Shown here piece after piece: positions 1-40,963 of a stretch of 40,963 nucleotides of DNA; position 1 is the first letter of the stretch; each line of letters opens with the position of its first letter. The stretch is taken from positions 1 to 40,963 of the forward strand of contig DASSZA010000247.1 in NCBI GenBank assembly GCA_035703005.1, read 5' to 3'. The notes beneath the pieces are model-generated. The model ran no database searches, was not told the DNA's origin, and saw only the letters and a program-made list of their open reading frames with translations. The position numbers were made by a program, and so were the translations under genes. The stretch comes from Candidatus Limnocylindrales bacterium (GTDB lineage Bacteria > Chloroflexota > Limnocylindria > Limnocylindrales > CSP1-4).

Positions 1-1
1 G

Positions 2-1231
2 GCACGATCCGCACGAACCCGTTCCGCCGCCGGGCGCCGCCTGGACGAGCTGGCGTTCCTCCACGAGATCGCCCGGCTCGCGACCCAGGCGCGCGACTGG
101 GACGAGCTGATGCGCTCCATCGTGGACGGGACGACCGCAGCGATGGGTGTGGAGGTCTGTTCGTTCTACCTCGCGGACCACGAGAAGACGCGCCTCACGC
201 TCGCCGCGACGAACGGGCTCGATCGATCCCAGGTGGGCAGCGTCAGCCTGGCGTGGGGCGAGGGCATCACGGGACGCGTCGCCGCGACGCGTCGACCGAT
301 CGCCGTCGAGGACGTCATGCGGGACGACCGTTTCGCGTGGGTGCGCGGCTTCGATATCGAAGGTCTCGCCGGGATGCTGTCGGTGCCACTGGTGTGGCAC
401 GACGAGGTCGTCGGCGTCCTCAATGTCCAGACGCGCGCGCTCCGCCGGTTCGAGCCGGCAGAGGTCGACCTCCTGCAGACGATCGCGGCCCTACTCGCCG
501 GGATCGTCGAGAAGGGACGCCTGACCGCGGAAGTCGAAGCCCGCCTGGCCCAGCTGACGGCGCTCGACACCGCGCGATCCGAGCTGCTCAGCGTCGTGAC
601 GCACGAACTGCGGACGCCGCTGTCGGTCGTCCGCGTCTATGTCGACCTGCTCGCTGAGGCGGGTGCGGAGAACGCCGACGCCGACGGCTGGCGCGAAGCC
701 GCCAATGATCAGCTCGCGCGGCTCGATCGTCTCGTCGACTCGATCCTCGCGTCGGTTCGCGGTGAGGGCTTGACCGGGCTGTCGCGAGCGCCGTTCGATG
801 CGGTCGGCGCGGTCGATGACGTGGTCGAGACCCTGCGCCTGCTCCTCCGACCCCATCCGATCCGCTGGGACCGTCCGGACGGCCCGATGACAGCGATCGG
901 CGACGAGACGCGGTTCCGGCAGGTGCTCGAGCAGCTGCTGGAGAACGAGTCGAAGTACGCGCCCACCGAGAAGGGTGTGAGCATCGGCATCTGGCGCCTG
1001 GGCGACGAGGTACAGGTGTACGTGACCGACGACGGCCCCGGCGTTTCCGTCGAGGAGTGGGAAAGCGTGTTCGAACCGTTCGTACGTGTCGAAGGCCGCG
1101 GTCGATCGCGCGGATCGGGCATCGGCCTGTTCGCGGCGCGGCGGCTCATGGAGGCCATGGGCGGCCGCGTGTTCCTCGAGCCGAACGGCTACGCGGGCTC
1201 GCGCTTCGTGGTCGCGCTCCCCGCCGGTTGA
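2..1231 (+). CDS. GAF-domain sensor histidine kinase (5' end probably outside the window)
   Basis: The frame is open from the window edge. Residues before the first Met (LDELAFLHEIARLATQARDWDEL) already look like the start of a GAF domain. HisKA H-box THELRTPL; HATPase_c boxes LLENESKYAP, DDGPGV, GSGIGL. No TM segment. Confidence 0.85.
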   Translation, partial: ARSARTRSAAGRRLDELAFLHEIARLATQARDWDELMRSIVDGTTAAMGVEVCSFYLADHEKTRLTLAATNGLDRSQVGSVSLAWGEGITGRVAATRRPIAVEDVMRDDRFAWVRGFDIEGLAGMLSVPLVWHDEVVGVLNVQTRALRRFEPAEVDLLQTIAALLAGIVEKGRLTAEVEARLAQLTALDTARSELLSVVTHELRTPLSVVRVYVDLLAEAGAENADADGWREAANDQLARLDRLVDSILASVRGEGLTGLSRAPFDAVGAVDDVVETLRLLLRPHPIRWDRPDGPMTAIGDETRFRQVLEQLLENESKYAPTEKGVSIGIWRLGDEVQVYVTDDGPGVSVEEWESVFEPFVRVEGRGRSRGSGIGLFAARRLMEAMGGRVFLEPNGYAGSRFVVALPAG

Positions 1232-1269
1232 CCGTTGACGCCGGGCGTGGCGGCGAGCAGAGTCGCGTC

Positions 1270-1437
1270 ATGCCGAGCCCCTTCGACGGTGCGGGAGAGC
1301 CCTACCGAGGCCCGCGATTCCGTGGTCCGATCATCGCGGCCATCGTGTGCATCGTCGTGATCGCGATCATCTGGCTCGCATACAGCGCGGCGCTCAACGT
1401 GCTTCCACCAGGGACGATCCCGGAGCCGCGGTTCTAG
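1270..1437 (+). CDS. Small hypothetical single-pass membrane protein (55 aa)
   Basis: Internal ATG of track ORF 1057..1437. Hydrophobic stretch IIAAIVCIVVIAIIWLAYSAAL. No clear SD. Its stop overlaps the stop of the convergent gene within a CTAG. Confidence 0.3.
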   Translation: MPSPFDGAGEPYRGPRFRGPIIAAIVCIVVIAIIWLAYSAALNVLPPGTIPEPRF

Positions 1438-1961
1438 CCGGCGGCCTCGCTCGCGACACGGATCTCGGTCAGTAGGTCCTGGCCTGCGGCGTACACGGTG
1501 GACAACGGGTGGCGCCCCCCGCGCAACGCTGACTCAGGTGCCGCAGCGCTGAAGCCATCGTCCCCGATCCGCGCCTGGAACCGAACCTCGCCGGGCTCTG
1601 GAAGCGGGAAGTCCGTGCTGCGCGTGAGCACGCCGCGTGCATCGGCGATGACCGTGCGGAAGCGCGCCGCCTCGGCTCGGACTGCCGCATGTTCGCCGGC
1701 GCCGATGACGCCACCGCCCGTGCTCGTGTACATGCTCACCGTCCCGTCGGCGATGGCGACGATCGACGCGACGGCTCGGTCCATCCCGATCTCCATCATC
1801 GCGACGCCGGCGCCACTCCACGGCTCCTCAGCCGGCGTGTGGAGTGTCGCAAGGTCGACGGTCAGCGCCATCGACCGCAGGTCCGCGAAGATCGGCTTCG
1901 GCGGGCGCTGACCTCGGATCCGCCCCCAGGTCTCCTTGAACCGTTCGAGCCAGGTCGTCAT
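1434..1961 (-). CDS. Hypothetical protein (175 aa), likely co-transcribed with add
   Basis: Track ORF with non-repetitive, non-Arg-biased composition. It starts 8 nt after the add stop on the same strand. No family recognised by eye. Confidence 0.6.
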   Translation of the reverse strand: MTTWLERFKETWGRIRGQRPPKPIFADLRSMALTVDLATLHTPAEEPWSGAGVAMMEIGMDRAVASIVAIADGTVSMYTSTGGGVIGAGEHAAVRAEAARFRTVIADARGVLTRSTDFPLPEPGEVRFQARIGDDGFSAAAPESALRGGRHPLSTVYAAGQDLLTEIRVASEAAG

Positions 1962-1969
1962 CGGACGCG

Positions 1970-3079
1970 TCAGACCGCGCTGGTCACCACCCGCGTCTCC
2001 TCCGCACGAAGACGCGCGTAGCCCGGTTTCACGACCTCGTTGATGAGCCGCAGCCGCTCATCGAACGGCGCGAATGCCGACTTCAGCGCATTGATCGTCA
2101 GCCATTCCATCTCACCCAGCCCGATCGAGAACGCTTCATCGAGGGCGGCGAACTCGCTCGAAAGCGTCACGCCGCTCATCAGGCGGTTGTCGGTGTTGAG
2201 GGTGACGCGGAAGCGGAGCCGGCGCAGCAGGTCGATGGGATGCTCCGCGATCGACGGGGCTGCCGCGGTGTGGACGTTCGACGTCGGACACAGCTCGAGC
2301 GGGACGCGCCGGTCGCGCACGAACGCCGACAGTCGACCGAGCCCGACCGAGCCGTCGTCACGGACCGTGATGTCGTCGACGATGCGGACACCGTGCCCGA
2401 GCCGCTCGGCACCGCACCACTGGAGTGCTTCCCAGATCGACGGCAGCCCGAACGACTCGCCGGCGTGGATCGTGATGTGGAAGTTCTCGCGGCGGACGTA
2501 CTCGAACGCGTCGAGGTGCTGCGTCGGCCGATAGCCGGCCTCTGGCCCGGCGATGTCGAAGCCCACCACGCCAGCGTCCCGCCACCGGACAGCGCACTCG
2601 GCGACCTCGACCGAGCGGGCCGCCTGGCGCATCGCCGTGACCAGCATCTTCATGACGATCGGGTGACCAGCGGCTTCTGCGTTCCGTGCCCCGATCGAGA
2701 AGCCCTCGAGGTTCGCGGCGACCACCTCGTCGAGCGTCAGGCCACGTTCCGTGGAAAGCTCCGGTGCATAGCGGACCTCGGCGTAGACCAGGCCGTCCGC
2801 GGCCAGGTCCTCGGCACACTCGGCCGCGACACGGATGATGGCGTCCTTCTCTTGCATGACGCCGACCGTGTGCTGGAACGTCTCGAGGTAGAGCTCGAGC
2901 GACTTTCGATCGGCGCCACGGCGGATGTGCGTCGCGAGCTCGTCGGGATCGGCTGTCGGAAGCCCGTCGTACCCGAATTCAGCCGCCAGGTCGACGATCG
3001 TCGAGGGGCGCAACCCGCCGTCGAGATGATCGTGGAGCATGGCCTTCGGGGCCTCGCGGATCGTCTCGGCGCGCAGCAT
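1970..3079 (-). CDS. add: Adenosine deaminase
   Basis: Motifs [21 protein letters not shown] and [10 protein letters not shown], typical of the adenosine/AMP deaminase metal-dependent hydrolase fold. Confidence 0.9.
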
Positions 3080-3089
3080 GGTGGCCGCG

Positions 3090-3095
3090 ATGGTA
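3090..3095 (-). promoter_or_regulatory. Candidate -10 box TACCAT, 10 nt upstream of the add ATG (very short leader)
   Basis: Minus strand reads CTGTACCATCGCGGCCACC-ATG. Confidence 0.3.
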
Positions 3096-3201
3096 CAGGG
3101 GTGAGAAGGCTTCGACCCGGTCGGGTTGACCCTTCGCCCTAGCGCGGCGCACCCTTACCCTGAGGGGATCGATGGAAGCCGCATCAGGGGGAGCTCCTCG
3201 C

Positions 3202-3963
3202 ATGACCCACCATCGACGCCGCCCGACCTCCCGTCGGATCTTGCTTTCGGCCGTCCTGCTCGGGGTGCTCGCCGTCGGCCTGACCGCATTGCCGGTCGCC
3301 GCAGCGGGTTCCGACACGTACCGGGACTGCTCCAAGATCACGGTCGCCGCCGGCGCGGACCTGCACCGCTGCGACATGGCCGACGCCACCATCATCGGGA
3401 TGGATCTGCACGGGATCAACGTCGCGTGGTCCGACCTGTCGCGAGTCAACGGCGGGTGCGATCCCGACCTGCCACGGACGAACCTGAACGCTGCGATCGC
3501 CTACCGGGCACTCTTCGTCGACGCGAAGCTGTGCGACGCCATCCTCACCGGCGCGGACCTGCACGGCAGCGACCTGACCCGCGCCGCGCTCGAGGACGCC
3601 AGCCTCAACGGCGCGAACCTGTCGGGGGCCGTCATGACCGGCGCCGGCGCGGCGTTCGCCCCGTTCGACGATGCCAACCTCGCGAACGTCAGCTGGCGCA
3701 ACGGCTTCGCGAACGGTGCCTCGTTCGACGCAGGCGATCTGCATAGGATCGATCTCCGAGGGACGGACCTTCGAACGGCGAGCTTCGTCGGCACGGATCT
3801 CCGTTACGCGCGGCTCGGTGGCGTCGACCTCAGCGGTGCCGATCTGACCGGAGCGAACTGGCGCGGCGCGACGGGCCTCGGCTCAGCCACCTTCTCGAAT
3901 ACGACCTGCCCGGACGGGACGAACAGCGACACGAACCAAGGCGGGACCTGCGTCGGTCACTGA
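3202..3963 (+). CDS. Secreted pentapeptide-repeat protein
   Basis: GGGGGAG SD at 3187-3193, 8 nt before the ATG at 3202 (the track start 3172 is less likely). N-terminal RRRPTSRRILLSAVLLGVLAVGLTALPVAAAGS signal, possibly Tat-like. Body made of A(D/N)LxG-type pentapeptide repeats (ADLHGSDLTRAALEDASLNGANLSGAVMTGA...). Confidence 0.8.
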   Translation: MTHHRRRPTSRRILLSAVLLGVLAVGLTALPVAAAGSDTYRDCSKITVAAGADLHRCDMADATIIGMDLHGINVAWSDLSRVNGGCDPDLPRTNLNAAIAYRALFVDAKLCDAILTGADLHGSDLTRAALEDASLNGANLSGAVMTGAGAAFAPFDDANLANVSWRNGFANGASFDAGDLHRIDLRGTDLRTASFVGTDLRYARLGGVDLSGADLTGANWRGATGLGSATFSNTTCPDGTNSDTNQGGTCVGH

Positions 3964-3996
3964 TCTGGGCGGCGTCCTGGGTCGGTCGAACGCCGG

Positions 3997-5415
3997 TCAG
4001 CGCTCCTCGAGCCGGCGTCGGGCGGCAGCGAGCGCCTCGGCCACCCGGGTCGGGGCCGTCCCGCCGATGACATCGCACGACGCGAGCGCGCCGTCGACCG
4101 ACGCCGCACCGCGAACGACCTCGCCGATCGTCTCGTCGGCGGCGAGCGTCTGAGCGGTCGCGTCGCCTGCCGCGCCCAGCGCGAGTCCGATCATCGAGTC
4201 GGGCACCTCGTCGAGCCGGAGGCCGGCTTCCTCGGCCTGCGCCACGAGTGCGCCGACGATGTGGTGTGCAGAACGGAACGGGATGCCGCGGCGGACCAGC
4301 GCGTCGGCGACGGCCGTCGCGGTCGTGTACCCCTCGTCGGCGGCGGCACGCATCCGCTCCCGGTCGACCGACAGCGTGTCGAGGAGTCCGCCCATGACGC
4401 CGAGCGATGATGCATACACGGCCACCGCGTCGAACAGCGGCGCCTTGTCCTCCTGCAGGTCGCGCTGGTACGCCAGCGGCAGGCCCTTGACCAGCGCCAG
4501 CAACCCAGCCTGCGCGCCGATGACCCGCGCCGCGCGCCCACGCACGAGCTCGGCGGGATCCGGGTTCTTCTTGTTCGGCATGACCGACGATCCGGTCGAG
4601 AACGCGTCACTGACCCGGATGAACCCGAAGCGCGGGTTCGACCACCAGGTGATCTCCTCCGCCAGCCGGCTGAGGTGGACCATCCCGAGCGCGATCGCGC
4701 CGACGAGCTCGATGACGAAATCGCGGTCGCTCACCGCGTCGAGGGAGTTGGCGGTGACGCCGTCGAAGCCGAGCTCGGCGGCCGTCTCTTCGCGGTCGAG
4801 CGGGAACCCGGCACCGGCCAGCGGCCCGGATCCAAGCGGGGACACATTCACCCGGCGTCGCGCATCGGCAAGTCGCGCGCGGTCGCGTTCGGCCATCTCG
4901 ACGTAGGCGAGCAGGTGGTGGGCGAACAGCACGGGTTGCGCCGGCTGGATGTGCGTCGTCCCGGGAAGGATCGCGGTCCCCTCCCGCTCCGCCAGCGCGA
5001 CGAGCGAACCCTCGAAGCCGAGCACCGCCTCGTCCAGCCGGTCGATCGCACGACGCGACCACAGCCGCAGATCCGTCGCGACCTGATCGTTCCGCGACCG
5101 ACCCGTCTGCAGCTTGCCGGCGACCGGCCCGATCCGGTCTGCCAGCGCGGACTCGAGGTTCAGATGCACATCCTCGAGGTCGGGATCCCAGGCGAGCGAG
5201 CCGTTCGCGACGTCAAGTGCCAGTCCCTCGAGACCACCGATAAGCTCGGAGACCTCGTCGTCGGTCAACAGCCCCGCCCGACCGAGCGCGCGGACGTGCG
5301 CGATGGACCCCGCGATGTCGTCGGCTGCCAGCTCGCGGTCGAGCTCGATCGAACGCGTGAAGTCGGCGACGCGCTGGTCGTTCTCCTCCGCGAAGCGGCC
5401 ACCCCAAAGGCGCAT
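3997..5415 (-). CDS. argH: Argininosuccinate lyase
   Basis: MRLWGGRF N-terminus; fumarate-lyase signature GSSVMPNKKNPD. GGGAAGGAGGGG SD immediately upstream of the ATG at 5415. The track extension to 5724 is antisense to the GH13 gene. Confidence 0.93.
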   Translation of the reverse strand: MRLWGGRFAEENDQRVADFTRSIELDRELAADDIAGSIAHVRALGRAGLLTDDEVSELIGGLEGLALDVANGSLAWDPDLEDVHLNLESALADRIGPVAGKLQTGRSRNDQVATDLRLWSRRAIDRLDEAVLGFEGSLVALAEREGTAILPGTTHIQPAQPVLFAHHLLAYVEMAERDRARLADARRRVNVSPLGSGPLAGAGFPLDREETAAELGFDGVTANSLDAVSDRDFVIELVGAIALGMVHLSRLAEEITWWSNPRFGFIRVSDAFSTGSSVMPNKKNPDPAELVRGRAARVIGAQAGLLALVKGLPLAYQRDLQEDKAPLFDAVAVYASSLGVMGGLLDTLSVDRERMRAAADEGYTTATAVADALVRRGIPFRSAHHIVGALVAQAEEAGLRLDEVPDSMIGLALGAAGDATAQTLAADETIGEVVRGAASVDGALASCDVIGGTAPTRVAEALAAARRRLEER

Positions 5416-5445
5416 GCACCCCTCCTTCCCCGTCATGCTACCGGC

Positions 5446-7089
5446 ATGACCGAACCGACTCCGTGGTGGCGCCACGCCGTCGTCTATCAGATCTACATCC
5501 GAAGCTTCGCCGATAGCGATGGCGACGGGGTCGGCGATATCGCCGGCATACGGTCGCGGCTCGCCTATCTGCGCGATCTGGGTGTCGACGCGATCTGGGT
5601 CAACCCGTGGTACCCGTCGCCGATGGTCGATGGCGGATACGACGTCTCGGATTACCGTTCGATCGATCCGACGTTCGGCACGATGGACGAGGCCCTCGCC
5701 CTCATCGACGACGCGCACGCGCACGGGCTACGGATCCTCCTCGACATCGTCCCGAACCACACGTCGAACCAGCATCCATGGTTCCAAGAGGCCCTCGCGA
5801 GTCCGCCCGGGAGTCCCGCCCGCGCGCGCTACATCTTCCGCGAGGGCAAGGGGCGCGACGGTGAGCTGCCACCGACCGACTGGCCGAGCGTGTTCGGCGG
5901 CCCGGCCTGGACGCGCGTCACCGAATCGGATGGCCGGCCCGGTCAGTGGTACCTCCACCTCTTCGCGCCCGAGCAGCCGGATCTCGACTGGTCGAACCCG
6001 GAGGTCGCCGACGAGTTCGACTCGATCCTGCGGTTCTGGTACGAGCGCGGCGTCGACGGCTTCCGGATCGACGTCGCCCACGGCCTCGTCAAGGACCCCT
6101 CCTTCCCCGACTTGCGCGGCTCCTCGCCGAAGTCACTCATCCACCCCGGCCCGTACTGGGACCAGGAAGGGGTGCACGACATCTACCGGCGCTGGCGGGC
6201 CGTAGCGCAGGAGTTTGGCGACCGTCCCTTCGTTGGTGAGGTGTTCGTGTCCTCGGCCGAGCGGCTGGCTCGCTACGTACGACCCGACGAGCTGCACACG
6301 GCGTTCGACTTCCGGTTCCTGCAGGCCGGCTGGGATGCCGCCCGACTCCGGAGGGAGATCGACGACAACCTGCGGTCGGTCGGGCCGGTCGGTGCGCCGG
6401 CGACGTGGGTCCTCTCGAACCACGATCAAGCGCGGCACGTGACCCGCTTCGGCCGTCCGCGGACGGCCGATGTCGGTGTGGTCGAATCGGCGGGTGCAGG
6501 GGTCGCACCGCCGCCCGCGTCGGACGTGGAGCTCGGCCGGCGACGCGCTCGCGCCGCGTTGCTCCTTCTCCTCGCGCTACCTGGAACGGCGTATCTCTAC
6601 CAGGGCGAGGAGCTCGGGCTCGAGGAGGTCGAGGACCTGCCCGAGGAAGTCCTCCAGGATCCGACCTGGCTCCGCTCCGGGCACACGATCCGTGGACGCG
6701 ATGGCTCGCGCGTCCCGCTGCCATGGTCGGGGACCGAGCCGCCGTTCGGGTTCGGACCCCCGGGCACCAAACCCTGGCTGCCTCAACCGGAGAGCTGGCG
6801 CGACCGGACCGTCGAGGCGGAGACCGGTCGGCCGGATTCGGTGCTCGAGCTGTATCGGGCGGCGCTCCATCTGCGCCGGGAGCATCTCGGCTTCCGTGGC
6901 ACGGGTATGGCCTGGCTGCCGGCGCCCGACGAGGTCCTGCGGTTCGACCGCCCGGGCGGCATCGAGACGGTCGTCAACCTCGGCTCTGAGCCGATCGAGC
7001 TGCCTGCGGGCAGGCCCGTGCTGTTGGCCAGCGAGCCACTCCCGGAGAGTGGCGACCTCCCGCCCGATACGGCGGTCTGGCTCGGCTAG
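5446..7089 (+). CDS. GH13 alpha-glucosidase / oligo-1,6-glucosidase-like enzyme
   Basis: WWRHAVVYQIYIRSFADSDGDGVGDIAGI, GVDAIWVNPWY, GVDGFRIDVAHGL, LSNHDQARH. Start is Met258 of track ORF 4675..7089. Confidence 0.9.
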   Translation: MTEPTPWWRHAVVYQIYIRSFADSDGDGVGDIAGIRSRLAYLRDLGVDAIWVNPWYPSPMVDGGYDVSDYRSIDPTFGTMDEALALIDDAHAHGLRILLDIVPNHTSNQHPWFQEALASPPGSPARARYIFREGKGRDGELPPTDWPSVFGGPAWTRVTESDGRPGQWYLHLFAPEQPDLDWSNPEVADEFDSILRFWYERGVDGFRIDVAHGLVKDPSFPDLRGSSPKSLIHPGPYWDQEGVHDIYRRWRAVAQEFGDRPFVGEVFVSSAERLARYVRPDELHTAFDFRFLQAGWDAARLRREIDDNLRSVGPVGAPATWVLSNHDQARHVTRFGRPRTADVGVVESAGAGVAPPPASDVELGRRRARAALLLLLALPGTAYLYQGEELGLEEVEDLPEEVLQDPTWLRSGHTIRGRDGSRVPLPWSGTEPPFGFGPPGTKPWLPQPESWRDRTVEAETGRPDSVLELYRAALHLRREHLGFRGTGMAWLPAPDEVLRFDRPGGIETVVNLGSEPIELPAGRPVLLASEPLPESGDLPPDTAVWLG

Positions 7090-8279
7090 CGCGTCTCGCG
7101 TAGGGGCGCGAGACGCGTCCGAGCGTCACGCGGGAAGACGAACCAGCCGAGCGTCGCGGCGATGATCGCGAGAACGAGGCCCAGACCGAACACCGCCGCA
7201 TGGCCGATGTTCGCGTACAGGAGTCCGCCGACCATGTTCGCCACGATCGCACCGAGCCCGAACCCGAAGGTCTGGTAGAGCGACTGGCCGGTCGCCTGGA
7301 GCTCGGACGGGAGGAGTCGGGCGATCGTGAGGACGACGCACACCAGGATCCAGGCGAAGGCGACGCCGCTGACGAGCCGGGTCGCGATGATCAGCGGCGC
7401 GGAGTCCAGCACGATCCACGAGGCCGAGACCGCGCCGTACAGCAATGCGCTGCCGGCGAACAGGCCGCGCAACCCGACCCACTGGGCGACTCGCGCCGCG
7501 ACGAGCATCGCCGGGATCTCCGCGACCGCCGACACGCCCGCCGACAGCGCGACATCCGACGGCGGGCTGCCGAGATCGCCGAGCCGCAGGGGCAGATACG
7601 TGAACCCGCTGATGATCGTGATGTTGATGAGCATCACCGCGACCAGCACGGCGCCGAGACGCGGAGCGACGCGAAGCGCCACGCCGGCTGACCCCAGCCA
7701 CGGTCGCGACCGCGGAGTGGCGGCGGATCGATGTCCGGACGCCGCGAGGTCGGCCCGCCCGATGTCGGGGACGCGGCTCGCTGCCGCCGCGATGACCAGG
7801 GCGGCCACGACGCCAAGGACGTACGCGGCCTCGAATCCGGCCGCGTCATACAGGAATCCGGCAGCGATCGAGGAGATGGCGAATGAGAGACTCGTGAGCA
7901 GTCGGACGCGGCCGTAGCCCTGCCGATCGACCAGGTTGACGGTCAGCGCGTCGGCGAGCGGCTGCCACGACGACTCGAAGATCCAAAAGGCCATGAACAG
8001 CAGCGCGATGACGAAGGGCGGCCACGCGCCGATGAGCGCCCCGACGGCGACGGCCCCACCGATCGCGCACACCTGGAGGGTCCGGGCCCGCCCCAGCCGC
8101 ACGTCCGCGATGTGGCCCCACGCCGGGACCGCGAGGGTGAACCCGAACGCCCCGACCGAGGCGATGAGGCCGATCTGCGCCGGGCCGAAGCCGCGGCTGG
8201 CGAGGATCACCGGAATGAACGGGTAGAAGACGCCGAGCGCCACGCCGAGCGCCAGGACGACGAGGCGCAACGCGATCAC
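7086..8279 (-). CDS. MFS transporter (about 12 TM)
   Basis: Hydrophobic throughout from VIALRLVVLALGVALGVFYPF. GTG at 8279 is preceded by TATCCT plus 6 nt. The track extension to 8552 is antisense to the Walker A of the ABC gene (LPAPFGP). Confidence 0.8.
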   Translation of the reverse strand: MIALRLVVLALGVALGVFYPFIPVILASRGFGPAQIGLIASVGAFGFTLAVPAWGHIADVRLGRARTLQVCAIGGAVAVGALIGAWPPFVIALLFMAFWIFESSWQPLADALTVNLVDRQGYGRVRLLTSLSFAISSIAAGFLYDAAGFEAAYVLGVVAALVIAAAASRVPDIGRADLAASGHRSAATPRSRPWLGSAGVALRVAPRLGAVLVAVMLINITIISGFTYLPLRLGDLGSPPSDVALSAGVSAVAEIPAMLVAARVAQWVGLRGLFAGSALLYGAVSASWIVLDSAPLIIATRLVSGVAFAWILVCVVLTIARLLPSELQATGQSLYQTFGFGLGAIVANMVGGLLYANIGHAAVFGLGLVLAIIAATLGWFVFPRDARTRLAPLRETR

Positions 8280-8285
8280 CGCGGG

Positions 8286-8291
8286 AGGATA
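8286..8291 (-). promoter_or_regulatory. Candidate -10 box TATCCT, 6 nt upstream of GTG 8279 (leaderless-type)
   Basis: Minus strand reads CGGTATCCTCCCGCG-GTG. Confidence 0.45.
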
Positions 8292-8370
8292 CCGGCGCGC
8301 CTGGCCCCTCGTCGGATCCACCGATGGCGGTACGCCGACCGCGGCGGTCCCGATACGCGACACTTCGGAC

Positions 8371-9348
8371 GTGGACGCATCGCCCGAGTCGACCGAACTC
8401 GCCCTCACCGCCGATAGCCTCGGCCGTGCGTTCGATGATCGCTGGGCGGTCCGGGGCGTGAGTCTCGCGGTCCATCGCGGCGAGGTCGTCGGGCTCCTCG
8501 GACCGAATGGCGCCGGCAAGACGACGACCGTCCGGATGCTCACGGCACTCATCCGCCCGTCCGAGGGGACCGCGACGGTCGACGGCTTCGATGTCCGTCA
8601 GGATCCGGAATCCGTCCGGACCCGCGTCGGCATCCTGACCGAGACGCCGGGGCTGTACGACAAGCTGTCGGCGACTGCGAACCTCGACTTCTTCGGCCGG
8701 TTGTACGGGTTGAGGGCCGAGGTCCGCGCGGAGCGCATCGAACGCTACCTGCGGCTGTTCTCGCTCTGGGACCGGCGCGACGACCTCGCGGCGACGTTCA
8801 GCAAGGGGATGAAGCAGAAGCTCGCGATCGCGCGCGCGCTGCTCCACGACCCGTCGGTCGTGTTCCTCGACGAACCGACGGCGGCCCTCGACCCGGAGGC
8901 GGCGTTCATCGTCCGGGAAGCCATCGAGACGCTTCGCAAGGCCGGACGGACGATCGTCCTCGCGACGCACAACCTCGACGAGGCGGATCGGTTGTGCGAC
9001 CGCATCGCCTTCATCCGGGGCGGGCTGCTGCGGATCGATTCACCCGCGGCCCTGCGCGGGGCGCTCGGCGGTCACGGGCTGTCCGTGCGTCTCCGCGAAG
9101 CGCCATCGGCAGACCAGCTCGGCGCGCTTCGTGCCATCCCGGCGGTCCGCAGTACCGAGATGGCCGACGGCCTCCTCCAGGTCGGCGCTGACGAACCCGA
9201 GACCGTCGCACCCGAGGTCGTCCGGGCGCTCGTCACGAGCGGCGCCGACATCGTGGAGGTGCGACCCGAGCAGCCGTCGCTCGAACGCGTCTACTTCGAG
9301 ATCATGGGCGTCACGCCCGGCGCCGACAGCCTCGAGGACCACGTCTGA
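8371..9348 (+). CDS. ABC transporter ATP-binding protein (ABC-2 type)
   Basis: Walker A GPNGAGKTTT, signature SKGMKQKL, Walker B VFLDEPT. GTG start. Confidence 0.9.
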   Translation: MDASPESTELALTADSLGRAFDDRWAVRGVSLAVHRGEVVGLLGPNGAGKTTTVRMLTALIRPSEGTATVDGFDVRQDPESVRTRVGILTETPGLYDKLSATANLDFFGRLYGLRAEVRAERIERYLRLFSLWDRRDDLAATFSKGMKQKLAIARALLHDPSVVFLDEPTAALDPEAAFIVREAIETLRKAGRTIVLATHNLDEADRLCDRIAFIRGGLLRIDSPAALRGALGGHGLSVRLREAPSADQLGALRAIPAVRSTEMADGLLQVGADEPETVAPEVVRALVTSGADIVEVRPEQPSLERVYFEIMGVTPGADSLEDHV

Positions 9349-10136
9349 TGCGCCGGTCGATCGTCTGGACCGTCCTGCAGCGCGAGTGGTTCGAGACCGT
9401 CCGGAACCGGCTCCTGATGTCGACGATCCTCATCCCGCCGATCCTGCTGACGGTCGCGCCGATCCTGCTGTCGGCGGCCGTCGGAGCGAGCTCGTTGCCA
9501 CCTGAGCTCGAACAGCAGGTCCTCGCGCAGCGGCCCGAATGGGCGAGCTTCACGCCCGGCGAGCTGGCGGGGGCGTTCGCGGTCCAGCAGTTCCTCGTGT
9601 TCTTCCTGTTGATGCCTGCGTACATCCCGTTGTCGATCGCGACGTTCTCGATCATCGGCGAGAAGCAGGCACGTTCCCTCGAGCCCGTCCTGGCGTCACC
9701 GATCCGGACCCAGGAACTGCTCGCGGGCAAGGCGGTCGCGGCGCTCGTCCCGGGCGTGCTCGCGGGTTGGGTGACCTACGCCATCTTCGTCGTGCTGGCC
9801 TCGCTCACCTACGGACCAGCGCTCTTCGGCGTCGTCACCGACCCGTCGTGGCTGGCGGGTGTGTTCCTGCTCGGGCCGGCCGTCGGGCTGTCGTCCGTCG
9901 TCGCCGGCGTCATCGTGAGTGCACGAGTCAACGATCCGCGGGTCGCCCAGCAGATCGGCGGCGTCGTGATCGTGCCGGTCATCGCGCTGGTGCTGCTCCA
10001 GGCGACCGGCACGCTGCTGGTGGGGGCGGTCGGCTACACGCTGCTGGCGATCATCGTGCTCATCGTCTCGATCGTCGGCCTGCGGGTCGGCGTTCGGCTG
10101 TTCGATCGAGAGGCGATCCTGACCCGCTGGCGGTGA
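9348..10136 (+). CDS. ABC-2 type transporter permease
   Basis: TGATG 1-nt overlap with the upstream ATPase. About 6 hydrophobic segments. Confidence 0.8.
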   Translation: MRRSIVWTVLQREWFETVRNRLLMSTILIPPILLTVAPILLSAAVGASSLPPELEQQVLAQRPEWASFTPGELAGAFAVQQFLVFFLLMPAYIPLSIATFSIIGEKQARSLEPVLASPIRTQELLAGKAVAALVPGVLAGWVTYAIFVVLASLTYGPALFGVVTDPSWLAGVFLLGPAVGLSSVVAGVIVSARVNDPRVAQQIGGVVIVPVIALVLLQATGTLLVGAVGYTLLAIIVLIVSIVGLRVGVRLFDREAILTRWR

Positions 10137-10204
10137 GCGCGGACTGACGCAACCGCTGGGCGGTCAGGCGGGTTCTGGTGCTTGTGGGTCGACGACCTGG
10201 GAAC

Positions 10205-10237
10205 TTGACATATTTCGGTAGGCCAAGGCGCTAGGAT
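10205..10237 (+). promoter_or_regulatory. Candidate promoter: TTGACA ... TAGGAT, with the -10 box 6 nt before ATG 10244 (leaderless-type)
   Basis: TTGACA at 10205-10210 and TAGGAT at 10232-10237. The 21-nt spacer is longer than canonical, so the -35 assignment is weak. Confidence 0.4.
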
Positions 10238-10243
10238 GACCCG

Positions 10244-11170
10244 ATGACGACGCCCGCGACCCGAGCCGAGTGGCTTACCTTCCTCGGCCTCGGGTTCATG
10301 TGGGGGTCCTCCTACCTCTTCATCAAGCTGGCGGTCGATTCCTTCGGCACGTTCACCTTGATCGCGCTGCGACTGCTCATCGGCGCCGCGTTCCTGTGGA
10401 CCGTCCTGCGCATCTCCCGAACACCGCTACCACGCGACCGCCGCGCGTACGGCCACCTGTTCGTGATGGCGATCGTCAACATCACGATCCCCTTCGCGTT
10501 GATCACGTGGGCGGAGCAGTCGGTCGATAGCGCGCTCGCGGCCATCCTCAACTCGACCGTGCCGCTGTTCGTGCTCGTCATCGCGCCGGCGTTCCTCCCC
10601 GACGAGCCGATCCGCGTCAACGGCCTGGTCGGGCTGGCTGTCGGGTTCATCGGCGTGGTGCTGATCGTGTCGCCCGGGCTGGTCGGGACCGCAGGCACCA
10701 TCCCCGGGATGATCGCGCTGCTCGGCGCATCGATCTCGTACGCCTTGGGCAACGTCTACGCGCGGCGCAACGTGCGCGGCCTCGCGCCGATGATCCCCGC
10801 CGTGTTCCAGGTCACGTTCGCGCTCCTCATCGTGGGCACGCTCGCCCTCGTCGTCGAGCGGCCCTGGGAGACGGCAACGCCCGACGCGCAGGCGTGGTTC
10901 TCGGTGATCTGGCTCGGCATCCTCGGGTCGGGGATGGCGTACCTCGCGTACTTCCGGCTGCTCTCGCGATGGGGCGCCACGCGGACCGCACTCGTCGCCT
11001 ACCTGCTGCCGATCGTCGGCATCGCGCTCGGCGCGGTCGTGCTCCAGGAACCGATCGGACCGTCACTCATCGCCGGGACCGCGCTCGTGACGGCGGGCGT
11101 CGCGCTGGTCAACGGTCGATGGGGCCGGCGGCGGCTCTTCGCGGAGGTTCCGCCTGTGGAGCCGGTGTAG
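10244..11170 (+). CDS. EamA/DMT-family transporter
   Basis: Ten hydrophobic segments in two EamA-like halves (FLGLGFMWGSSYLFIKL..., WLGILGSGMAYLAYFRLL). Confidence 0.85.
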   Translation: MTTPATRAEWLTFLGLGFMWGSSYLFIKLAVDSFGTFTLIALRLLIGAAFLWTVLRISRTPLPRDRRAYGHLFVMAIVNITIPFALITWAEQSVDSALAAILNSTVPLFVLVIAPAFLPDEPIRVNGLVGLAVGFIGVVLIVSPGLVGTAGTIPGMIALLGASISYALGNVYARRNVRGLAPMIPAVFQVTFALLIVGTLALVVERPWETATPDAQAWFSVIWLGILGSGMAYLAYFRLLSRWGATRTALVAYLLPIVGIALGAVVLQEPIGPSLIAGTALVTAGVALVNGRWGRRRLFAEVPPVEPV

Positions 11171-11242
11171 CCCGGTATCGCCGCGGGCCCCGGTATCGCC
11201 GCGGGCCCCGGTATCACCGCGGGCCCCGGTATCGCCGCGGGC
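11171..11242. repeat. Tandem repeat, 4 x 18 bp (CCCGGTATCGCCGCGGGC; third copy has ATCACC)
   Basis: Read directly. It begins 1 nt after the EamA stop codon. Each unit junction creates GCCCG...CGGGC mini-palindromes. Confidence 0.95.
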
Positions 11243-11250
11243 CGACCGTC

Positions 11251-11270
11251 GAACACCCCATGTTCGAACG
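11251..11270. repeat. 20-bp direct repeat, copy A (GAACACCCCATGTTCGAACG)
   Basis: 19/20 identical to the copy at 11375-11394. Contains CGAACA/TGTTCG arms and a GTTCGAAC palindrome. Confidence 0.9.
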
Positions 11271-11374
11271 GACCGCTGGACCGCGCGTCGGTCGCCCGGT
11301 GGAACGCCCGGCGATCGAGACCGCCGGGAATTGCAGGCGGAATAACGCATTTTCACCGGTCCAGCCGCCGGTTG

Positions 11375-11394
11375 GAACACCCCACGTTCGAACG
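11375..11394. repeat. 20-bp direct repeat, copy B (GAACACCCCACGTTCGAACG)
   Basis: Contains the 12-bp perfect palindrome ACGTTCGAACGT (11384-11395). Confidence 0.9.
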
Positions 11395-11458
11395 TCAGGC
11401 GCGAGCTGCCGAGCGGCGGCGGTAGCTGCCGACGCGGCGCTGACCGCCGGCGGCCGCC

Positions 11459-12334
11459 CTAGCCGCCGACAGCGAGCAGCAAAGCGCCCGCCACGATGAG
11501 GACTGACGCACCGACGCGGCGGATGGTGTCACCGCGATCGGCCGCCTCCCCGAGCCTGACCGAGCCCCATGCGGCCGCGAACACCGCCGCGGACTCGCGG
11601 AGCGGCGCGACGCCGGACAGCGGTGCGAGGCTGAGTGCCCACAGGATCAGGAGGTAGGCGATGAGCGTGAGCCAGCCACCGATGGCGGCGTAGCGGATCT
11701 GCTCGGGGCCGCCCGCGAGGATCTCCCCACGGACGACGAAGCGAACCCACAGGACGAGGCAGATCGCAGCCGTCACCCATAGGATCGCGGCGTAGGTCAG
11801 CGGATCGATCAGGCGGGTCCCGGCACGATCGATGGCGCTGTACGTCGCGATCGCGATCCCGGTCGCGAAGGCGAACATGACCGACGGGTCGAGGCCGTGA
11901 CCACGGACCGCGCGCCAGGGTCGCTGCAGGACCAGGAAGCCGACGAGCAGGAACGCGACGCCGATCGAGCCGGCGATCCCGAGGCGTTCGCCGAAGATCC
12001 CGACACCGATGACGACCGCGAGGAGTGGCGCCGTCCCGCGGGCGATCGGGTAGACGACCGACAGGTCGCCACGTCGATACGCGGCGGAAAGCAGGACGAA
12101 GTAGACCGCCTCGACGACGCCTGACAGCACGCCGAGCGCGACGCCTTCCACGGGGAGTGTCGGCTGGCCGTCCAGCCACCACGCGACGATGCCGACGGGC
12201 ACGATCCCCACGGACGCCGCGAGCATCCCGACCGTTGCCGTGCGGAGCGGGTCACCGGCCGTCTTGAGCCGGACGTTCCACGCGACGTGTAGACCGGCAC
12301 TGACCAGGACGATCGCGATGACGAAGGGGTCCAC
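11459..12334 (-). CDS. EamA/DMT-superfamily transporter
   Basis: About 10 hydrophobic segments. GTG start at 12334. Convergent with the first EamA gene. Confidence 0.8.
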   Translation of the reverse strand: MDPFVIAIVLVSAGLHVAWNVRLKTAGDPLRTATVGMLAASVGIVPVGIVAWWLDGQPTLPVEGVALGVLSGVVEAVYFVLLSAAYRRGDLSVVYPIARGTAPLLAVVIGVGIFGERLGIAGSIGVAFLLVGFLVLQRPWRAVRGHGLDPSVMFAFATGIAIATYSAIDRAGTRLIDPLTYAAILWVTAAICLVLWVRFVVRGEILAGGPEQIRYAAIGGWLTLIAYLLILWALSLAPLSGVAPLRESAAVFAAAWGSVRLGEAADRGDTIRRVGASVLIVAGALLLAVGG

Positions 12335-12361
12335 GCCGGGACGTTAACCGGCGTGGACCCC
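12326..12361 (-). promoter_or_regulatory. Perfect 14-bp inverted repeat (GGGGTCCACGCCGG-8 nt-CCGGCGTGGACCCC) enclosing the GTG start of the gene at 11459..12334
   Basis: Arms at 12326-12339 and 12348-12361, loop GACGTTAA. The start codon (12334-12332) lies in the 3' arm on the sense strand. Confidence 0.7.
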
Positions 12362-12369
12362 GTTCGCTG

Positions 12370-12384
12370 GCCCTCGCAGAGGGC
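12370..12384 (-). terminator. Short GC hairpin GCCCTC-GCA-GAGGGC, 10 nt downstream of the ABC permease stop
   Basis: Read directly. No U-tract follows. Confidence 0.35.
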
Positions 12385-12394
12385 GTCGCTCAGT

Positions 12395-14092
12395 TCAACC
12401 GCGCAGATCGCGCCGTCGGATGCCCCACGCGCCGATCAGCACGCCGCCGACGGCCAGGACGACCGACGCCACGATCCCGACCGGATCCCACTGGCCGAGC
12501 ATCGTGAACCCGTAGTGCGACGTCAGCGCCAGCTCGTGGACGATGTCGGGCAGGTTCAGCGCCGGACCGATGACCCCGACGAACCACGTGACGATCGTGA
12601 AGATCGCTACGAACGGTCCGGCGTAGCTCGTGCCGAACACGCCGCCGACCGCGATGCCGATCCCGACGAGCGCGGCCGCGTAGAGCCCGAGCACGAGCGT
12701 CCCCGCGACCGGTGTCGCGATCTCGCTTCCGGCGATCGCCGCCCCGACGGCGATCCCGACCATCGTCATTACGGTGAAGACGACGACGCCGACGAACGCA
12801 GCGACCCCGCCGGAGGTTACCCAGCGAGTCCGCGACAGCGGCGTGGCGAGCAGGAACTCGAGCCGGCCGGAGGTCTCGTCCGAGGCCCAGACGGCAACGA
12901 GCGTGGCAGCCGCGAGCCCGGCGAGGATCATCCCGAACTCGACGAAGAGGAGCTGCAGGAAACCGCCGACCGATCGGATGTCGAAGCCTGGGAACACCTG
13001 GTTGAGGAGCGTCACGAACTCGGTCGCCTTGCCCAGCTCGTCGATGAACGACTTGCCGGAGCCGGCGATGGCCAGCCCGAACAACCCGATCCCAAGGCCC
13101 CAGGCCATCGATGACGGCAGGTTCTGGCCGATCCCTCGCCCGGTCGGGCCTTGGAGCCCGACGAGTGCGCGCGGCAGGCTCGGCGTCGGGATCGGCGACG
13201 TCGCGCCGATGTCCCGCCGTGCGAATGCCTCGACGCCGACGACGGAGAGCACGATGCCGACGACAGCCACCGGGACGAGCGTGGGCCAATCGAACTGCCC
13301 GGCGAGCGGGATGTGGTTCGACGTCCACCCGAACCAGGTCAGATTCGCAAGCGGTGCGATCGACGGGATCGCGGCCTGGTAGCCGTTGACGATGAACCCG
13401 CCGAACAGCACTGCTGCGGCCACACCAGCTGCCGACCCGCGGCCGACGAACGGCGCGAGAGCAAACGCCACCGAGCCGGCGGCGACTGAGATCAGGAACA
13501 TCCAGAGCGCGTAGCCGACTGCAGCCTCGACCGGGATCTCATCGCCCGGCAGTCCGTTGACCGACCGACCGACGATCAGCAACGCGACGAGGACCGCGAC
13601 GGCGACGATCGTCTGGCCGGTCAGGTGGGCGAACAGCTTCTCGAGCGCGATGCGCCGGCGGGCGGTGCCCGTCGCTGCCACGAACTCCATGCTCCCGCGG
13701 CGAGCTTCGGCCGCGAGCGTCGCCGACAGGGCGAGGATGGCCCAGAGACTCGTGATCTCCGGGAAGAACACGCCGTACTTGTACTGGAGGTATCCGCCAA
13801 GCGTGCCGACGTTGACGGCCTTGCCGGCGAGACCCGCGAGGATCGGTGGCACCGCGGCCACGACGGCCACGAGCTGCTGGCGCGACTCCGGGGTGTTGAA
13901 CTCTTGCACGATCGCGAAGCTGACGCCGATGAGCAGGAGGAACAACAGGGCGGAGATGACGATGACCGCTCGACGCGAGTCGCGCATCGTCTTGCCGTAG
14001 ATGCTCCCGAATCCGTAGACGCGCGACAGCAGCGACGGCCCGCTGATGGCCGGCGCGACTTGCGTCGGCCTGCGTTCGACTTCTGAGGTCAT
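12395..14092 (-). CDS. ABC-2 type transporter permease, double-length (565 aa)
   Basis: About 12 hydrophobic segments. Starts 1 nt after the stop of the upstream ATPase. Confidence 0.8.
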   Translation of the reverse strand: MTSEVERRPTQVAPAISGPSLLSRVYGFGSIYGKTMRDSRRAVIVISALLFLLLIGVSFAIVQEFNTPESRQQLVAVVAAVPPILAGLAGKAVNVGTLGGYLQYKYGVFFPEITSLWAILALSATLAAEARRGSMEFVAATGTARRRIALEKLFAHLTGQTIVAVAVLVALLIVGRSVNGLPGDEIPVEAAVGYALWMFLISVAAGSVAFALAPFVGRGSAAGVAAAVLFGGFIVNGYQAAIPSIAPLANLTWFGWTSNHIPLAGQFDWPTLVPVAVVGIVLSVVGVEAFARRDIGATSPIPTPSLPRALVGLQGPTGRGIGQNLPSSMAWGLGIGLFGLAIAGSGKSFIDELGKATEFVTLLNQVFPGFDIRSVGGFLQLLFVEFGMILAGLAAATLVAVWASDETSGRLEFLLATPLSRTRWVTSGGVAAFVGVVVFTVMTMVGIAVGAAIAGSEIATPVAGTLVLGLYAAALVGIGIAVGGVFGTSYAGPFVAIFTIVTWFVGVIGPALNLPDIVHELALTSHYGFTMLGQWDPVGIVASVVLAVGGVLIGAWGIRRRDLRG

Positions 14093-14093
14093 G

Positions 14094-14995
<902 letters not shown>

Positions 14996-14999
<4 letters not shown>

Positions 15000-15514
15000 T
15001 CCTTCCTGCCGGCCGCGCCGGCTTCCTTCCCGGCTCCGCCGGCTTCCCTGCCGGCCGCGCCGGCACGCTCGCGGAGGAAGCGGTCGATGACGGCCGGGAC
15101 CTCCCGCTCGACGAACGCGAAGACATCGCGGAGCTCCTCGATCCTCCGCTTCGACTCCGGTGGCCGATCGGCGATGGCTTCGAGTCCTCGCTCGGAAAGC
15201 GCGCGGAACTGGCTGTACATGCGGCCCGCATTCGCCAGGAACGAGTCGAGCGTCTCGGGCGGCGCGCTGAAGTACTCGCGACGATCGCCTCGTCGCGTGC
15301 TGCGCCGGATCATCCCGCTCGTCGCCAGGAGGCGAGCCGTGCCGCTGATCGCGCCGCGACTCGCGTGGAGCGCGTCGGCGATCTCGGCCGCCGTCTGCTC
15401 CTCTGGCTCGCAGATCAGCAGCCAGCCCCACATCCGTCCCGCCATCGGGGTCATCCCGTACGACGCCAGCATCTGGCCCATCTCCTCGACGAACCGGCTC
15501 TCGCCATCGGTCAT
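14996..15514 (-). CDS. GbsR/MarR-type winged-helix transcriptional regulator
   Basis: FVEEMGQMLASYGMTPMAGRMWGWLLI...AAEIADALHASRGAISGTARLLATSGMIRR resembles the GbsR family. The ATG at 15514 is preferred over the track TTG at 15550, which coincides with a -35-like TTGACT. Confidence 0.75.
14999..15064 (-). repeat. In-frame 21-bp x3 tandem repeat encoding AGAAGRE/AGGAGKE/AGAAGRKE at the regulator C-terminus
   Basis: Read directly from the DNA and from the protein tail. Confidence 0.85.
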
Positions 15515-15521
15515 GGGGGTC

Positions 15522-15550
15522 ACGCTACCCCGTTCAGAAGTTTCAGTCAA
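15522..15550 (-). promoter_or_regulatory. Candidate promoter TTGACT-17 nt-TAGCGT, 7 nt before ATG 15514 (leaderless-type)
   Basis: Minus strand reads TTGACTGAAACTTCTGAACGGGGTAGCGTGACCCCC-ATG. Confidence 0.5.
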
Positions 15551-15559
15551 TGCTGAACG
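15531..15559. promoter_or_regulatory. Inverted repeat CGTTCAG-N15-CTGAACG straddling the -35 element (candidate autoregulatory operator)
   Basis: Arms at 15531-15537 and 15553-15559. Confidence 0.35.
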
Positions 15560-15605
15560 TTCTATATTGAGCGTGCGTTGAGACCGGCGACTCAGCGGGA
15601 GGGCA

Positions 15606-15977
15606 GCATCAGACGCATCGACCGTCGCCGTCTACGTCGGACCCGCGCGTCTCGCACACCGAATCGACTTTTAGCTTCGGTCGCGTGCCCGGATCGTGCG
15701 CGTCGCGCACGGAATCGACCGAAAGCGGCGGTCGGATCGCCCCTCGGCGACCGTTGCTGCCTCTGACGCAGGTGGTCGCCTGCCTCCGTTGCATCAGGTG
15801 CAAGCAACCGTCGCAATGGCCGCCGCCGGCCGCTGATCGACGCCGGATCCCTGCAGCCGACGCACGGTTTCAGCGCGATCAGGGGCTGTGGCGCCGAGAG
15901 GTGGAGGAGATGCGGCATCCGATGCAACGATCCGGGCGCTCACGCCGGCGCCAGGGCCAAGTGCTTGCATCTGATGT
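15606..15977. repeat. Dispersed copies of a GCATC-N-GATGC-like palindrome in a 500-bp non-coding region
   Basis: GCATCAGACGC at 15606-15616, GCATCAGGTGC at 15791-15801, GCATCCGATGC at 15915-15925 (perfect), GCATCTGATGT at 15967-15977. Copies 2 and 3 also share downstream GCAA..CCG. Confidence 0.6.
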
Positions 15978-16026
15978 ATGTCGCGCTGGGGATCCCGGCT
16001 TCAGACGCAAGGCTTCAGCGGTCGCG

Positions 16027-16046
16027 CCCCGCCCCCACGCCCGCCC
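16027..16046 (-). other. Canonical G-quadruplex motif (GGG-C-GGG-CGT-GGGGG-C-GGGG) on the sense strand, 8 nt after the SRPBCC stop
   Basis: C-runs on the plus strand at 16027-30, 16032-36, 16040-42 and 16044-46. Confidence 0.6.
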
Positions 16047-16053
16047 GGGCCAG

Positions 16054-16569
16054 TCAGGCCGCTGGCGAGGTCCGCTCCGTCCGCTCCGCCCGTTCCTTGA
16101 GTGCCCGCAGGTGCGCCTCGACCCGAGCTTCCAGCGATCGTCGGCCGAGCCGGACCAGGATGTCGGTCCAGCGGTCGATAGGCTCGAACGTCGCGGCGTG
16201 GATCACCCGCGTCCCACCGGCGATGGGCTCGAGCCGCCACCACCACTCGCTCTCGAAACCGGACCCCGTGACCCGGAGTCGGAAGACCGATTCGGGGCGC
16301 GCCTCGAGGCTCTCGACACGTGCCGACTCGCGCAATAGCCCGAGACGGGTTCGCGCGGACCGCGTGGCTGCCGCGGCGGGCCACGACGGGACCGCGGGCC
16401 CGAGTCGCAGCTCCGGGAACAGCGAGGCGGACGCGGTCGGATCGTGGAGTACCGCCCACACGACCCGTGGCGGCGCCTGGACGAAGACGCGTCGCTCGAC
16501 GACCCGCTCGCCGCGCAGGTGGTCGCCCGCACGGCGATAGCCGACCTCGGGGTCCGGACGAACGGCCAT
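16054..16569 (-). CDS. SRPBCC (START/polyketide-cyclase-like) family protein
   Basis: RRVFVQAPPRVVWAVLHDPTASASLFPEL...WWWRLEPIAGGTRVIH, the typical SRPBCC pattern. Start is Met21 of the track ORF, 5 nt after the upstream stop. Confidence 0.7.
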   Translation of the reverse strand: MAVRPDPEVGYRRAGDHLRGERVVERRVFVQAPPRVVWAVLHDPTASASLFPELRLGPAVPSWPAAAATRSARTRLGLLRESARVESLEARPESVFRLRVTGSGFESEWWWRLEPIAGGTRVIHAATFEPIDRWTDILVRLGRRSLEARVEAHLRALKERAERTERTSPAA

Positions 16570-16574
16570 CGCGC

Positions 16575-17498
16575 TCAGACGCCGATCGGGTGCCAGACCG
16601 TCTTCATCTCGAGGAAGGCGGCGATCCATTCGGGGCGCTCGGCGGCGCGGTCATCGAGCCAGTCGAACCGCGCGTCGGCCATCCCGCGCGGTCGGCGCGA
16701 GAGGCGCTTGATGTCGTCCGCGGCAAACTGCTCGACCTCGACCCGGAGGTCGTCAGGGACACCCCAGACGTCGAGCCCGTCGACGTCCTCATGGGCCGCC
16801 AGCACCGGCACGAGCTCCTTCTTGCGACCGGTCAGCACGTTCACGACGCCCCCGGGGACATCGGACGTGGCGAAGACCTCGGTCAGCGTGATGGCAGGGA
16901 GTGGCCGGGTCTCGGAGGTCAGTAGCACGACCGTGTTGCCCGCGACGAGCGGCGGCGCGAGGCGGCTTACCAGGCCAAGCAACGACGACGTCTCGGGGGC
17001 CACGATCCCCACGATCCCCGTCGGCTCAGGGATGGTGAAGTTGAAGTACGGCGCGGCGACCGGATTGGCCGAGCCGAGGATCTGGGTGATCTTGTCGGCC
17101 CAGCCGGCGTACCAGACCCAGCGGTCGATGGCGCGATCGACCACCTCCGTCGCGCGCGCTTCACGCAGCCCCTCCGCGGCCGCGACCTCGGCGACGAACT
17201 GGTCGCGTCGCCCCTCCATCAGCTCAGCGACGCGATAGAGGACCTGCCCCCGGTTCATCGCGGTCTTGCCCGACCAGCCGGGGAACGCGCCGTGTGCCGC
17301 ACGCACCGCATCGCGGAGGTCCTTGCGCGACGATCGGACGGCATTCGCGAGCGGCGTGCCGTCGGCGGCGGACACCACGTACGAGCGACCACTCTCGGAC
17401 CTGGGGAACGCACCGCCGATGTACAGCTTGTACGTCTTGCGAACCTCGATCCGTGGCCCGGCGCCGTTCCGGGAAGTGCCGTTCGTGCCTGCTGCCAT
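16575..17498 (-). CDS. Aldehyde-dehydrogenase-like protein lacking the catalytic domain (307 aa)
   Basis: ALDH N-terminal/cofactor-domain motifs (YKLYIGG, WYAGWADK, GIVGIVAP, PGGVVNVLTG, HEDVDGLDVWG). The chain ends about 40 aa after the position where ELGGK would lie. No Cys/Glu catalytic motifs. TGATG overlap with the upstream ALDH. Confidence 0.75.
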   Translation of the reverse strand: MAAGTNGTSRNGAGPRIEVRKTYKLYIGGAFPRSESGRSYVVSAADGTPLANAVRSSRKDLRDAVRAAHGAFPGWSGKTAMNRGQVLYRVAELMEGRRDQFVAEVAAAEGLREARATEVVDRAIDRWVWYAGWADKITQILGSANPVAAPYFNFTIPEPTGIVGIVAPETSSLLGLVSRLAPPLVAGNTVVLLTSETRPLPAITLTEVFATSDVPGGVVNVLTGRKKELVPVLAAHEDVDGLDVWGVPDDLRVEVEQFAADDIKRLSRRPRGMADARFDWLDDRAAERPEWIAAFLEMKTVWHPIGV

Positions 17499-19030
17499 CA
17501 GCGATCCTCGAGCCGGACGTAGGCGTGCAGTCCGTGCATGCCGCCCTCGCGCCCGAAGCCCGACTCCTTGTAGCCGCCGAAGGGCGAGGTCGGATCGAAC
17601 TTGTTGAACGTGTTGGCCCACACGACGCCCGCCTGCATCCGCGAGACCATCTCGAGGATCCGCGAGCCCTTGTCGGTCCAGATCCCGGCCGAGAGCCCGT
17701 AGCGCGTGTTGTTGGCCTTTTCGACGGCCTCGTCCGGCGTCCGGAAGGTCAGCACCGAAAGCACCGGCCCGAAGACCTCCTCGCGCGCGATCCGATGCGA
17801 TTGCGCCACGTTGGTGAACAACGTCGGGCGGAAGAAGTAACCGCGCTCAGGCAGGTCGCAGGCCGGTTGATACAGCTCCGCTCCCTCTGCGACGCCCGAC
17901 GCGACCAGCTCCGTGATCTTCTCGAGCTGGGCCTTCGAGTTGATCGCGCCGACGTCGGTGTTCTTGTCGAGCGGGTCACCGACCCGGATGGTCGACAGGC
18001 GGTCCTTGAGCTTGTCGATCAGCGTGTCGGCGATCGATTCCTGGACGAGCAGCCGCGACCCCGCGCAGCAGACCTCACCCTGATTGAAGTAGATGCCGTT
18101 GACGATGCCTTCGACGGCCTGGTCGAGTGGTGCGTCGTCGAAGACGATGTTCGCCGCCTTCCCGCCAAGCTCGAGCGTAAGCGCCTTATCCGAGCCGGCG
18201 ACGCCGCGTCCGATCTTCTTGCCGATCTCGGTCGATCCGGTGAAGGCCACCTTGTCGACGTCGGGATGGGTCGCGAGGTGCATCCCGATCTCGCCCGGCC
18301 CCGTGATGATGTTGACGGTCCCGGGCGGCAGGTCCGCCTGGACGCAAACGTCCGCGAACAGCAGCGCCGAAAGCGGGGTCGTCGATGCCGGCTTGAGGAC
18401 GACCGTGTTGCCCGCCGCGAGCGCGGGGGCGATCTTCCAGGCGAGCATCAGCAGCGGGAAGTTCCACGGGATGATCTGCGCCGCCACGCCGAGAGGCTTG
18501 GCGACGCGACCCGGGAACGCGTAATCGAGCTTGTCCGCCCAGCCGGCGTAGTACCAGAAGTGGTTCGCCGCGAGCGGCACGTCGACGTCCCGGCTCTCCT
18601 TGATCGGCTTGCCCGAGTCCATCGATTCGAGGACGGCGAATTCGCGCGACCGCTCCTGGAGGATACGCGAGATCCGGAACAGGTACTTGGCACGCTCCCG
18701 GCCCGACAACTGACCCCACGAGCGGCGCTGGGCTCGACGAGCTGCCCGCACCGCCTTATCGACATCGACGTCGGCTGCGAGAGCGACGTCGGCGAGCGGC
18801 TGCTCGGTCGACGGGTCGATCGACGTGAACGTCCCGCCGCCGGTCGCCGGCACGGACCGCCCGGCGATGAACAGCCCATAGCGCTCTTTGAGCGTGACGA
18901 TGTCGCGGGCCTCGGGAGCAGGCGCGTACTCCCACGGGATGGCCTGTCCGTCGCCGAATCCCCAGCTGTTGGGGCGGTGATCGAGGCTGACGACGACGCT
19001 CGTCTCGGTGCGCTCGGGCATGGACGGCAT
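17498..19030 (-). CDS. NAD(P)-dependent aldehyde dehydrogenase
   Basis: FWYYAGWADK, KVAFTGSTEIG, LELGGKAANIVFDD, FNQGEVCCAGSRL (catalytic Cys). Start is Met39 of the track ORF; ATG 19021 is an alternative. Confidence 0.9.
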   Translation of the reverse strand: MPSMPERTETSVVVSLDHRPNSWGFGDGQAIPWEYAPAPEARDIVTLKERYGLFIAGRSVPATGGGTFTSIDPSTEQPLADVALAADVDVDKAVRAARRAQRRSWGQLSGRERAKYLFRISRILQERSREFAVLESMDSGKPIKESRDVDVPLAANHFWYYAGWADKLDYAFPGRVAKPLGVAAQIIPWNFPLLMLAWKIAPALAAGNTVVLKPASTTPLSALLFADVCVQADLPPGTVNIITGPGEIGMHLATHPDVDKVAFTGSTEIGKKIGRGVAGSDKALTLELGGKAANIVFDDAPLDQAVEGIVNGIYFNQGEVCCAGSRLLVQESIADTLIDKLKDRLSTIRVGDPLDKNTDVGAINSKAQLEKITELVASGVAEGAELYQPACDLPERGYFFRPTLFTNVAQSHRIAREEVFGPVLSVLTFRTPDEAVEKANNTRYGLSAGIWTDKGSRILEMVSRMQAGVVWANTFNKFDPTSPFGGYKESGFGREGGMHGLHAYVRLEDR

Positions 19031-19094
19031 TATGTCACCGCCCGTTCGGGACCCCCGTTCGGAGCCTTCTTCGGGACCCAGCTCCGGGCCCGCC

Positions 19095-20057
19095 TCAGCA
19101 GTCGTACGTCGCGAGCGGATAGACGCGCTCGCAGAACCGAACATGCACGTGGTCGTCGTGACCCGTGTACCAGCGCGTCAGCCCTTCGCGGATCAGCACC
19201 GGATCGTTGAAGTAGATGACCTTGATGTGGCCCGGTGCCGCCGCCCGGACCGCCTTGATGAACGCGCGCGTCGCGCTCCGGTCGTAGACGGCCATCCGGT
19301 AGTTGCCACCCCACTGACACTGGCGGTCGTCGCGGCGCATGATCCGGACGTCCACGTCCATCCCGCGCTCATGCGTGTCGTGGCCGGGCATGTCGCCCCC
19401 GTGCTCGAAGCTCACATCGCCGATCGCGACGGGCCCGAGACCCGCCTGGCCTACCGTCACAGCCGCGGCTCGCACAGCGCCGATCGCCGCACCCGTGCCC
19501 CAGTGCGCCGGACCGTTGCCGACCTCGTACCCGCACATCCATCGGCCGAAGACCGGCGATTCGAAGTGGCCGATGAGGTAGCGCCACGTAGCGGCATCCA
19601 CCACGCCGGTCCGTGTCAGCCCGGCATGGTGCTGGAACGAGCGGACCGCGGTCGCGGTCGCCCCGGCCAGCACGCCGTCGACCGTCAGCCCTGCCCGGCG
19701 CTTGTCGTTGAGCTGACGCTGGACGACCTTCACCGCCTCGCCGGTCGCACCAGGGTCGAGACGCATGATGAGGCGAGCCCACGTTCCGGCATCGACCATG
19801 CCCGTCCCCGTCATGCCCTGCGACATCTGGAAGGCCTTGACGGCGGCGATCGTCGGGCCATCGAAGACGGCCGAGATGTAGAGGCTCGTCGCCCCGCGAG
19901 CGCGAAGGAGGCCCTGGAGCGCACGGACATCGGACCCTCGGTCACCGGCGCTCTGGTGCGGGTAGATCGGCGCCGCGGCGCTCGCGACGCCAGTCCCGGC
20001 GACCGTCAGGACGCCGAGGGCAGCCGCGACCAGGAGCAGGCGAAGTCGGATGGGCAT
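19095..20057 (-). CDS. Secreted peptidoglycan-binding protein with a MepA-like (LAS/M74-type) murein endopeptidase domain
   Basis: Signal peptide MPIRLRLLLVAAALGVLTVAGTGVASA. Two PG_binding_1-like repeats (...AVKAFQMSQGMTGTGMVDAGTW, ...AVRSFQHHAGLTRTGVVDAATW). THERGMDVDV and GHDDHVHVRF match the MepA zinc motifs HQTGLDVDI and HDDHFHVRL. Confidence 0.8.
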   Translation of the reverse strand: MPIRLRLLLVAAALGVLTVAGTGVASAAAPIYPHQSAGDRGSDVRALQGLLRARGATSLYISAVFDGPTIAAVKAFQMSQGMTGTGMVDAGTWARLIMRLDPGATGEAVKVVQRQLNDKRRAGLTVDGVLAGATATAVRSFQHHAGLTRTGVVDAATWRYLIGHFESPVFGRWMCGYEVGNGPAHWGTGAAIGAVRAAAVTVGQAGLGPVAIGDVSFEHGGDMPGHDTHERGMDVDVRIMRRDDRQCQWGGNYRMAVYDRSATRAFIKAVRAAAPGHIKVIYFNDPVLIREGLTRWYTGHDDHVHVRFCERVYPLATYDC

Positions 20058-20064
20058 GACCGGG

Positions 20065-20070
20065 AGGCTA
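20065..20070 (-). promoter_or_regulatory. Candidate -10 box TAGCCT, 7 nt before ATG 20057 (leaderless-type)
   Basis: Minus strand reads TTGTAGCCTCCCGGTC-ATG. Confidence 0.4.
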
Positions 20071-20119
20071 CAAGGTCTGCGGCGCCGGCAGCACCACCCG
20101 ATGGGACTAGCCGGCAGCG

Positions 20120-20125
20120 TAGGCT
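20120..20125 (+). promoter_or_regulatory. Candidate -10 box TAGGCT, 6 nt before GTG 20132 (leaderless-type)
   Basis: Plus strand reads GCGTAGGCTGCCCGC-GTG. Confidence 0.4.
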
Positions 20126-20131
20126 GCCCGC

Positions 20132-20881
20132 GTGGACAGACTTTCCGGCGCGGAGGAGCTCCTCGATGGGCCACTCGACGACCGGCCTGCGCTGGTCGGC
20201 AACCTGCGCGACCTGGCCCGCGTCAATCGGCGTCTCGGCGGGATCGACCTCAGCGCGCGCGCGATCGAGGCCCTCGCACCCGGCGGGTCCTCGATCGAGG
20301 TCCTCGACGTCGGCACGGGTGGCGCGGACATCCCGCTCGCGCTGATCGAACGAGGCCGCGCACGGGGACGGCTGGTGCGGGTCACCGGCATCGACAGCAG
20401 ACCAGAGGTGCTGGAGGCCGCTGCGGTGGCCGATCGGCGGGTGACGGCGACCGGGGAACTGGCACTCCACGTGGCAGATGGACAGGCCCTCCCCTTCCCC
20501 GACGCGGCCTTCGAGATCGTCCACAGCTCCCTGGTCATCCACCACCTCGAACCCGACGCGGCTCGCGCGCTGCTCGCGGAGATGGCACGCGTCGCACGGC
20601 TCGGTGTCGTCGTCAATGACCTCGTCCGGGGACGCGCGGCGTGGGCCGGTGCCTGGGCGTTGTCGCATCTCGCGACCCGCAATCGCTTCACCCGCCGCGA
20701 CGCACCGCTTTCCGTGCGCCGCGCTTACTCCGTCGCGGAGCTCACGGCTCTGATGGCCGCGGCCGGGGTCCGCGTCGAGCGGCGGTTCGACGGTCCGTTC
20801 GGCCATCGCGTCGCGCTCGCCGGGTCCGCGAACGGGCACAGCACCGGGCACGGGAACGTCCGCGGGGACGCGCGCGGATGA
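20132..20881 (+). CDS. Class I SAM-dependent methyltransferase
   Basis: Motif I VLDVGTGGADIP; acidic loop GIDSRPE; FEIVHSSLVIHHL. Confidence 0.85.
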   Translation: MDRLSGAEELLDGPLDDRPALVGNLRDLARVNRRLGGIDLSARAIEALAPGGSSIEVLDVGTGGADIPLALIERGRARGRLVRVTGIDSRPEVLEAAAVADRRVTATGELALHVADGQALPFPDAAFEIVHSSLVIHHLEPDAARALLAEMARVARLGVVVNDLVRGRAAWAGAWALSHLATRNRFTRRDAPLSVRRAYSVAELTALMAAAGVRVERRFDGPFGHRVALAGSANGHSTGHGNVRGDARG

Positions 20882-22092
20882 TCGTGGACGACGTCGTCGA
20901 TGTCGCGATCGTCGGGGCCGGGCTCGCTGGCACGACGTTGGCTACGCGTCTCGCCCGGCGCGGCGTCGATGTCCTCGTCCTTGAACGATCGCCGGCATGG
21001 CACTGGCGAGCGGGTGGTGTCTTCGCGTCGCCGGCGGCCGTCGAGCAGCTTCGTCGAGTCGGGCTGTCCGACGCGACGATCCCGGCGCTCGCCGAGCCGA
21101 TCCCAGCGATGCGGCTCGAAACGCCGGCCGGAACGACCGTGCGGTTGACGTACGGCGCGGACACCGGCGGACCCATGGCCGTCGGCTTCGACCGCTCCGC
21201 GTTGGACCCGGAGCTCGAACGGCTGGCGATCGAGGCCGGAGCGATCGTCGAGCGCGGCGTCACGGTCCACACGGTGCACCTTGGAGCGCCGAACGTGCTC
21301 GATCTCGGTGATCACCAGGTCGCGGCGAGGATCGTCGTCGGCGCCGACGGGACGCATTCGGTGGTGGCGCGAGCCGCGGGGGTCGCACGTCCGCCGAGAC
21401 TGCCGCCGCGCGTAGGCCTGACGTGGCACGTCAACGATCCGCGGCCGCCGACGCACCCAGCCGCCGATGCGCGGATGGTCGTCGGACGCGACGGGTACGT
21501 CGGCCTCGCACGTGTCCCGGGCGGCCGGCTCAACATCGGCGTCGTGCTCGGGGAGTCGTGGCTCGCCGCCCTCGCCGACGACGGCGCCGCGGCCACGGCG
21601 GAACGCCTGCTCGAGATGATCCCCCGTCGGGATGACGACCCCGTCGATTGGGGGGCCGCGACCGTCTGCGACACCATCGCGGGTGCCTCGCCACTCGGCG
21701 TACGGGTGACGCGACGTGCGGGCCCCGGGTGGTTCCTGGTCGGCGACGCGTGCGGGTTCCTCGATCCGTTCACTGGCGAGGGCATCCATCGGGCGCTCGT
21801 CTCGACCGATCTCGCCGCGCGCGCGATCGCGGCGGCGCTCCCGCGTGATGGCGACGCGGCCCGTGCAGCCGATGCCTACGACCGTGCGATGACCCGACGA
21901 TTCGGCACGAAGGACGCCGTCTCGTTGCTCGTGCAGACGTTCCTGGCGCGCCCACGCCTCTTCGAGTACGCCGCGCGACGGCTCGCCGAACGCCCCGATG
22001 TCCGTGCGACGATGGGCCTCGTGATGGGTGACCTCCTACCTGCCTCGCGCGGCCTCGATCCGCGGTTCCTCGCGGCCCTGCTCGCACCGTGA
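20878..22092 (+). CDS. FAD-dependent oxidoreductase, geranylgeranyl-reductase-like
   Basis: Rossmann motif DVAIVGAGLAGTTLATRLARRG; VVGADGTHS; GDACGFLDPFTGEGI. ATGA overlap with the methyltransferase. Confidence 0.85.
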   Translation: MIVDDVVDVAIVGAGLAGTTLATRLARRGVDVLVLERSPAWHWRAGGVFASPAAVEQLRRVGLSDATIPALAEPIPAMRLETPAGTTVRLTYGADTGGPMAVGFDRSALDPELERLAIEAGAIVERGVTVHTVHLGAPNVLDLGDHQVAARIVVGADGTHSVVARAAGVARPPRLPPRVGLTWHVNDPRPPTHPAADARMVVGRDGYVGLARVPGGRLNIGVVLGESWLAALADDGAAATAERLLEMIPRRDDDPVDWGAATVCDTIAGASPLGVRVTRRAGPGWFLVGDACGFLDPFTGEGIHRALVSTDLAARAIAAALPRDGDAARAADAYDRAMTRRFGTKDAVSLLVQTFLARPRLFEYAARRLAERPDVRATMGLVMGDLLPASRGLDPRFLAALLAP

Positions 22093-22541
22093 GCGGCCGC
22101 GGTCGGGCGCGACCCGGCGACAGGGTCCGGGTCGCGGCGTACGCGATCGTCCACGACGAGGAGGAGCGCGTGCTGCTCTGCCACATCCACCCATCCGTGG
22201 GCGTGGGTGATGTCTGGACCCTCCCCGGCGGCGGCCTCGAGTTCGGCGAATCGCCTCGCGGGGCCGTGCTGCGCGAGCTCGAGGAGGAGACCGGCCTCGT
22301 CGGCGATGTCGAACGGCTCGTGGAGGTCGACGACCGCCTCTTCACCAGCCGGAACGGCGCCGGCCGGATGCATGCGATCCGGATCGTCTACGACGTCAAC
22401 ATCATCGGCGGGTCGCTGCGCGACGAGCTGGACGGCTCCACGGATACGTGTCGCTGGGTGGCGCCCGAGGAGGCGCTCACGATGCGCCTCGGCGAACTGG
22501 CACGGCACGCGATCGAACGAGTGGCGCCGGTCGATGCGTGA
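22089..22541 (+). CDS. NUDIX hydrolase
   Basis: Nudix box GGGLEFGESPRGAVLRELEEETGL. GTGA overlap with the flavoprotein stop. Confidence 0.85.
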   Translation: MSGRGRARPGDRVRVAAYAIVHDEEERVLLCHIHPSVGVGDVWTLPGGGLEFGESPRGAVLRELEEETGLVGDVERLVEVDDRLFTSRNGAGRMHAIRIVYDVNIIGGSLRDELDGSTDTCRWVAPEEALTMRLGELARHAIERVAPVDA

Positions 22542-23751
22542 CGGCGCCCTCGCGCCGGCGCTCGTCCTGTCGAGCCACCTCGCCGCGATGGGCACGATCC
22601 GGTGTCTCGGCGTCGCCGGGATACCCGTCGTCAACGTCCATTACGCCGACAGCGACTTCGCCCACGTCTCGCGGCACGTCCGCCATCGGATCCGGTCACC
22701 GCATCCCGAGCACGACGAGGACGCATTCGTCGGGACGTTGATCGAGGCGGCGTCGCGCTTCGGGCGATGTCTGATCGTCCCTGCCAATGACGCGACCCTT
22801 GGCGTCGTCTCGCGGCGGAAGGCCGAGTTGGAGCCGCACCACGTCGTCGCCGCGGACGACTGGTCGATCGTCGAGCGGGTCATCGACAAGCGACACACGT
22901 ACGAGCTCGCCCATCGGATCGGCGTCCCGGCCCCGCGAACGGACACGCCGACGACGCGTGCCGACGCCGAACGGATCGCCGAGACGTTCCTGTTCCCGTG
23001 CCTCGTGAAGCCGCGCGTGAGCCATCGCTACGCCGAGCTGTTCCGCGCGAAGCTCGCCCGCGTCCACGACGCGGCAGAACTGCTGCACGAATACGACCGT
23101 GCGGCCGCCGAGGACATCGAGGTGATGATCCAGGAGTACATCCCGGGCGACGACCGCCACAGCTATAACTACGACGCGTACCGGGCGCACGGTCGGTCGA
23201 TCGAATACACCGCACAGAAGCTGCGCCTCGCGCCGCCCGAGTTCGGATTGCCGCGTGTGGTCGTCAGTCGGCCTGCGCCGGACGTCATCGACCCGGCACG
23301 CCAGCTCCTCGACGCCCTCGGCTACACCGGGTACTCGTGCACCGAGTTCAAGGTGGACCCGCGCGACGGTGTGCCGAAGCTGATGGAGGTCAACGCGCGC
23401 GTGAACCGGTCTGTCCTGCATCCGCTCGCGAGCGGTATCAACTTCCCGGCGATCCTCTACCGCGACCTGATGCTCGGCGAGGCTCCCGAGGCCCCTGGGC
23501 TGCTCCCCGGACGCGCCTACTGGATCGATCTTGCGGGCGATATCCGCTACAGCGTCCGCGGCTGGCGATCGGAAGGTCTGACGTGGCGCGACTACCTGCG
23601 GCCCTATGCCGGCAGAAAGGTGTTCGCCGTGGGCGACGGCTTCGATGTGATGCCGTTCCTGAAGCGCTCGTTCGGGACGGTCGCGACGCGCTGGCGTCGC
23701 ATCCGTGGCGGCGTCAGCCGGGGCGACGGCGGGAGCGACGTCGCGGCCTGA
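22534..23751 (+). CDS. ATP-grasp carboxylate-amine ligase-like enzyme (paralogue 1)
   Basis: FPCLVKPR, MIQEYIPG, LMEVNARVNRS. 8-nt overlap with the NUDIX gene. Start is Met110 of the track ORF. Confidence 0.8.
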   Translation: MRDGALAPALVLSSHLAAMGTIRCLGVAGIPVVNVHYADSDFAHVSRHVRHRIRSPHPEHDEDAFVGTLIEAASRFGRCLIVPANDATLGVVSRRKAELEPHHVVAADDWSIVERVIDKRHTYELAHRIGVPAPRTDTPTTRADAERIAETFLFPCLVKPRVSHRYAELFRAKLARVHDAAELLHEYDRAAAEDIEVMIQEYIPGDDRHSYNYDAYRAHGRSIEYTAQKLRLAPPEFGLPRVVVSRPAPDVIDPARQLLDALGYTGYSCTEFKVDPRDGVPKLMEVNARVNRSVLHPLASGINFPAILYRDLMLGEAPEAPGLLPGRAYWIDLAGDIRYSVRGWRSEGLTWRDYLRPYAGRKVFAVGDGFDVMPFLKRSFGTVATRWRRIRGGVSRGDGGSDVAA

Positions 23752-23785
23752 TCCGGGGCCGAGCGCCACCGAGTCGGCGGCAGCC

Positions 23786-24991
23786 TCAGACGGCCTTGTC
23801 GCGCGCGAACGTCCGGCGACCCTGCTGGCTCCCGTTCCGCGTCCCCCGGCGGAAGAGCCGTGTCGCACTCGTGAGGAGCGGCCACGGATCGCTGGCCGAG
23901 AAGATCGCCAGCGCCGTGTCGGGATGGGGCACGAGTCCGCGCAGCCCGTCGCGGCGCGGTCCGCGGAGGAGCATCCGTCCGATCGCTCGGAGGTCGCCCT
24001 CTTCGTGCTGGTAGTGGACGCCGACCCGGTAGGAATCCGGCACGACCGGCTGACGGCCGAGCAGCAGGTTCACCCAGATCCCGGGCAGGTTCATCCCTGC
24101 TCGCGTCGCATGGCCGATCGACGTGTAGAAGCGCGGGTTCACGTCGATGATCGCGTAGTCATCCGCACGCTCGAACAGGTCGACCTGGAAGAGCCCGCGC
24201 CAGTCCATCGAGCGGAGCAGCGCCGCGACGCGATCCACGAGACCCGTGTCGAGTGGGATCGTGACGGCGTGGCTGATCGACCCGCACGGTGCGGGCCAGA
24301 CACGATCGGCGCGTGACTGCACCGCGCACACGATCTCGCCGTCCCAGAACACCCCGGCCAGTGAGATCAGTGGGTCGTGTACGAATGGCTGGACGAGGCC
24401 GCGGGTCCCGGGCAGCTCGGCGAGGGCGTGCTCGAGCTCGTGGAACGTCCTGGCGACGACCGTCCCGCGGTGGCGGACGACGCCGTCCTCCTCACGGATC
24501 TCGGAGCGTCCCGGCTTGACGACCACAGGGAACGGGAACGGCAGTCGCGCCGGGATGGTGTCGAGCGTCATGTCGCAGGTCGGGAGCGTCGGGAGGCCGG
24601 CGCCGGCCGCGAATCCCTGGAGCCGACCCTTGTCCGTCACGTCCATCAGCGTCGCCAGGGGCGGTACGCCGAGCACGACATCCGGCGGGAGGCGATCCGA
24701 CCGGCGCACGAGTGTCTCCATCTCGAACTCAGTCCCCGGCACGATGGCAGCGGCGGCGAGGCGCGCGGCGGCCGCGGCAAGCTCATCGACGAACGTATCT
24801 GGGGCTTCCCACGGGCTCGGCACCTCGATGACCCCGGCGCTCGCCCACGACCGAGCCGCGTACGTGCCGCGCTCGTGGACGGCGACCCACGGCGAATACC
24901 CGGCGTCGCGCAGCGCGCGCACCGCACCAAGCACGCTCACGTGCTCGCCACCGGTCAGGATGACGACGTCACCGGGACGCCGGCCATTCAT
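23786..24991 (-). CDS. ATP-grasp carboxylate-amine ligase-like enzyme (paralogue 2)
   Basis: FPVVVKPG, LVQPFV, YAIIDVNPRFYTS. Same overall layout as paralogue 1. Start is Met30 of the track ORF; no SD or -10 box seen, so the start is uncertain. Confidence 0.7.
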   Translation of the reverse strand: MNGRRPGDVVILTGGEHVSVLGAVRALRDAGYSPWVAVHERGTYAARSWASAGVIEVPSPWEAPDTFVDELAAAAARLAAAAIVPGTEFEMETLVRRSDRLPPDVVLGVPPLATLMDVTDKGRLQGFAAGAGLPTLPTCDMTLDTIPARLPFPFPVVVKPGRSEIREEDGVVRHRGTVVARTFHELEHALAELPGTRGLVQPFVHDPLISLAGVFWDGEIVCAVQSRADRVWPAPCGSISHAVTIPLDTGLVDRVAALLRSMDWRGLFQVDLFERADDYAIIDVNPRFYTSIGHATRAGMNLPGIWVNLLLGRQPVVPDSYRVGVHYQHEEGDLRAIGRMLLRGPRRDGLRGLVPHPDTALAIFSASDPWPLLTSATRLFRRGTRNGSQQGRRTFARDKAV

Positions 24992-25033
24992 TGCAGGGGA
25001 AAGGGGCACGGGTCTACGGTGAGGGTCGGACAC

Positions 25034-25059
25034 TAACGGCCGGTAACCACGTCGATAAC
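25034..25059. promoter_or_regulatory. Three phased TAAC motifs in the divergent ATP-grasp / SRPBCC-KS intergenic region
   Basis: TAAC at 25034, 25044 and 25056 (spacing 10 and 12 nt) in an otherwise GC-rich 85-bp spacer. Confidence 0.3.
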
Positions 25060-25076
25060 GAGTCGTTGCGGGGCCC

Positions 25077-25580
25077 ATGCATACCGAGATCGCGATCGAT
25101 ATCGACGCTTCGCCAGAGCTGGTGTTCGCGCTCGCCCACGACGTCGAGCGGTGGTCCGACTTGCTGCCGCACTACGTTCGATCCCGAGCCCGCGACCATG
25201 ACGCCTGGGGCCGACCGTTGGTCGATTTCATCGCGCGACGGCCACTCGTGGCCACGCTCGGCCTCGGGCTCCCTGTCGCGTGGCGGTCCCGGACGTGGAA
25301 CGAGCCCGAGACGCTTCGGCTGCGCTTCGAGCACGTCGCCGGCGCGACGCGCGGCATGTCGGTGGTTTGGGACATCGACACGCGCGGAGGCGGGGACGCA
25401 TGTCGCGTGACGATCAGGCACGAGTTCTCCCCTCGGGTACCAGGATTCGCGCGCTTCGTCGACCGCTTCTTCACCCGGCCGATCGCCGGGCGGACGCTGG
25501 CGACGTTCAAGACGCTGGCGGAAGCGGTCGATTCGGTCGACGGATCCGACCCGACCTCGCCGACGCATCGTACGGCATGA
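25077..25580 (+). CDS. SRPBCC (polyketide cyclase/dehydrase-like) family protein
   Basis: MHTEIAIDIDASPELVFALAHDVERWSDLLPHY..., the typical SRPBCC N-terminus. Confidence 0.75.
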   Translation: MHTEIAIDIDASPELVFALAHDVERWSDLLPHYVRSRARDHDAWGRPLVDFIARRPLVATLGLGLPVAWRSRTWNEPETLRLRFEHVAGATRGMSVVWDIDTRGGGDACRVTIRHEFSPRVPGFARFVDRFFTRPIAGRTLATFKTLAEAVDSVDGSDPTSPTHRTA

Positions 25581-26836
25581 CACATCGTCGGATCTGGATC
25601 ACGGGGCTCGGTCTCGTGACGCCCATCGGCACCGGTGTCGACGCCTTCCGAGCCGGGCTGCGCGCAGCGACGTCGCCGGTGAAGCGGATCGATCGGTTCG
25701 ATCCCTCGCCGTTCCGCAGTCAGGTCGCGGCACAGGTCGACGACTTCGACGCGCTCGCGTGGATGCCGCCCAAGACCGCGCGTCAACTCGATCGGTTCAG
25801 CCAGTTCGCGATGGTTGCCGGCCAGCTCGCCCTCGACGACGCGCGCTTGAGACCCGGCGAGGACGGCGCCGCGGACCCCGACCGGATCGGGATCTATCTC
25901 GGCTCGGCGTTGGGTGGCATCGCCTTCGCCGAGGAGCAGCACGAGCGTTACCTCGACAAGGGGATCCGGCAGGTGGCCCCGACCCTTGCACTCGCCGTCT
26001 TCGGCGGTGCCGCGCCGGCGAACCTGGGCATCGCGCTCGACGTGCGCGGGCCGATCCTCTCGACAGCGAACTCATGTGCGTCGGGCGGCGTCGCGCTCGG
26101 CGAGGCGCTGGGCGACCTGCGTGATGGGCGGATCGACGCGGCGATCGCCGGCGGCTGTGAGGTGCCGTTGTCGCCACTTGCGTTCGGCGCGTTCGACATC
26201 ATCAGGGCCCTCGGCGCGGGCCACAACGACGATCCCGGTCACGCCGCACGGCCGTTCGACGCCGGACGTGACGGGTTCGTCATGGGCGAGGGCGCGGCAT
26301 TGCTGGTCCTCGAGGAGGCGGAAGCCGCGGAACGTCGAGGCGCCACGCCGTACGCCGAGATCCTCGGATACGGCGCGACGTCCGATGCCCATCACATGGT
26401 CCAGCCCCGAGCCGACGGCCGCGAGGCCGGCCGTGCCGCAGCGATCGCCCTCGACGATGGCGAGGTCGATCCCGGCGAGATCGACTACGTCAACGCGCAC
26501 GCGTCATCGACGCCGATCGGCGATGTCGCGGAGGCGCGCGCGCTGACGATCGCGCTCGGCGAGCGCGCCGCGACGGTGCCGGTCAGTGGGACCAAGGCGC
26601 TGTACGGACATCCCCTCGGGGCCTCAGGAGCGATCGAGGCGGCGATCTGTGCGCTCGCGATCCGCGACGGGTGGGCGCCATCGTCCGTCAATCTCGTGGA
26701 GTCCGAACCGGCGCTCGCCGATCTCCTCCCAGGCCTGCTTCGCTCCGGACGGGACGGGACCTACCGACGGGTGCTGAGCACCTCGTTCGGCTTCGGCGGA
26801 CTGAACGCCGCACTGGTGTTCGGCGGGGTCGACTGA
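25577..26836 (+). CDS. Beta-ketoacyl synthase, FabF/KAS-II type
   Basis: Cys-His-His triad contexts: STANSCASG, SDAHHMV, VNAHASSTPIGD; C-terminal SFGFGGLNAALVF. ATGA overlap with the SRPBCC stop. Confidence 0.9.
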   Translation: MTHRRIWITGLGLVTPIGTGVDAFRAGLRAATSPVKRIDRFDPSPFRSQVAAQVDDFDALAWMPPKTARQLDRFSQFAMVAGQLALDDARLRPGEDGAADPDRIGIYLGSALGGIAFAEEQHERYLDKGIRQVAPTLALAVFGGAAPANLGIALDVRGPILSTANSCASGGVALGEALGDLRDGRIDAAIAGGCEVPLSPLAFGAFDIIRALGAGHNDDPGHAARPFDAGRDGFVMGEGAALLVLEEAEAAERRGATPYAEILGYGATSDAHHMVQPRADGREAGRAAAIALDDGEVDPGEIDYVNAHASSTPIGDVAEARALTIALGERAATVPVSGTKALYGHPLGASGAIEAAICALAIRDGWAPSSVNLVESEPALADLLPGLLRSGRDGTYRRVLSTSFGFGGLNAALVFGGVD

Positions 26837-28140
26837 AGGACCGCGGCGGCATCGACGTCGCCGATGCCCTTCGCGACTTCGCCCTGCTCGCGCGCCCGGA
26901 TCCGGCGATACCAAACGAACGCTCCGAGGCCGCTGGCGAGCGATAGCACACCTCCGACCGCGATCGCTTCGAGGATCCCGACTTTTGAAGCGAGCGCGCC
27001 CATAAGAAGGCCGCCGATCGGCATCGACGCCGAGAAGACCGTCGTGTAGACGCTCATCACGCGGCCGCGGAGCCCGTCGGGGACCGCCAGCTGGATCGTC
27101 GCATTGGCCGTGGCGGCCATCGTGATGCCGCCCGCCCCGATCGGGACCATCAGCAGCAGCGAGACCGGGAACGAGGTCGACATCGCCAGCAGGATCGAGG
27201 CGACGCCGAGCAGGATCGCCCCGCCGACGATGCGACTCGCCCGCGGTCGGCCCGACAGGACGAGGCCGACAGCCGCCCCGAGCGCCCCGATCCCGCTGGC
27301 CGCCATCAGGAAGCCGTAGCCGGATGCGTCGCTCCCGAGCGCCTGGGCGAGCGGCGGGATCACGACCTGGAAGTTCATCCCGAACGTGGCGACGAGGCCG
27401 ACCGTGGTGACCGCGAGCAGCACGATCGGTGTGTGACGAACGAACGCGAGACCCTCTCTCAGGTTCTCGACGACCGCGCCGGCAGAGCGAGGCGCCGGGA
27501 CGAGCCGCGCGAGGTGCAGTTCGTCGTCGCGCATGAGCGCCAGGCCGACGATGACGGCGAGGAAGCTCAACGCGTTGATGGCGAACGCGGGGGCGATCCC
27601 GAACGCGCCGATGGTCAGGCCGGCGACCGCGGGTCCGACGACGCGGGCGCCGTTGAACATGGCCGAGTTGATGGCGACGGCGTTGCCGATGTCGCGCGGC
27701 CCGACCATCTCGATCGCGAAGGCCTGGCGGACGGGCATGTCGACGGCGTTCGCGCAGCCGAGCAGCACGGCGAGCACGAGGATCATCCAGACCTCTACGA
27801 CGTTCGTCGCGGTCAGCACCGTGAGGATCGCGGCCAGGACCATCATGGTGGCCTGGACCGCGATGAGCGTCTGGCGCTTGGGCAGGACGTCCGCGAGGAT
27901 CCCGGCGAACAGGCCGAGGATCATGACCGGCAGGAACTGCGCGCTCGCGACGACACCGAGCCAGAACGGGTCGCCGGTCAGGGTGAGGACGAGCCAGCCC
28001 TGGGCGACCTGCTGCATCCAGGTGCCGACGAGCGAGATCGCCTGCCCGCCGAAGAACAATCGGTAGTTGCGATGGCGGAACGGCGCGGCCGCCTTGCCCC
28101 AGGCCACGCGGCTCGACCCTGGGAGGGTGACGCCGGTCAT
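26761..28140 (-). CDS. MFS transporter (EntS/MFS_3-like)
   Basis: FRHRNYRLFFGGQAISLVGTWMQQVAQGWLVL, the typical N-terminus; 12 hydrophobic segments. The 3' end overlaps the KS gene by 76 nt. Confidence 0.85.
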   Translation of the reverse strand: MTGVTLPGSSRVAWGKAAAPFRHRNYRLFFGGQAISLVGTWMQQVAQGWLVLTLTGDPFWLGVVASAQFLPVMILGLFAGILADVLPKRQTLIAVQATMMVLAAILTVLTATNVVEVWMILVLAVLLGCANAVDMPVRQAFAIEMVGPRDIGNAVAINSAMFNGARVVGPAVAGLTIGAFGIAPAFAINALSFLAVIVGLALMRDDELHLARLVPAPRSAGAVVENLREGLAFVRHTPIVLLAVTTVGLVATFGMNFQVVIPPLAQALGSDASGYGFLMAASGIGALGAAVGLVLSGRPRASRIVGGAILLGVASILLAMSTSFPVSLLLMVPIGAGGITMAATANATIQLAVPDGLRGRVMSVYTTVFSASMPIGGLLMGALASKVGILEAIAVGGVLSLASGLGAFVWYRRIRAREQGEVAKGIGDVDAAAVLQSTPPNTSAAFSPPKPNEVLSTRR

Positions 28141-28643
28141 CGGACGTGCCCCCGGCGCTCAGGATGGGGATCCGGACCGCCCTCGAGCTCGGCGAGGTGC
28201 TCGTCGAGATGCCGTCGGCGTTCCTTCGCCGCATCGATCATCTCGGCGAGGCGTGCGGCCTTCGCCTCAAGGGTCTCGATCTGGCGCTCGACGCGGTCTC
28301 GCGCGTCATTGATGAGTGCGCGTCGCTCGGTCGGGTCGTGCGACGAGCGGAACCGTTCGCGATTGCGCTCTCGAGCCGCTTCGTCTTCGAGCAGCTGGCC
28401 GATCTGGGCGAGTGAGAACCCGGCCTCGTCGCGGAGCTCCTTGATCGTGCGGAGGCGCTCGAGATCCGACGCGTCGTAGAGGCGGTACGCACCCTCGGAG
28501 CGGGCGGCGGGTTCGAGGAGGCCGACCTCCTGGTAATAGCGGATCGACCGCGGTGTCAGGCCGGTCTCGGCCGCGACTTCCTGGATCTTGAGGAGGGCTG
28601 TGCCTGGGGTCGAGGTCGTCGTCGTGGGAGTCGTTGCGGGCAT
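28137..28643 (-). CDS. MerR-family transcriptional regulator
   Basis: HTH LKIQEVAAETGLTPRSIRYYQEVGLL followed by a coiled-coil. ATGA overlap with the MFS start. Confidence 0.9.
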   Translation of the reverse strand: MPATTPTTTTSTPGTALLKIQEVAAETGLTPRSIRYYQEVGLLEPAARSEGAYRLYDASDLERLRTIKELRDEAGFSLAQIGQLLEDEAARERNRERFRSSHDPTERRALINDARDRVERQIETLEAKAARLAEMIDAAKERRRHLDEHLAELEGGPDPHPERRGHVR

Positions 28644-28650
28644 CGCGCTG

Positions 28651-28683
28651 ACGATACCACAACCTTGACGTTTACGTGAAGGT
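28651..28683 (-). promoter_or_regulatory. merR promoter/operator: -10 box TATCGT (28651-28656), 7 nt before the ATG, abutting the 22-bp imperfect palindrome ACCTTGACGTTTACGTGAAGGT (28662-28683)
   Basis: Read directly. The palindrome halves ACCTTGACGT / ACGTGAAGGT mismatch at one position per half. Confidence 0.5.
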
Positions 28684-29055
28684 TAGCGTCGTCCCATTGG
28701 GATCATCGGTTGACCGCGGCCGCGGCCGGACGGCCCTGGTGGCAACGTGGGCGAGGTCGGATAGCACGTTCCCGCGGCCCGAACTCGGCCGGATTCGTCG
28801 CGTTCCCGCCGTCCGTGGGCGATCGGCCGTATGCCAGATATTCGCCCTACGGATGGTAGGCACCGCGGATCGCCGTCGACGGTCATCACGTCAGGCTGGC
28901 GACGTCGGCGCGCGCGCGGGTCCACCCGCAACTGGCTATCGGCAGCCAGGGCGGCATCGGCGACCCGTCGACCGGCTGCCTAGCATCCTCCTGGCGAATA
29001 GCTGGCACATTGCCGCAGGGTCCGACCAGGGCAGGAGCGGCCCCACGAGGACCGG

Positions 29056-29168
29056 CACTTTCGTGGCAAGAGTTGCACCCACAGATCGTCATGCCACGGC
29101 GCGAGGTCGCCAGAGCCCGATTCGGGGCCTAATGCGTCACCAAGGTGCGATTCCTGCCACGAAACGTG
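29056..29168 (+). ncRNA. Candidate structured RNA element (nested stems; no family recognised)
   Basis: P1: 29059-29068 pairs with 29155-29164 (10 bp), plus CAC/GTG after a 1-nt bulge. P2: 29072-29079 with 29144-29151. P3: 29088-29094 with 29134-29140. Two terminal hairpins at 29098-29111 and 29115-29128. Three G-T pairs would be C-A mismatches on the minus strand. Confidence 0.3.
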
Positions 29169-29188
29169 GTCGGAACGACCATTGCGTT

Positions 29189-29270
29189 CCCCGGGCGCAA
29201 GTCCTGCCAGCTTCGCGCGTCCGCCCGTCCACGCTCGCGGAACGCCGCAGCCGACCGTCGGCGCCCGGGG
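29189..29270 (-). terminator. Long GC hairpin (CCCCGGGCGC ... GCGCCCGGGG, 10-bp perfect arms) 10 nt downstream of the deoC stop
   Basis: Arms at 29189-29198 and 29261-29270 with a 62-nt interior. No U-tract. Confidence 0.4.
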
Positions 29271-29279
29271 AGTAGCGAT

Positions 29280-30272
29280 CTAGTCGATCGTGAAGGCGTC
29301 CGGGTCCTGGTAGCGCCCCGAGCGCTGGAACTCGATCTGCATCAGCACGTCGTTGAGCAGCGACGACGCGCCGAACCGGAACCAGTTCGGACTCATCCAG
29401 CGCGGGCCGAGCGTCTCGTACAGGATCACGAGGTACTGGATCGCTTCCTTCGCGGTCCGGATGCCGCCGGCGGGCTTCATCCCGACCTGACGTCCGGTCG
29501 CCCGCTCGAAGTCCCGGATCGCCTCGAGCATCACAAGCGTCACCGGCATCGTCGCGGCCGGCGTCACCTTGCCGGTCGAGGTCTTGATGAAGTCGGCGCC
29601 CGCTGCCATCGCGAGGATCGACGCTCGCCGCACGTTGTCGTACGTCTCGAGCTCGCCGGTCTCCAGGATGACCTTCAGGTGCGCGTCGCCGGCGGCTTCC
29701 TTGACCTCCACGATCTCCTCGAAGACCGTCGCGTAGTCACCGGACAGGAAGGCTCCACGGTCGATGACCATGTCGACCTCGTCGGCGCCGGCCTCGACCG
29801 CGGCGCGCGTCTCGGCGAGCTTGATGTCCAGGAACGTCTGGCCGCTGGGGAACCCGGTCGCGACGCTGGCGACCTTCACGTCGCTCCCCTTCAGTGCGTC
29901 CTTCGCCTCGGCGACCAGCGCCGGGTAGACGCAGATCGCGGCGACCGAGGGGATCGAAGGATCGCCCGGCTTCGGGTGCATGCCCTTCACGCACAGCGCT
30001 CGGACTTTCCCCGGCGTGTCCTTTCCCTCGAGCGTCGTCAGATCCATCATCCGGATCGAGAGGTCGAGCGCCCATAGCTTCGAGGCCTTCTTGATCGACC
30101 GCTTCCTGAGCGCATCCACGCGAGCCTCGACGCCGACCTGGTCGACGGTCGAGACCCGCCCGAGGAGGCTGCCGAGCGGATCGCCGATCGAGCGCGACCG
30201 GCCATCCCAGGCACGGATCAGCTCGTTGGCCCGTTCGCGGGCGAGGGTGTCGGGACGCTTGGTCGCGGTCAT
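29280..30272 (-). CDS. deoC: Deoxyribose-phosphate aldolase (long actinobacterial form)
   Basis: MMDLTTLEG, ASVATGFPSG, FIKTSTGK (Schiff-base Lys context), MKPAGGIR. Confidence 0.9.
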   Translation of the reverse strand: MTATKRPDTLARERANELIRAWDGRSRSIGDPLGSLLGRVSTVDQVGVEARVDALRKRSIKKASKLWALDLSIRMMDLTTLEGKDTPGKVRALCVKGMHPKPGDPSIPSVAAICVYPALVAEAKDALKGSDVKVASVATGFPSGQTFLDIKLAETRAAVEAGADEVDMVIDRGAFLSGDYATVFEEIVEVKEAAGDAHLKVILETGELETYDNVRRASILAMAAGADFIKTSTGKVTPAATMPVTLVMLEAIRDFERATGRQVGMKPAGGIRTAKEAIQYLVILYETLGPRWMSPNWFRFGASSLLNDVLMQIEFQRSGRYQDPDAFTID

Positions 30273-30281
30273 GGGACGGAG

Positions 30282-30287
30282 AGGATA
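30282..30287 (-). promoter_or_regulatory. Candidate -10 box TATCCT, 9 nt before the deoC ATG
   Basis: Minus strand reads GGCGTATCCTCTCCGTCCC-ATG. Confidence 0.35.
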
Positions 30288-30321
30288 CGCCTAGCGTCGA
30301 ACCACGCCCGCCGACGGTTCG

Positions 30322-32442
30322 CTAGCGCCCGCCGTGGACCTTCGGTAGCGGTGGCATGCCGCGCTTGCCCTCGATCAGGAAATGACGGAACCAGTCGAGC
30401 ACGATGCGCAGGTTCTCGACGCGGCGGAACGGGGTACCGGAACGCGTCAGTTCGTGGGTCTCCTCGGGGACCCGCAGGAGCCGGACCGGCCGGCGAAGCG
30501 TGCGCAGGACCGTGAAGAGCGCCTCGGCCTGGCCGACGGTCGTCCGGATGTCACGCTCGGAGTGCTGGATGAGCAGCGGGGTATGGATCCGGTCGGCGTA
30601 GGTGAGCGGCGAGATCTCCCGGTAGTACTCGGGGTCGCTCCAGGGCGTGGCCTCGAACTCCAGGTTCGCCCAGTCGCCGCCGCTGATATCACCCGTCAGG
30701 AAGAGCATCGACATGTCGCTCACGCAGCGGCAGGTCATCGCCGCGCGGAACCGGTCGTCGTGGCCGATGATCCAGTTCGTCAGGTAGCCGCCATACGAGC
30801 CGCCCGTGAGCCCGAGACGCTCCGGGTCCGCCAGCCCCTCCGCGACGAGCGCGTCGATGCCGGCGAGCACGTCGCGCATCGGGCCGGGTCCCCAGTCGCG
30901 ATGGTTGCCGTCGTTGAAGTCCTGCCCGTATCCCTCTGACCCGCGCGGGTTGCAGTAGAAGACGCCGATGCCCGCGCCGGCGAGGACCTGGAATTCCCAG
31001 AACGGCGACCACGCGTACAACGTGTGCGGCCCGCCGTGGATCTGCGTGACGAGCGGACTCCCCTTCCCGCCGCCCGGCATGAACCAGCCCTGGATCGATA
31101 GCCCATCGACCTGGCTGCACCGTTCGACCGGCTCGATGAGCGTCAGTTCCTCGAGAACGTCGGCGTTGAACGCCGTCAGCGGACGGGGCTCCTGGCCCTC
31201 GTCGAGCACCCACAGGTCGGGCGGCGAGGTCGGCGTCGAGCGGAGGTAGACGTGGCGCGTCCCGGCGCCGTTCGTCACCCCATCGAACGACGACAGGTGG
31301 TGCCGCCCTTGGGTCAGCCGCTTGACGGCTCCGTCGGGGACGGAGAGGCGCCACAGTTCGTAGCTGCCGTCGATCGGCGCGAGGAAGTCGATGCTGCGAC
31401 CGTCGGGCGTCGGGATCAGTCGAGCGTTCTCACCCTTGGTCACGTCTGTCGCGACCCCCGAACCTGGCATCAGGTCATGGCGACCCGAGAGGCTACGGCC
31501 GCCGTCGGCGTCCGCCTCGGAGCCATCGGCTGGAAACAGCCAGACATCGTTGCGGCTGCCGCCACGCCCCTCGAGCTTCGACCCGAGAGCTGCGATCGTC
31601 CGGCCGTCCGATAGCCAGACAGGCGCGCCGAAGACGGACTTGGGTCCACCGGTCACCGCGTGGACGGCGCGCGTCTCGACGTCGACGACGTGGATGGCCG
31701 GCCGCTCAGCGAGGTCGGCGTCGCGATGCCGGTCGGACACGAAGGCGACCCGAGTCCCGTCGGTTGACCAGGCCGGCTCGAGATCGGACACGGTCCCATC
31801 CGTGAGCCGCGACGCGGCGCCCGACGCGACGTCGACCAGCCAGAGGTGACGGATGCGGTCGTACTGGAAGCCCGGCCCATTCAGCATGTAGCCGAGACGG
31901 TCGATGAAGCGGTAGTCGGACTCCGGCTCCTCGTACGAACGCGGCTTGCGGGCCTTGCCACGTCGACGGGCGTCTTCCTCGTACGTCGCGCCGTGCGAGG
32001 TCGACACGACGACGAAGCGCTTCCCGTCGGGTGACCATTCGAACGCCTCGACGCCGCGCGGCAGATCGGAGACACGCCTCGCCTCGCCGGGACCGTCGAC
32101 CGGCAGGACGTGGATCTGGTCCTTGTCCTCACGCTCGCTAGCGTCTTTCGGGCGGGCGGGCTCGGCCTCGGCCTGCAACCGGCGGTCCGAGATGAAGGCC
32201 AGCCAACGACCATCCGGCGAGAAACGCGCCGCGCGATCGTTGCGAGCCCCGATCGTCAGCTGGCGCGGGCCGCCGTCCCGGGCGGGATCCGTCGGGACCA
32301 GCCAGAGCGCCTGCCGATACTCGTCGTAAGTGGGAGCGACCGACTGGAGCGTGACGACGGCCCATCGCCCGTCCGGCGAGAGGCAGGGTTCCGTCGCGAT
32401 GCGCAGCCGATACAGGTCGTCAGGGCGCGGGGGGCGCGGCAC
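30322..32442 (-). CDS. S9-family serine peptidase (acylaminoacyl-peptidase/prolyl-oligopeptidase-like) with an N-terminal beta-propeller
   Basis: Repeated SPDGRW/SPDGKR propeller blades. Nucleophile elbow GGSYGGY. C-terminal HSERDIR and EETHEL (Asp/His contexts). GTG start. Confidence 0.9.
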   Translation of the reverse strand: MPRPPRPDDLYRLRIATEPCLSPDGRWAVVTLQSVAPTYDEYRQALWLVPTDPARDGGPRQLTIGARNDRAARFSPDGRWLAFISDRRLQAEAEPARPKDASEREDKDQIHVLPVDGPGEARRVSDLPRGVEAFEWSPDGKRFVVVSTSHGATYEEDARRRGKARKPRSYEEPESDYRFIDRLGYMLNGPGFQYDRIRHLWLVDVASGAASRLTDGTVSDLEPAWSTDGTRVAFVSDRHRDADLAERPAIHVVDVETRAVHAVTGGPKSVFGAPVWLSDGRTIAALGSKLEGRGGSRNDVWLFPADGSEADADGGRSLSGRHDLMPGSGVATDVTKGENARLIPTPDGRSIDFLAPIDGSYELWRLSVPDGAVKRLTQGRHHLSSFDGVTNGAGTRHVYLRSTPTSPPDLWVLDEGQEPRPLTAFNADVLEELTLIEPVERCSQVDGLSIQGWFMPGGGKGSPLVTQIHGGPHTLYAWSPFWEFQVLAGAGIGVFYCNPRGSEGYGQDFNDGNHRDWGPGPMRDVLAGIDALVAEGLADPERLGLTGGSYGGYLTNWIIGHDDRFRAAMTCRCVSDMSMLFLTGDISGGDWANLEFEATPWSDPEYYREISPLTYADRIHTPLLIQHSERDIRTTVGQAEALFTVLRTLRRPVRLLRVPEETHELTRSGTPFRRVENLRIVLDWFRHFLIEGKRGMPPLPKVHGGR

Positions 32443-32448
32443 GCGGAG

Positions 32449-32454
32449 AGTCTA
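32449..32454 (-). promoter_or_regulatory. Candidate -10 box TAGACT, 6 nt before GTG 32442 (leaderless-type)
   Basis: Minus strand reads ACGACTAGACTCTCCGC-GTG. Confidence 0.4.
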
Positions 32455-32512
32455 GTCGTACCACGTGCGCGCGCAGGGCCGTCCCGACGCGGCCGCGCTG
32501 GCCTGCCAGGAC

Positions 32513-32518
32513 TACCAT
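32513..32518 (+). promoter_or_regulatory. Candidate -10 box TACCAT, 8 nt before ATG 32527 (leaderless-type)
   Basis: Plus strand reads GGACTACCATCGGCGCGG-ATG. Confidence 0.4.
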
Positions 32519-32526
32519 CGGCGCGG

Positions 32527-33273
32527 ATGACCGACCAGCTCACGCTGCCGCTCGACGCCACAGCCGATCGACTGCCCGACCTGCCCGAGCTCCGGCCGAT
32601 GCTCGCACGGCCGCTTCCCGAGGCGTTCGATTCGGAGCAGCACCTGTTCGAGCCGTGGTGGGGCGGGACGCGGGCATTGCTTTCGATCGGGCCGTCCGAG
32701 CGACCGGGCGATGGCGATGTGCGCGTGATCGACGCCGACGATGTCGATCGGACCGCGATGCTCCCCGAGCTCGCCGGGACGGGCGTCCGTGTCGCAGCCC
32801 GCTCGGCGATCCTCGATGGCGAGCTCGTCGTGGTCGACGCGGACGGGCGCGCGGATCAGGCGGCCCTCGAGCGACGACTCGACGGGAAAGGCGGCAGGCC
32901 GGTGGCGTTCCTGGCCTTCGATCTGCTGCATCTCGACGGCAAGTCGCTCATCAATCAACCGCTCGTCAAGCGGCGCGCGACGTTGCGACGCGTCCTCCGC
33001 CCTGGTGATGAGGTCGTCGCGGTCCCGGCGATCGCGACCGAGGGACGCGCGTTGTTCGATGCGATCGTCGAGCAGGGGCTCGCCGGGATGATGGCGCGTC
33101 AGCGGCTCGCGCCGTATCTGCCGGGGGTCCGCAGCCGGCTGTGGCGGTTCATCCCGGCCGTCGAGGGAAGCGTCCCTGCCTCCGAGCTCGCCGACGCCCC
33201 GGAGGAGCCGACCTCGGCGACCGCGCCCGTCCTCGCGATGCTCAGCCGGTTGCCGTTGGAGGACCAGGCCTAG
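32527..33273 (+). CDS. ATP-dependent-DNA-ligase-like adenylation-domain protein with degenerate catalytic motifs
   Basis: Collinear with LigD/LigC ligase-domain motifs: PMLARPL, FEPWWGGTR (motif I ExKxDGxR with K->W and D->G), ILDGELVV (III), FLAFDLLHLDG (IIIa), GLAGMMAR (IV, EGxxxK with E->A and K->R), RSRLWRFIP (V, WxKxK lysines lost). No OB-fold domain follows. Confidence 0.7.
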   Translation: MTDQLTLPLDATADRLPDLPELRPMLARPLPEAFDSEQHLFEPWWGGTRALLSIGPSERPGDGDVRVIDADDVDRTAMLPELAGTGVRVAARSAILDGELVVVDADGRADQAALERRLDGKGGRPVAFLAFDLLHLDGKSLINQPLVKRRATLRRVLRPGDEVVAVPAIATEGRALFDAIVEQGLAGMMARQRLAPYLPGVRSRLWRFIPAVEGSVPASELADAPEEPTSATAPVLAMLSRLPLEDQA

Positions 33274-33276
33274 GCG

Positions 33277-34599
33277 TCAGCTGGTACGACGCGCCGCCGC
33301 GATGAACTGGCGCAGCCCGGGTCGTTGGCCGTACAACAGGACACCCGTCGCGTAGACCCGTACGGTGACGACGGCGACCCCCGCGATGGTCACGAGCAGG
33401 ATCACGACAGACAGGACCACCTCGAGCGGATGCACGTCGCTGACCATGAGCCGCGCGAGCATCGCGAACGGGCTGAACGGCGGCACGAGCGAGGCGATAC
33501 GTGCGAGCGTGCCCGTCCCACCGCCGAGCAGCACGAGCAGCGCTGACAGGTAGCCGCCCATCGCGACGAGGCTCAGCGGTAGTGACAAGGTCTGGAGGTC
33601 GTCCGGTCGGCTCACGAACGACCCGACGGCCGCGTAGATGAGCGCGAACAGCGCGAAGCCGAGCAGGAAGAACAGGCCGTAAGCGGCGATCAGTCCGATC
33701 GTCAGGCCCCCGGTCGGCAGACCGGCCTGGCCGGAGCCGAGGATCGCACCCGCGATCTGCTCCTGGAACGCGAGGACGAGCATGACCGGGACCGCGATCG
33801 CGATGTACTGGGTCAGTCCCGCGCCACCGATCCCGACCACCTTGCCGACCAGCAGCTGCCGCGGTGAGGCCGCGCTGATCATCAGCTCCATGACCCGGCT
33901 GCTCTTCTCGGTCGCCACGCCGGTCGCGACCCACATCCCGTAGATCAGGATCGTGATGAACATCAGGATGATGAACACGGTGCCGAGGAAGCCGCGACTC
34001 GCGACCACGACCGCGTCGACCTGACGACCGCCTTCCGTCGGCGCGACCAGTGACTCGGTCGTGAACGTCGGCGTTCGGAACGCGCCCAGCTCCGAGCCCT
34101 TCGGCAGCGACGCCGTCCAGTCGAGGATGCCGAGCGACAACGCCGCGAACCCGGCGAGCTGGCTGCGGACCCCGTCCGCGGGCCCGAGGGTCCGGTACGT
34201 CACGGCGAGCTGCCGATCCGGCTGGCGGACGACCTCGATGATCGCGTCGATCCGGCCGTCGGCGAGCGCCTGGAGCGCGACATTCCGGTCCAGCTCCCGG
34301 GCGATCTGGTACGGCGCCTTCCAGCGCCTGCGGTCGACGCCGGGCGGCGGCAGATTCATGACGCCTTCGGCCGTCGCCATGATGCCCTGCGCGAGGCGAT
34401 CCTCCTCCGCGACGACACGGATCTGGCGGACGCTCGCCTGGTCGAAGTAGCGCAGGACGATCGGCGTCATCGCGACGCCCACGGCGAGCGCCATCAGGAC
34501 GATCGTCGAGATGCGGTAGAGCTTGCTTCGGACGCGCTCGCTGTACTCGCGACGCGCGACGGTTCCGGCATTCGGGAACAGCGGGTCGTGGCGCGCCAT
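33277..34599 (-). CDS. ABC-2 type transporter permease (NatB-like)
   Basis: N-terminal TM segment, a large extracytoplasmic loop, then 5 C-terminal TM segments. 1-nt overlap with the upstream ATPase. Confidence 0.8.
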   Translation of the reverse strand: MARHDPLFPNAGTVARREYSERVRSKLYRISTIVLMALAVGVAMTPIVLRYFDQASVRQIRVVAEEDRLAQGIMATAEGVMNLPPPGVDRRRWKAPYQIARELDRNVALQALADGRIDAIIEVVRQPDRQLAVTYRTLGPADGVRSQLAGFAALSLGILDWTASLPKGSELGAFRTPTFTTESLVAPTEGGRQVDAVVVASRGFLGTVFIILMFITILIYGMWVATGVATEKSSRVMELMISAASPRQLLVGKVVGIGGAGLTQYIAIAVPVMLVLAFQEQIAGAILGSGQAGLPTGGLTIGLIAAYGLFFLLGFALFALIYAAVGSFVSRPDDLQTLSLPLSLVAMGGYLSALLVLLGGGTGTLARIASLVPPFSPFAMLARLMVSDVHPLEVVLSVVILLVTIAGVAVVTVRVYATGVLLYGQRPGLRQFIAAARRTS

Positions 34600-35543
34600 C
34601 AGGCCGCGTCCTCCTGGTCGACCGGTTCCTCGATCACGTCGGACGGCCGCCCGACGAGCTCGACGAAGATCGCCTCGAGCGACGGTTCCGCCACCTCGAA
34701 TCGACTGACGAGTGCGCCACGCTCGAGGGTGGCAGCGAGGATGTCACGCGGCTCGACGCCGGCCATCAGCTCGATCTCGGCGAACCCAGCACCGGGCCGA
34801 ACGGCGGCCACGCCGTCGATCGACGCGAGCCACGTCGGTGCGATCTCGCCTTCGATGCCGAGTCGCACGGTCCGCGCGCGCGACGATCGCTTCAGTTCAG
34901 GGACCGTACCGGCGGCGACGAGCCGGCCATGATCGACGATCACGAGTGACTCGCAGAGGGCCTCGGCGACCTCCATCTGGTGGGTGGAGAAGACGATCGT
35001 CCGCCCCGCGTCGCGCAGCTCGATGAAGGCATCGCGAAGCAAGGCAAGGTTCACTGGATCAAGCCCGGTGAACGGCTCGTCCATGAGCAGGACATCCGGG
35101 GCGTGGAGGATCGCCGCGATGAACTGGACCTTCTGCTGATTGCCCTTGCTGAGCTCCTCGGCCCGGCGTTCCGCGAGGTCCGGGATGCGGAAGCGGTCCA
35201 GCCAACCGAGCGCGTTCGCGCGCGCGTCCGCCGGCCGCTCTCCATACAGGGAAGCGAAGTAGACCAGCTGGTCGATGACGGTGAGTCGGGGATAGAGGCC
35301 GCGCTCTTCCGGGAGATAGCCGAACGTGCGCCGCGGCAGATCGGTCGAGGGGACGCCGCCCCAGCGGACTTCACCCTCGTCGGCGCGCAGGATCCCGAGA
35401 CAGATCCGCATCGTCGTCGTCTTTCCGGCGCCGTTCGCGCCCAGGAAGCCGAAGATCCTGCCGTCGGGCACGCTGAACGCAAGCTGATCGAGCGCCACGG
35501 TCCGCCCGAACCGCTTCGTGACGCGGTCGATCTCGAGGGTCAT
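34599..35543 (-). CDS. ABC transporter ATP-binding protein (NatA-like)
   Basis: MTLEIDRVTKRFG; Walker A GANGAGKTTT; signature SKGNQQKV; Walker B LLMDEPF. Start is Met134 of the track ORF. Confidence 0.9.
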   Translation of the reverse strand: MTLEIDRVTKRFGRTVALDQLAFSVPDGRIFGFLGANGAGKTTTMRICLGILRADEGEVRWGGVPSTDLPRRTFGYLPEERGLYPRLTVIDQLVYFASLYGERPADARANALGWLDRFRIPDLAERRAEELSKGNQQKVQFIAAILHAPDVLLMDEPFTGLDPVNLALLRDAFIELRDAGRTIVFSTHQMEVAEALCESLVIVDHGRLVAAGTVPELKRSSRARTVRLGIEGEIAPTWLASIDGVAAVRPGAGFAEIELMAGVEPRDILAATLERGALVSRFEVAEPSLEAIFVELVGRPSDVIEEPVDQEDAA

Positions 35544-35551
35544 CGCGCCCG

Positions 35552-35557
35552 AGGATA
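35552..35557 (-). promoter_or_regulatory. Candidate -10 box TATCCT, 8 nt before ATG 35543, flanked by the CCGAGG/CCTCGG inverted repeat (35549-35565)
   Basis: Minus strand reads GGTCTATCCTCGGGCGCG-ATG. Confidence 0.4.
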
Positions 35558-35588
35558 GACCTCGGCCCTCGGTGCCGCCGCTGGGTCG

Positions 35589-36077
35589 ATGGTCATGGTG
35601 CGGTCCGGTGCGGTCCAGGCGCCAGACTGGCGCACGCCGCGCAAGTGCGACAATCGAGATGTGACGACCGATACGACCGGAGGCGCAGCAACGACTACGC
35701 CGACCCGGATCCACGCTGACCGGGGAGCCGGCACCCTCGAGATCGACTGGGCCGATGGGCACAACACGGTCTATGGATTCGAGGCCCTGCGCTGGCTGTG
35801 CCCGTGCGCGTATTGCCGAGGCGAGGCCGGGATGCCGGGCTGGCTCGACAGCGCACCGACACTCAGCCCGCAGCAGATCCAACTGACCGACCTGCACCTG
35901 GTCGGCAATTACGCGGTCTCGCCGCATTGGGCGGACGGCCACAAGACGGGCTACTACCCGTTCCGACTCCTGCGCGACCGGTGCCCGTGCCCAGAATGCA
36001 CCGCGCGACGCGCGCGAGAGAGCGGCGACACGATCGGCCGTCCGTCACCGGCCGGGACGCACGAGGAGCATCGATGA
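35589..36077 (+). CDS. DUF971-family protein (gamma-butyrobetaine-hydroxylase N-terminal-like)
   Basis: Two half-repeats: LEIDWADGHNTVYGFEALRWLCPCAYC and YAVSPHWADGHKTGYYPFRLLRDRCPCPEC. Alternative start GTG 35661, preceded by GACAAT plus 6 nt. Confidence 0.7.
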   Translation: MVMVRSGAVQAPDWRTPRKCDNRDVTTDTTGGAATTTPTRIHADRGAGTLEIDWADGHNTVYGFEALRWLCPCAYCRGEAGMPGWLDSAPTLSPQQIQLTDLHLVGNYAVSPHWADGHKTGYYPFRLLRDRCPCPECTARRARESGDTIGRPSPAGTHEEHR

Positions 36078-36427
36078 TCATCGTCACGACGCCGTATCTC
36101 AGCGGTCATCGCATCATCGAAAGCAAGGGGATGGTGTTCGGACTCGTCGTTCGCAGCCGCGGTCTCGGCGGCAACATCATGGCGGGCCTCCGCTCACTGG
36201 GCGGCGGCGAGATCCACGAGTACACGAGCCTCCTCGAGGACACGCGCCGGCAGGCGCTCGATCGCCTCGTCCGCAACGCAACCGTGCTGGGCGCGAACGC
36301 GATCCTCTCGATGCGCTTCGACTCGTCCGAGCTGTCGGGGACGATGTCCGAGATCGTCGCCTATGGGACGGCGGTCATCGCAGAGCCGGATCCGACCGCC
36401 ACGACGCCGACGACCCCCGTCGAGTAA
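36074..36427 (+). CDS. YbjQ/UPF0145-family protein
   Basis: MIIVTTPYLSGHRIIESKGMVFG...GGEIHEYTSLLEDTRRQALDRL...GANAILSMRFD. ATGA overlap with the DUF971 stop. Confidence 0.85.
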   Translation: MIIVTTPYLSGHRIIESKGMVFGLVVRSRGLGGNIMAGLRSLGGGEIHEYTSLLEDTRRQALDRLVRNATVLGANAILSMRFDSSELSGTMSEIVAYGTAVIAEPDPTATTPTTPVE

Positions 36428-36429
36428 CG

Positions 36430-36774
36430 ATGGGCGTCGACGTGACCCGCCTCCTGGTCTTCGGGTTCGGGATCGTCATGACGCTGGCCGGCGTGTCGCT
36501 GCTGGCGGCACAACAGCCGGCCGGCCTGTGGCTGTTGATCACTGGCCTCATCTTCATCGTCGCCGCGATCCTCGAACGCGTCCGATATCGCTCGAACGAG
36601 GCCGAGGCGACCGCCGAGCGGCCCGGGCCGGGTGGCGGTGAACCGGCAGGCACCACGCTCGACTCCCGCTTCCGCCCGACAGAGGAGCGGTTCGAGGACC
36701 CGACGACCGGCGTCCGGATGCGCGTCTGGGTCGATCCCGTGGCCGGCGAACGGCGGTACGTACCAGAAGACTGA
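36430..36774 (+). CDS. Hypothetical two-TM membrane protein
   Basis: LLVFGFGIVMTLAGVSLLA and LWLLITGLIFIVAAIL. Starts 2 nt after the ybjQ-like stop. Confidence 0.55.
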   Translation: MGVDVTRLLVFGFGIVMTLAGVSLLAAQQPAGLWLLITGLIFIVAAILERVRYRSNEAEATAERPGPGGGEPAGTTLDSRFRPTEERFEDPTTGVRMRVWVDPVAGERRYVPED

Positions 36775-36842
36775 CCCGTCCGCCCCATCGGGTATCCCAC
36801 GTGACCCGTGCTATCCTCGCCGGCCAGCCGTACGCGACCCGT
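36773..36842 (+). promoter_or_regulatory. Three copies of the heptamer GACCCGT upstream of ppk1
   Basis: Copies at 36773-36779, 36803-36809 and 36836-36842 (spacing 30 and 33 nt). Also a CCGTACGC x2 direct repeat with 11-nt period at about 36828-36849. Confidence 0.45.
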
Positions 36843-36879
36843 ACGCCCGTCAGCACCGTAGGAGCCGCCGGCTTTCGAG

Positions 36880-39060
36880 ATGGCCGCCGTCGAACCAGGA
36901 GCACCTGCCCGGACCGCGGTCACGCCACGCCCCCGTCGCGTCACGAAGCGTGAGCCATCGCCCCTGCCCTATCTGAACCGCGAGCTGTCCTGGCTCGAGT
37001 TCAACGCACGCGTCCTCTACGAGGCGCGCGATGCCAGGAACCCGCTCCTCGAGCGGGCGAAGTTCGCGGCGATCTTCGCCGGCAACCTCGACGAGTTCTT
37101 CCAGGTCCGCATCGCCGGGCTGCGTCAGCAGGTGGAGTCGGGCACCGTCACGCGTGCGCCCGATGGCCGGACACCGCCGGAGCAGCTCGCGGCAGCGCGA
37201 GAGCGCGTGCTGGGGCTCGTCGCCGAGCTCTCCGACATCTTCACTGAACTGCGCCGCGCGCTCGCGCTCGAGGGCGTCCACATCGTCGACTACGCGGAGG
37301 TGCCCGAACATCACGAGGCGCTCCGCCAGCGCTTCCTCGACGAGATCTTCCCGGTCCTCACCCCGCTCGCGGTGGACCCGGGCCACCCGTTCCCGTACAT
37401 CTCCAGCCTGAGCATGTCGATCGCGGTCGGCCTGCGCGATCCGGAGACGAACGAGCGCGTGTTCGCTCGTGTAAAGGTGCCGCAGATCCTGCCGCGGCTG
37501 CTCGAGGTCGAGACGCACAAGTTCGTCCTCATCGAGCAGGTCATCGAGGCGAACCTGCAATACCTGTTCACGGGCATGGAGGTCGTCGACTCGCACCTGT
37601 TCCGGGTCACCCGAAACGCCGACTTCACGGTCGAGGAGGACGAGGCCGACGACCTGCTGATGGCGATCGAGGAGGAGCTGCGGCGCCGGCGGTTCGGTGA
37701 AGCGGTCCGCCTCGAGGTCGAGCGGACGATGCCGGCGGCGACGCGCAACCTCCTCCTGCGTGGGCTGGGCCTCGAGCCTGAGGACAGCTACGAGATCGCC
37801 GGGATGCTCGATCTCACTGCGCTGTACCGCATCGCCGACCTCGACATCCCGGAGCTTCGGACGCCGCCGTGGACACCCGTCACGCCGCCCCGGCTCGTGC
37901 CACCCGATGAGGACGAGCCGGCCGATGTCTTCGCGGCGATCCGCGCCGGTGACATCCTCGTCCACCACCCCTACGAGTCGTTCGCCGCATCCGTGGAGCG
38001 GTTCATCGCGCAGGCCGCCGATGACCCCGACGTCCTGACCATCAAGATGACCCTGTACCGCACGTCGGGTGACTCACCGATCGTGCAGTCGCTGATCCGT
38101 GCCGCAGAACGCGGCAAGCAGGTGGTCGTCCTCGTCGAGATCAAGGCGCGCTTCGACGAGGAGGCGAACATCATCTGGGCCCGCAAGCTGGAGCGCGCCG
38201 GCGCCCATGTCGTCTATGGGCTGGTCGGGCTGAAGACGCACTCGAAGACGGCGCTCGTGGTACGCCGCGAGGGCTCAGGGCTGCGCCGGTACGTCCACAT
38301 CGGGACGGGCAACTACAACCCGAAGACGGCGCGCCTGTACGTGGACCTCGGTCTGCTGACGGCACGCCCGGAGATCGGTGCCGACGTGACCGACCTGTTC
38401 AACGTCCTCACGGGGCTGTCGCGACAGCGCACGTTCCGCAGGTTGCTCGTCGCCCCGCACAGTCTCCGCCAGGGGTTCATCGACCTCGTCGAGCGCGAGA
38501 TCGCGCACGCGACTGCCGGCCGGCCGGCGCACATCGTGCTCAAGCTCAATGCCATCGTCGACGTGCCCGTGATCGAGGCCCTCTACCGGGCGGCCAGCGC
38601 CGGCGTCGACATCGACCTGATCGTTCGAGGCGCCAGCTCGATCCAGCCCGGTCTGCCCGGCATCTCGGAGCGGATCCACGTGCGATCGATCATCGGTGAG
38701 TTCCTGGAGCACTCCCGGATCTGGGGGTTCGAGAACGGCGGCGACCGGGAGTGGTACATCGGCTCGGCCGACTTGATGGATCGCAACCTGGACCGGCGGG
38801 TCGAGGCGGTCGTCCCGGTGGAGGACTCCGAAGCCCGTACACGGATCAGCGAGATCATCGAGCTCATGCTCGCCGACGATCGCCGATCGTGGCAGCTCCA
38901 GCCGGACGCGCGCTGGGTGCGCACCGAGGTCCTGGAGGGGCAGCCCGGCACGATCGACACGTTCGAGACGCTGAAGGAACGCGCGCTCGAGTCAGGCGCG
39001 GTCGCGTCCGTCCCACGACGGCCGGGTGCCGGAGCCGGCTCGCTGGACCCGCGGGCGTGA
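36880..39060 (+). CDS. ppk1: Polyphosphate kinase 1
   Basis: YLNRELSWLEFNARVL, FFQVRIAGL, LKTHSKTALVVR (phospho-His context), and two PLD-like C-terminal domains. Confidence 0.95.
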   Translation: MAAVEPGAPARTAVTPRPRRVTKREPSPLPYLNRELSWLEFNARVLYEARDARNPLLERAKFAAIFAGNLDEFFQVRIAGLRQQVESGTVTRAPDGRTPPEQLAAARERVLGLVAELSDIFTELRRALALEGVHIVDYAEVPEHHEALRQRFLDEIFPVLTPLAVDPGHPFPYISSLSMSIAVGLRDPETNERVFARVKVPQILPRLLEVETHKFVLIEQVIEANLQYLFTGMEVVDSHLFRVTRNADFTVEEDEADDLLMAIEEELRRRRFGEAVRLEVERTMPAATRNLLLRGLGLEPEDSYEIAGMLDLTALYRIADLDIPELRTPPWTPVTPPRLVPPDEDEPADVFAAIRAGDILVHHPYESFAASVERFIAQAADDPDVLTIKMTLYRTSGDSPIVQSLIRAAERGKQVVVLVEIKARFDEEANIIWARKLERAGAHVVYGLVGLKTHSKTALVVRREGSGLRRYVHIGTGNYNPKTARLYVDLGLLTARPEIGADVTDLFNVLTGLSRQRTFRRLLVAPHSLRQGFIDLVEREIAHATAGRPAHIVLKLNAIVDVPVIEALYRAASAGVDIDLIVRGASSIQPGLPGISERIHVRSIIGEFLEHSRIWGFENGGDREWYIGSADLMDRNLDRRVEAVVPVEDSEARTRISEIIELMLADDRRSWQLQPDARWVRTEVLEGQPGTIDTFETLKERALESGAVASVPRRPGAGAGSLDPRA

Positions 39061-40742
39061 CCGAGGAGGTCGAGCTCAAGTACCGCGTGGGAGACCTGGC
39101 CGCCGCTGAACGCGTCCTCGCGGCGGAACGGCTCGGACCATTCACCGGCGGCGCCACTGGCGCCAGGGCGACCCAGCTCGAGGACCGCTACGTCGACACC
39201 GCCGACGGCGCCCTTGCCCATGCCGGGTTCGCCGTCCGGCTCCGCCAGAAGGGCGGCGAGACGATCGTGTCCGTGAAGTCGCTCGCCCACTCGGAAGGAC
39301 CGGGCGGCAGCTTTGCTCGCGAGGAGCTCGAGGGGCCGGCCGACCGCGTGGCGCCACCGAGCGACTGGCCCGCCTCCGACGCGAGGGCGCTCGTCCTCGA
39401 ACACGCCGGCGATGCGCCGCTCGTCGAGCGCGTGACGATCCGGCAGCTCCGTCGCGTCCGCCAGCTTCGCGCCGCATCGACCCGCGTCGAGCTCAGCCTC
39501 GACGAGGTGGACGTGGTGGCCCGAGGTCGCGTCGTCGAACGCTTCATCGAGCTCGAGGCCGAGCTCATGAAGGGCGATCGGGCGGATCTCGCCGCACTGA
39601 GTGAGGCGATCGAGACCGAGACCGGCCTGGAGCGGGCTGCGACGAGCAAGCTCGAGGTGGCCCTCGCGGCACTCAACGGGTCCGGGAACGGGCAGGCGCC
39701 CGAACCCGAGGCGAAGCCCGCCGTTCGGTCACGCAAGCGCGCGGAGCCGGCTGGCGAGCCGGACTCCGAAGCGGAGGACAACGAGGAGAAGGCCGAGCCG
39801 CGCCTGGTCACAGGCAAGACACCGGGCGTCCTCGCCGAGGACACGGTCGCGGAGGCGGGGCGCAAGGTGATGCGCTTCCACCTCGCGCGGATGATCGACC
39901 GTGAGCCTGGCGTCCGCGAAGGCAAGGACATCGAGGACATCCACAAGATGCGTGTCGCGACCCGCCGCCAACGCGCCGCGTGGCGGGTCTTCGGCGAGGC
40001 GTTCCGGAAGCGGCGTACGCGGACCTACCGGGACGGTCTCCGCGACGTCGCGCGACGGCTCGGGGCGGTGCGCGACCTCGACGTCCAGCTCGAGGGGATC
40101 GACAACTACCGTGCGGACCAGCCGGTCACCGATCAGCGCGCGCTCGAACCACTGATCGGGTCGCTGCGGCAGCATCGCGACGACGCCCGCGTGCTCCTCA
40201 TCCGCGAGCTCGACTCCGGCGCGTACGCCCGCTTCGTCGACGACTACATGGACTTCGTGCGGACCGAAGGCGCCGCCGCGCGTCCGGTGAACGCCTCCGC
40301 TCCGCACCGCGTGCGCGAGACCGCGCCGTCACGCATCTGGGCCGCCTATGAGCAGGTGCGCAGCTATGAAGCGATCCTGCGCTGGGCCGACGTCGCGACC
40401 CTCCACGAGCTGCGCATCGCCGGGAAATGGCTCCGCTACTCGCTGGAGTTCGTCCAGGAACCGCTCGGGGACGACGCGCTGCCGCTCATCGCCAAGGTGA
40501 CCGCGCTCCAGGACCACCTCGGACTGATGAACGACGCGAGCGTCGCGGCCTCGATGACGCGCACGTTCCTGGTGGAACGGGCCGGCGAGCTGAGCTCTGC
40601 GGAGACGGCCGGGATCGGCCGGTACTTGGTCGACCGCGAGCGGGAGGTCGGGCGTCTTCGACGGACGATCGGGCCGACGTGGCGACGCGTGGCCGGCCTC
40701 AGCTACAGGCGCGCACTCGGCCGGGTGGTCGCCGACCTCTAA
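39057..40742 (+). CDS. CYTH-CHAD two-domain protein
   Basis: GTG start within a GTGA overlap with the ppk1 stop. CYTH N-terminus EVELKYRV...ELEAEL; acidic/lysine linker; CHAD motif IHKMRVATRRQRAAWRVF with repeated helical RxxxR patterns. Confidence 0.85.
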   Translation: MTEEVELKYRVGDLAAAERVLAAERLGPFTGGATGARATQLEDRYVDTADGALAHAGFAVRLRQKGGETIVSVKSLAHSEGPGGSFAREELEGPADRVAPPSDWPASDARALVLEHAGDAPLVERVTIRQLRRVRQLRAASTRVELSLDEVDVVARGRVVERFIELEAELMKGDRADLAALSEAIETETGLERAATSKLEVALAALNGSGNGQAPEPEAKPAVRSRKRAEPAGEPDSEAEDNEEKAEPRLVTGKTPGVLAEDTVAEAGRKVMRFHLARMIDREPGVREGKDIEDIHKMRVATRRQRAAWRVFGEAFRKRRTRTYRDGLRDVARRLGAVRDLDVQLEGIDNYRADQPVTDQRALEPLIGSLRQHRDDARVLLIRELDSGAYARFVDDYMDFVRTEGAAARPVNASAPHRVRETAPSRIWAAYEQVRSYEAILRWADVATLHELRIAGKWLRYSLEFVQEPLGDDALPLIAKVTALQDHLGLMNDASVAASMTRTFLVERAGELSSAETAGIGRYLVDREREVGRLRRTIGPTWRRVAGLSYRRALGRVVADL

Positions 40743-40776
40743 CTCTGCCTAGTCCCGGCCGGCAGACGCTCGGATA

Positions 40777-40962
40777 TCACTGACGCCAGCCCGCGGCCAG
40801 CCTCGGCAATCGGTCGCGCCAGGCGCGGCCAGCGTGGTCCGCGACCAGGATCGCTCCTTCGCGGATGCCCGCCTCCGACACGCGCACGGCGTCCACGTCG
40901 TACCGCCGCATCAGCGCGTCGACGATCACGGCGCCCGCGAGCAGCAACGGGCCGCGCTTCGG
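40777..40962 (-). CDS. C-terminal fragment of a Ppx/GppA-family phosphatase (5' part outside the window)
   Basis: Not in the ORF track because no start lies in the window. My minus-strand translation from the window edge gives PKRGPLLLAGAVIVDALMRRYDVDAVRVSEAGIREGAILV...WRQ*, matching the Ppx/GppA C-terminal pattern. Confidence 0.6.
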   Translation of the reverse strand, partial: PKRGPLLLAGAVIVDALMRRYDVDAVRVSEAGIREGAILVADHAGRAWRDRLPRLAAGWRQ

Positions 40963-40963
40963 G

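Follow-up and report, generated by a model that had tools for sequence, protein, structure and literature searches.

Seven closely packed genes in a 40,963-nt stretch of DNA (the window) raise the question of whether they constitute a single pathway and, if so, what it makes. The DNA comes from a Limnocylindria-class member of the Chloroflexota, the nearest genomes being those of Chloroflexota (Limnocylindria) MAGs and not of actinobacteria, such that the actinobacterial framing of a first-pass annotation of the sequence was wrong; the gene set does fit no named pathway, as that annotation had observed. Judged by gene content across related loci, the locus appears to be a composite of a widely conserved, uncharacterized four-to-five-gene operon and a clade-specific insertion of two ATP-grasp genes. 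The genes and their neighbors are as follows.

19095..20174, minus strand: secreted peptidoglycan-binding endopeptidase (PG_binding_1, 92 bits; Peptidase_M74, 30.7 bits)
20132..20881, plus strand: MT, SAM-dependent methyltransferase, first gene of the conserved operon (Methyltransf_25, 58.9 bits)
20878..22092, plus strand: FAD, FAD-binding flavoprotein (FAD_binding_3, 77.6 bits; GG-red-SF, 110 bits)
22089..22541, plus strand: NUDIX hydrolase (NUDIX, 71 bits)
22534..23751, plus strand: AG1, ATP-grasp 1 (weak CPSase_L_D2 and ATPgrasp_Ter matches)
23786..25078, minus strand: AG2, ATP-grasp 2 (ATPgrasp_Ter, 33.3 bits)
25077..25580, plus strand: SRPBCC protein (Polyketide_cyc2, 47 bits)
25577..26836, plus strand: KS, FabF-like beta-ketoacyl synthase (ketoacyl-synt N and C domains)
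26761..28140, minus strand: MFS_3 (EntS-like) exporter (MFS_3, 214 bits)
28137..28643, minus strand: MerR-family regulator (MerR_1, 77.8 bits), upstream of and overlapping the MFS gene

Profile searches and junctions read directly from the sequence bear out the earlier description: the seven genes are present with the domains and start/stop overlaps that it gave. The junctions are ATGA between MT and FAD (20878-20881), GTGA between FAD and NUDIX (22089-22092), an 8-nt overlap, ATGCGTGA, between NUDIX and AG1 (22534-22541), and ATGA between SRPBCC and KS (25577-25580), with a 34-nt gap (23752-23785) separating AG1 and AG2. In its long form, AG2 begins with an ATG at 25078, in head-to-head overlap with the ATG of SRPBCC at 25077, although its start codon is predicted with some uncertainty and may lie at 25078 or further downstream. 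The divergent secreted endopeptidase and the abutting MFS exporter and MerR regulator are likewise present as described. The likely start of the endopeptidase is near 20060, at its signal peptide, which would leave a divergent spacer of ~70 bp; the gene accompanies the operon in just a subset of Limnocylindria loci and is a neighbor only, outside the conserved unit. The exporter gene converges on KS and shares 76 nt with its 3' end. This layout is seen in 13 Limnocylindria loci and also in L052 and the Armatimonadota locus L079 at 32 to 34% identity, and MerR co-occurs with the MFS gene in Limnocylindria loci; it is possible that the predicted transporter exports the product in some lineages.

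The absences that had been claimed were borne out in the window: tblastn with an ACP probe and three type III PKS probes gave no matches, there is no second KS, and Pfam scans of the other large open reading frames revealed no chain-length factor, thioesterase, or acyltransferase. Our comparison set comprised ~85 related loci, with a tblastn gene matrix over 80 KS-anchored loci. None of the ~85 has an ACP, chain-length factor, or thioesterase gene ≤10 kb away or a type III PKS gene within 10 kb, an observation that covers the loci and their flanks.

The conserved unit is MT, a GGR/halogenase-like FAD, often a NUDIX gene, SRPBCC, and a FabF-like KS, all on one strand and joined by stop/start overlaps. 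MT, FAD, SRPBCC, and KS are contiguous and similarly oriented in nearly all loci in the matrix, MT being present in ~70 of roughly 80. The operon recurs across the Limnocylindria in unrelated contexts and also in Gemmatimonadota, Armatimonadota, and Thermomicrobiales; in two loci (L014 and L026), these four are the only genes common to other loci. NUDIX is an accessory member, present in about half of the Limnocylindria loci and in varying positions: most often it is flanked by FAD and SRPBCC, but in L005 it follows the ATP-grasp pair and in L040 it lies downstream of KS. Thirty Gemmatimonadota loci carry a Flavin_Reduct gene after FAD, between FAD and MT. We found no literature on a conserved MT-FAD-SRPBCC-KS operon.

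The first-pass annotation had also likened MT and FAD to pairs that accompany type III PKS genes, and this likeness holds: both are homologous to pairs adjoining such genes in Paludisphaera, Deinococcus, and Sphingobium. MT scores 144 bits against NCBIfam NF004851, a model that also detects the methyltransferases encoded beside type III PKS genes in Deinococcus (309 bits), Paludisphaera (232 bits), and Sphingobium (133 bits), and is 32 to 34% identical to such methyltransferases, including that of the Paludisphaera MT-FAD pair. Over 376 aa, FAD shares 33% identity with the oxidoreductase of the Paludisphaera locus, in which the gene order is MT-FAD-T3PKS. The fold of FAD is that of GGR and the flavin-dependent halogenases, its family profile retrieving CmlS (2e-53), ChlB4, Bmp2, CndH, and PltA from the PDB, and then GGR (3oz2; 9e-46). 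The halogenase signatures are lacking in the family, neither the WxWxIP motif nor the catalytic Lys being conserved. FAD is predicted to be a HidB-like ring hydroxylase, which is its probable role; GGR comes only slightly behind the halogenases in score, however, and FAD could equally be a reductase.

Both its profile and its predicted fold place the SRPBCC protein nearest to the aromatase/cyclases of type II PKSs. A profile of 70 sequences matches BexL (8e-16), WhiE ORFVI (1e-11), TcmN (5e-9), and ZhuI (4e-6) in the PDB, and an AlphaFold model (pLDDT 88.5) has ZhuI (TM 0.76), BexL, WhiE, and TcmN as its best Foldseek matches. Tyr33 aligns with the Tyr in the WhiE motif "SEY," and W69, H86, H115, and E149 are invariant; the Arg that we take to be the TcmN catalytic residue is not conserved at the aligned position. 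These similarities bear on the best-surviving alternative, which we nonetheless regard as unlikely, that the operon acts on an isoprenoid quinone or other lipid, tailoring or handling it, and builds no aromatic polyketide, with KS in a side role. SRPBCC would then be a Coq10/RatA-like lipid binder, MT would be UbiE/MenG-like, and FAD would be a GGR/MenJ-like double-bond reductase or a UbiH-like hydroxylase. The JGI name for SRPBCC is indeed "RatA," FAD matches GG-red-SF, MenJ, and Ubi-OHases as well as GGR by profile, and MT matches UbiE/MenG weakly, but all of these family scores are far under their cutoffs (for GG-red-SF, 110 against 158.8 bits). Moreover, the SRPBCC profile favors the aromatase/cyclases over Coq10-like CC1736 (1.6e-3) by 12 orders of magnitude, the annotated proteins most closely related to MT and FAD are encoded beside type III PKS genes, and the strict SRPBCC-KS coupling is left unexplained.

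The earlier annotation treated all seven genes as one unit, and this is not supported: five of them (MT, FAD, SRPBCC, and KS, with NUDIX in about half of the Limnocylindria loci) co-occur across many genomes and phyla, but the ATP-grasp pair is confined to the window's small clade. Among operon loci, the pair is found only in the window, L001, L002, and L005, which form a clade whose sister, L009, is without it; more than 35 other Limnocylindria loci with the operon lack the pair, as does every locus in other phyla. The convergent AG1-AG2 pair also occurs without any operon gene on contig 3 (L003) of MAG MFD02242.bin.2.102, in which the operon is on contig 14 (L040). AG1 belongs to COG3919 and is "D-aspartate ligase-like," with weak ATP-grasp Pfam and NCBIfam matches; its homologues (45 to 51% identity) sit in clusters with Wzy, flippase, glycosyltransferase, FemAB-like, DegT, and WecG genes, often with a second ATP-grasp gene. 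AG2 has no sequence relative in the PDB. From these distributions, AG1 and AG2 appear to be a clade-specific insertion outside the ancestral operon and probably outside its pathway, and the most likely activity of the pair is ligation of amino acids to a cell envelope glycan or peptide, as presumed for its relatives in polysaccharide clusters.

A single pathway served by all seven genes, with AG1 and AG2 joining amines or amino acids to a methylated product of polyketide or fatty-acyl type, is quite unlikely. In its favor, the 8-nt overlap links AG1 to NUDIX, and the pair is retained within the operon in two arrangements, between NUDIX and SRPBCC in the window and before NUDIX in L005; these positions could reflect selection for linkage, which would count against our main reading. 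However, the ALDH-to-DeoC flanking synteny is likewise conserved in the window's clade, so that co-linearity there says little about function. With the pair confined to one clade, on a separate contig from the operon in a related MAG, and with relatives in polysaccharide clusters, the "amide-decorated" product proposed earlier is without support.

A further question is whether KS is simply the FabF that elongates fatty acids in this organism (FAS-II), its neighbors being unrelated housekeeping or accessory genes with no dedicated pathway, and this we consider improbable. FabFs are the best PDB matches of KS (e.g., Thermus 1j3n, 319 bits, with actinorhodin KS-alpha at 271 bits), and of the whole set KS has diverged least (89% identity, compared with 79%, 73%, and 70% for MT, FAD, and SRPBCC). 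The catalytic set is complete, with the predicted Cys-His-His residues present (Cys167, His308, and His345), and the Cys/His/His/Lys/Phe and most ACP-docking residues are invariant. The Gemmatimonadota operon KS even passes the NCBI FabF equivalog cutoff (509.9 versus 493.75 bits), but the window KS does not (TIGR03150, 421.6 bits). Operon KSs are monophyletic and apart from acpP-linked FabFs in a neighbor-joining tree, with 10 fixed diagnostic substitutions, of which T305S and A162S are beside the active site. The window KS is 51 to 57% identical to the operon KSs of other phyla versus 36 to 41% to acpP-linked FabFs, and Limnocylindria operon KSs have a median identity of 40% to those FabFs, compared with 53% among the FabFs themselves. 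No acpP adjoins the operon KS in any of ~85 loci, whereas acpP is directly upstream in 76 of 80 canonical FabF loci, a separate acpP-fabF locus exists in Gemmatimonadota (27 of 29 loci), and the SRPBCC-KS coupling by overlapping stop/start codons is kept across phyla.

A modified fatty acid (e.g., methyl-branched, hydroxy, or methoxy), made by one dedicated KS elongation with SRPBCC as a dehydratase/isomerase, MT methylating, and FAD reducing or hydroxylating the chain, is equally improbable: it would suit a FabF-like KS that keeps its ACP-docking residues, a GGR-like flavoprotein, and the lack of a polyketide carrier protein or chain-length factor, but ketoreductases and enoyl reductases of the usual types are missing, MT is outside the cyclopropane/mycolic acid synthase family, and both the homology of MT and FAD to the tailoring pairs of type III PKSs and the affinity of SRPBCC to aromatase/cyclases point to an aromatic product.

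Our favored reading, held at about even confidence, is that the core operon makes a methylated, hydroxylated phenolic lipid without a type III PKS and that the ATP-grasp genes are an unrelated insertion. We infer the product chemistry as follows. KS, the proposed chain-building enzyme, would draw acyl- and malonyl-thioesters from the fatty acid pool and condense them repeatedly without reduction, and the aromatase/cyclase-like SRPBCC would fold and aromatize the poly-beta-keto chain to a resorcinol-type ring. The HidB-like flavoprotein, served in Gemmatimonadota by a dedicated flavin reductase, would hydroxylate the ring and the HidA-like methyltransferase would methylate the product, yielding a hierridin-, alkylresorcinol-, or polyketide-quinone-like lipid. 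KS and cyclase would stand in for the type III PKS of hidABC-type operons, although we know of no precedent for a FabF-type KS homodimer making an aromatic polyketide on a borrowed ACP. The MFS_3 exporter and MerR regulator would be attachments in some lineages, and in the window's clade the convergent ATP-grasp pair would have been inserted into an ancestral core shared by Limnocylindria, Gemmatimonadota, Armatimonadota, and Thermomicrobiales.

Among known systems, AG1 resembles the COG3919 ligases of polysaccharide clusters, but the window pair stands alone and convergent with no adjoining glycan genes, and AG2 is much more divergent. The operon KS shares with FabF (beta-ketoacyl-ACP synthase II) its fold, catalytic residues, gating Phe, and ACP-docking residues, and differs in forming a separate clade with no adjoining acpP. 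Related to the hidABC-type operons are srsABC of Streptomyces and the mycobacterial polyketide-quinone clusters. The hidABC-type alkylresorcinol/hierridin operons themselves (methyltransferase, FAD oxidoreductase, and type III PKS) occur in cyanobacteria and Planctomycetota (PMC10896814, PMC8086630). The window operon has the same order of MT then FAD with overlapping stop/start codons, an NF004851 methyltransferase, and a flavoprotein related to the planctomycetal one, but SRPBCC and a FabF-like KS where the type III PKS stands; the flavin reductase is extra in Gemmatimonadota and the NUDIX gene is often extra in Limnocylindria. Type II PKSs with stand-alone aromatase/cyclases (ZhuI of R1128, TcmN, WhiE ORFVI, and BexL) similarly pair a Cys-His-His KS with an SRPBCC protein and use a flavin enzyme and a methyltransferase for tailoring. 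In contrast to these, the operon lacks a chain-length factor and dedicated ACP, its KS is nearer to FabF than to actinorhodin KS-alpha, and it is conserved as a lineage-wide trait, not scattered like a secondary-metabolite cluster.

The locus at 20132-26836 is very probably a composite of an old operon and a recent insertion. Its seven open reading frames have the coordinates that the first-pass annotation gave them, and each of its domain calls is upheld by Pfam and NCBIfam profile searches. They are as follows.

20132-20881, plus strand, methyltransferase (MT; Pfam, NCBIfam)
20878-22092, plus strand, FAD_binding_3 flavoprotein (FAD; Pfam; similarity to the GGR superfamily, 110 bits against a cutoff of 158.8)
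22089-22541, plus strand, NUDIX protein (Pfam/NCBIfam)
22534-23751, plus strand, ATP-grasp protein AG1 (weak Pfam/NCBIfam scores)
23786-25078, minus strand, ATP-grasp protein AG2 (weak Pfam/NCBIfam score)
25077-25580, plus strand, cyclase-like SRPBCC protein (Polyketide_cyc2)
25577-26836, plus strand, FabF-like ketosynthase (KS; Pfam/NCBIfam)

The junctions described at first reading can be read off the sequence: ATGA at 20878, where the MT stop overlaps the start of FAD directly downstream, GTGA at 22089, ATGCGTGA at 22534-22541, ATGA at 25577, and a 34-nt convergent gap. The neighboring MFS_3 exporter, MerR regulator, and PG_binding_1/Peptidase_M74 endopeptidase are likewise as described. 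We note that the long form of AG2 (minus-strand ATG, 25078) and the SRPBCC ATG (25077) overlap head to head in CATGCAT (window 25076-25079), leaving no room for an intergenic promoter, and that an alternative AG2 start, Met30, is Ile in the related locus L001. There are two possible explanations: leaderless transcripts whose promoters lie within the neighboring gene, or an AG2 start elsewhere. A scan for sigma-70 promoters and terminators gave nothing over the shuffled expectation, and Rfam and tRNA scans of the window gave no matches.

The window is 70% G+C, and its closest genomes are not actinobacterial: they are MAGs from Limnocylindria, a class of Chloroflexota. Genomes of this class are small, with a mean of 2.39 Mb and 68.9% G+C (PMC10608941). 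The remaining large open reading frames have functions unrelated to the operon. Among them are a Ppk1 polyphosphate kinase (36880-39060) followed by a CYTH-CHAD protein in the frame at 38751-40742, a typical polyphosphate-metabolism pair (36880-40742), and three separate ABC-2 transporter pairs of ATPase and permease (8371-10136, 12395-15431, and 33277-35942), two with DrrA-like C-terminal domains. With two EamA and two MFS transporters as well, these 41 kb are unusually exporter rich.

That all seven genes form one unit, as initially proposed, is not borne out by related genomes. Comparison loci were fetched around homologues of AG1 and of KS, and all window proteins were scored against each. 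In the close relatives L001 and L002, collinearity with the window runs from ALDH to DeoC, well past the seven genes, so synteny among relatives this near is uninformative on function. In more distant relatives MT, FAD, SRPBCC, and KS stay together: about 40 Limnocylindria species (KS 68 to 97% identical) have them contiguous on the same strand, mostly with stop and start codons overlapping, and the same arrangement recurs in about 40 loci from Gemmatimonadota, Armatimonadota, Thermomicrobiales, and unclassified bacteria (KS 51 to 57% identical). Loci L014 and L026 have wholly different surroundings, and only these four genes are common with the other loci. NUDIX is present in about half of the Limnocylindria loci and its place varies: in most it lies between FAD and SRPBCC, in L005 it follows the ATP-grasp pair, and in L040 it is downstream of KS. 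In L040, from a long-read MAG, KS (9716-11350) is broken between two reading frames, apparently by an assembly frameshift, and an unannotated 169-aa open reading frame without an NCBIfam match (11370-11879) lies between KS and NUDIX. A plausible seven-gene "cluster" thus fell apart into an old operon and a recent insertion when related genomes were compared.

The inserted part is the ATP-grasp pair, and the insertion is specific to one clade. Only four operon loci contain AG1 and AG2, namely the window, L001, L002, and L005; these group in a neighbor-joining tree of concatenated operon proteins, and their sister L009 is without the pair. MAG MFD02242.bin.2.102 carries a convergent AG1/AG2 pair with unrelated flanks on contig 3 (L003) and the operon on contig 14 (L040). 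By sequence, AG1 is a predicted COG3919 ATP-grasp carboxylate-amine ligase with 583 homologues, at 45 to 51% identity across phyla, many of which carry the JGI name "D-aspartate ligase" or "predicted ATP-grasp carboligase." Four of four homologues from other phyla at this identity are in polysaccharide clusters with Wzz/Wzy, flippase, glycosyltransferases, DegT, and FemAB-like proteins, often with a second ATP-grasp gene. AG2 is a divergent ATP-grasp protein for which a search of PDB sequences found no relative of solved structure. The amide-decorated product suggested at first reading is accordingly not upheld. There is a slim chance that the pair is functionally tied to the operon in the window's clade, which we retain because it occupies two different operon sites, following NUDIX in the window and preceding NUDIX in L005. 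A search for insertion scars around 22000-25600 turned up neither direct nor inverted repeats of any significance.

Still less probable, by a little, is that KS is the housekeeping FabF of FAS-II, an explanation named at the outset as one that would undo a specialized reading. The KS Cys, His, His, Lys, gating Phe, and most ACP-docking residues are kept in 75/75 family members. The reference set comprised an E. coli FabF sequence and 21 acpP-linked FabFs from fetched loci; the operon KSs are monophyletic, and those of Limnocylindria have 40% median identity to the acpP-linked FabFs, compared with 53% among those FabFs. The operon family carries ten fixed differences, among them A162S and T305S beside the active site. 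In a representative library of 1.84 billion proteins, operon-type clusters are 51 to 55% identical to KS and all else is at or below 46%. The window KS scores 421.6 against the TIGR03150 FabF equivalog, below the cutoff of 493.75, whereas the Gemmatimonadota operon KS of L061 exceeds it at 509.9. The gene acpP is near the operon KS in none of about 85 loci but directly upstream in 76/80 canonical FabF loci, and Gemmatimonadota have their own acpP-fabF locus (27/29 loci, at the level of the phylum). We note, however, that when a second, canonical FabF was sought for Limnocylindria, acpP-fabF loci were retrieved from many phyla, including Gemmatimonadota, and none from an operon-bearing MAG.

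Other FabF-like proteins carry additional domains. P0411 of the Chloroflexota MAG HyVt-206 (L094, 1382-3031) is a 550-aa FabF-like KS with a fused C-terminal NUDIX domain; as a functional link between KS and NUDIX this is a weak lead because its NUDIX domain is like that of the window only at the Nudix box. Four others (P0252, P0263, P0270, and P0273; about 41 to 43% identical to the window KS) have N-terminal PilZ or PocR-GGDEF domains, which suggests ketosynthases tied to cyclic-di-GMP signaling in other organisms.

The SRPBCC protein resembles the aromatase/cyclases of type II PKS systems. A 70-sequence profile matched BexL (8e-16), WhiE ORFVI (1e-11), TcmN (5e-9), and ZhuI (4e-6) in the PDB, and the Coq10-like CC1736 far more weakly (1.6e-3). 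An AlphaFold model (pLDDT 88.5), with database homologues at 65 to 96% identity as alignment input, had ZhuI (TM 0.76), BexL, WhiE, and TcmN as its top PDB matches in Foldseek. The JGI name implies a Coq10/RatA protein, a reading that we reject since both profile and predicted fold favor the aromatase/cyclases. The Tyr of the WhiE "SEY" motif has its counterpart in Tyr33, and H86, H115, and E149 are polar residues that are invariant across phyla. SRPBCC keeps a Tyr equivalent to Y35 of TcmN and not an Arg equivalent to R69, two residues that we take to have roles in that enzyme.

The best PDB matches of a 62-sequence FAD-family profile are FADH2-dependent phenol/pyrrole halogenases (CmlS at 2e-53, then ChlB4, Bmp2, CndH, and PltA), followed by the geranylgeranyl reductase (GGR) 3oz2 at 9e-46. 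A halogenase is nonetheless ruled out by the absence of the WxWxIP motif, which is Y-x-G-x-A-P in the CmlS alignment, and of the catalytic Lys, whose position in our own reading of the alignments is presumably the one held by Pro. The window FAD scores 110.3 bits against the geranylgeranyl reductase family TIGR02032 (cutoff, 158.8), and residue ~46, which we take to be the conserved Cys site of GGRs, is Cys in most family members ("RWxACGVF") and Gly in the window ("WRAGGVF"). In 30 Gemmatimonadota loci (e.g., L061, 8360-8845), FAD and MT are always separated by a Flavin_Reduct gene (PF01613, E 6e-43). By analogy with two-component hydroxylases, this gene fits a FAD that works with reduced flavin in free form. 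The Limnocylindria versions of the operon lack it, and the window has no flavin reductase; FAD might instead be a reductase.

An affinity to type III PKS operons was recognized at first reading, and it holds up. Searched by tblastn against annotated plasmids, MT gave 22 matches at ~30% identity, KS gave only generic FabF/PKS matches (~42%), and FAD and SRPBCC gave none. Three of the plasmid regions were examined, in which the order is MT, FAD oxidoreductase, and type III PKS in Paludisphaera, type III PKS-like, MT, and FAD in Deinococcus, and ACP, KS, type III PKS, MT, and FAD in Sphingobium. The window MT is 32 to 34% identical to the type III PKS-linked methyltransferases over almost its full length, and FAD is 33% identical to the Paludisphaera enzyme over 376 aa and shows the same NCBIfam match pattern. 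NF004851 is matched by the window MT (144 bits), by the type III PKS-linked methyltransferases (133 to 309 bits), and by a Gemmatimonadota operon methyltransferase. The Sphingobium region (S. yanoikuyae plasmid pKN1; L088, 3456-7775) joins a FabF-like KS and an ACP to the type III PKS cassette; this KS is only 36% identical to that of the window. The hidABC operon codes for a methyltransferase (HidA), a FAD oxidoreductase (HidB), and a type III PKS (HidC), is the basis of hierridin and alkylresorcinol formation in cyanobacteria and Planctomycetota, and has the order hidA-hidB-hidC or hidC-hidA-hidB (PMC10896814; PMC8086630). By homology, MT and FAD are the predicted methyltransferase/oxidoreductase pair of hidABC.

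The usual synthase partners are missing, as was noted for the window at first (no ACP, type III PKS, or second KS). No type III PKS was matched, either in the window or across about 85 operon loci (at most 21 kb each), when three such proteins served as tblastn queries, and there is one KS only, with no second KS-like gene for a KS-alpha/chain-length-factor pair in the window or related loci. No dedicated ACP was found by tblastn in the window or about 85 loci, a search that short divergent ACPs may evade. The view that the gene set fits no named pathway also stands, and literature searches for this gene combination or operon returned nothing relevant. The MFS_3 exporter gene is convergent with KS, with 3' ends overlapping by 76 nt (26761-26836), and the arrangement recurs in 13 Limnocylindria loci and two distant lineages (MFS 32 to 34% identical), which hints at product export in some lineages. 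Loci with the tail-to-tail overlap include L005, L009, L012, and the distant L052 (KS 52% and MFS 32% identical).

A phenolic polyketide is a realistic candidate for the operon product, at somewhat short of an even chance. The architecture, homologies, and distribution of the operon are established; for its chemistry we infer that KS would take acyl- and malonyl-ACP from the fatty-acid pool for condensations without reduction, the aromatase/cyclase-like SRPBCC would close and aromatize a resorcinol-type ring, the HidB-like FAD would hydroxylate the ring, and the HidA-like MT would methylate the product, giving a hierridin-, alkylresorcinol-, or polyketide-quinone-like lipid. The model is weakest in having no dedicated ACP or chain-length factor, in the role of FAD, perhaps a reductase, and in that a type III PKS might be present elsewhere in the genome; we are aware of no FabF-type homodimer that makes an aromatic polyketide.

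More tentatively, the abundant, mostly uncultured Limnocylindria and Gemmatimonadota of soil and freshwater may produce a phenolic lipid or quinone, methylated and hydroxylated, without a type III PKS. Paired with a stand-alone aromatase/cyclase, a FabF-derived KS acting on the fatty-acid ACP pool would then amount to a minimal "type II-like" alkylresorcinol synthase, one conserved as a core trait even at a mean genome size of ~2.4 Mb. If the model holds, this would be a new enzymatic route to phenolic lipids, with KS and cyclase replacing the type III PKS, and from its gene content we expect current genome-mining rules to miss the operon because it lacks a chain-length factor, ACP, and type III PKS. 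The conservation of the operon across Limnocylindria and Gemmatimonadota would then predict unknown, possibly abundant membrane lipids, redox carriers, or biomarkers in soils and lakes.

Among known systems, type II PKSs have a KS-alpha/chain-length-factor heterodimer and a dedicated ACP, neither of which was found for the window operon, and share with it a probable SRPBCC-fold aromatase/cyclase, as judged from profile and model. The likeness to hidABC lies in a HidA-like methyltransferase, judged against type III PKS-linked methyltransferases and not HidA itself, and a HidB-like FAD oxidoreductase right after it; the hidABC type III PKS is missing and SRPBCC-KS is in its place. The operon is therefore best filed as the tailoring cassette of type III PKS alkylresorcinol operons with a different, type II-like core.

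Follow-up and report, generated by a model that had tools for sequence, protein, structure and literature searches.

Kinases, phosphatases and polymerases have all given rise to well-known pseudoenzymes, and in eukaryotic non-homologous end joining (NHEJ) the accessory factors XLF, PAXX and APLF dock by short terminal Ku-binding motifs carried on disordered tails. In known DNA ligases, the OB domain, with motif VI, is needed for step 1. The ligase can also matter when it does not catalyze, as Lig4 that has lost its catalytic activity still sustains end synapsis and repair (PMC9638927, PMC10858965, PMC11754673). The literature presents bacterial NHEJ as a system of two components, Ku and LigD, so that a further dedicated subunit without catalytic activity would be a novelty; in this system, the C-terminus of Ku is reported to contact the ligase domain of LigD (bioRxiv 10.64898/2025.12.12.693941). 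A dead enzyme of a different fold is represented by ImuB, a Y-family polymerase without catalytic activity, which docks on the beta clamp and acts as a bridge for ImuA'/DnaE2 (PMC11791113, PMC10421592), its binding to the clamp having been reported experimentally (PMC10421592). As for the ligases, a full-text literature search for a conserved family of ATP-dependent DNA ligase paralogues devoid of the nucleophilic Lys retrieved none.

Here, we describe a gene for a ligase-like protein found in a stretch of 40,963 nucleotides (hereafter, the window) of a Candidatus Limnocylindrales bacterium of the phylum Chloroflexota (contig DASSZA010000247.1 of assembly GCA_035703005.1), and we compare its product with LigD, with its own homologues and with relatives encoded in Ku/LigD operons.

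The gene and its start signal

The pseudo-ligase gene starts with ATG, ends with TAG and encodes a protein of 248 aa (Table 1). The start at 32527 is fixed by the N-terminus common to the family, M-x-D-Q-L, together with the –10 element; a longer ORF of 387 aa, starting from GTG 32110, was rejected since it runs into the S9 peptidase gene, which lies on the opposite strand. The first-pass annotation of the window, made from the sequence, had recognized a promoter of the leaderless type, consisting of TACCAT followed by 8 nt, and the comparison of orthologues confirms it: a TANNNT hexamer ends 6–11 nt before the ATG in 81/81 orthologous upstream regions, in which the flanking bases are variable, and it reads TACCAT in nearly all of the upstream sequences displayed. 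No Shine-Dalgarno motif was detected in the 81 regions compared, and a generic sigma-70 scan upstream of the pseudo-ligase gene gave no –35/–10 pair. When the upstream loci were inspected by eye for SOS/LexA-type or other common regulatory motifs, nothing conserved was found beyond the –10 element.

Table 1. Features of the pseudo-ligase locus, with positions numbered along the window.
Feature	Position	Strand	Basis
–10-like hexamer TACCAT	32513..32518	+	8 nt upstream of ATG; leaderless or near-leaderless start
Pseudo-ligase CDS, stop codon included	32527..33273	+	PF01068 E=5.8e-18; dN/dS 0.06–0.37 vs 80 orthologues
N-terminal motif Q4-L-T-L-P-L9 (family consensus D-Q-L-S-L-R-L-E)	32536..32553	+	Matches beta-clamp-binding hexapeptide Q-phi-x-L-x-L
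Nucleotidyltransferase (NTase, adenylation) domain, residues 21–211	32587..33159	+	AF2 pLDDT, Foldseek
Degenerate motif I, F-E-P-W-W-G-G-T-R (canonical E-x-K-x-D-G-x-R)	32647..32673	+	1vs0 alignment, family columns
Intact motif III, L-D-G-E-L-V-V-V, residues 96–103	32812..32835	+	D97, G98, E99 invariant
Intact motif IIIa, F-L-A-F-D-L-L-H-L-D-G, residues 128–138	32908..32940	+	F131 120/139, D132 invariant
Degenerate motif IV, G-L-A-G-M-M-A-R (canonical E-G-x-x-x-K)	33076..33099	+	1vs0 alignment, family columns
Degenerate motif V, W-R-F-I-P (canonical W-x-K-x-K)	33142..33156	+	W206 = LigD motif V Trp; column counts
Variable acidic/Pro/Ala linker, residues 212–230	33160..33216	+	pN/pS 0.82; length varies among homologues
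C-terminal motif APVLAMLSRLPLED	33217..33264	+	Consensus A-P-V-L-A-L-I-x-R-L-P-[LF]-[DE]-[DE]

A LigD-type adenylation domain with degenerate motifs

The protein had been assigned by the first-pass annotation to the adenylation domains of the LigD type, with motifs I, IV and V degenerate, motifs III and IIIa intact, a Trp codon (TGG at 32656–32658) in place of that of the nucleophile and no OB-fold domain, and all of these assignments hold when examined by profile, alignment and structure. The Pfam profile PF01068 (DNA_ligase_A_M) matches the protein with 65.8 bits, against a cut-off of 26.2, over profile positions 1–200/204. The best NCBIfam model is TIGR02779 (NHEJ_ligase_lig), which describes the ligase domain of LigD; its match scores 106 bits, below the curated cut-off of 227.75, and stops at 180/302, covering only positions 1–180. 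The AF2 model has a pLDDT of 87.5 overall and above 93 across the core, a result obtained by adding a distant subclade to the input, as close homologues alone (76–92% identity) gave 38.6. The predicted fold superposes on LigD: the top Foldseek matches are the M. tuberculosis LigD structures 6nhx, 1vs0 and 6nhz (E about 1e-14, rmsd 2.2–2.7 Å over about 195 columns of the NTase subdomain, 28–30% identity), and the probability is 1.00 to LigD, Lig1 and archaeal ligases. The ligase domain of M. tuberculosis LigD is, hence, the best match in both sequence and structure.

The motif register, taken from a HMMER alignment to the M. tuberculosis LigD ligase domain 1vs0, is unambiguous, since FEGKWDGYR of LigD aligns with FEPWWGGTR of the window protein (F41, W44, G46, R49). 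In motif I the nucleophilic Lys is replaced by Trp44 and the Asp by Gly46, Gly47 and Arg49 being retained; in motif IV, EGVIAK of LigD corresponds to A186-G-M-M-A-R191, with Glu changed to Ala186 and Lys to Arg191; in motif V, both Lys are gone. Like LigD, the window protein keeps motifs III and IIIa, the Gly and Arg of motif I and the S-x-Y-x-x-G-x-R-S-x-x-W segment; unlike LigD, it is devoid of the nucleophilic Lys, the Asp of motif I, the Glu of motif IV, the Lys of motif V and the OB subdomain. In fact, the protein ends 38 residues past motif V, lacking both the OB domain and motif VI, and is predicted by AF2 to be disordered from about residue 215.

Loss of catalytic residues and purifying selection

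The replacement of the catalytic Lys is a trait of the whole family and not a unique decay of the window gene. Column counts in 139 aligned members give, at position 44, W58 S55 T13 A3 R3 L2 F2 H1, with Lys in 0/139, whereas R49 is found in 139/139; position 46 is G in 133/139, Glu survives at position 186 in a single member, position 191 is R in 119 and K in 20, and Lys is again 0/139 at each of positions 208 (F/Y/L/S) and 210 (A/P/R/E). The invariance of D97, G98, E99 and D132 and the frequency of F131 refer to the same 139 members. More than 230 cluster representatives were inspected, and among the diverse representatives the nucleophilic Lys was seen in one exception only, P0156, which looks like an assembly chimera. 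The residues that hold the adenosine in active ligases, namely the motif I Arg, the motif III Asp/Glu, the motif IIIa Phe and the motif IV basic residue, are retained family-wide while the residues for phosphate and metal are lost. The features that distinguish an active ATP-dependent DNA ligase, i.e., the Lys of motif I, the Glu of motif IV, the Lys-x-Lys of motif V and the OB domain with motif VI, are all missing, and the window protein is, as judged from these residues, a stand-alone LigD-type NTase domain predicted to be unable to form the lysyl-AMP intermediate.

This inert fold is maintained by selection. The comparison of the window gene with 80 orthologues gave a median dN/dS of 0.25 within the range reported in Table 1, an uninterrupted ORF is present at 81/81 orthologous loci, and the family reaches down to about 33% identity with its motifs unchanged. 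The view already expressed in the first-pass annotation, that the ligase fold is catalytically inert but retained and that the gene is not a decaying pseudogene, is therefore supported by the register, the column counts, the purifying selection, the superposition on LigD, the intact ORFs and the conserved promoter element. A relative is encoded by 332 species genomes; the best 80 of the 332 are all Chloroflexota, mostly labelled Limnocylindria/Limnocylindrales, and carry a single-copy gene, with its own promoter, in a fixed chromosomal slot. In a neighbor-joining tree of the NTase domains, which has no support values and on which we place no weight, Lys-less groups that contain the OB domain fall between the short-form family and active LigD.

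Conserved peptides at both ends of the protein

The low-complexity acidic/Pro tail that had been annotated at the C-terminus corresponds to the linker of residues 212–230; the description does not apply to residues 231–246, which follow this variable linker and form a strongly conserved motif. P234, A237, L242 and P243 are each conserved in at least 94% of members, and 110/114 distant members carry [RT]LP[LF]. At the other end, conservation among the 139 members is at least 90% at each of Q4, L5, L7 and L9, positions 6 and 8 vary, and the motif occurs in 101/114 distant members. Both tails are predicted to be disordered, with a pLDDT of about 54 for residues 1–10, falling from about 80 to 60 over residues 211–230 and below 50 from residue 228, and both are as constrained as the folded core: pN/pS is 0.32 for the N-terminal motif, 0.30 for the core and 0.32 for the C-terminal motif, the linker being near neutral. 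Such motifs on disordered tethers are not in the crystallized M. tuberculosis LigD ligase-domain sequence that was aligned. In the long form P0162, described below, the place of the linker is occupied by an OB-type domain. Both terminal motifs, as well as the link to LigD/Ku operons, had been overlooked in the first reading of the sequence, and we rate them as the most informative features of the family.

Gene neighborhood and relatives in Ku/LigD operons

In the window, the pseudo-ligase gene is flanked by a divergent S9 peptidase gene and by a convergent ABC-2 permease gene (3-bp gap), which excludes an operon partner; the arrangement is the same in the 80 closest loci. The best 80 loci of the 332 have the order DeoC – S9 peptidase – pseudo-ligase – ... 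– DUF971-like – PPK1, and neither Ku nor LigD was found within 8 kb in the window or in any of the 80 closest loci. A role in anti-phage defence was also considered and rejected, as PADLOC gave no match for the window protein, P0162 or P0263.

The connection with end joining comes from longer relatives. P0162 has the N-terminal motif DQLTLQL, a Ser in place of the Lys, an OB domain (TIGR02779 positions 2–296/302, at 138 bits, below the 227.75 cut-off) and the C-terminal tail LLALLQRLPLPED. Its gene (locus L094) lies 5 bp upstream of that of a bona fide LigD, which passes TIGR02776/02777/02778/02779, with 264.5 bits, above the cut-off, for TIGR02779. The two genes are located between DeoC, 74% identical to that of the window, and a GBBH-like_N gene, which is the syntenic slot of the window gene. 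In Dormibacteria, Lys-less relatives are encoded 4–18 bp downstream of Ku, in operons of the order LigD-HNH-Ku-X (L088, L092 and L093, where X is the Lys-less relative) or Ku-X-LigD (L087); their tail reads F.PT.L.PLP[LI] and their N-terminal motif is rich in Leu/Pro, without a strict Gln. The named matches of a search with a Ku profile derived from L087/L088 were all from Dormibacteria/Dormibacterota, with the exception of one Candidatus Acidoferrales, and a metagenome scan with P0162 returned only distant relatives (27–48% identity) and no new informative loci. The LigD and DeoC proteins of L094 gave no match when looked up by exact sequence.

The Dormibacteria proteins and P0162 share with the window protein the Lys-less motif I and a C-terminal tail of the form ..L..LP[LIF][DE], and in P0162 the QLxLxL is identical and the chromosomal slot is the same. 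Unlike the window protein, which is OB-less, 248 aa long, monocistronic and away from Ku/LigD, they keep the OB domain, measure 327–376 aa and are encoded nearly contiguously, and probably co-transcribed, with Ku and/or LigD. These Lys-less ligase-like proteins have apparently not been described before.

Possible functions of the pseudo-ligase

Three options had been put forward in the first-pass annotation for the inert fold: binding of nicked or broken DNA, binding of a nucleotide, or a function as partner or regulator of a repair enzyme. The gene context of the relatives favors the last, with LigD/Ku as the repair machinery concerned. The core of the window protein, with a pI of 6.2, is close to neutral and the full-length protein, with a pI of 4.8, is acidic, compared with 8.7 for the corresponding NTase fragment of M. 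tuberculosis LigD. These values, and the lack of the OB domain, speak against strong binding to DNA by the protein alone. The conserved residues of the adenosine pocket keep the nucleotide-binding option alive.

The reading that we prefer, with a probability of roughly one half, is that the window protein is a non-catalytic adaptor or regulator whose ancestor was an accessory subunit in end joining by LigD/Ku. Its inert NTase core would serve as a binding module, for which the C-terminal arm of Ku, an adenine nucleotide or a 5'-adenylated/5'-phosphate DNA end are candidate ligands, and the two tethered peptides would dock the pseudo-ligase onto partner proteins. For the N-terminal QLxLxL, the pattern match makes the beta sliding clamp the most plausible partner; for the C-terminal PVLAL..RLPL[DE], Ku or LigD appears the most plausible, because the tail is common to Ku- and LigD-adjacent relatives. 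The lineage of the window would have lost the LigD gene at its side as well as the OB domain, and the protein may therefore act in trans or be partly repurposed. What counts against this reading is that Ku and LigD were not found within 8 kb of the gene in the window or in the 80 closest loci. A more specific formulation, which we advance tentatively and with less confidence than the adaptor reading itself, is that Chloroflexota (Dormibacteria and Limnocylindria) possess a third, non-catalytic NHEJ subunit, a dead paralogue of the LigD ligase that would bridge or regulate Ku, LigD and the clamp through its terminal peptides, of which the window protein would be the minimal, OB-less version working in trans. 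It would be a functional analogue of the XRCC4/XLF/PAXX-type scaffolds of eukaryotes and of the structural role of inactive Lig4, with no sequence relationship to them beyond the ligase superfamily.

It is also conceivable, though unlikely, that the protein is centred on the beta clamp and has nothing to do with end joining: QLxLxL would tether the dead NTase to the clamp on DNA, where it would occupy or sense nicks, or compete with LigA, Pol I or mismatch repair, and the C-terminal L-P-L motif might enter the second pocket of the clamp dimer. Clamp-binding peptides are penta- or hexapeptides (QL[SD]LF or Q-phi-x-L-x-L) located in exposed flexible regions, and QLTLPL, placed at the extreme terminus in a segment predicted to be disordered, has this form, with its Gln and the three Leu fixed while the x positions are free, and recurs in most of the distant members. 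It differs by one conservative residue from the QLSLPL hexapeptide carried by Hda (bioRxiv 10.64898/2026.05.27.728225), the AAA+ regulator of DnaA in E. coli, in which it is likewise found at the extreme N-terminus and to which the likeness of the window protein is limited to the peptide. ImuB offers a precedent, being a dead polymerase with a clamp motif (PMC11791113), and the parallel extends to the use of a stripped enzyme fold as a hub with a clamp-binding peptide and a second interaction motif; however, its fold is that of a polymerase rather than of a ligase NTase, and the clamp link of the window protein is a motif match only. Leu/Pro-rich peptides are, moreover, common in high-GC proteomes, no dnaN or replication gene is found near the window gene, and the motif may not be universal, as binding of hexapeptide motifs was at least ten times weaker with the B. 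subtilis clamp than with that of E. coli (bioRxiv 10.64898/2026.05.27.728225). Finally, the looser N-terminal motif of the Ku-linked Dormibacteria relatives, with no fixed Gln, means that the clamp reading may not be ancestral.

Less probable still is a sensor or regulator responding to adenine nucleotides (ATP/AMP/ADP) and tied to polyphosphate metabolism, whose tails would contact PPK1, CYTH-CHAD or the DUF971 protein. The retention of the adenosine pocket with loss of the phosphate/metal residues would suit it, and in deep-branching members the pseudo-ligase gene precedes, by 19 nt and in the same orientation, a GBBH-like_N/DUF971 gene, which is followed by PPK1, CYTH-CHAD and Ppx; the same DUF971/polyphosphate genes are present in the window beyond an inserted ABC transporter pair. 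This synteny is an alternative context that we counted against the LigD/Ku adaptor reading. Synteny in the class extends, however, over the whole 15-kb region and takes in DeoC and the S9 peptidase, which are unrelated genes, and adjacency is therefore weak evidence for a polyphosphate link. In addition, a full LigD gene separates the pseudo-ligase and DUF971 genes in L094, the link is inconsistent in Dormibacteria, in which L092 alone has a PhoU/PHO4 phosphate pair after the gene, and we know of no precedent for a dead ligase fold with such a role.

A cryptic enzyme working without covalent Lys-AMP, by using a pre-adenylated substrate, by de-adenylating AppDNA or through another nucleophile, seems very improbable. 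The Arg of motif I, the Asp/Glu of motif III and the Arg/Lys of motif IV are retained, and related lineages of the P0246 type have lost the Lys alone, keeping motifs IV and V; on the other hand, the family of the window protein has also lost the metal-binding Glu of motif IV and both Lys of motif V, the residue at its nucleophile position changes freely among members, and the OB domain that would bring motif VI is absent. No other invariant Lys was found when one was sought in the family alignment, and H39, the single conserved His, is often seen in active LigD-type ligases as well, so that a relocated nucleophile was rejected. As for a decaying pseudogene or functionless remnant, which the loss of every catalytic residue and of the OB domain could suggest, this reading is already refuted by the conservation data, i.e., by the intact ORFs, the low dN/dS, the conserved –10 element and the motifs kept in the most distant members.

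Implications

The long forms are built into Ku/LigD operons, and this suggests that the family represents an unrecognized accessory factor of bacterial non-homologous end joining. It provides a natural separation-of-function family, in which a non-catalytic ligase fold, accompanied in some members by the OB domain, is combined with two short docking peptides, and which could be used to address both the structural role of the ligase at a break and the part played by the sliding clamp in LigD-type repair. Members of the family are currently annotated automatically as 'bifunctional non-homologous end joining protein LigD' or 'ATP-dependent DNA ligase' and, for the window protein, such annotation credits these bacteria, which are abundant in soil and freshwater, with more repair capacity than is warranted.

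A LigD Ligase Core Deprived of Its Catalytic Residues

The 248-aa protein analyzed here (hereafter the pseudo-ligase; Table) matches the Pfam profile DNA_ligase_A_M (PF01068) with 65.8 bits (gathering score, 26.2), over model positions 1-200 of 204, and its top NCBIfam model is TIGR02779, the LigD ligase domain (106 bits where the cut-off is 227.75), whose match stops at position 180 of 302. M. tuberculosis LigD ranks first among PDB sequences searched with HMMER (6nhx, 6nhz and 1vs0; E about 1e-13), and the printed alignment to 1vs0 fixes the motif register. In motif I, FEPWWGGTR lies opposite FEGKWDGYR, with the AMP-accepting Lys replaced by Trp44 (codon TGG, 32656-32658) and the Asp by Gly46; in motif IV, AGMMAR lies opposite EGVIAK; in motif V, W206 is aligned to the LigD Trp and the W-x-K-x-K segment reads WRFIP. 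Motif III (LDGELVVV) and motif IIIa (FLAFDLLHLDG) have been left intact. These pairings confirm what the first-pass annotation had read by eye, namely degenerate motifs I, IV and V beside preserved motifs III and IIIa.

An AF2 model built from the family alignment (139 sequences, 31-92% identity) reached a pLDDT of 87.5 and a pTM of 0.81, as against a pLDDT of only 38.6 from a shallower alignment; confidence exceeds 93 for residues 21-211, is about 54 for residues 1-10 and falls below 50 for residues 228-248. Foldseek comparison of this model with the PDB returned ATP-dependent ligases only, with the LigD ligase domain on top (6nhx, E=2.7e-14; 6nhz, rmsd 2.2 Å over 192 columns; 1vs0 also among the leaders). 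The C-terminal OB subdomain, already reported as missing, is found neither in the model nor in the TIGR02779 match.

Loss of the nucleophile is a property of the whole family. A first homology search yielded 120 cluster representatives, 76-92% identical to the pseudo-ligase and nearly all of 247-250 aa; in the 121 aligned sequences, including the window protein, the nucleophile position is occupied by W (104) or S (17) and never by Lys. With representatives at 50% identity and a second search started from a distant member, the family reaches down to about 33% identity and its features persist; the replacing residue varies, being chiefly W or S (Table). W45, G47, R49, D97, G98, E99, D132, Y197, G200, S203 and W206 are invariant in the 139-sequence alignment, F131 occurs in 120 of 139, and position 191 is always basic (R in 119, K in 20). 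From Chlorella-virus ligase and LigD, we take the retained residues to be the adenosine-binding part of the pocket and the lost ones to be the nucleophile and the metal/phosphate contacts. A relocated nucleophile is unlikely, since no column of this alignment holds an invariant Lys and the conserved His39 is likewise common among representative active LigD-type ligases. The sole "family member" with a Lys, P0156 (246 aa), is probably a metagenome assembly chimera: its N-terminal half is Lig1-type-like with an intact EDKYDGIR, and its C-terminal half belongs to the pseudo-ligase family, including an RLPFDDE tail. As judged from its residues, the pseudo-ligase is thus shown to be unable to use canonical lysyl-AMP chemistry. 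It is nevertheless maintained by selection, with pairwise dN/dS of 0.06-0.37 (median 0.25) across 80 orthologues, and the earlier argument against a decaying pseudogene is borne out by these values and by the reach of the family.

Conserved Terminal Peptides

Both termini carry a short motif that had been overlooked in the first reading. The N-terminus, M-T-D-Q-L-T-L-P-L-D, has Q4, L5, L7 and L9 each at least 90% conserved in the 139-sequence alignment, with positions 6 and 8 free to vary, and 101 of 114 distant family members carry QLxLxL. Its QLTLPL matches the published hexapeptide clamp-binding pattern Q-phi-x-L-x-L, as do QLSLPL at the N-terminus of E. coli Hda and QLVLGL of Pol IV (bioRxiv 10.64898/2026.05.27.728225). 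In the C-terminal motif, A-P-V-L-A-M-L-S-R-L-P-L-E-D, which follows a linker of varying length and composition, P234, A237, L242 and P243 each reach a conservation of at least 94% in the same alignment, and [RT]LP[LF] is present in 110 of 114 distant members. Both motifs lie within low-confidence, predicted disordered segments of the AF2 model and are as constrained as the core (Table). The anatomy is that of a folded module to which flexible tethers attach two short linear motifs; what is shown is a ligase nucleotidyltransferase (NTase) core whose adenosine pocket is conserved, as are the two terminal peptides.

Genomic Context and Promoter

In a species-level scan, for which each species contributed a single genome, 332 genomes encode a relative. 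The 80 best matches all come from Chloroflexota MAGs, for the most part labelled Limnocylindria/Limnocylindrales, and share the order DeoC, S9 peptidase (-), pseudo-ligase (+), ABC-2 permease/ATPase (-), small DUF971-like gene, PPK1 and CYTH/CHAD. In the window the gene is monocistronic, being divergent from the peptidase gene and convergent with that of the permease; only 3 bp separate the stop codons of pseudo-ligase and permease (33271-33279), leaving no space for an intergenic terminator, and a terminator scan found none at this junction. The proposed leaderless-type promoter is supported: in 81 of 81 upstream regions a TANNNT hexamer, TACCAT in nearly all those displayed, ends at a distance of 6-11 nt from the ATG, with varying flanks and no Shine-Dalgarno motif. 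A generic sigma-70 scan found no -35/-10 pair. Upstream alignments also show a conserved AGTCTAG between the divergent genes (about 32440-32460), whose reverse complement is a -10-like element, TAGACT, immediately preceding the peptidase start, suggesting that a second promoter of the leaderless type may be arranged back to back with the first.

The DUF971-like, PPK1 and CYTH-CHAD genes form a polyphosphate cluster (window; also loci L082, L084, L085 and L086), with Ppx beyond them in loci other than the window. In deep-branching family members the pseudo-ligase precedes the DUF971 gene by 19 nt in the same orientation, so that the ABC-2 pair appears to have been inserted in the lineage of the window.

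Coordinates of genes, protein segments and alignment columns (genes in the window unless a locus is named; columns from the 139-sequence alignment)
Feature	Position	Strand	Details
Pseudo-ligase ORF	32527..33273	+	ATG start, TAG stop, 248 aa
S9 peptidase gene	30322-32442	-	GTG start at 32442
ABC-2 transporter pair	33277-35942	-	
Small DUF971/GBBH-like_N-type gene	36430-36774		downstream of pseudo-ligase
PPK1	36880-39060		downstream of pseudo-ligase
CYTH-CHAD protein gene	39057-40742		downstream of pseudo-ligase
Two adjacent aldehyde-dehydrogenase-family ORFs	16575-19144	-	shorter ORF matches N-terminal half of model only
Two adjacent ATP-grasp-like ORFs	22207-25078	opposite	beside polyketide-cyclase-like gene
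HNH nuclease gene, L088	4549-5067		between LigD and Ku
HNH nuclease gene, L092	5414-5935		between LigD and Ku
HNH nuclease gene, L093	5393-5914		between LigD and Ku
N-motif	residues 3-10		pN/pS 0.32
Core	residues 25-211		pN/pS 0.30
Linker	residues 212-230		pN/pS 0.82
C-motif	residues 231-246		pN/pS 0.32
Motif I Lys	position 44		W58 S55 T13 A3 R3 L2 F2 H1; K 0
Motif I Asp	position 46		G in 133
Motif IV Glu	position 186		A112; E in 1
Motif V Lys 1	position 208		F, Y, L, S; K 0
Motif V Lys 2	position 210		A, P, R, E; K 0

Relatives Encoded With Ku and LigD

Neither Ku nor LigD is encoded within 8 kb of the pseudo-ligase in the window and the 80 closest loci. The representative search also returned longer LigD-like proteins (307-376 aa) without the motif I Lys. 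The gene for one of them (P0196, labelled Dormibacteria; locus L087) follows Ku at 10 bp and precedes a full LigD by 8 bp; that for another (P0263, L088) lies 8 bp after Ku in an operon LigD-HNH-Ku-X, which recurs in L092 and L093, reached from two further Ku proteins. A fifth relative (P0244, L090) abuts a full LigD. Aligned with the pseudo-ligase, the Ku-adjacent proteins show a motif I K->E/D change, an N-terminal motif rich in Leu and Pro, and, opposite PVLAMLSRLPLE, the C-terminal tail F-x-P-T-x-L-x-P-L-P-[LI].

The decisive case is P0162 (362 aa; locus L094), which has the exact family N-motif PDQLTLQLD, motif I FEPSWDGLR, motif V RSDLWRLV, an OB-type domain (TIGR02779 positions 2-296 of 302 covered) and, at its C-terminus, the family tail LLALLQRLPLPED. 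Its gene is located 5 bp upstream of a LigD that passes TIGR02776, 02777, 02778 and 02779 and has motif I EPKWDGVR, and the two are flanked by DeoC (74% identical to the window DeoC) and a GBBH-like_N gene, the slot occupied in the window by the pseudo-ligase. The closest architectural relatives are thus shown to be encoded with Ku and LigD. These features, the shared slot and the Ku/LigD-adjacent relatives indicate that the window protein is an OB-less descendant of a Lys-less LigD paralogue, which would have been adjacent to LigD and/or Ku, as it still is in some lineages, and probably co-transcribed with them.

Other OB-bearing LigD-ligase-like lineages (P0246, P0244, P0214, P0167, P0163 and P0240) lack only the motif I Lys; P0246 reads FEVLWDGLR and retains motifs IV (DGIIAK) and V (WLKLR). 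Nucleophile loss in LigD paralogues thus seems to have happened repeatedly or early. The Dormibacteria end-joining operons are unusual in containing an HNH nuclease of 172-173 aa (Table); the L092 copy, the only one scanned, matches IscB/Cas9-type HNH and PtuB models.

Proposed Role and Alternatives

With a probability of about one half, the pseudo-ligase serves LigD/Ku repair as a non-catalytic adaptor or regulator. Its NTase core may bind the C-terminal arm of Ku, for which contacts with D522, K579 and L580 of the LigD ligase domain are reported (bioRxiv 10.64898/2025.12.12.693941); in the 1vs0 alignment, these residues correspond to A91 and the conserved helix 146-156 of the window protein. 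Alternatively, the ligand of the core might be an adenine nucleotide or a DNA end, even if the missing OB domain and a pI of 6.2 for the core and 4.8 for the whole protein (8.7 for the corresponding NTase fragment of M. tuberculosis LigD) argue against strong DNA binding by the protein alone. The N-peptide would most plausibly dock on the sliding clamp, and the C-peptide on Ku or LigD, because it is common to the operon-encoded relatives. Similar logic is found in ImuB, a dead polymerase that acts as a clamp-binding hub (PMC11791113), and in inactive Lig4, which has a structural role without catalysis (PMC9638927).

A clamp-centred role unrelated to end joining is unlikely. Distinctly less probable is a nucleotide-sensing role connected with the neighbouring polyphosphate genes, to which the close spacing with DUF971, followed by PPK1, in deep-branching members would point; the whole region is syntenic, however, and in L094 a LigD gene lies in between. 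A cryptic enzyme is more improbable still, and a pseudogene is already rejected by the data.

Significance

Full-text searches of the literature on Lys-less or inactive LigD-type ligases, bacterial NHEJ accessory factors and Limnocylindria ligases found no description of this family. Databases name its members "bifunctional non-homologous end joining protein LigD", "ATP-dependent DNA ligase" or "hypothetical protein"; the first two prevail in JGI and are misleading for a 248-aa protein without catalytic residues. We class the family as a branch of pseudoenzymes within the LigD ligase domain and suggest, tentatively, that Chloroflexota may possess a third, non-catalytic NHEJ subunit.
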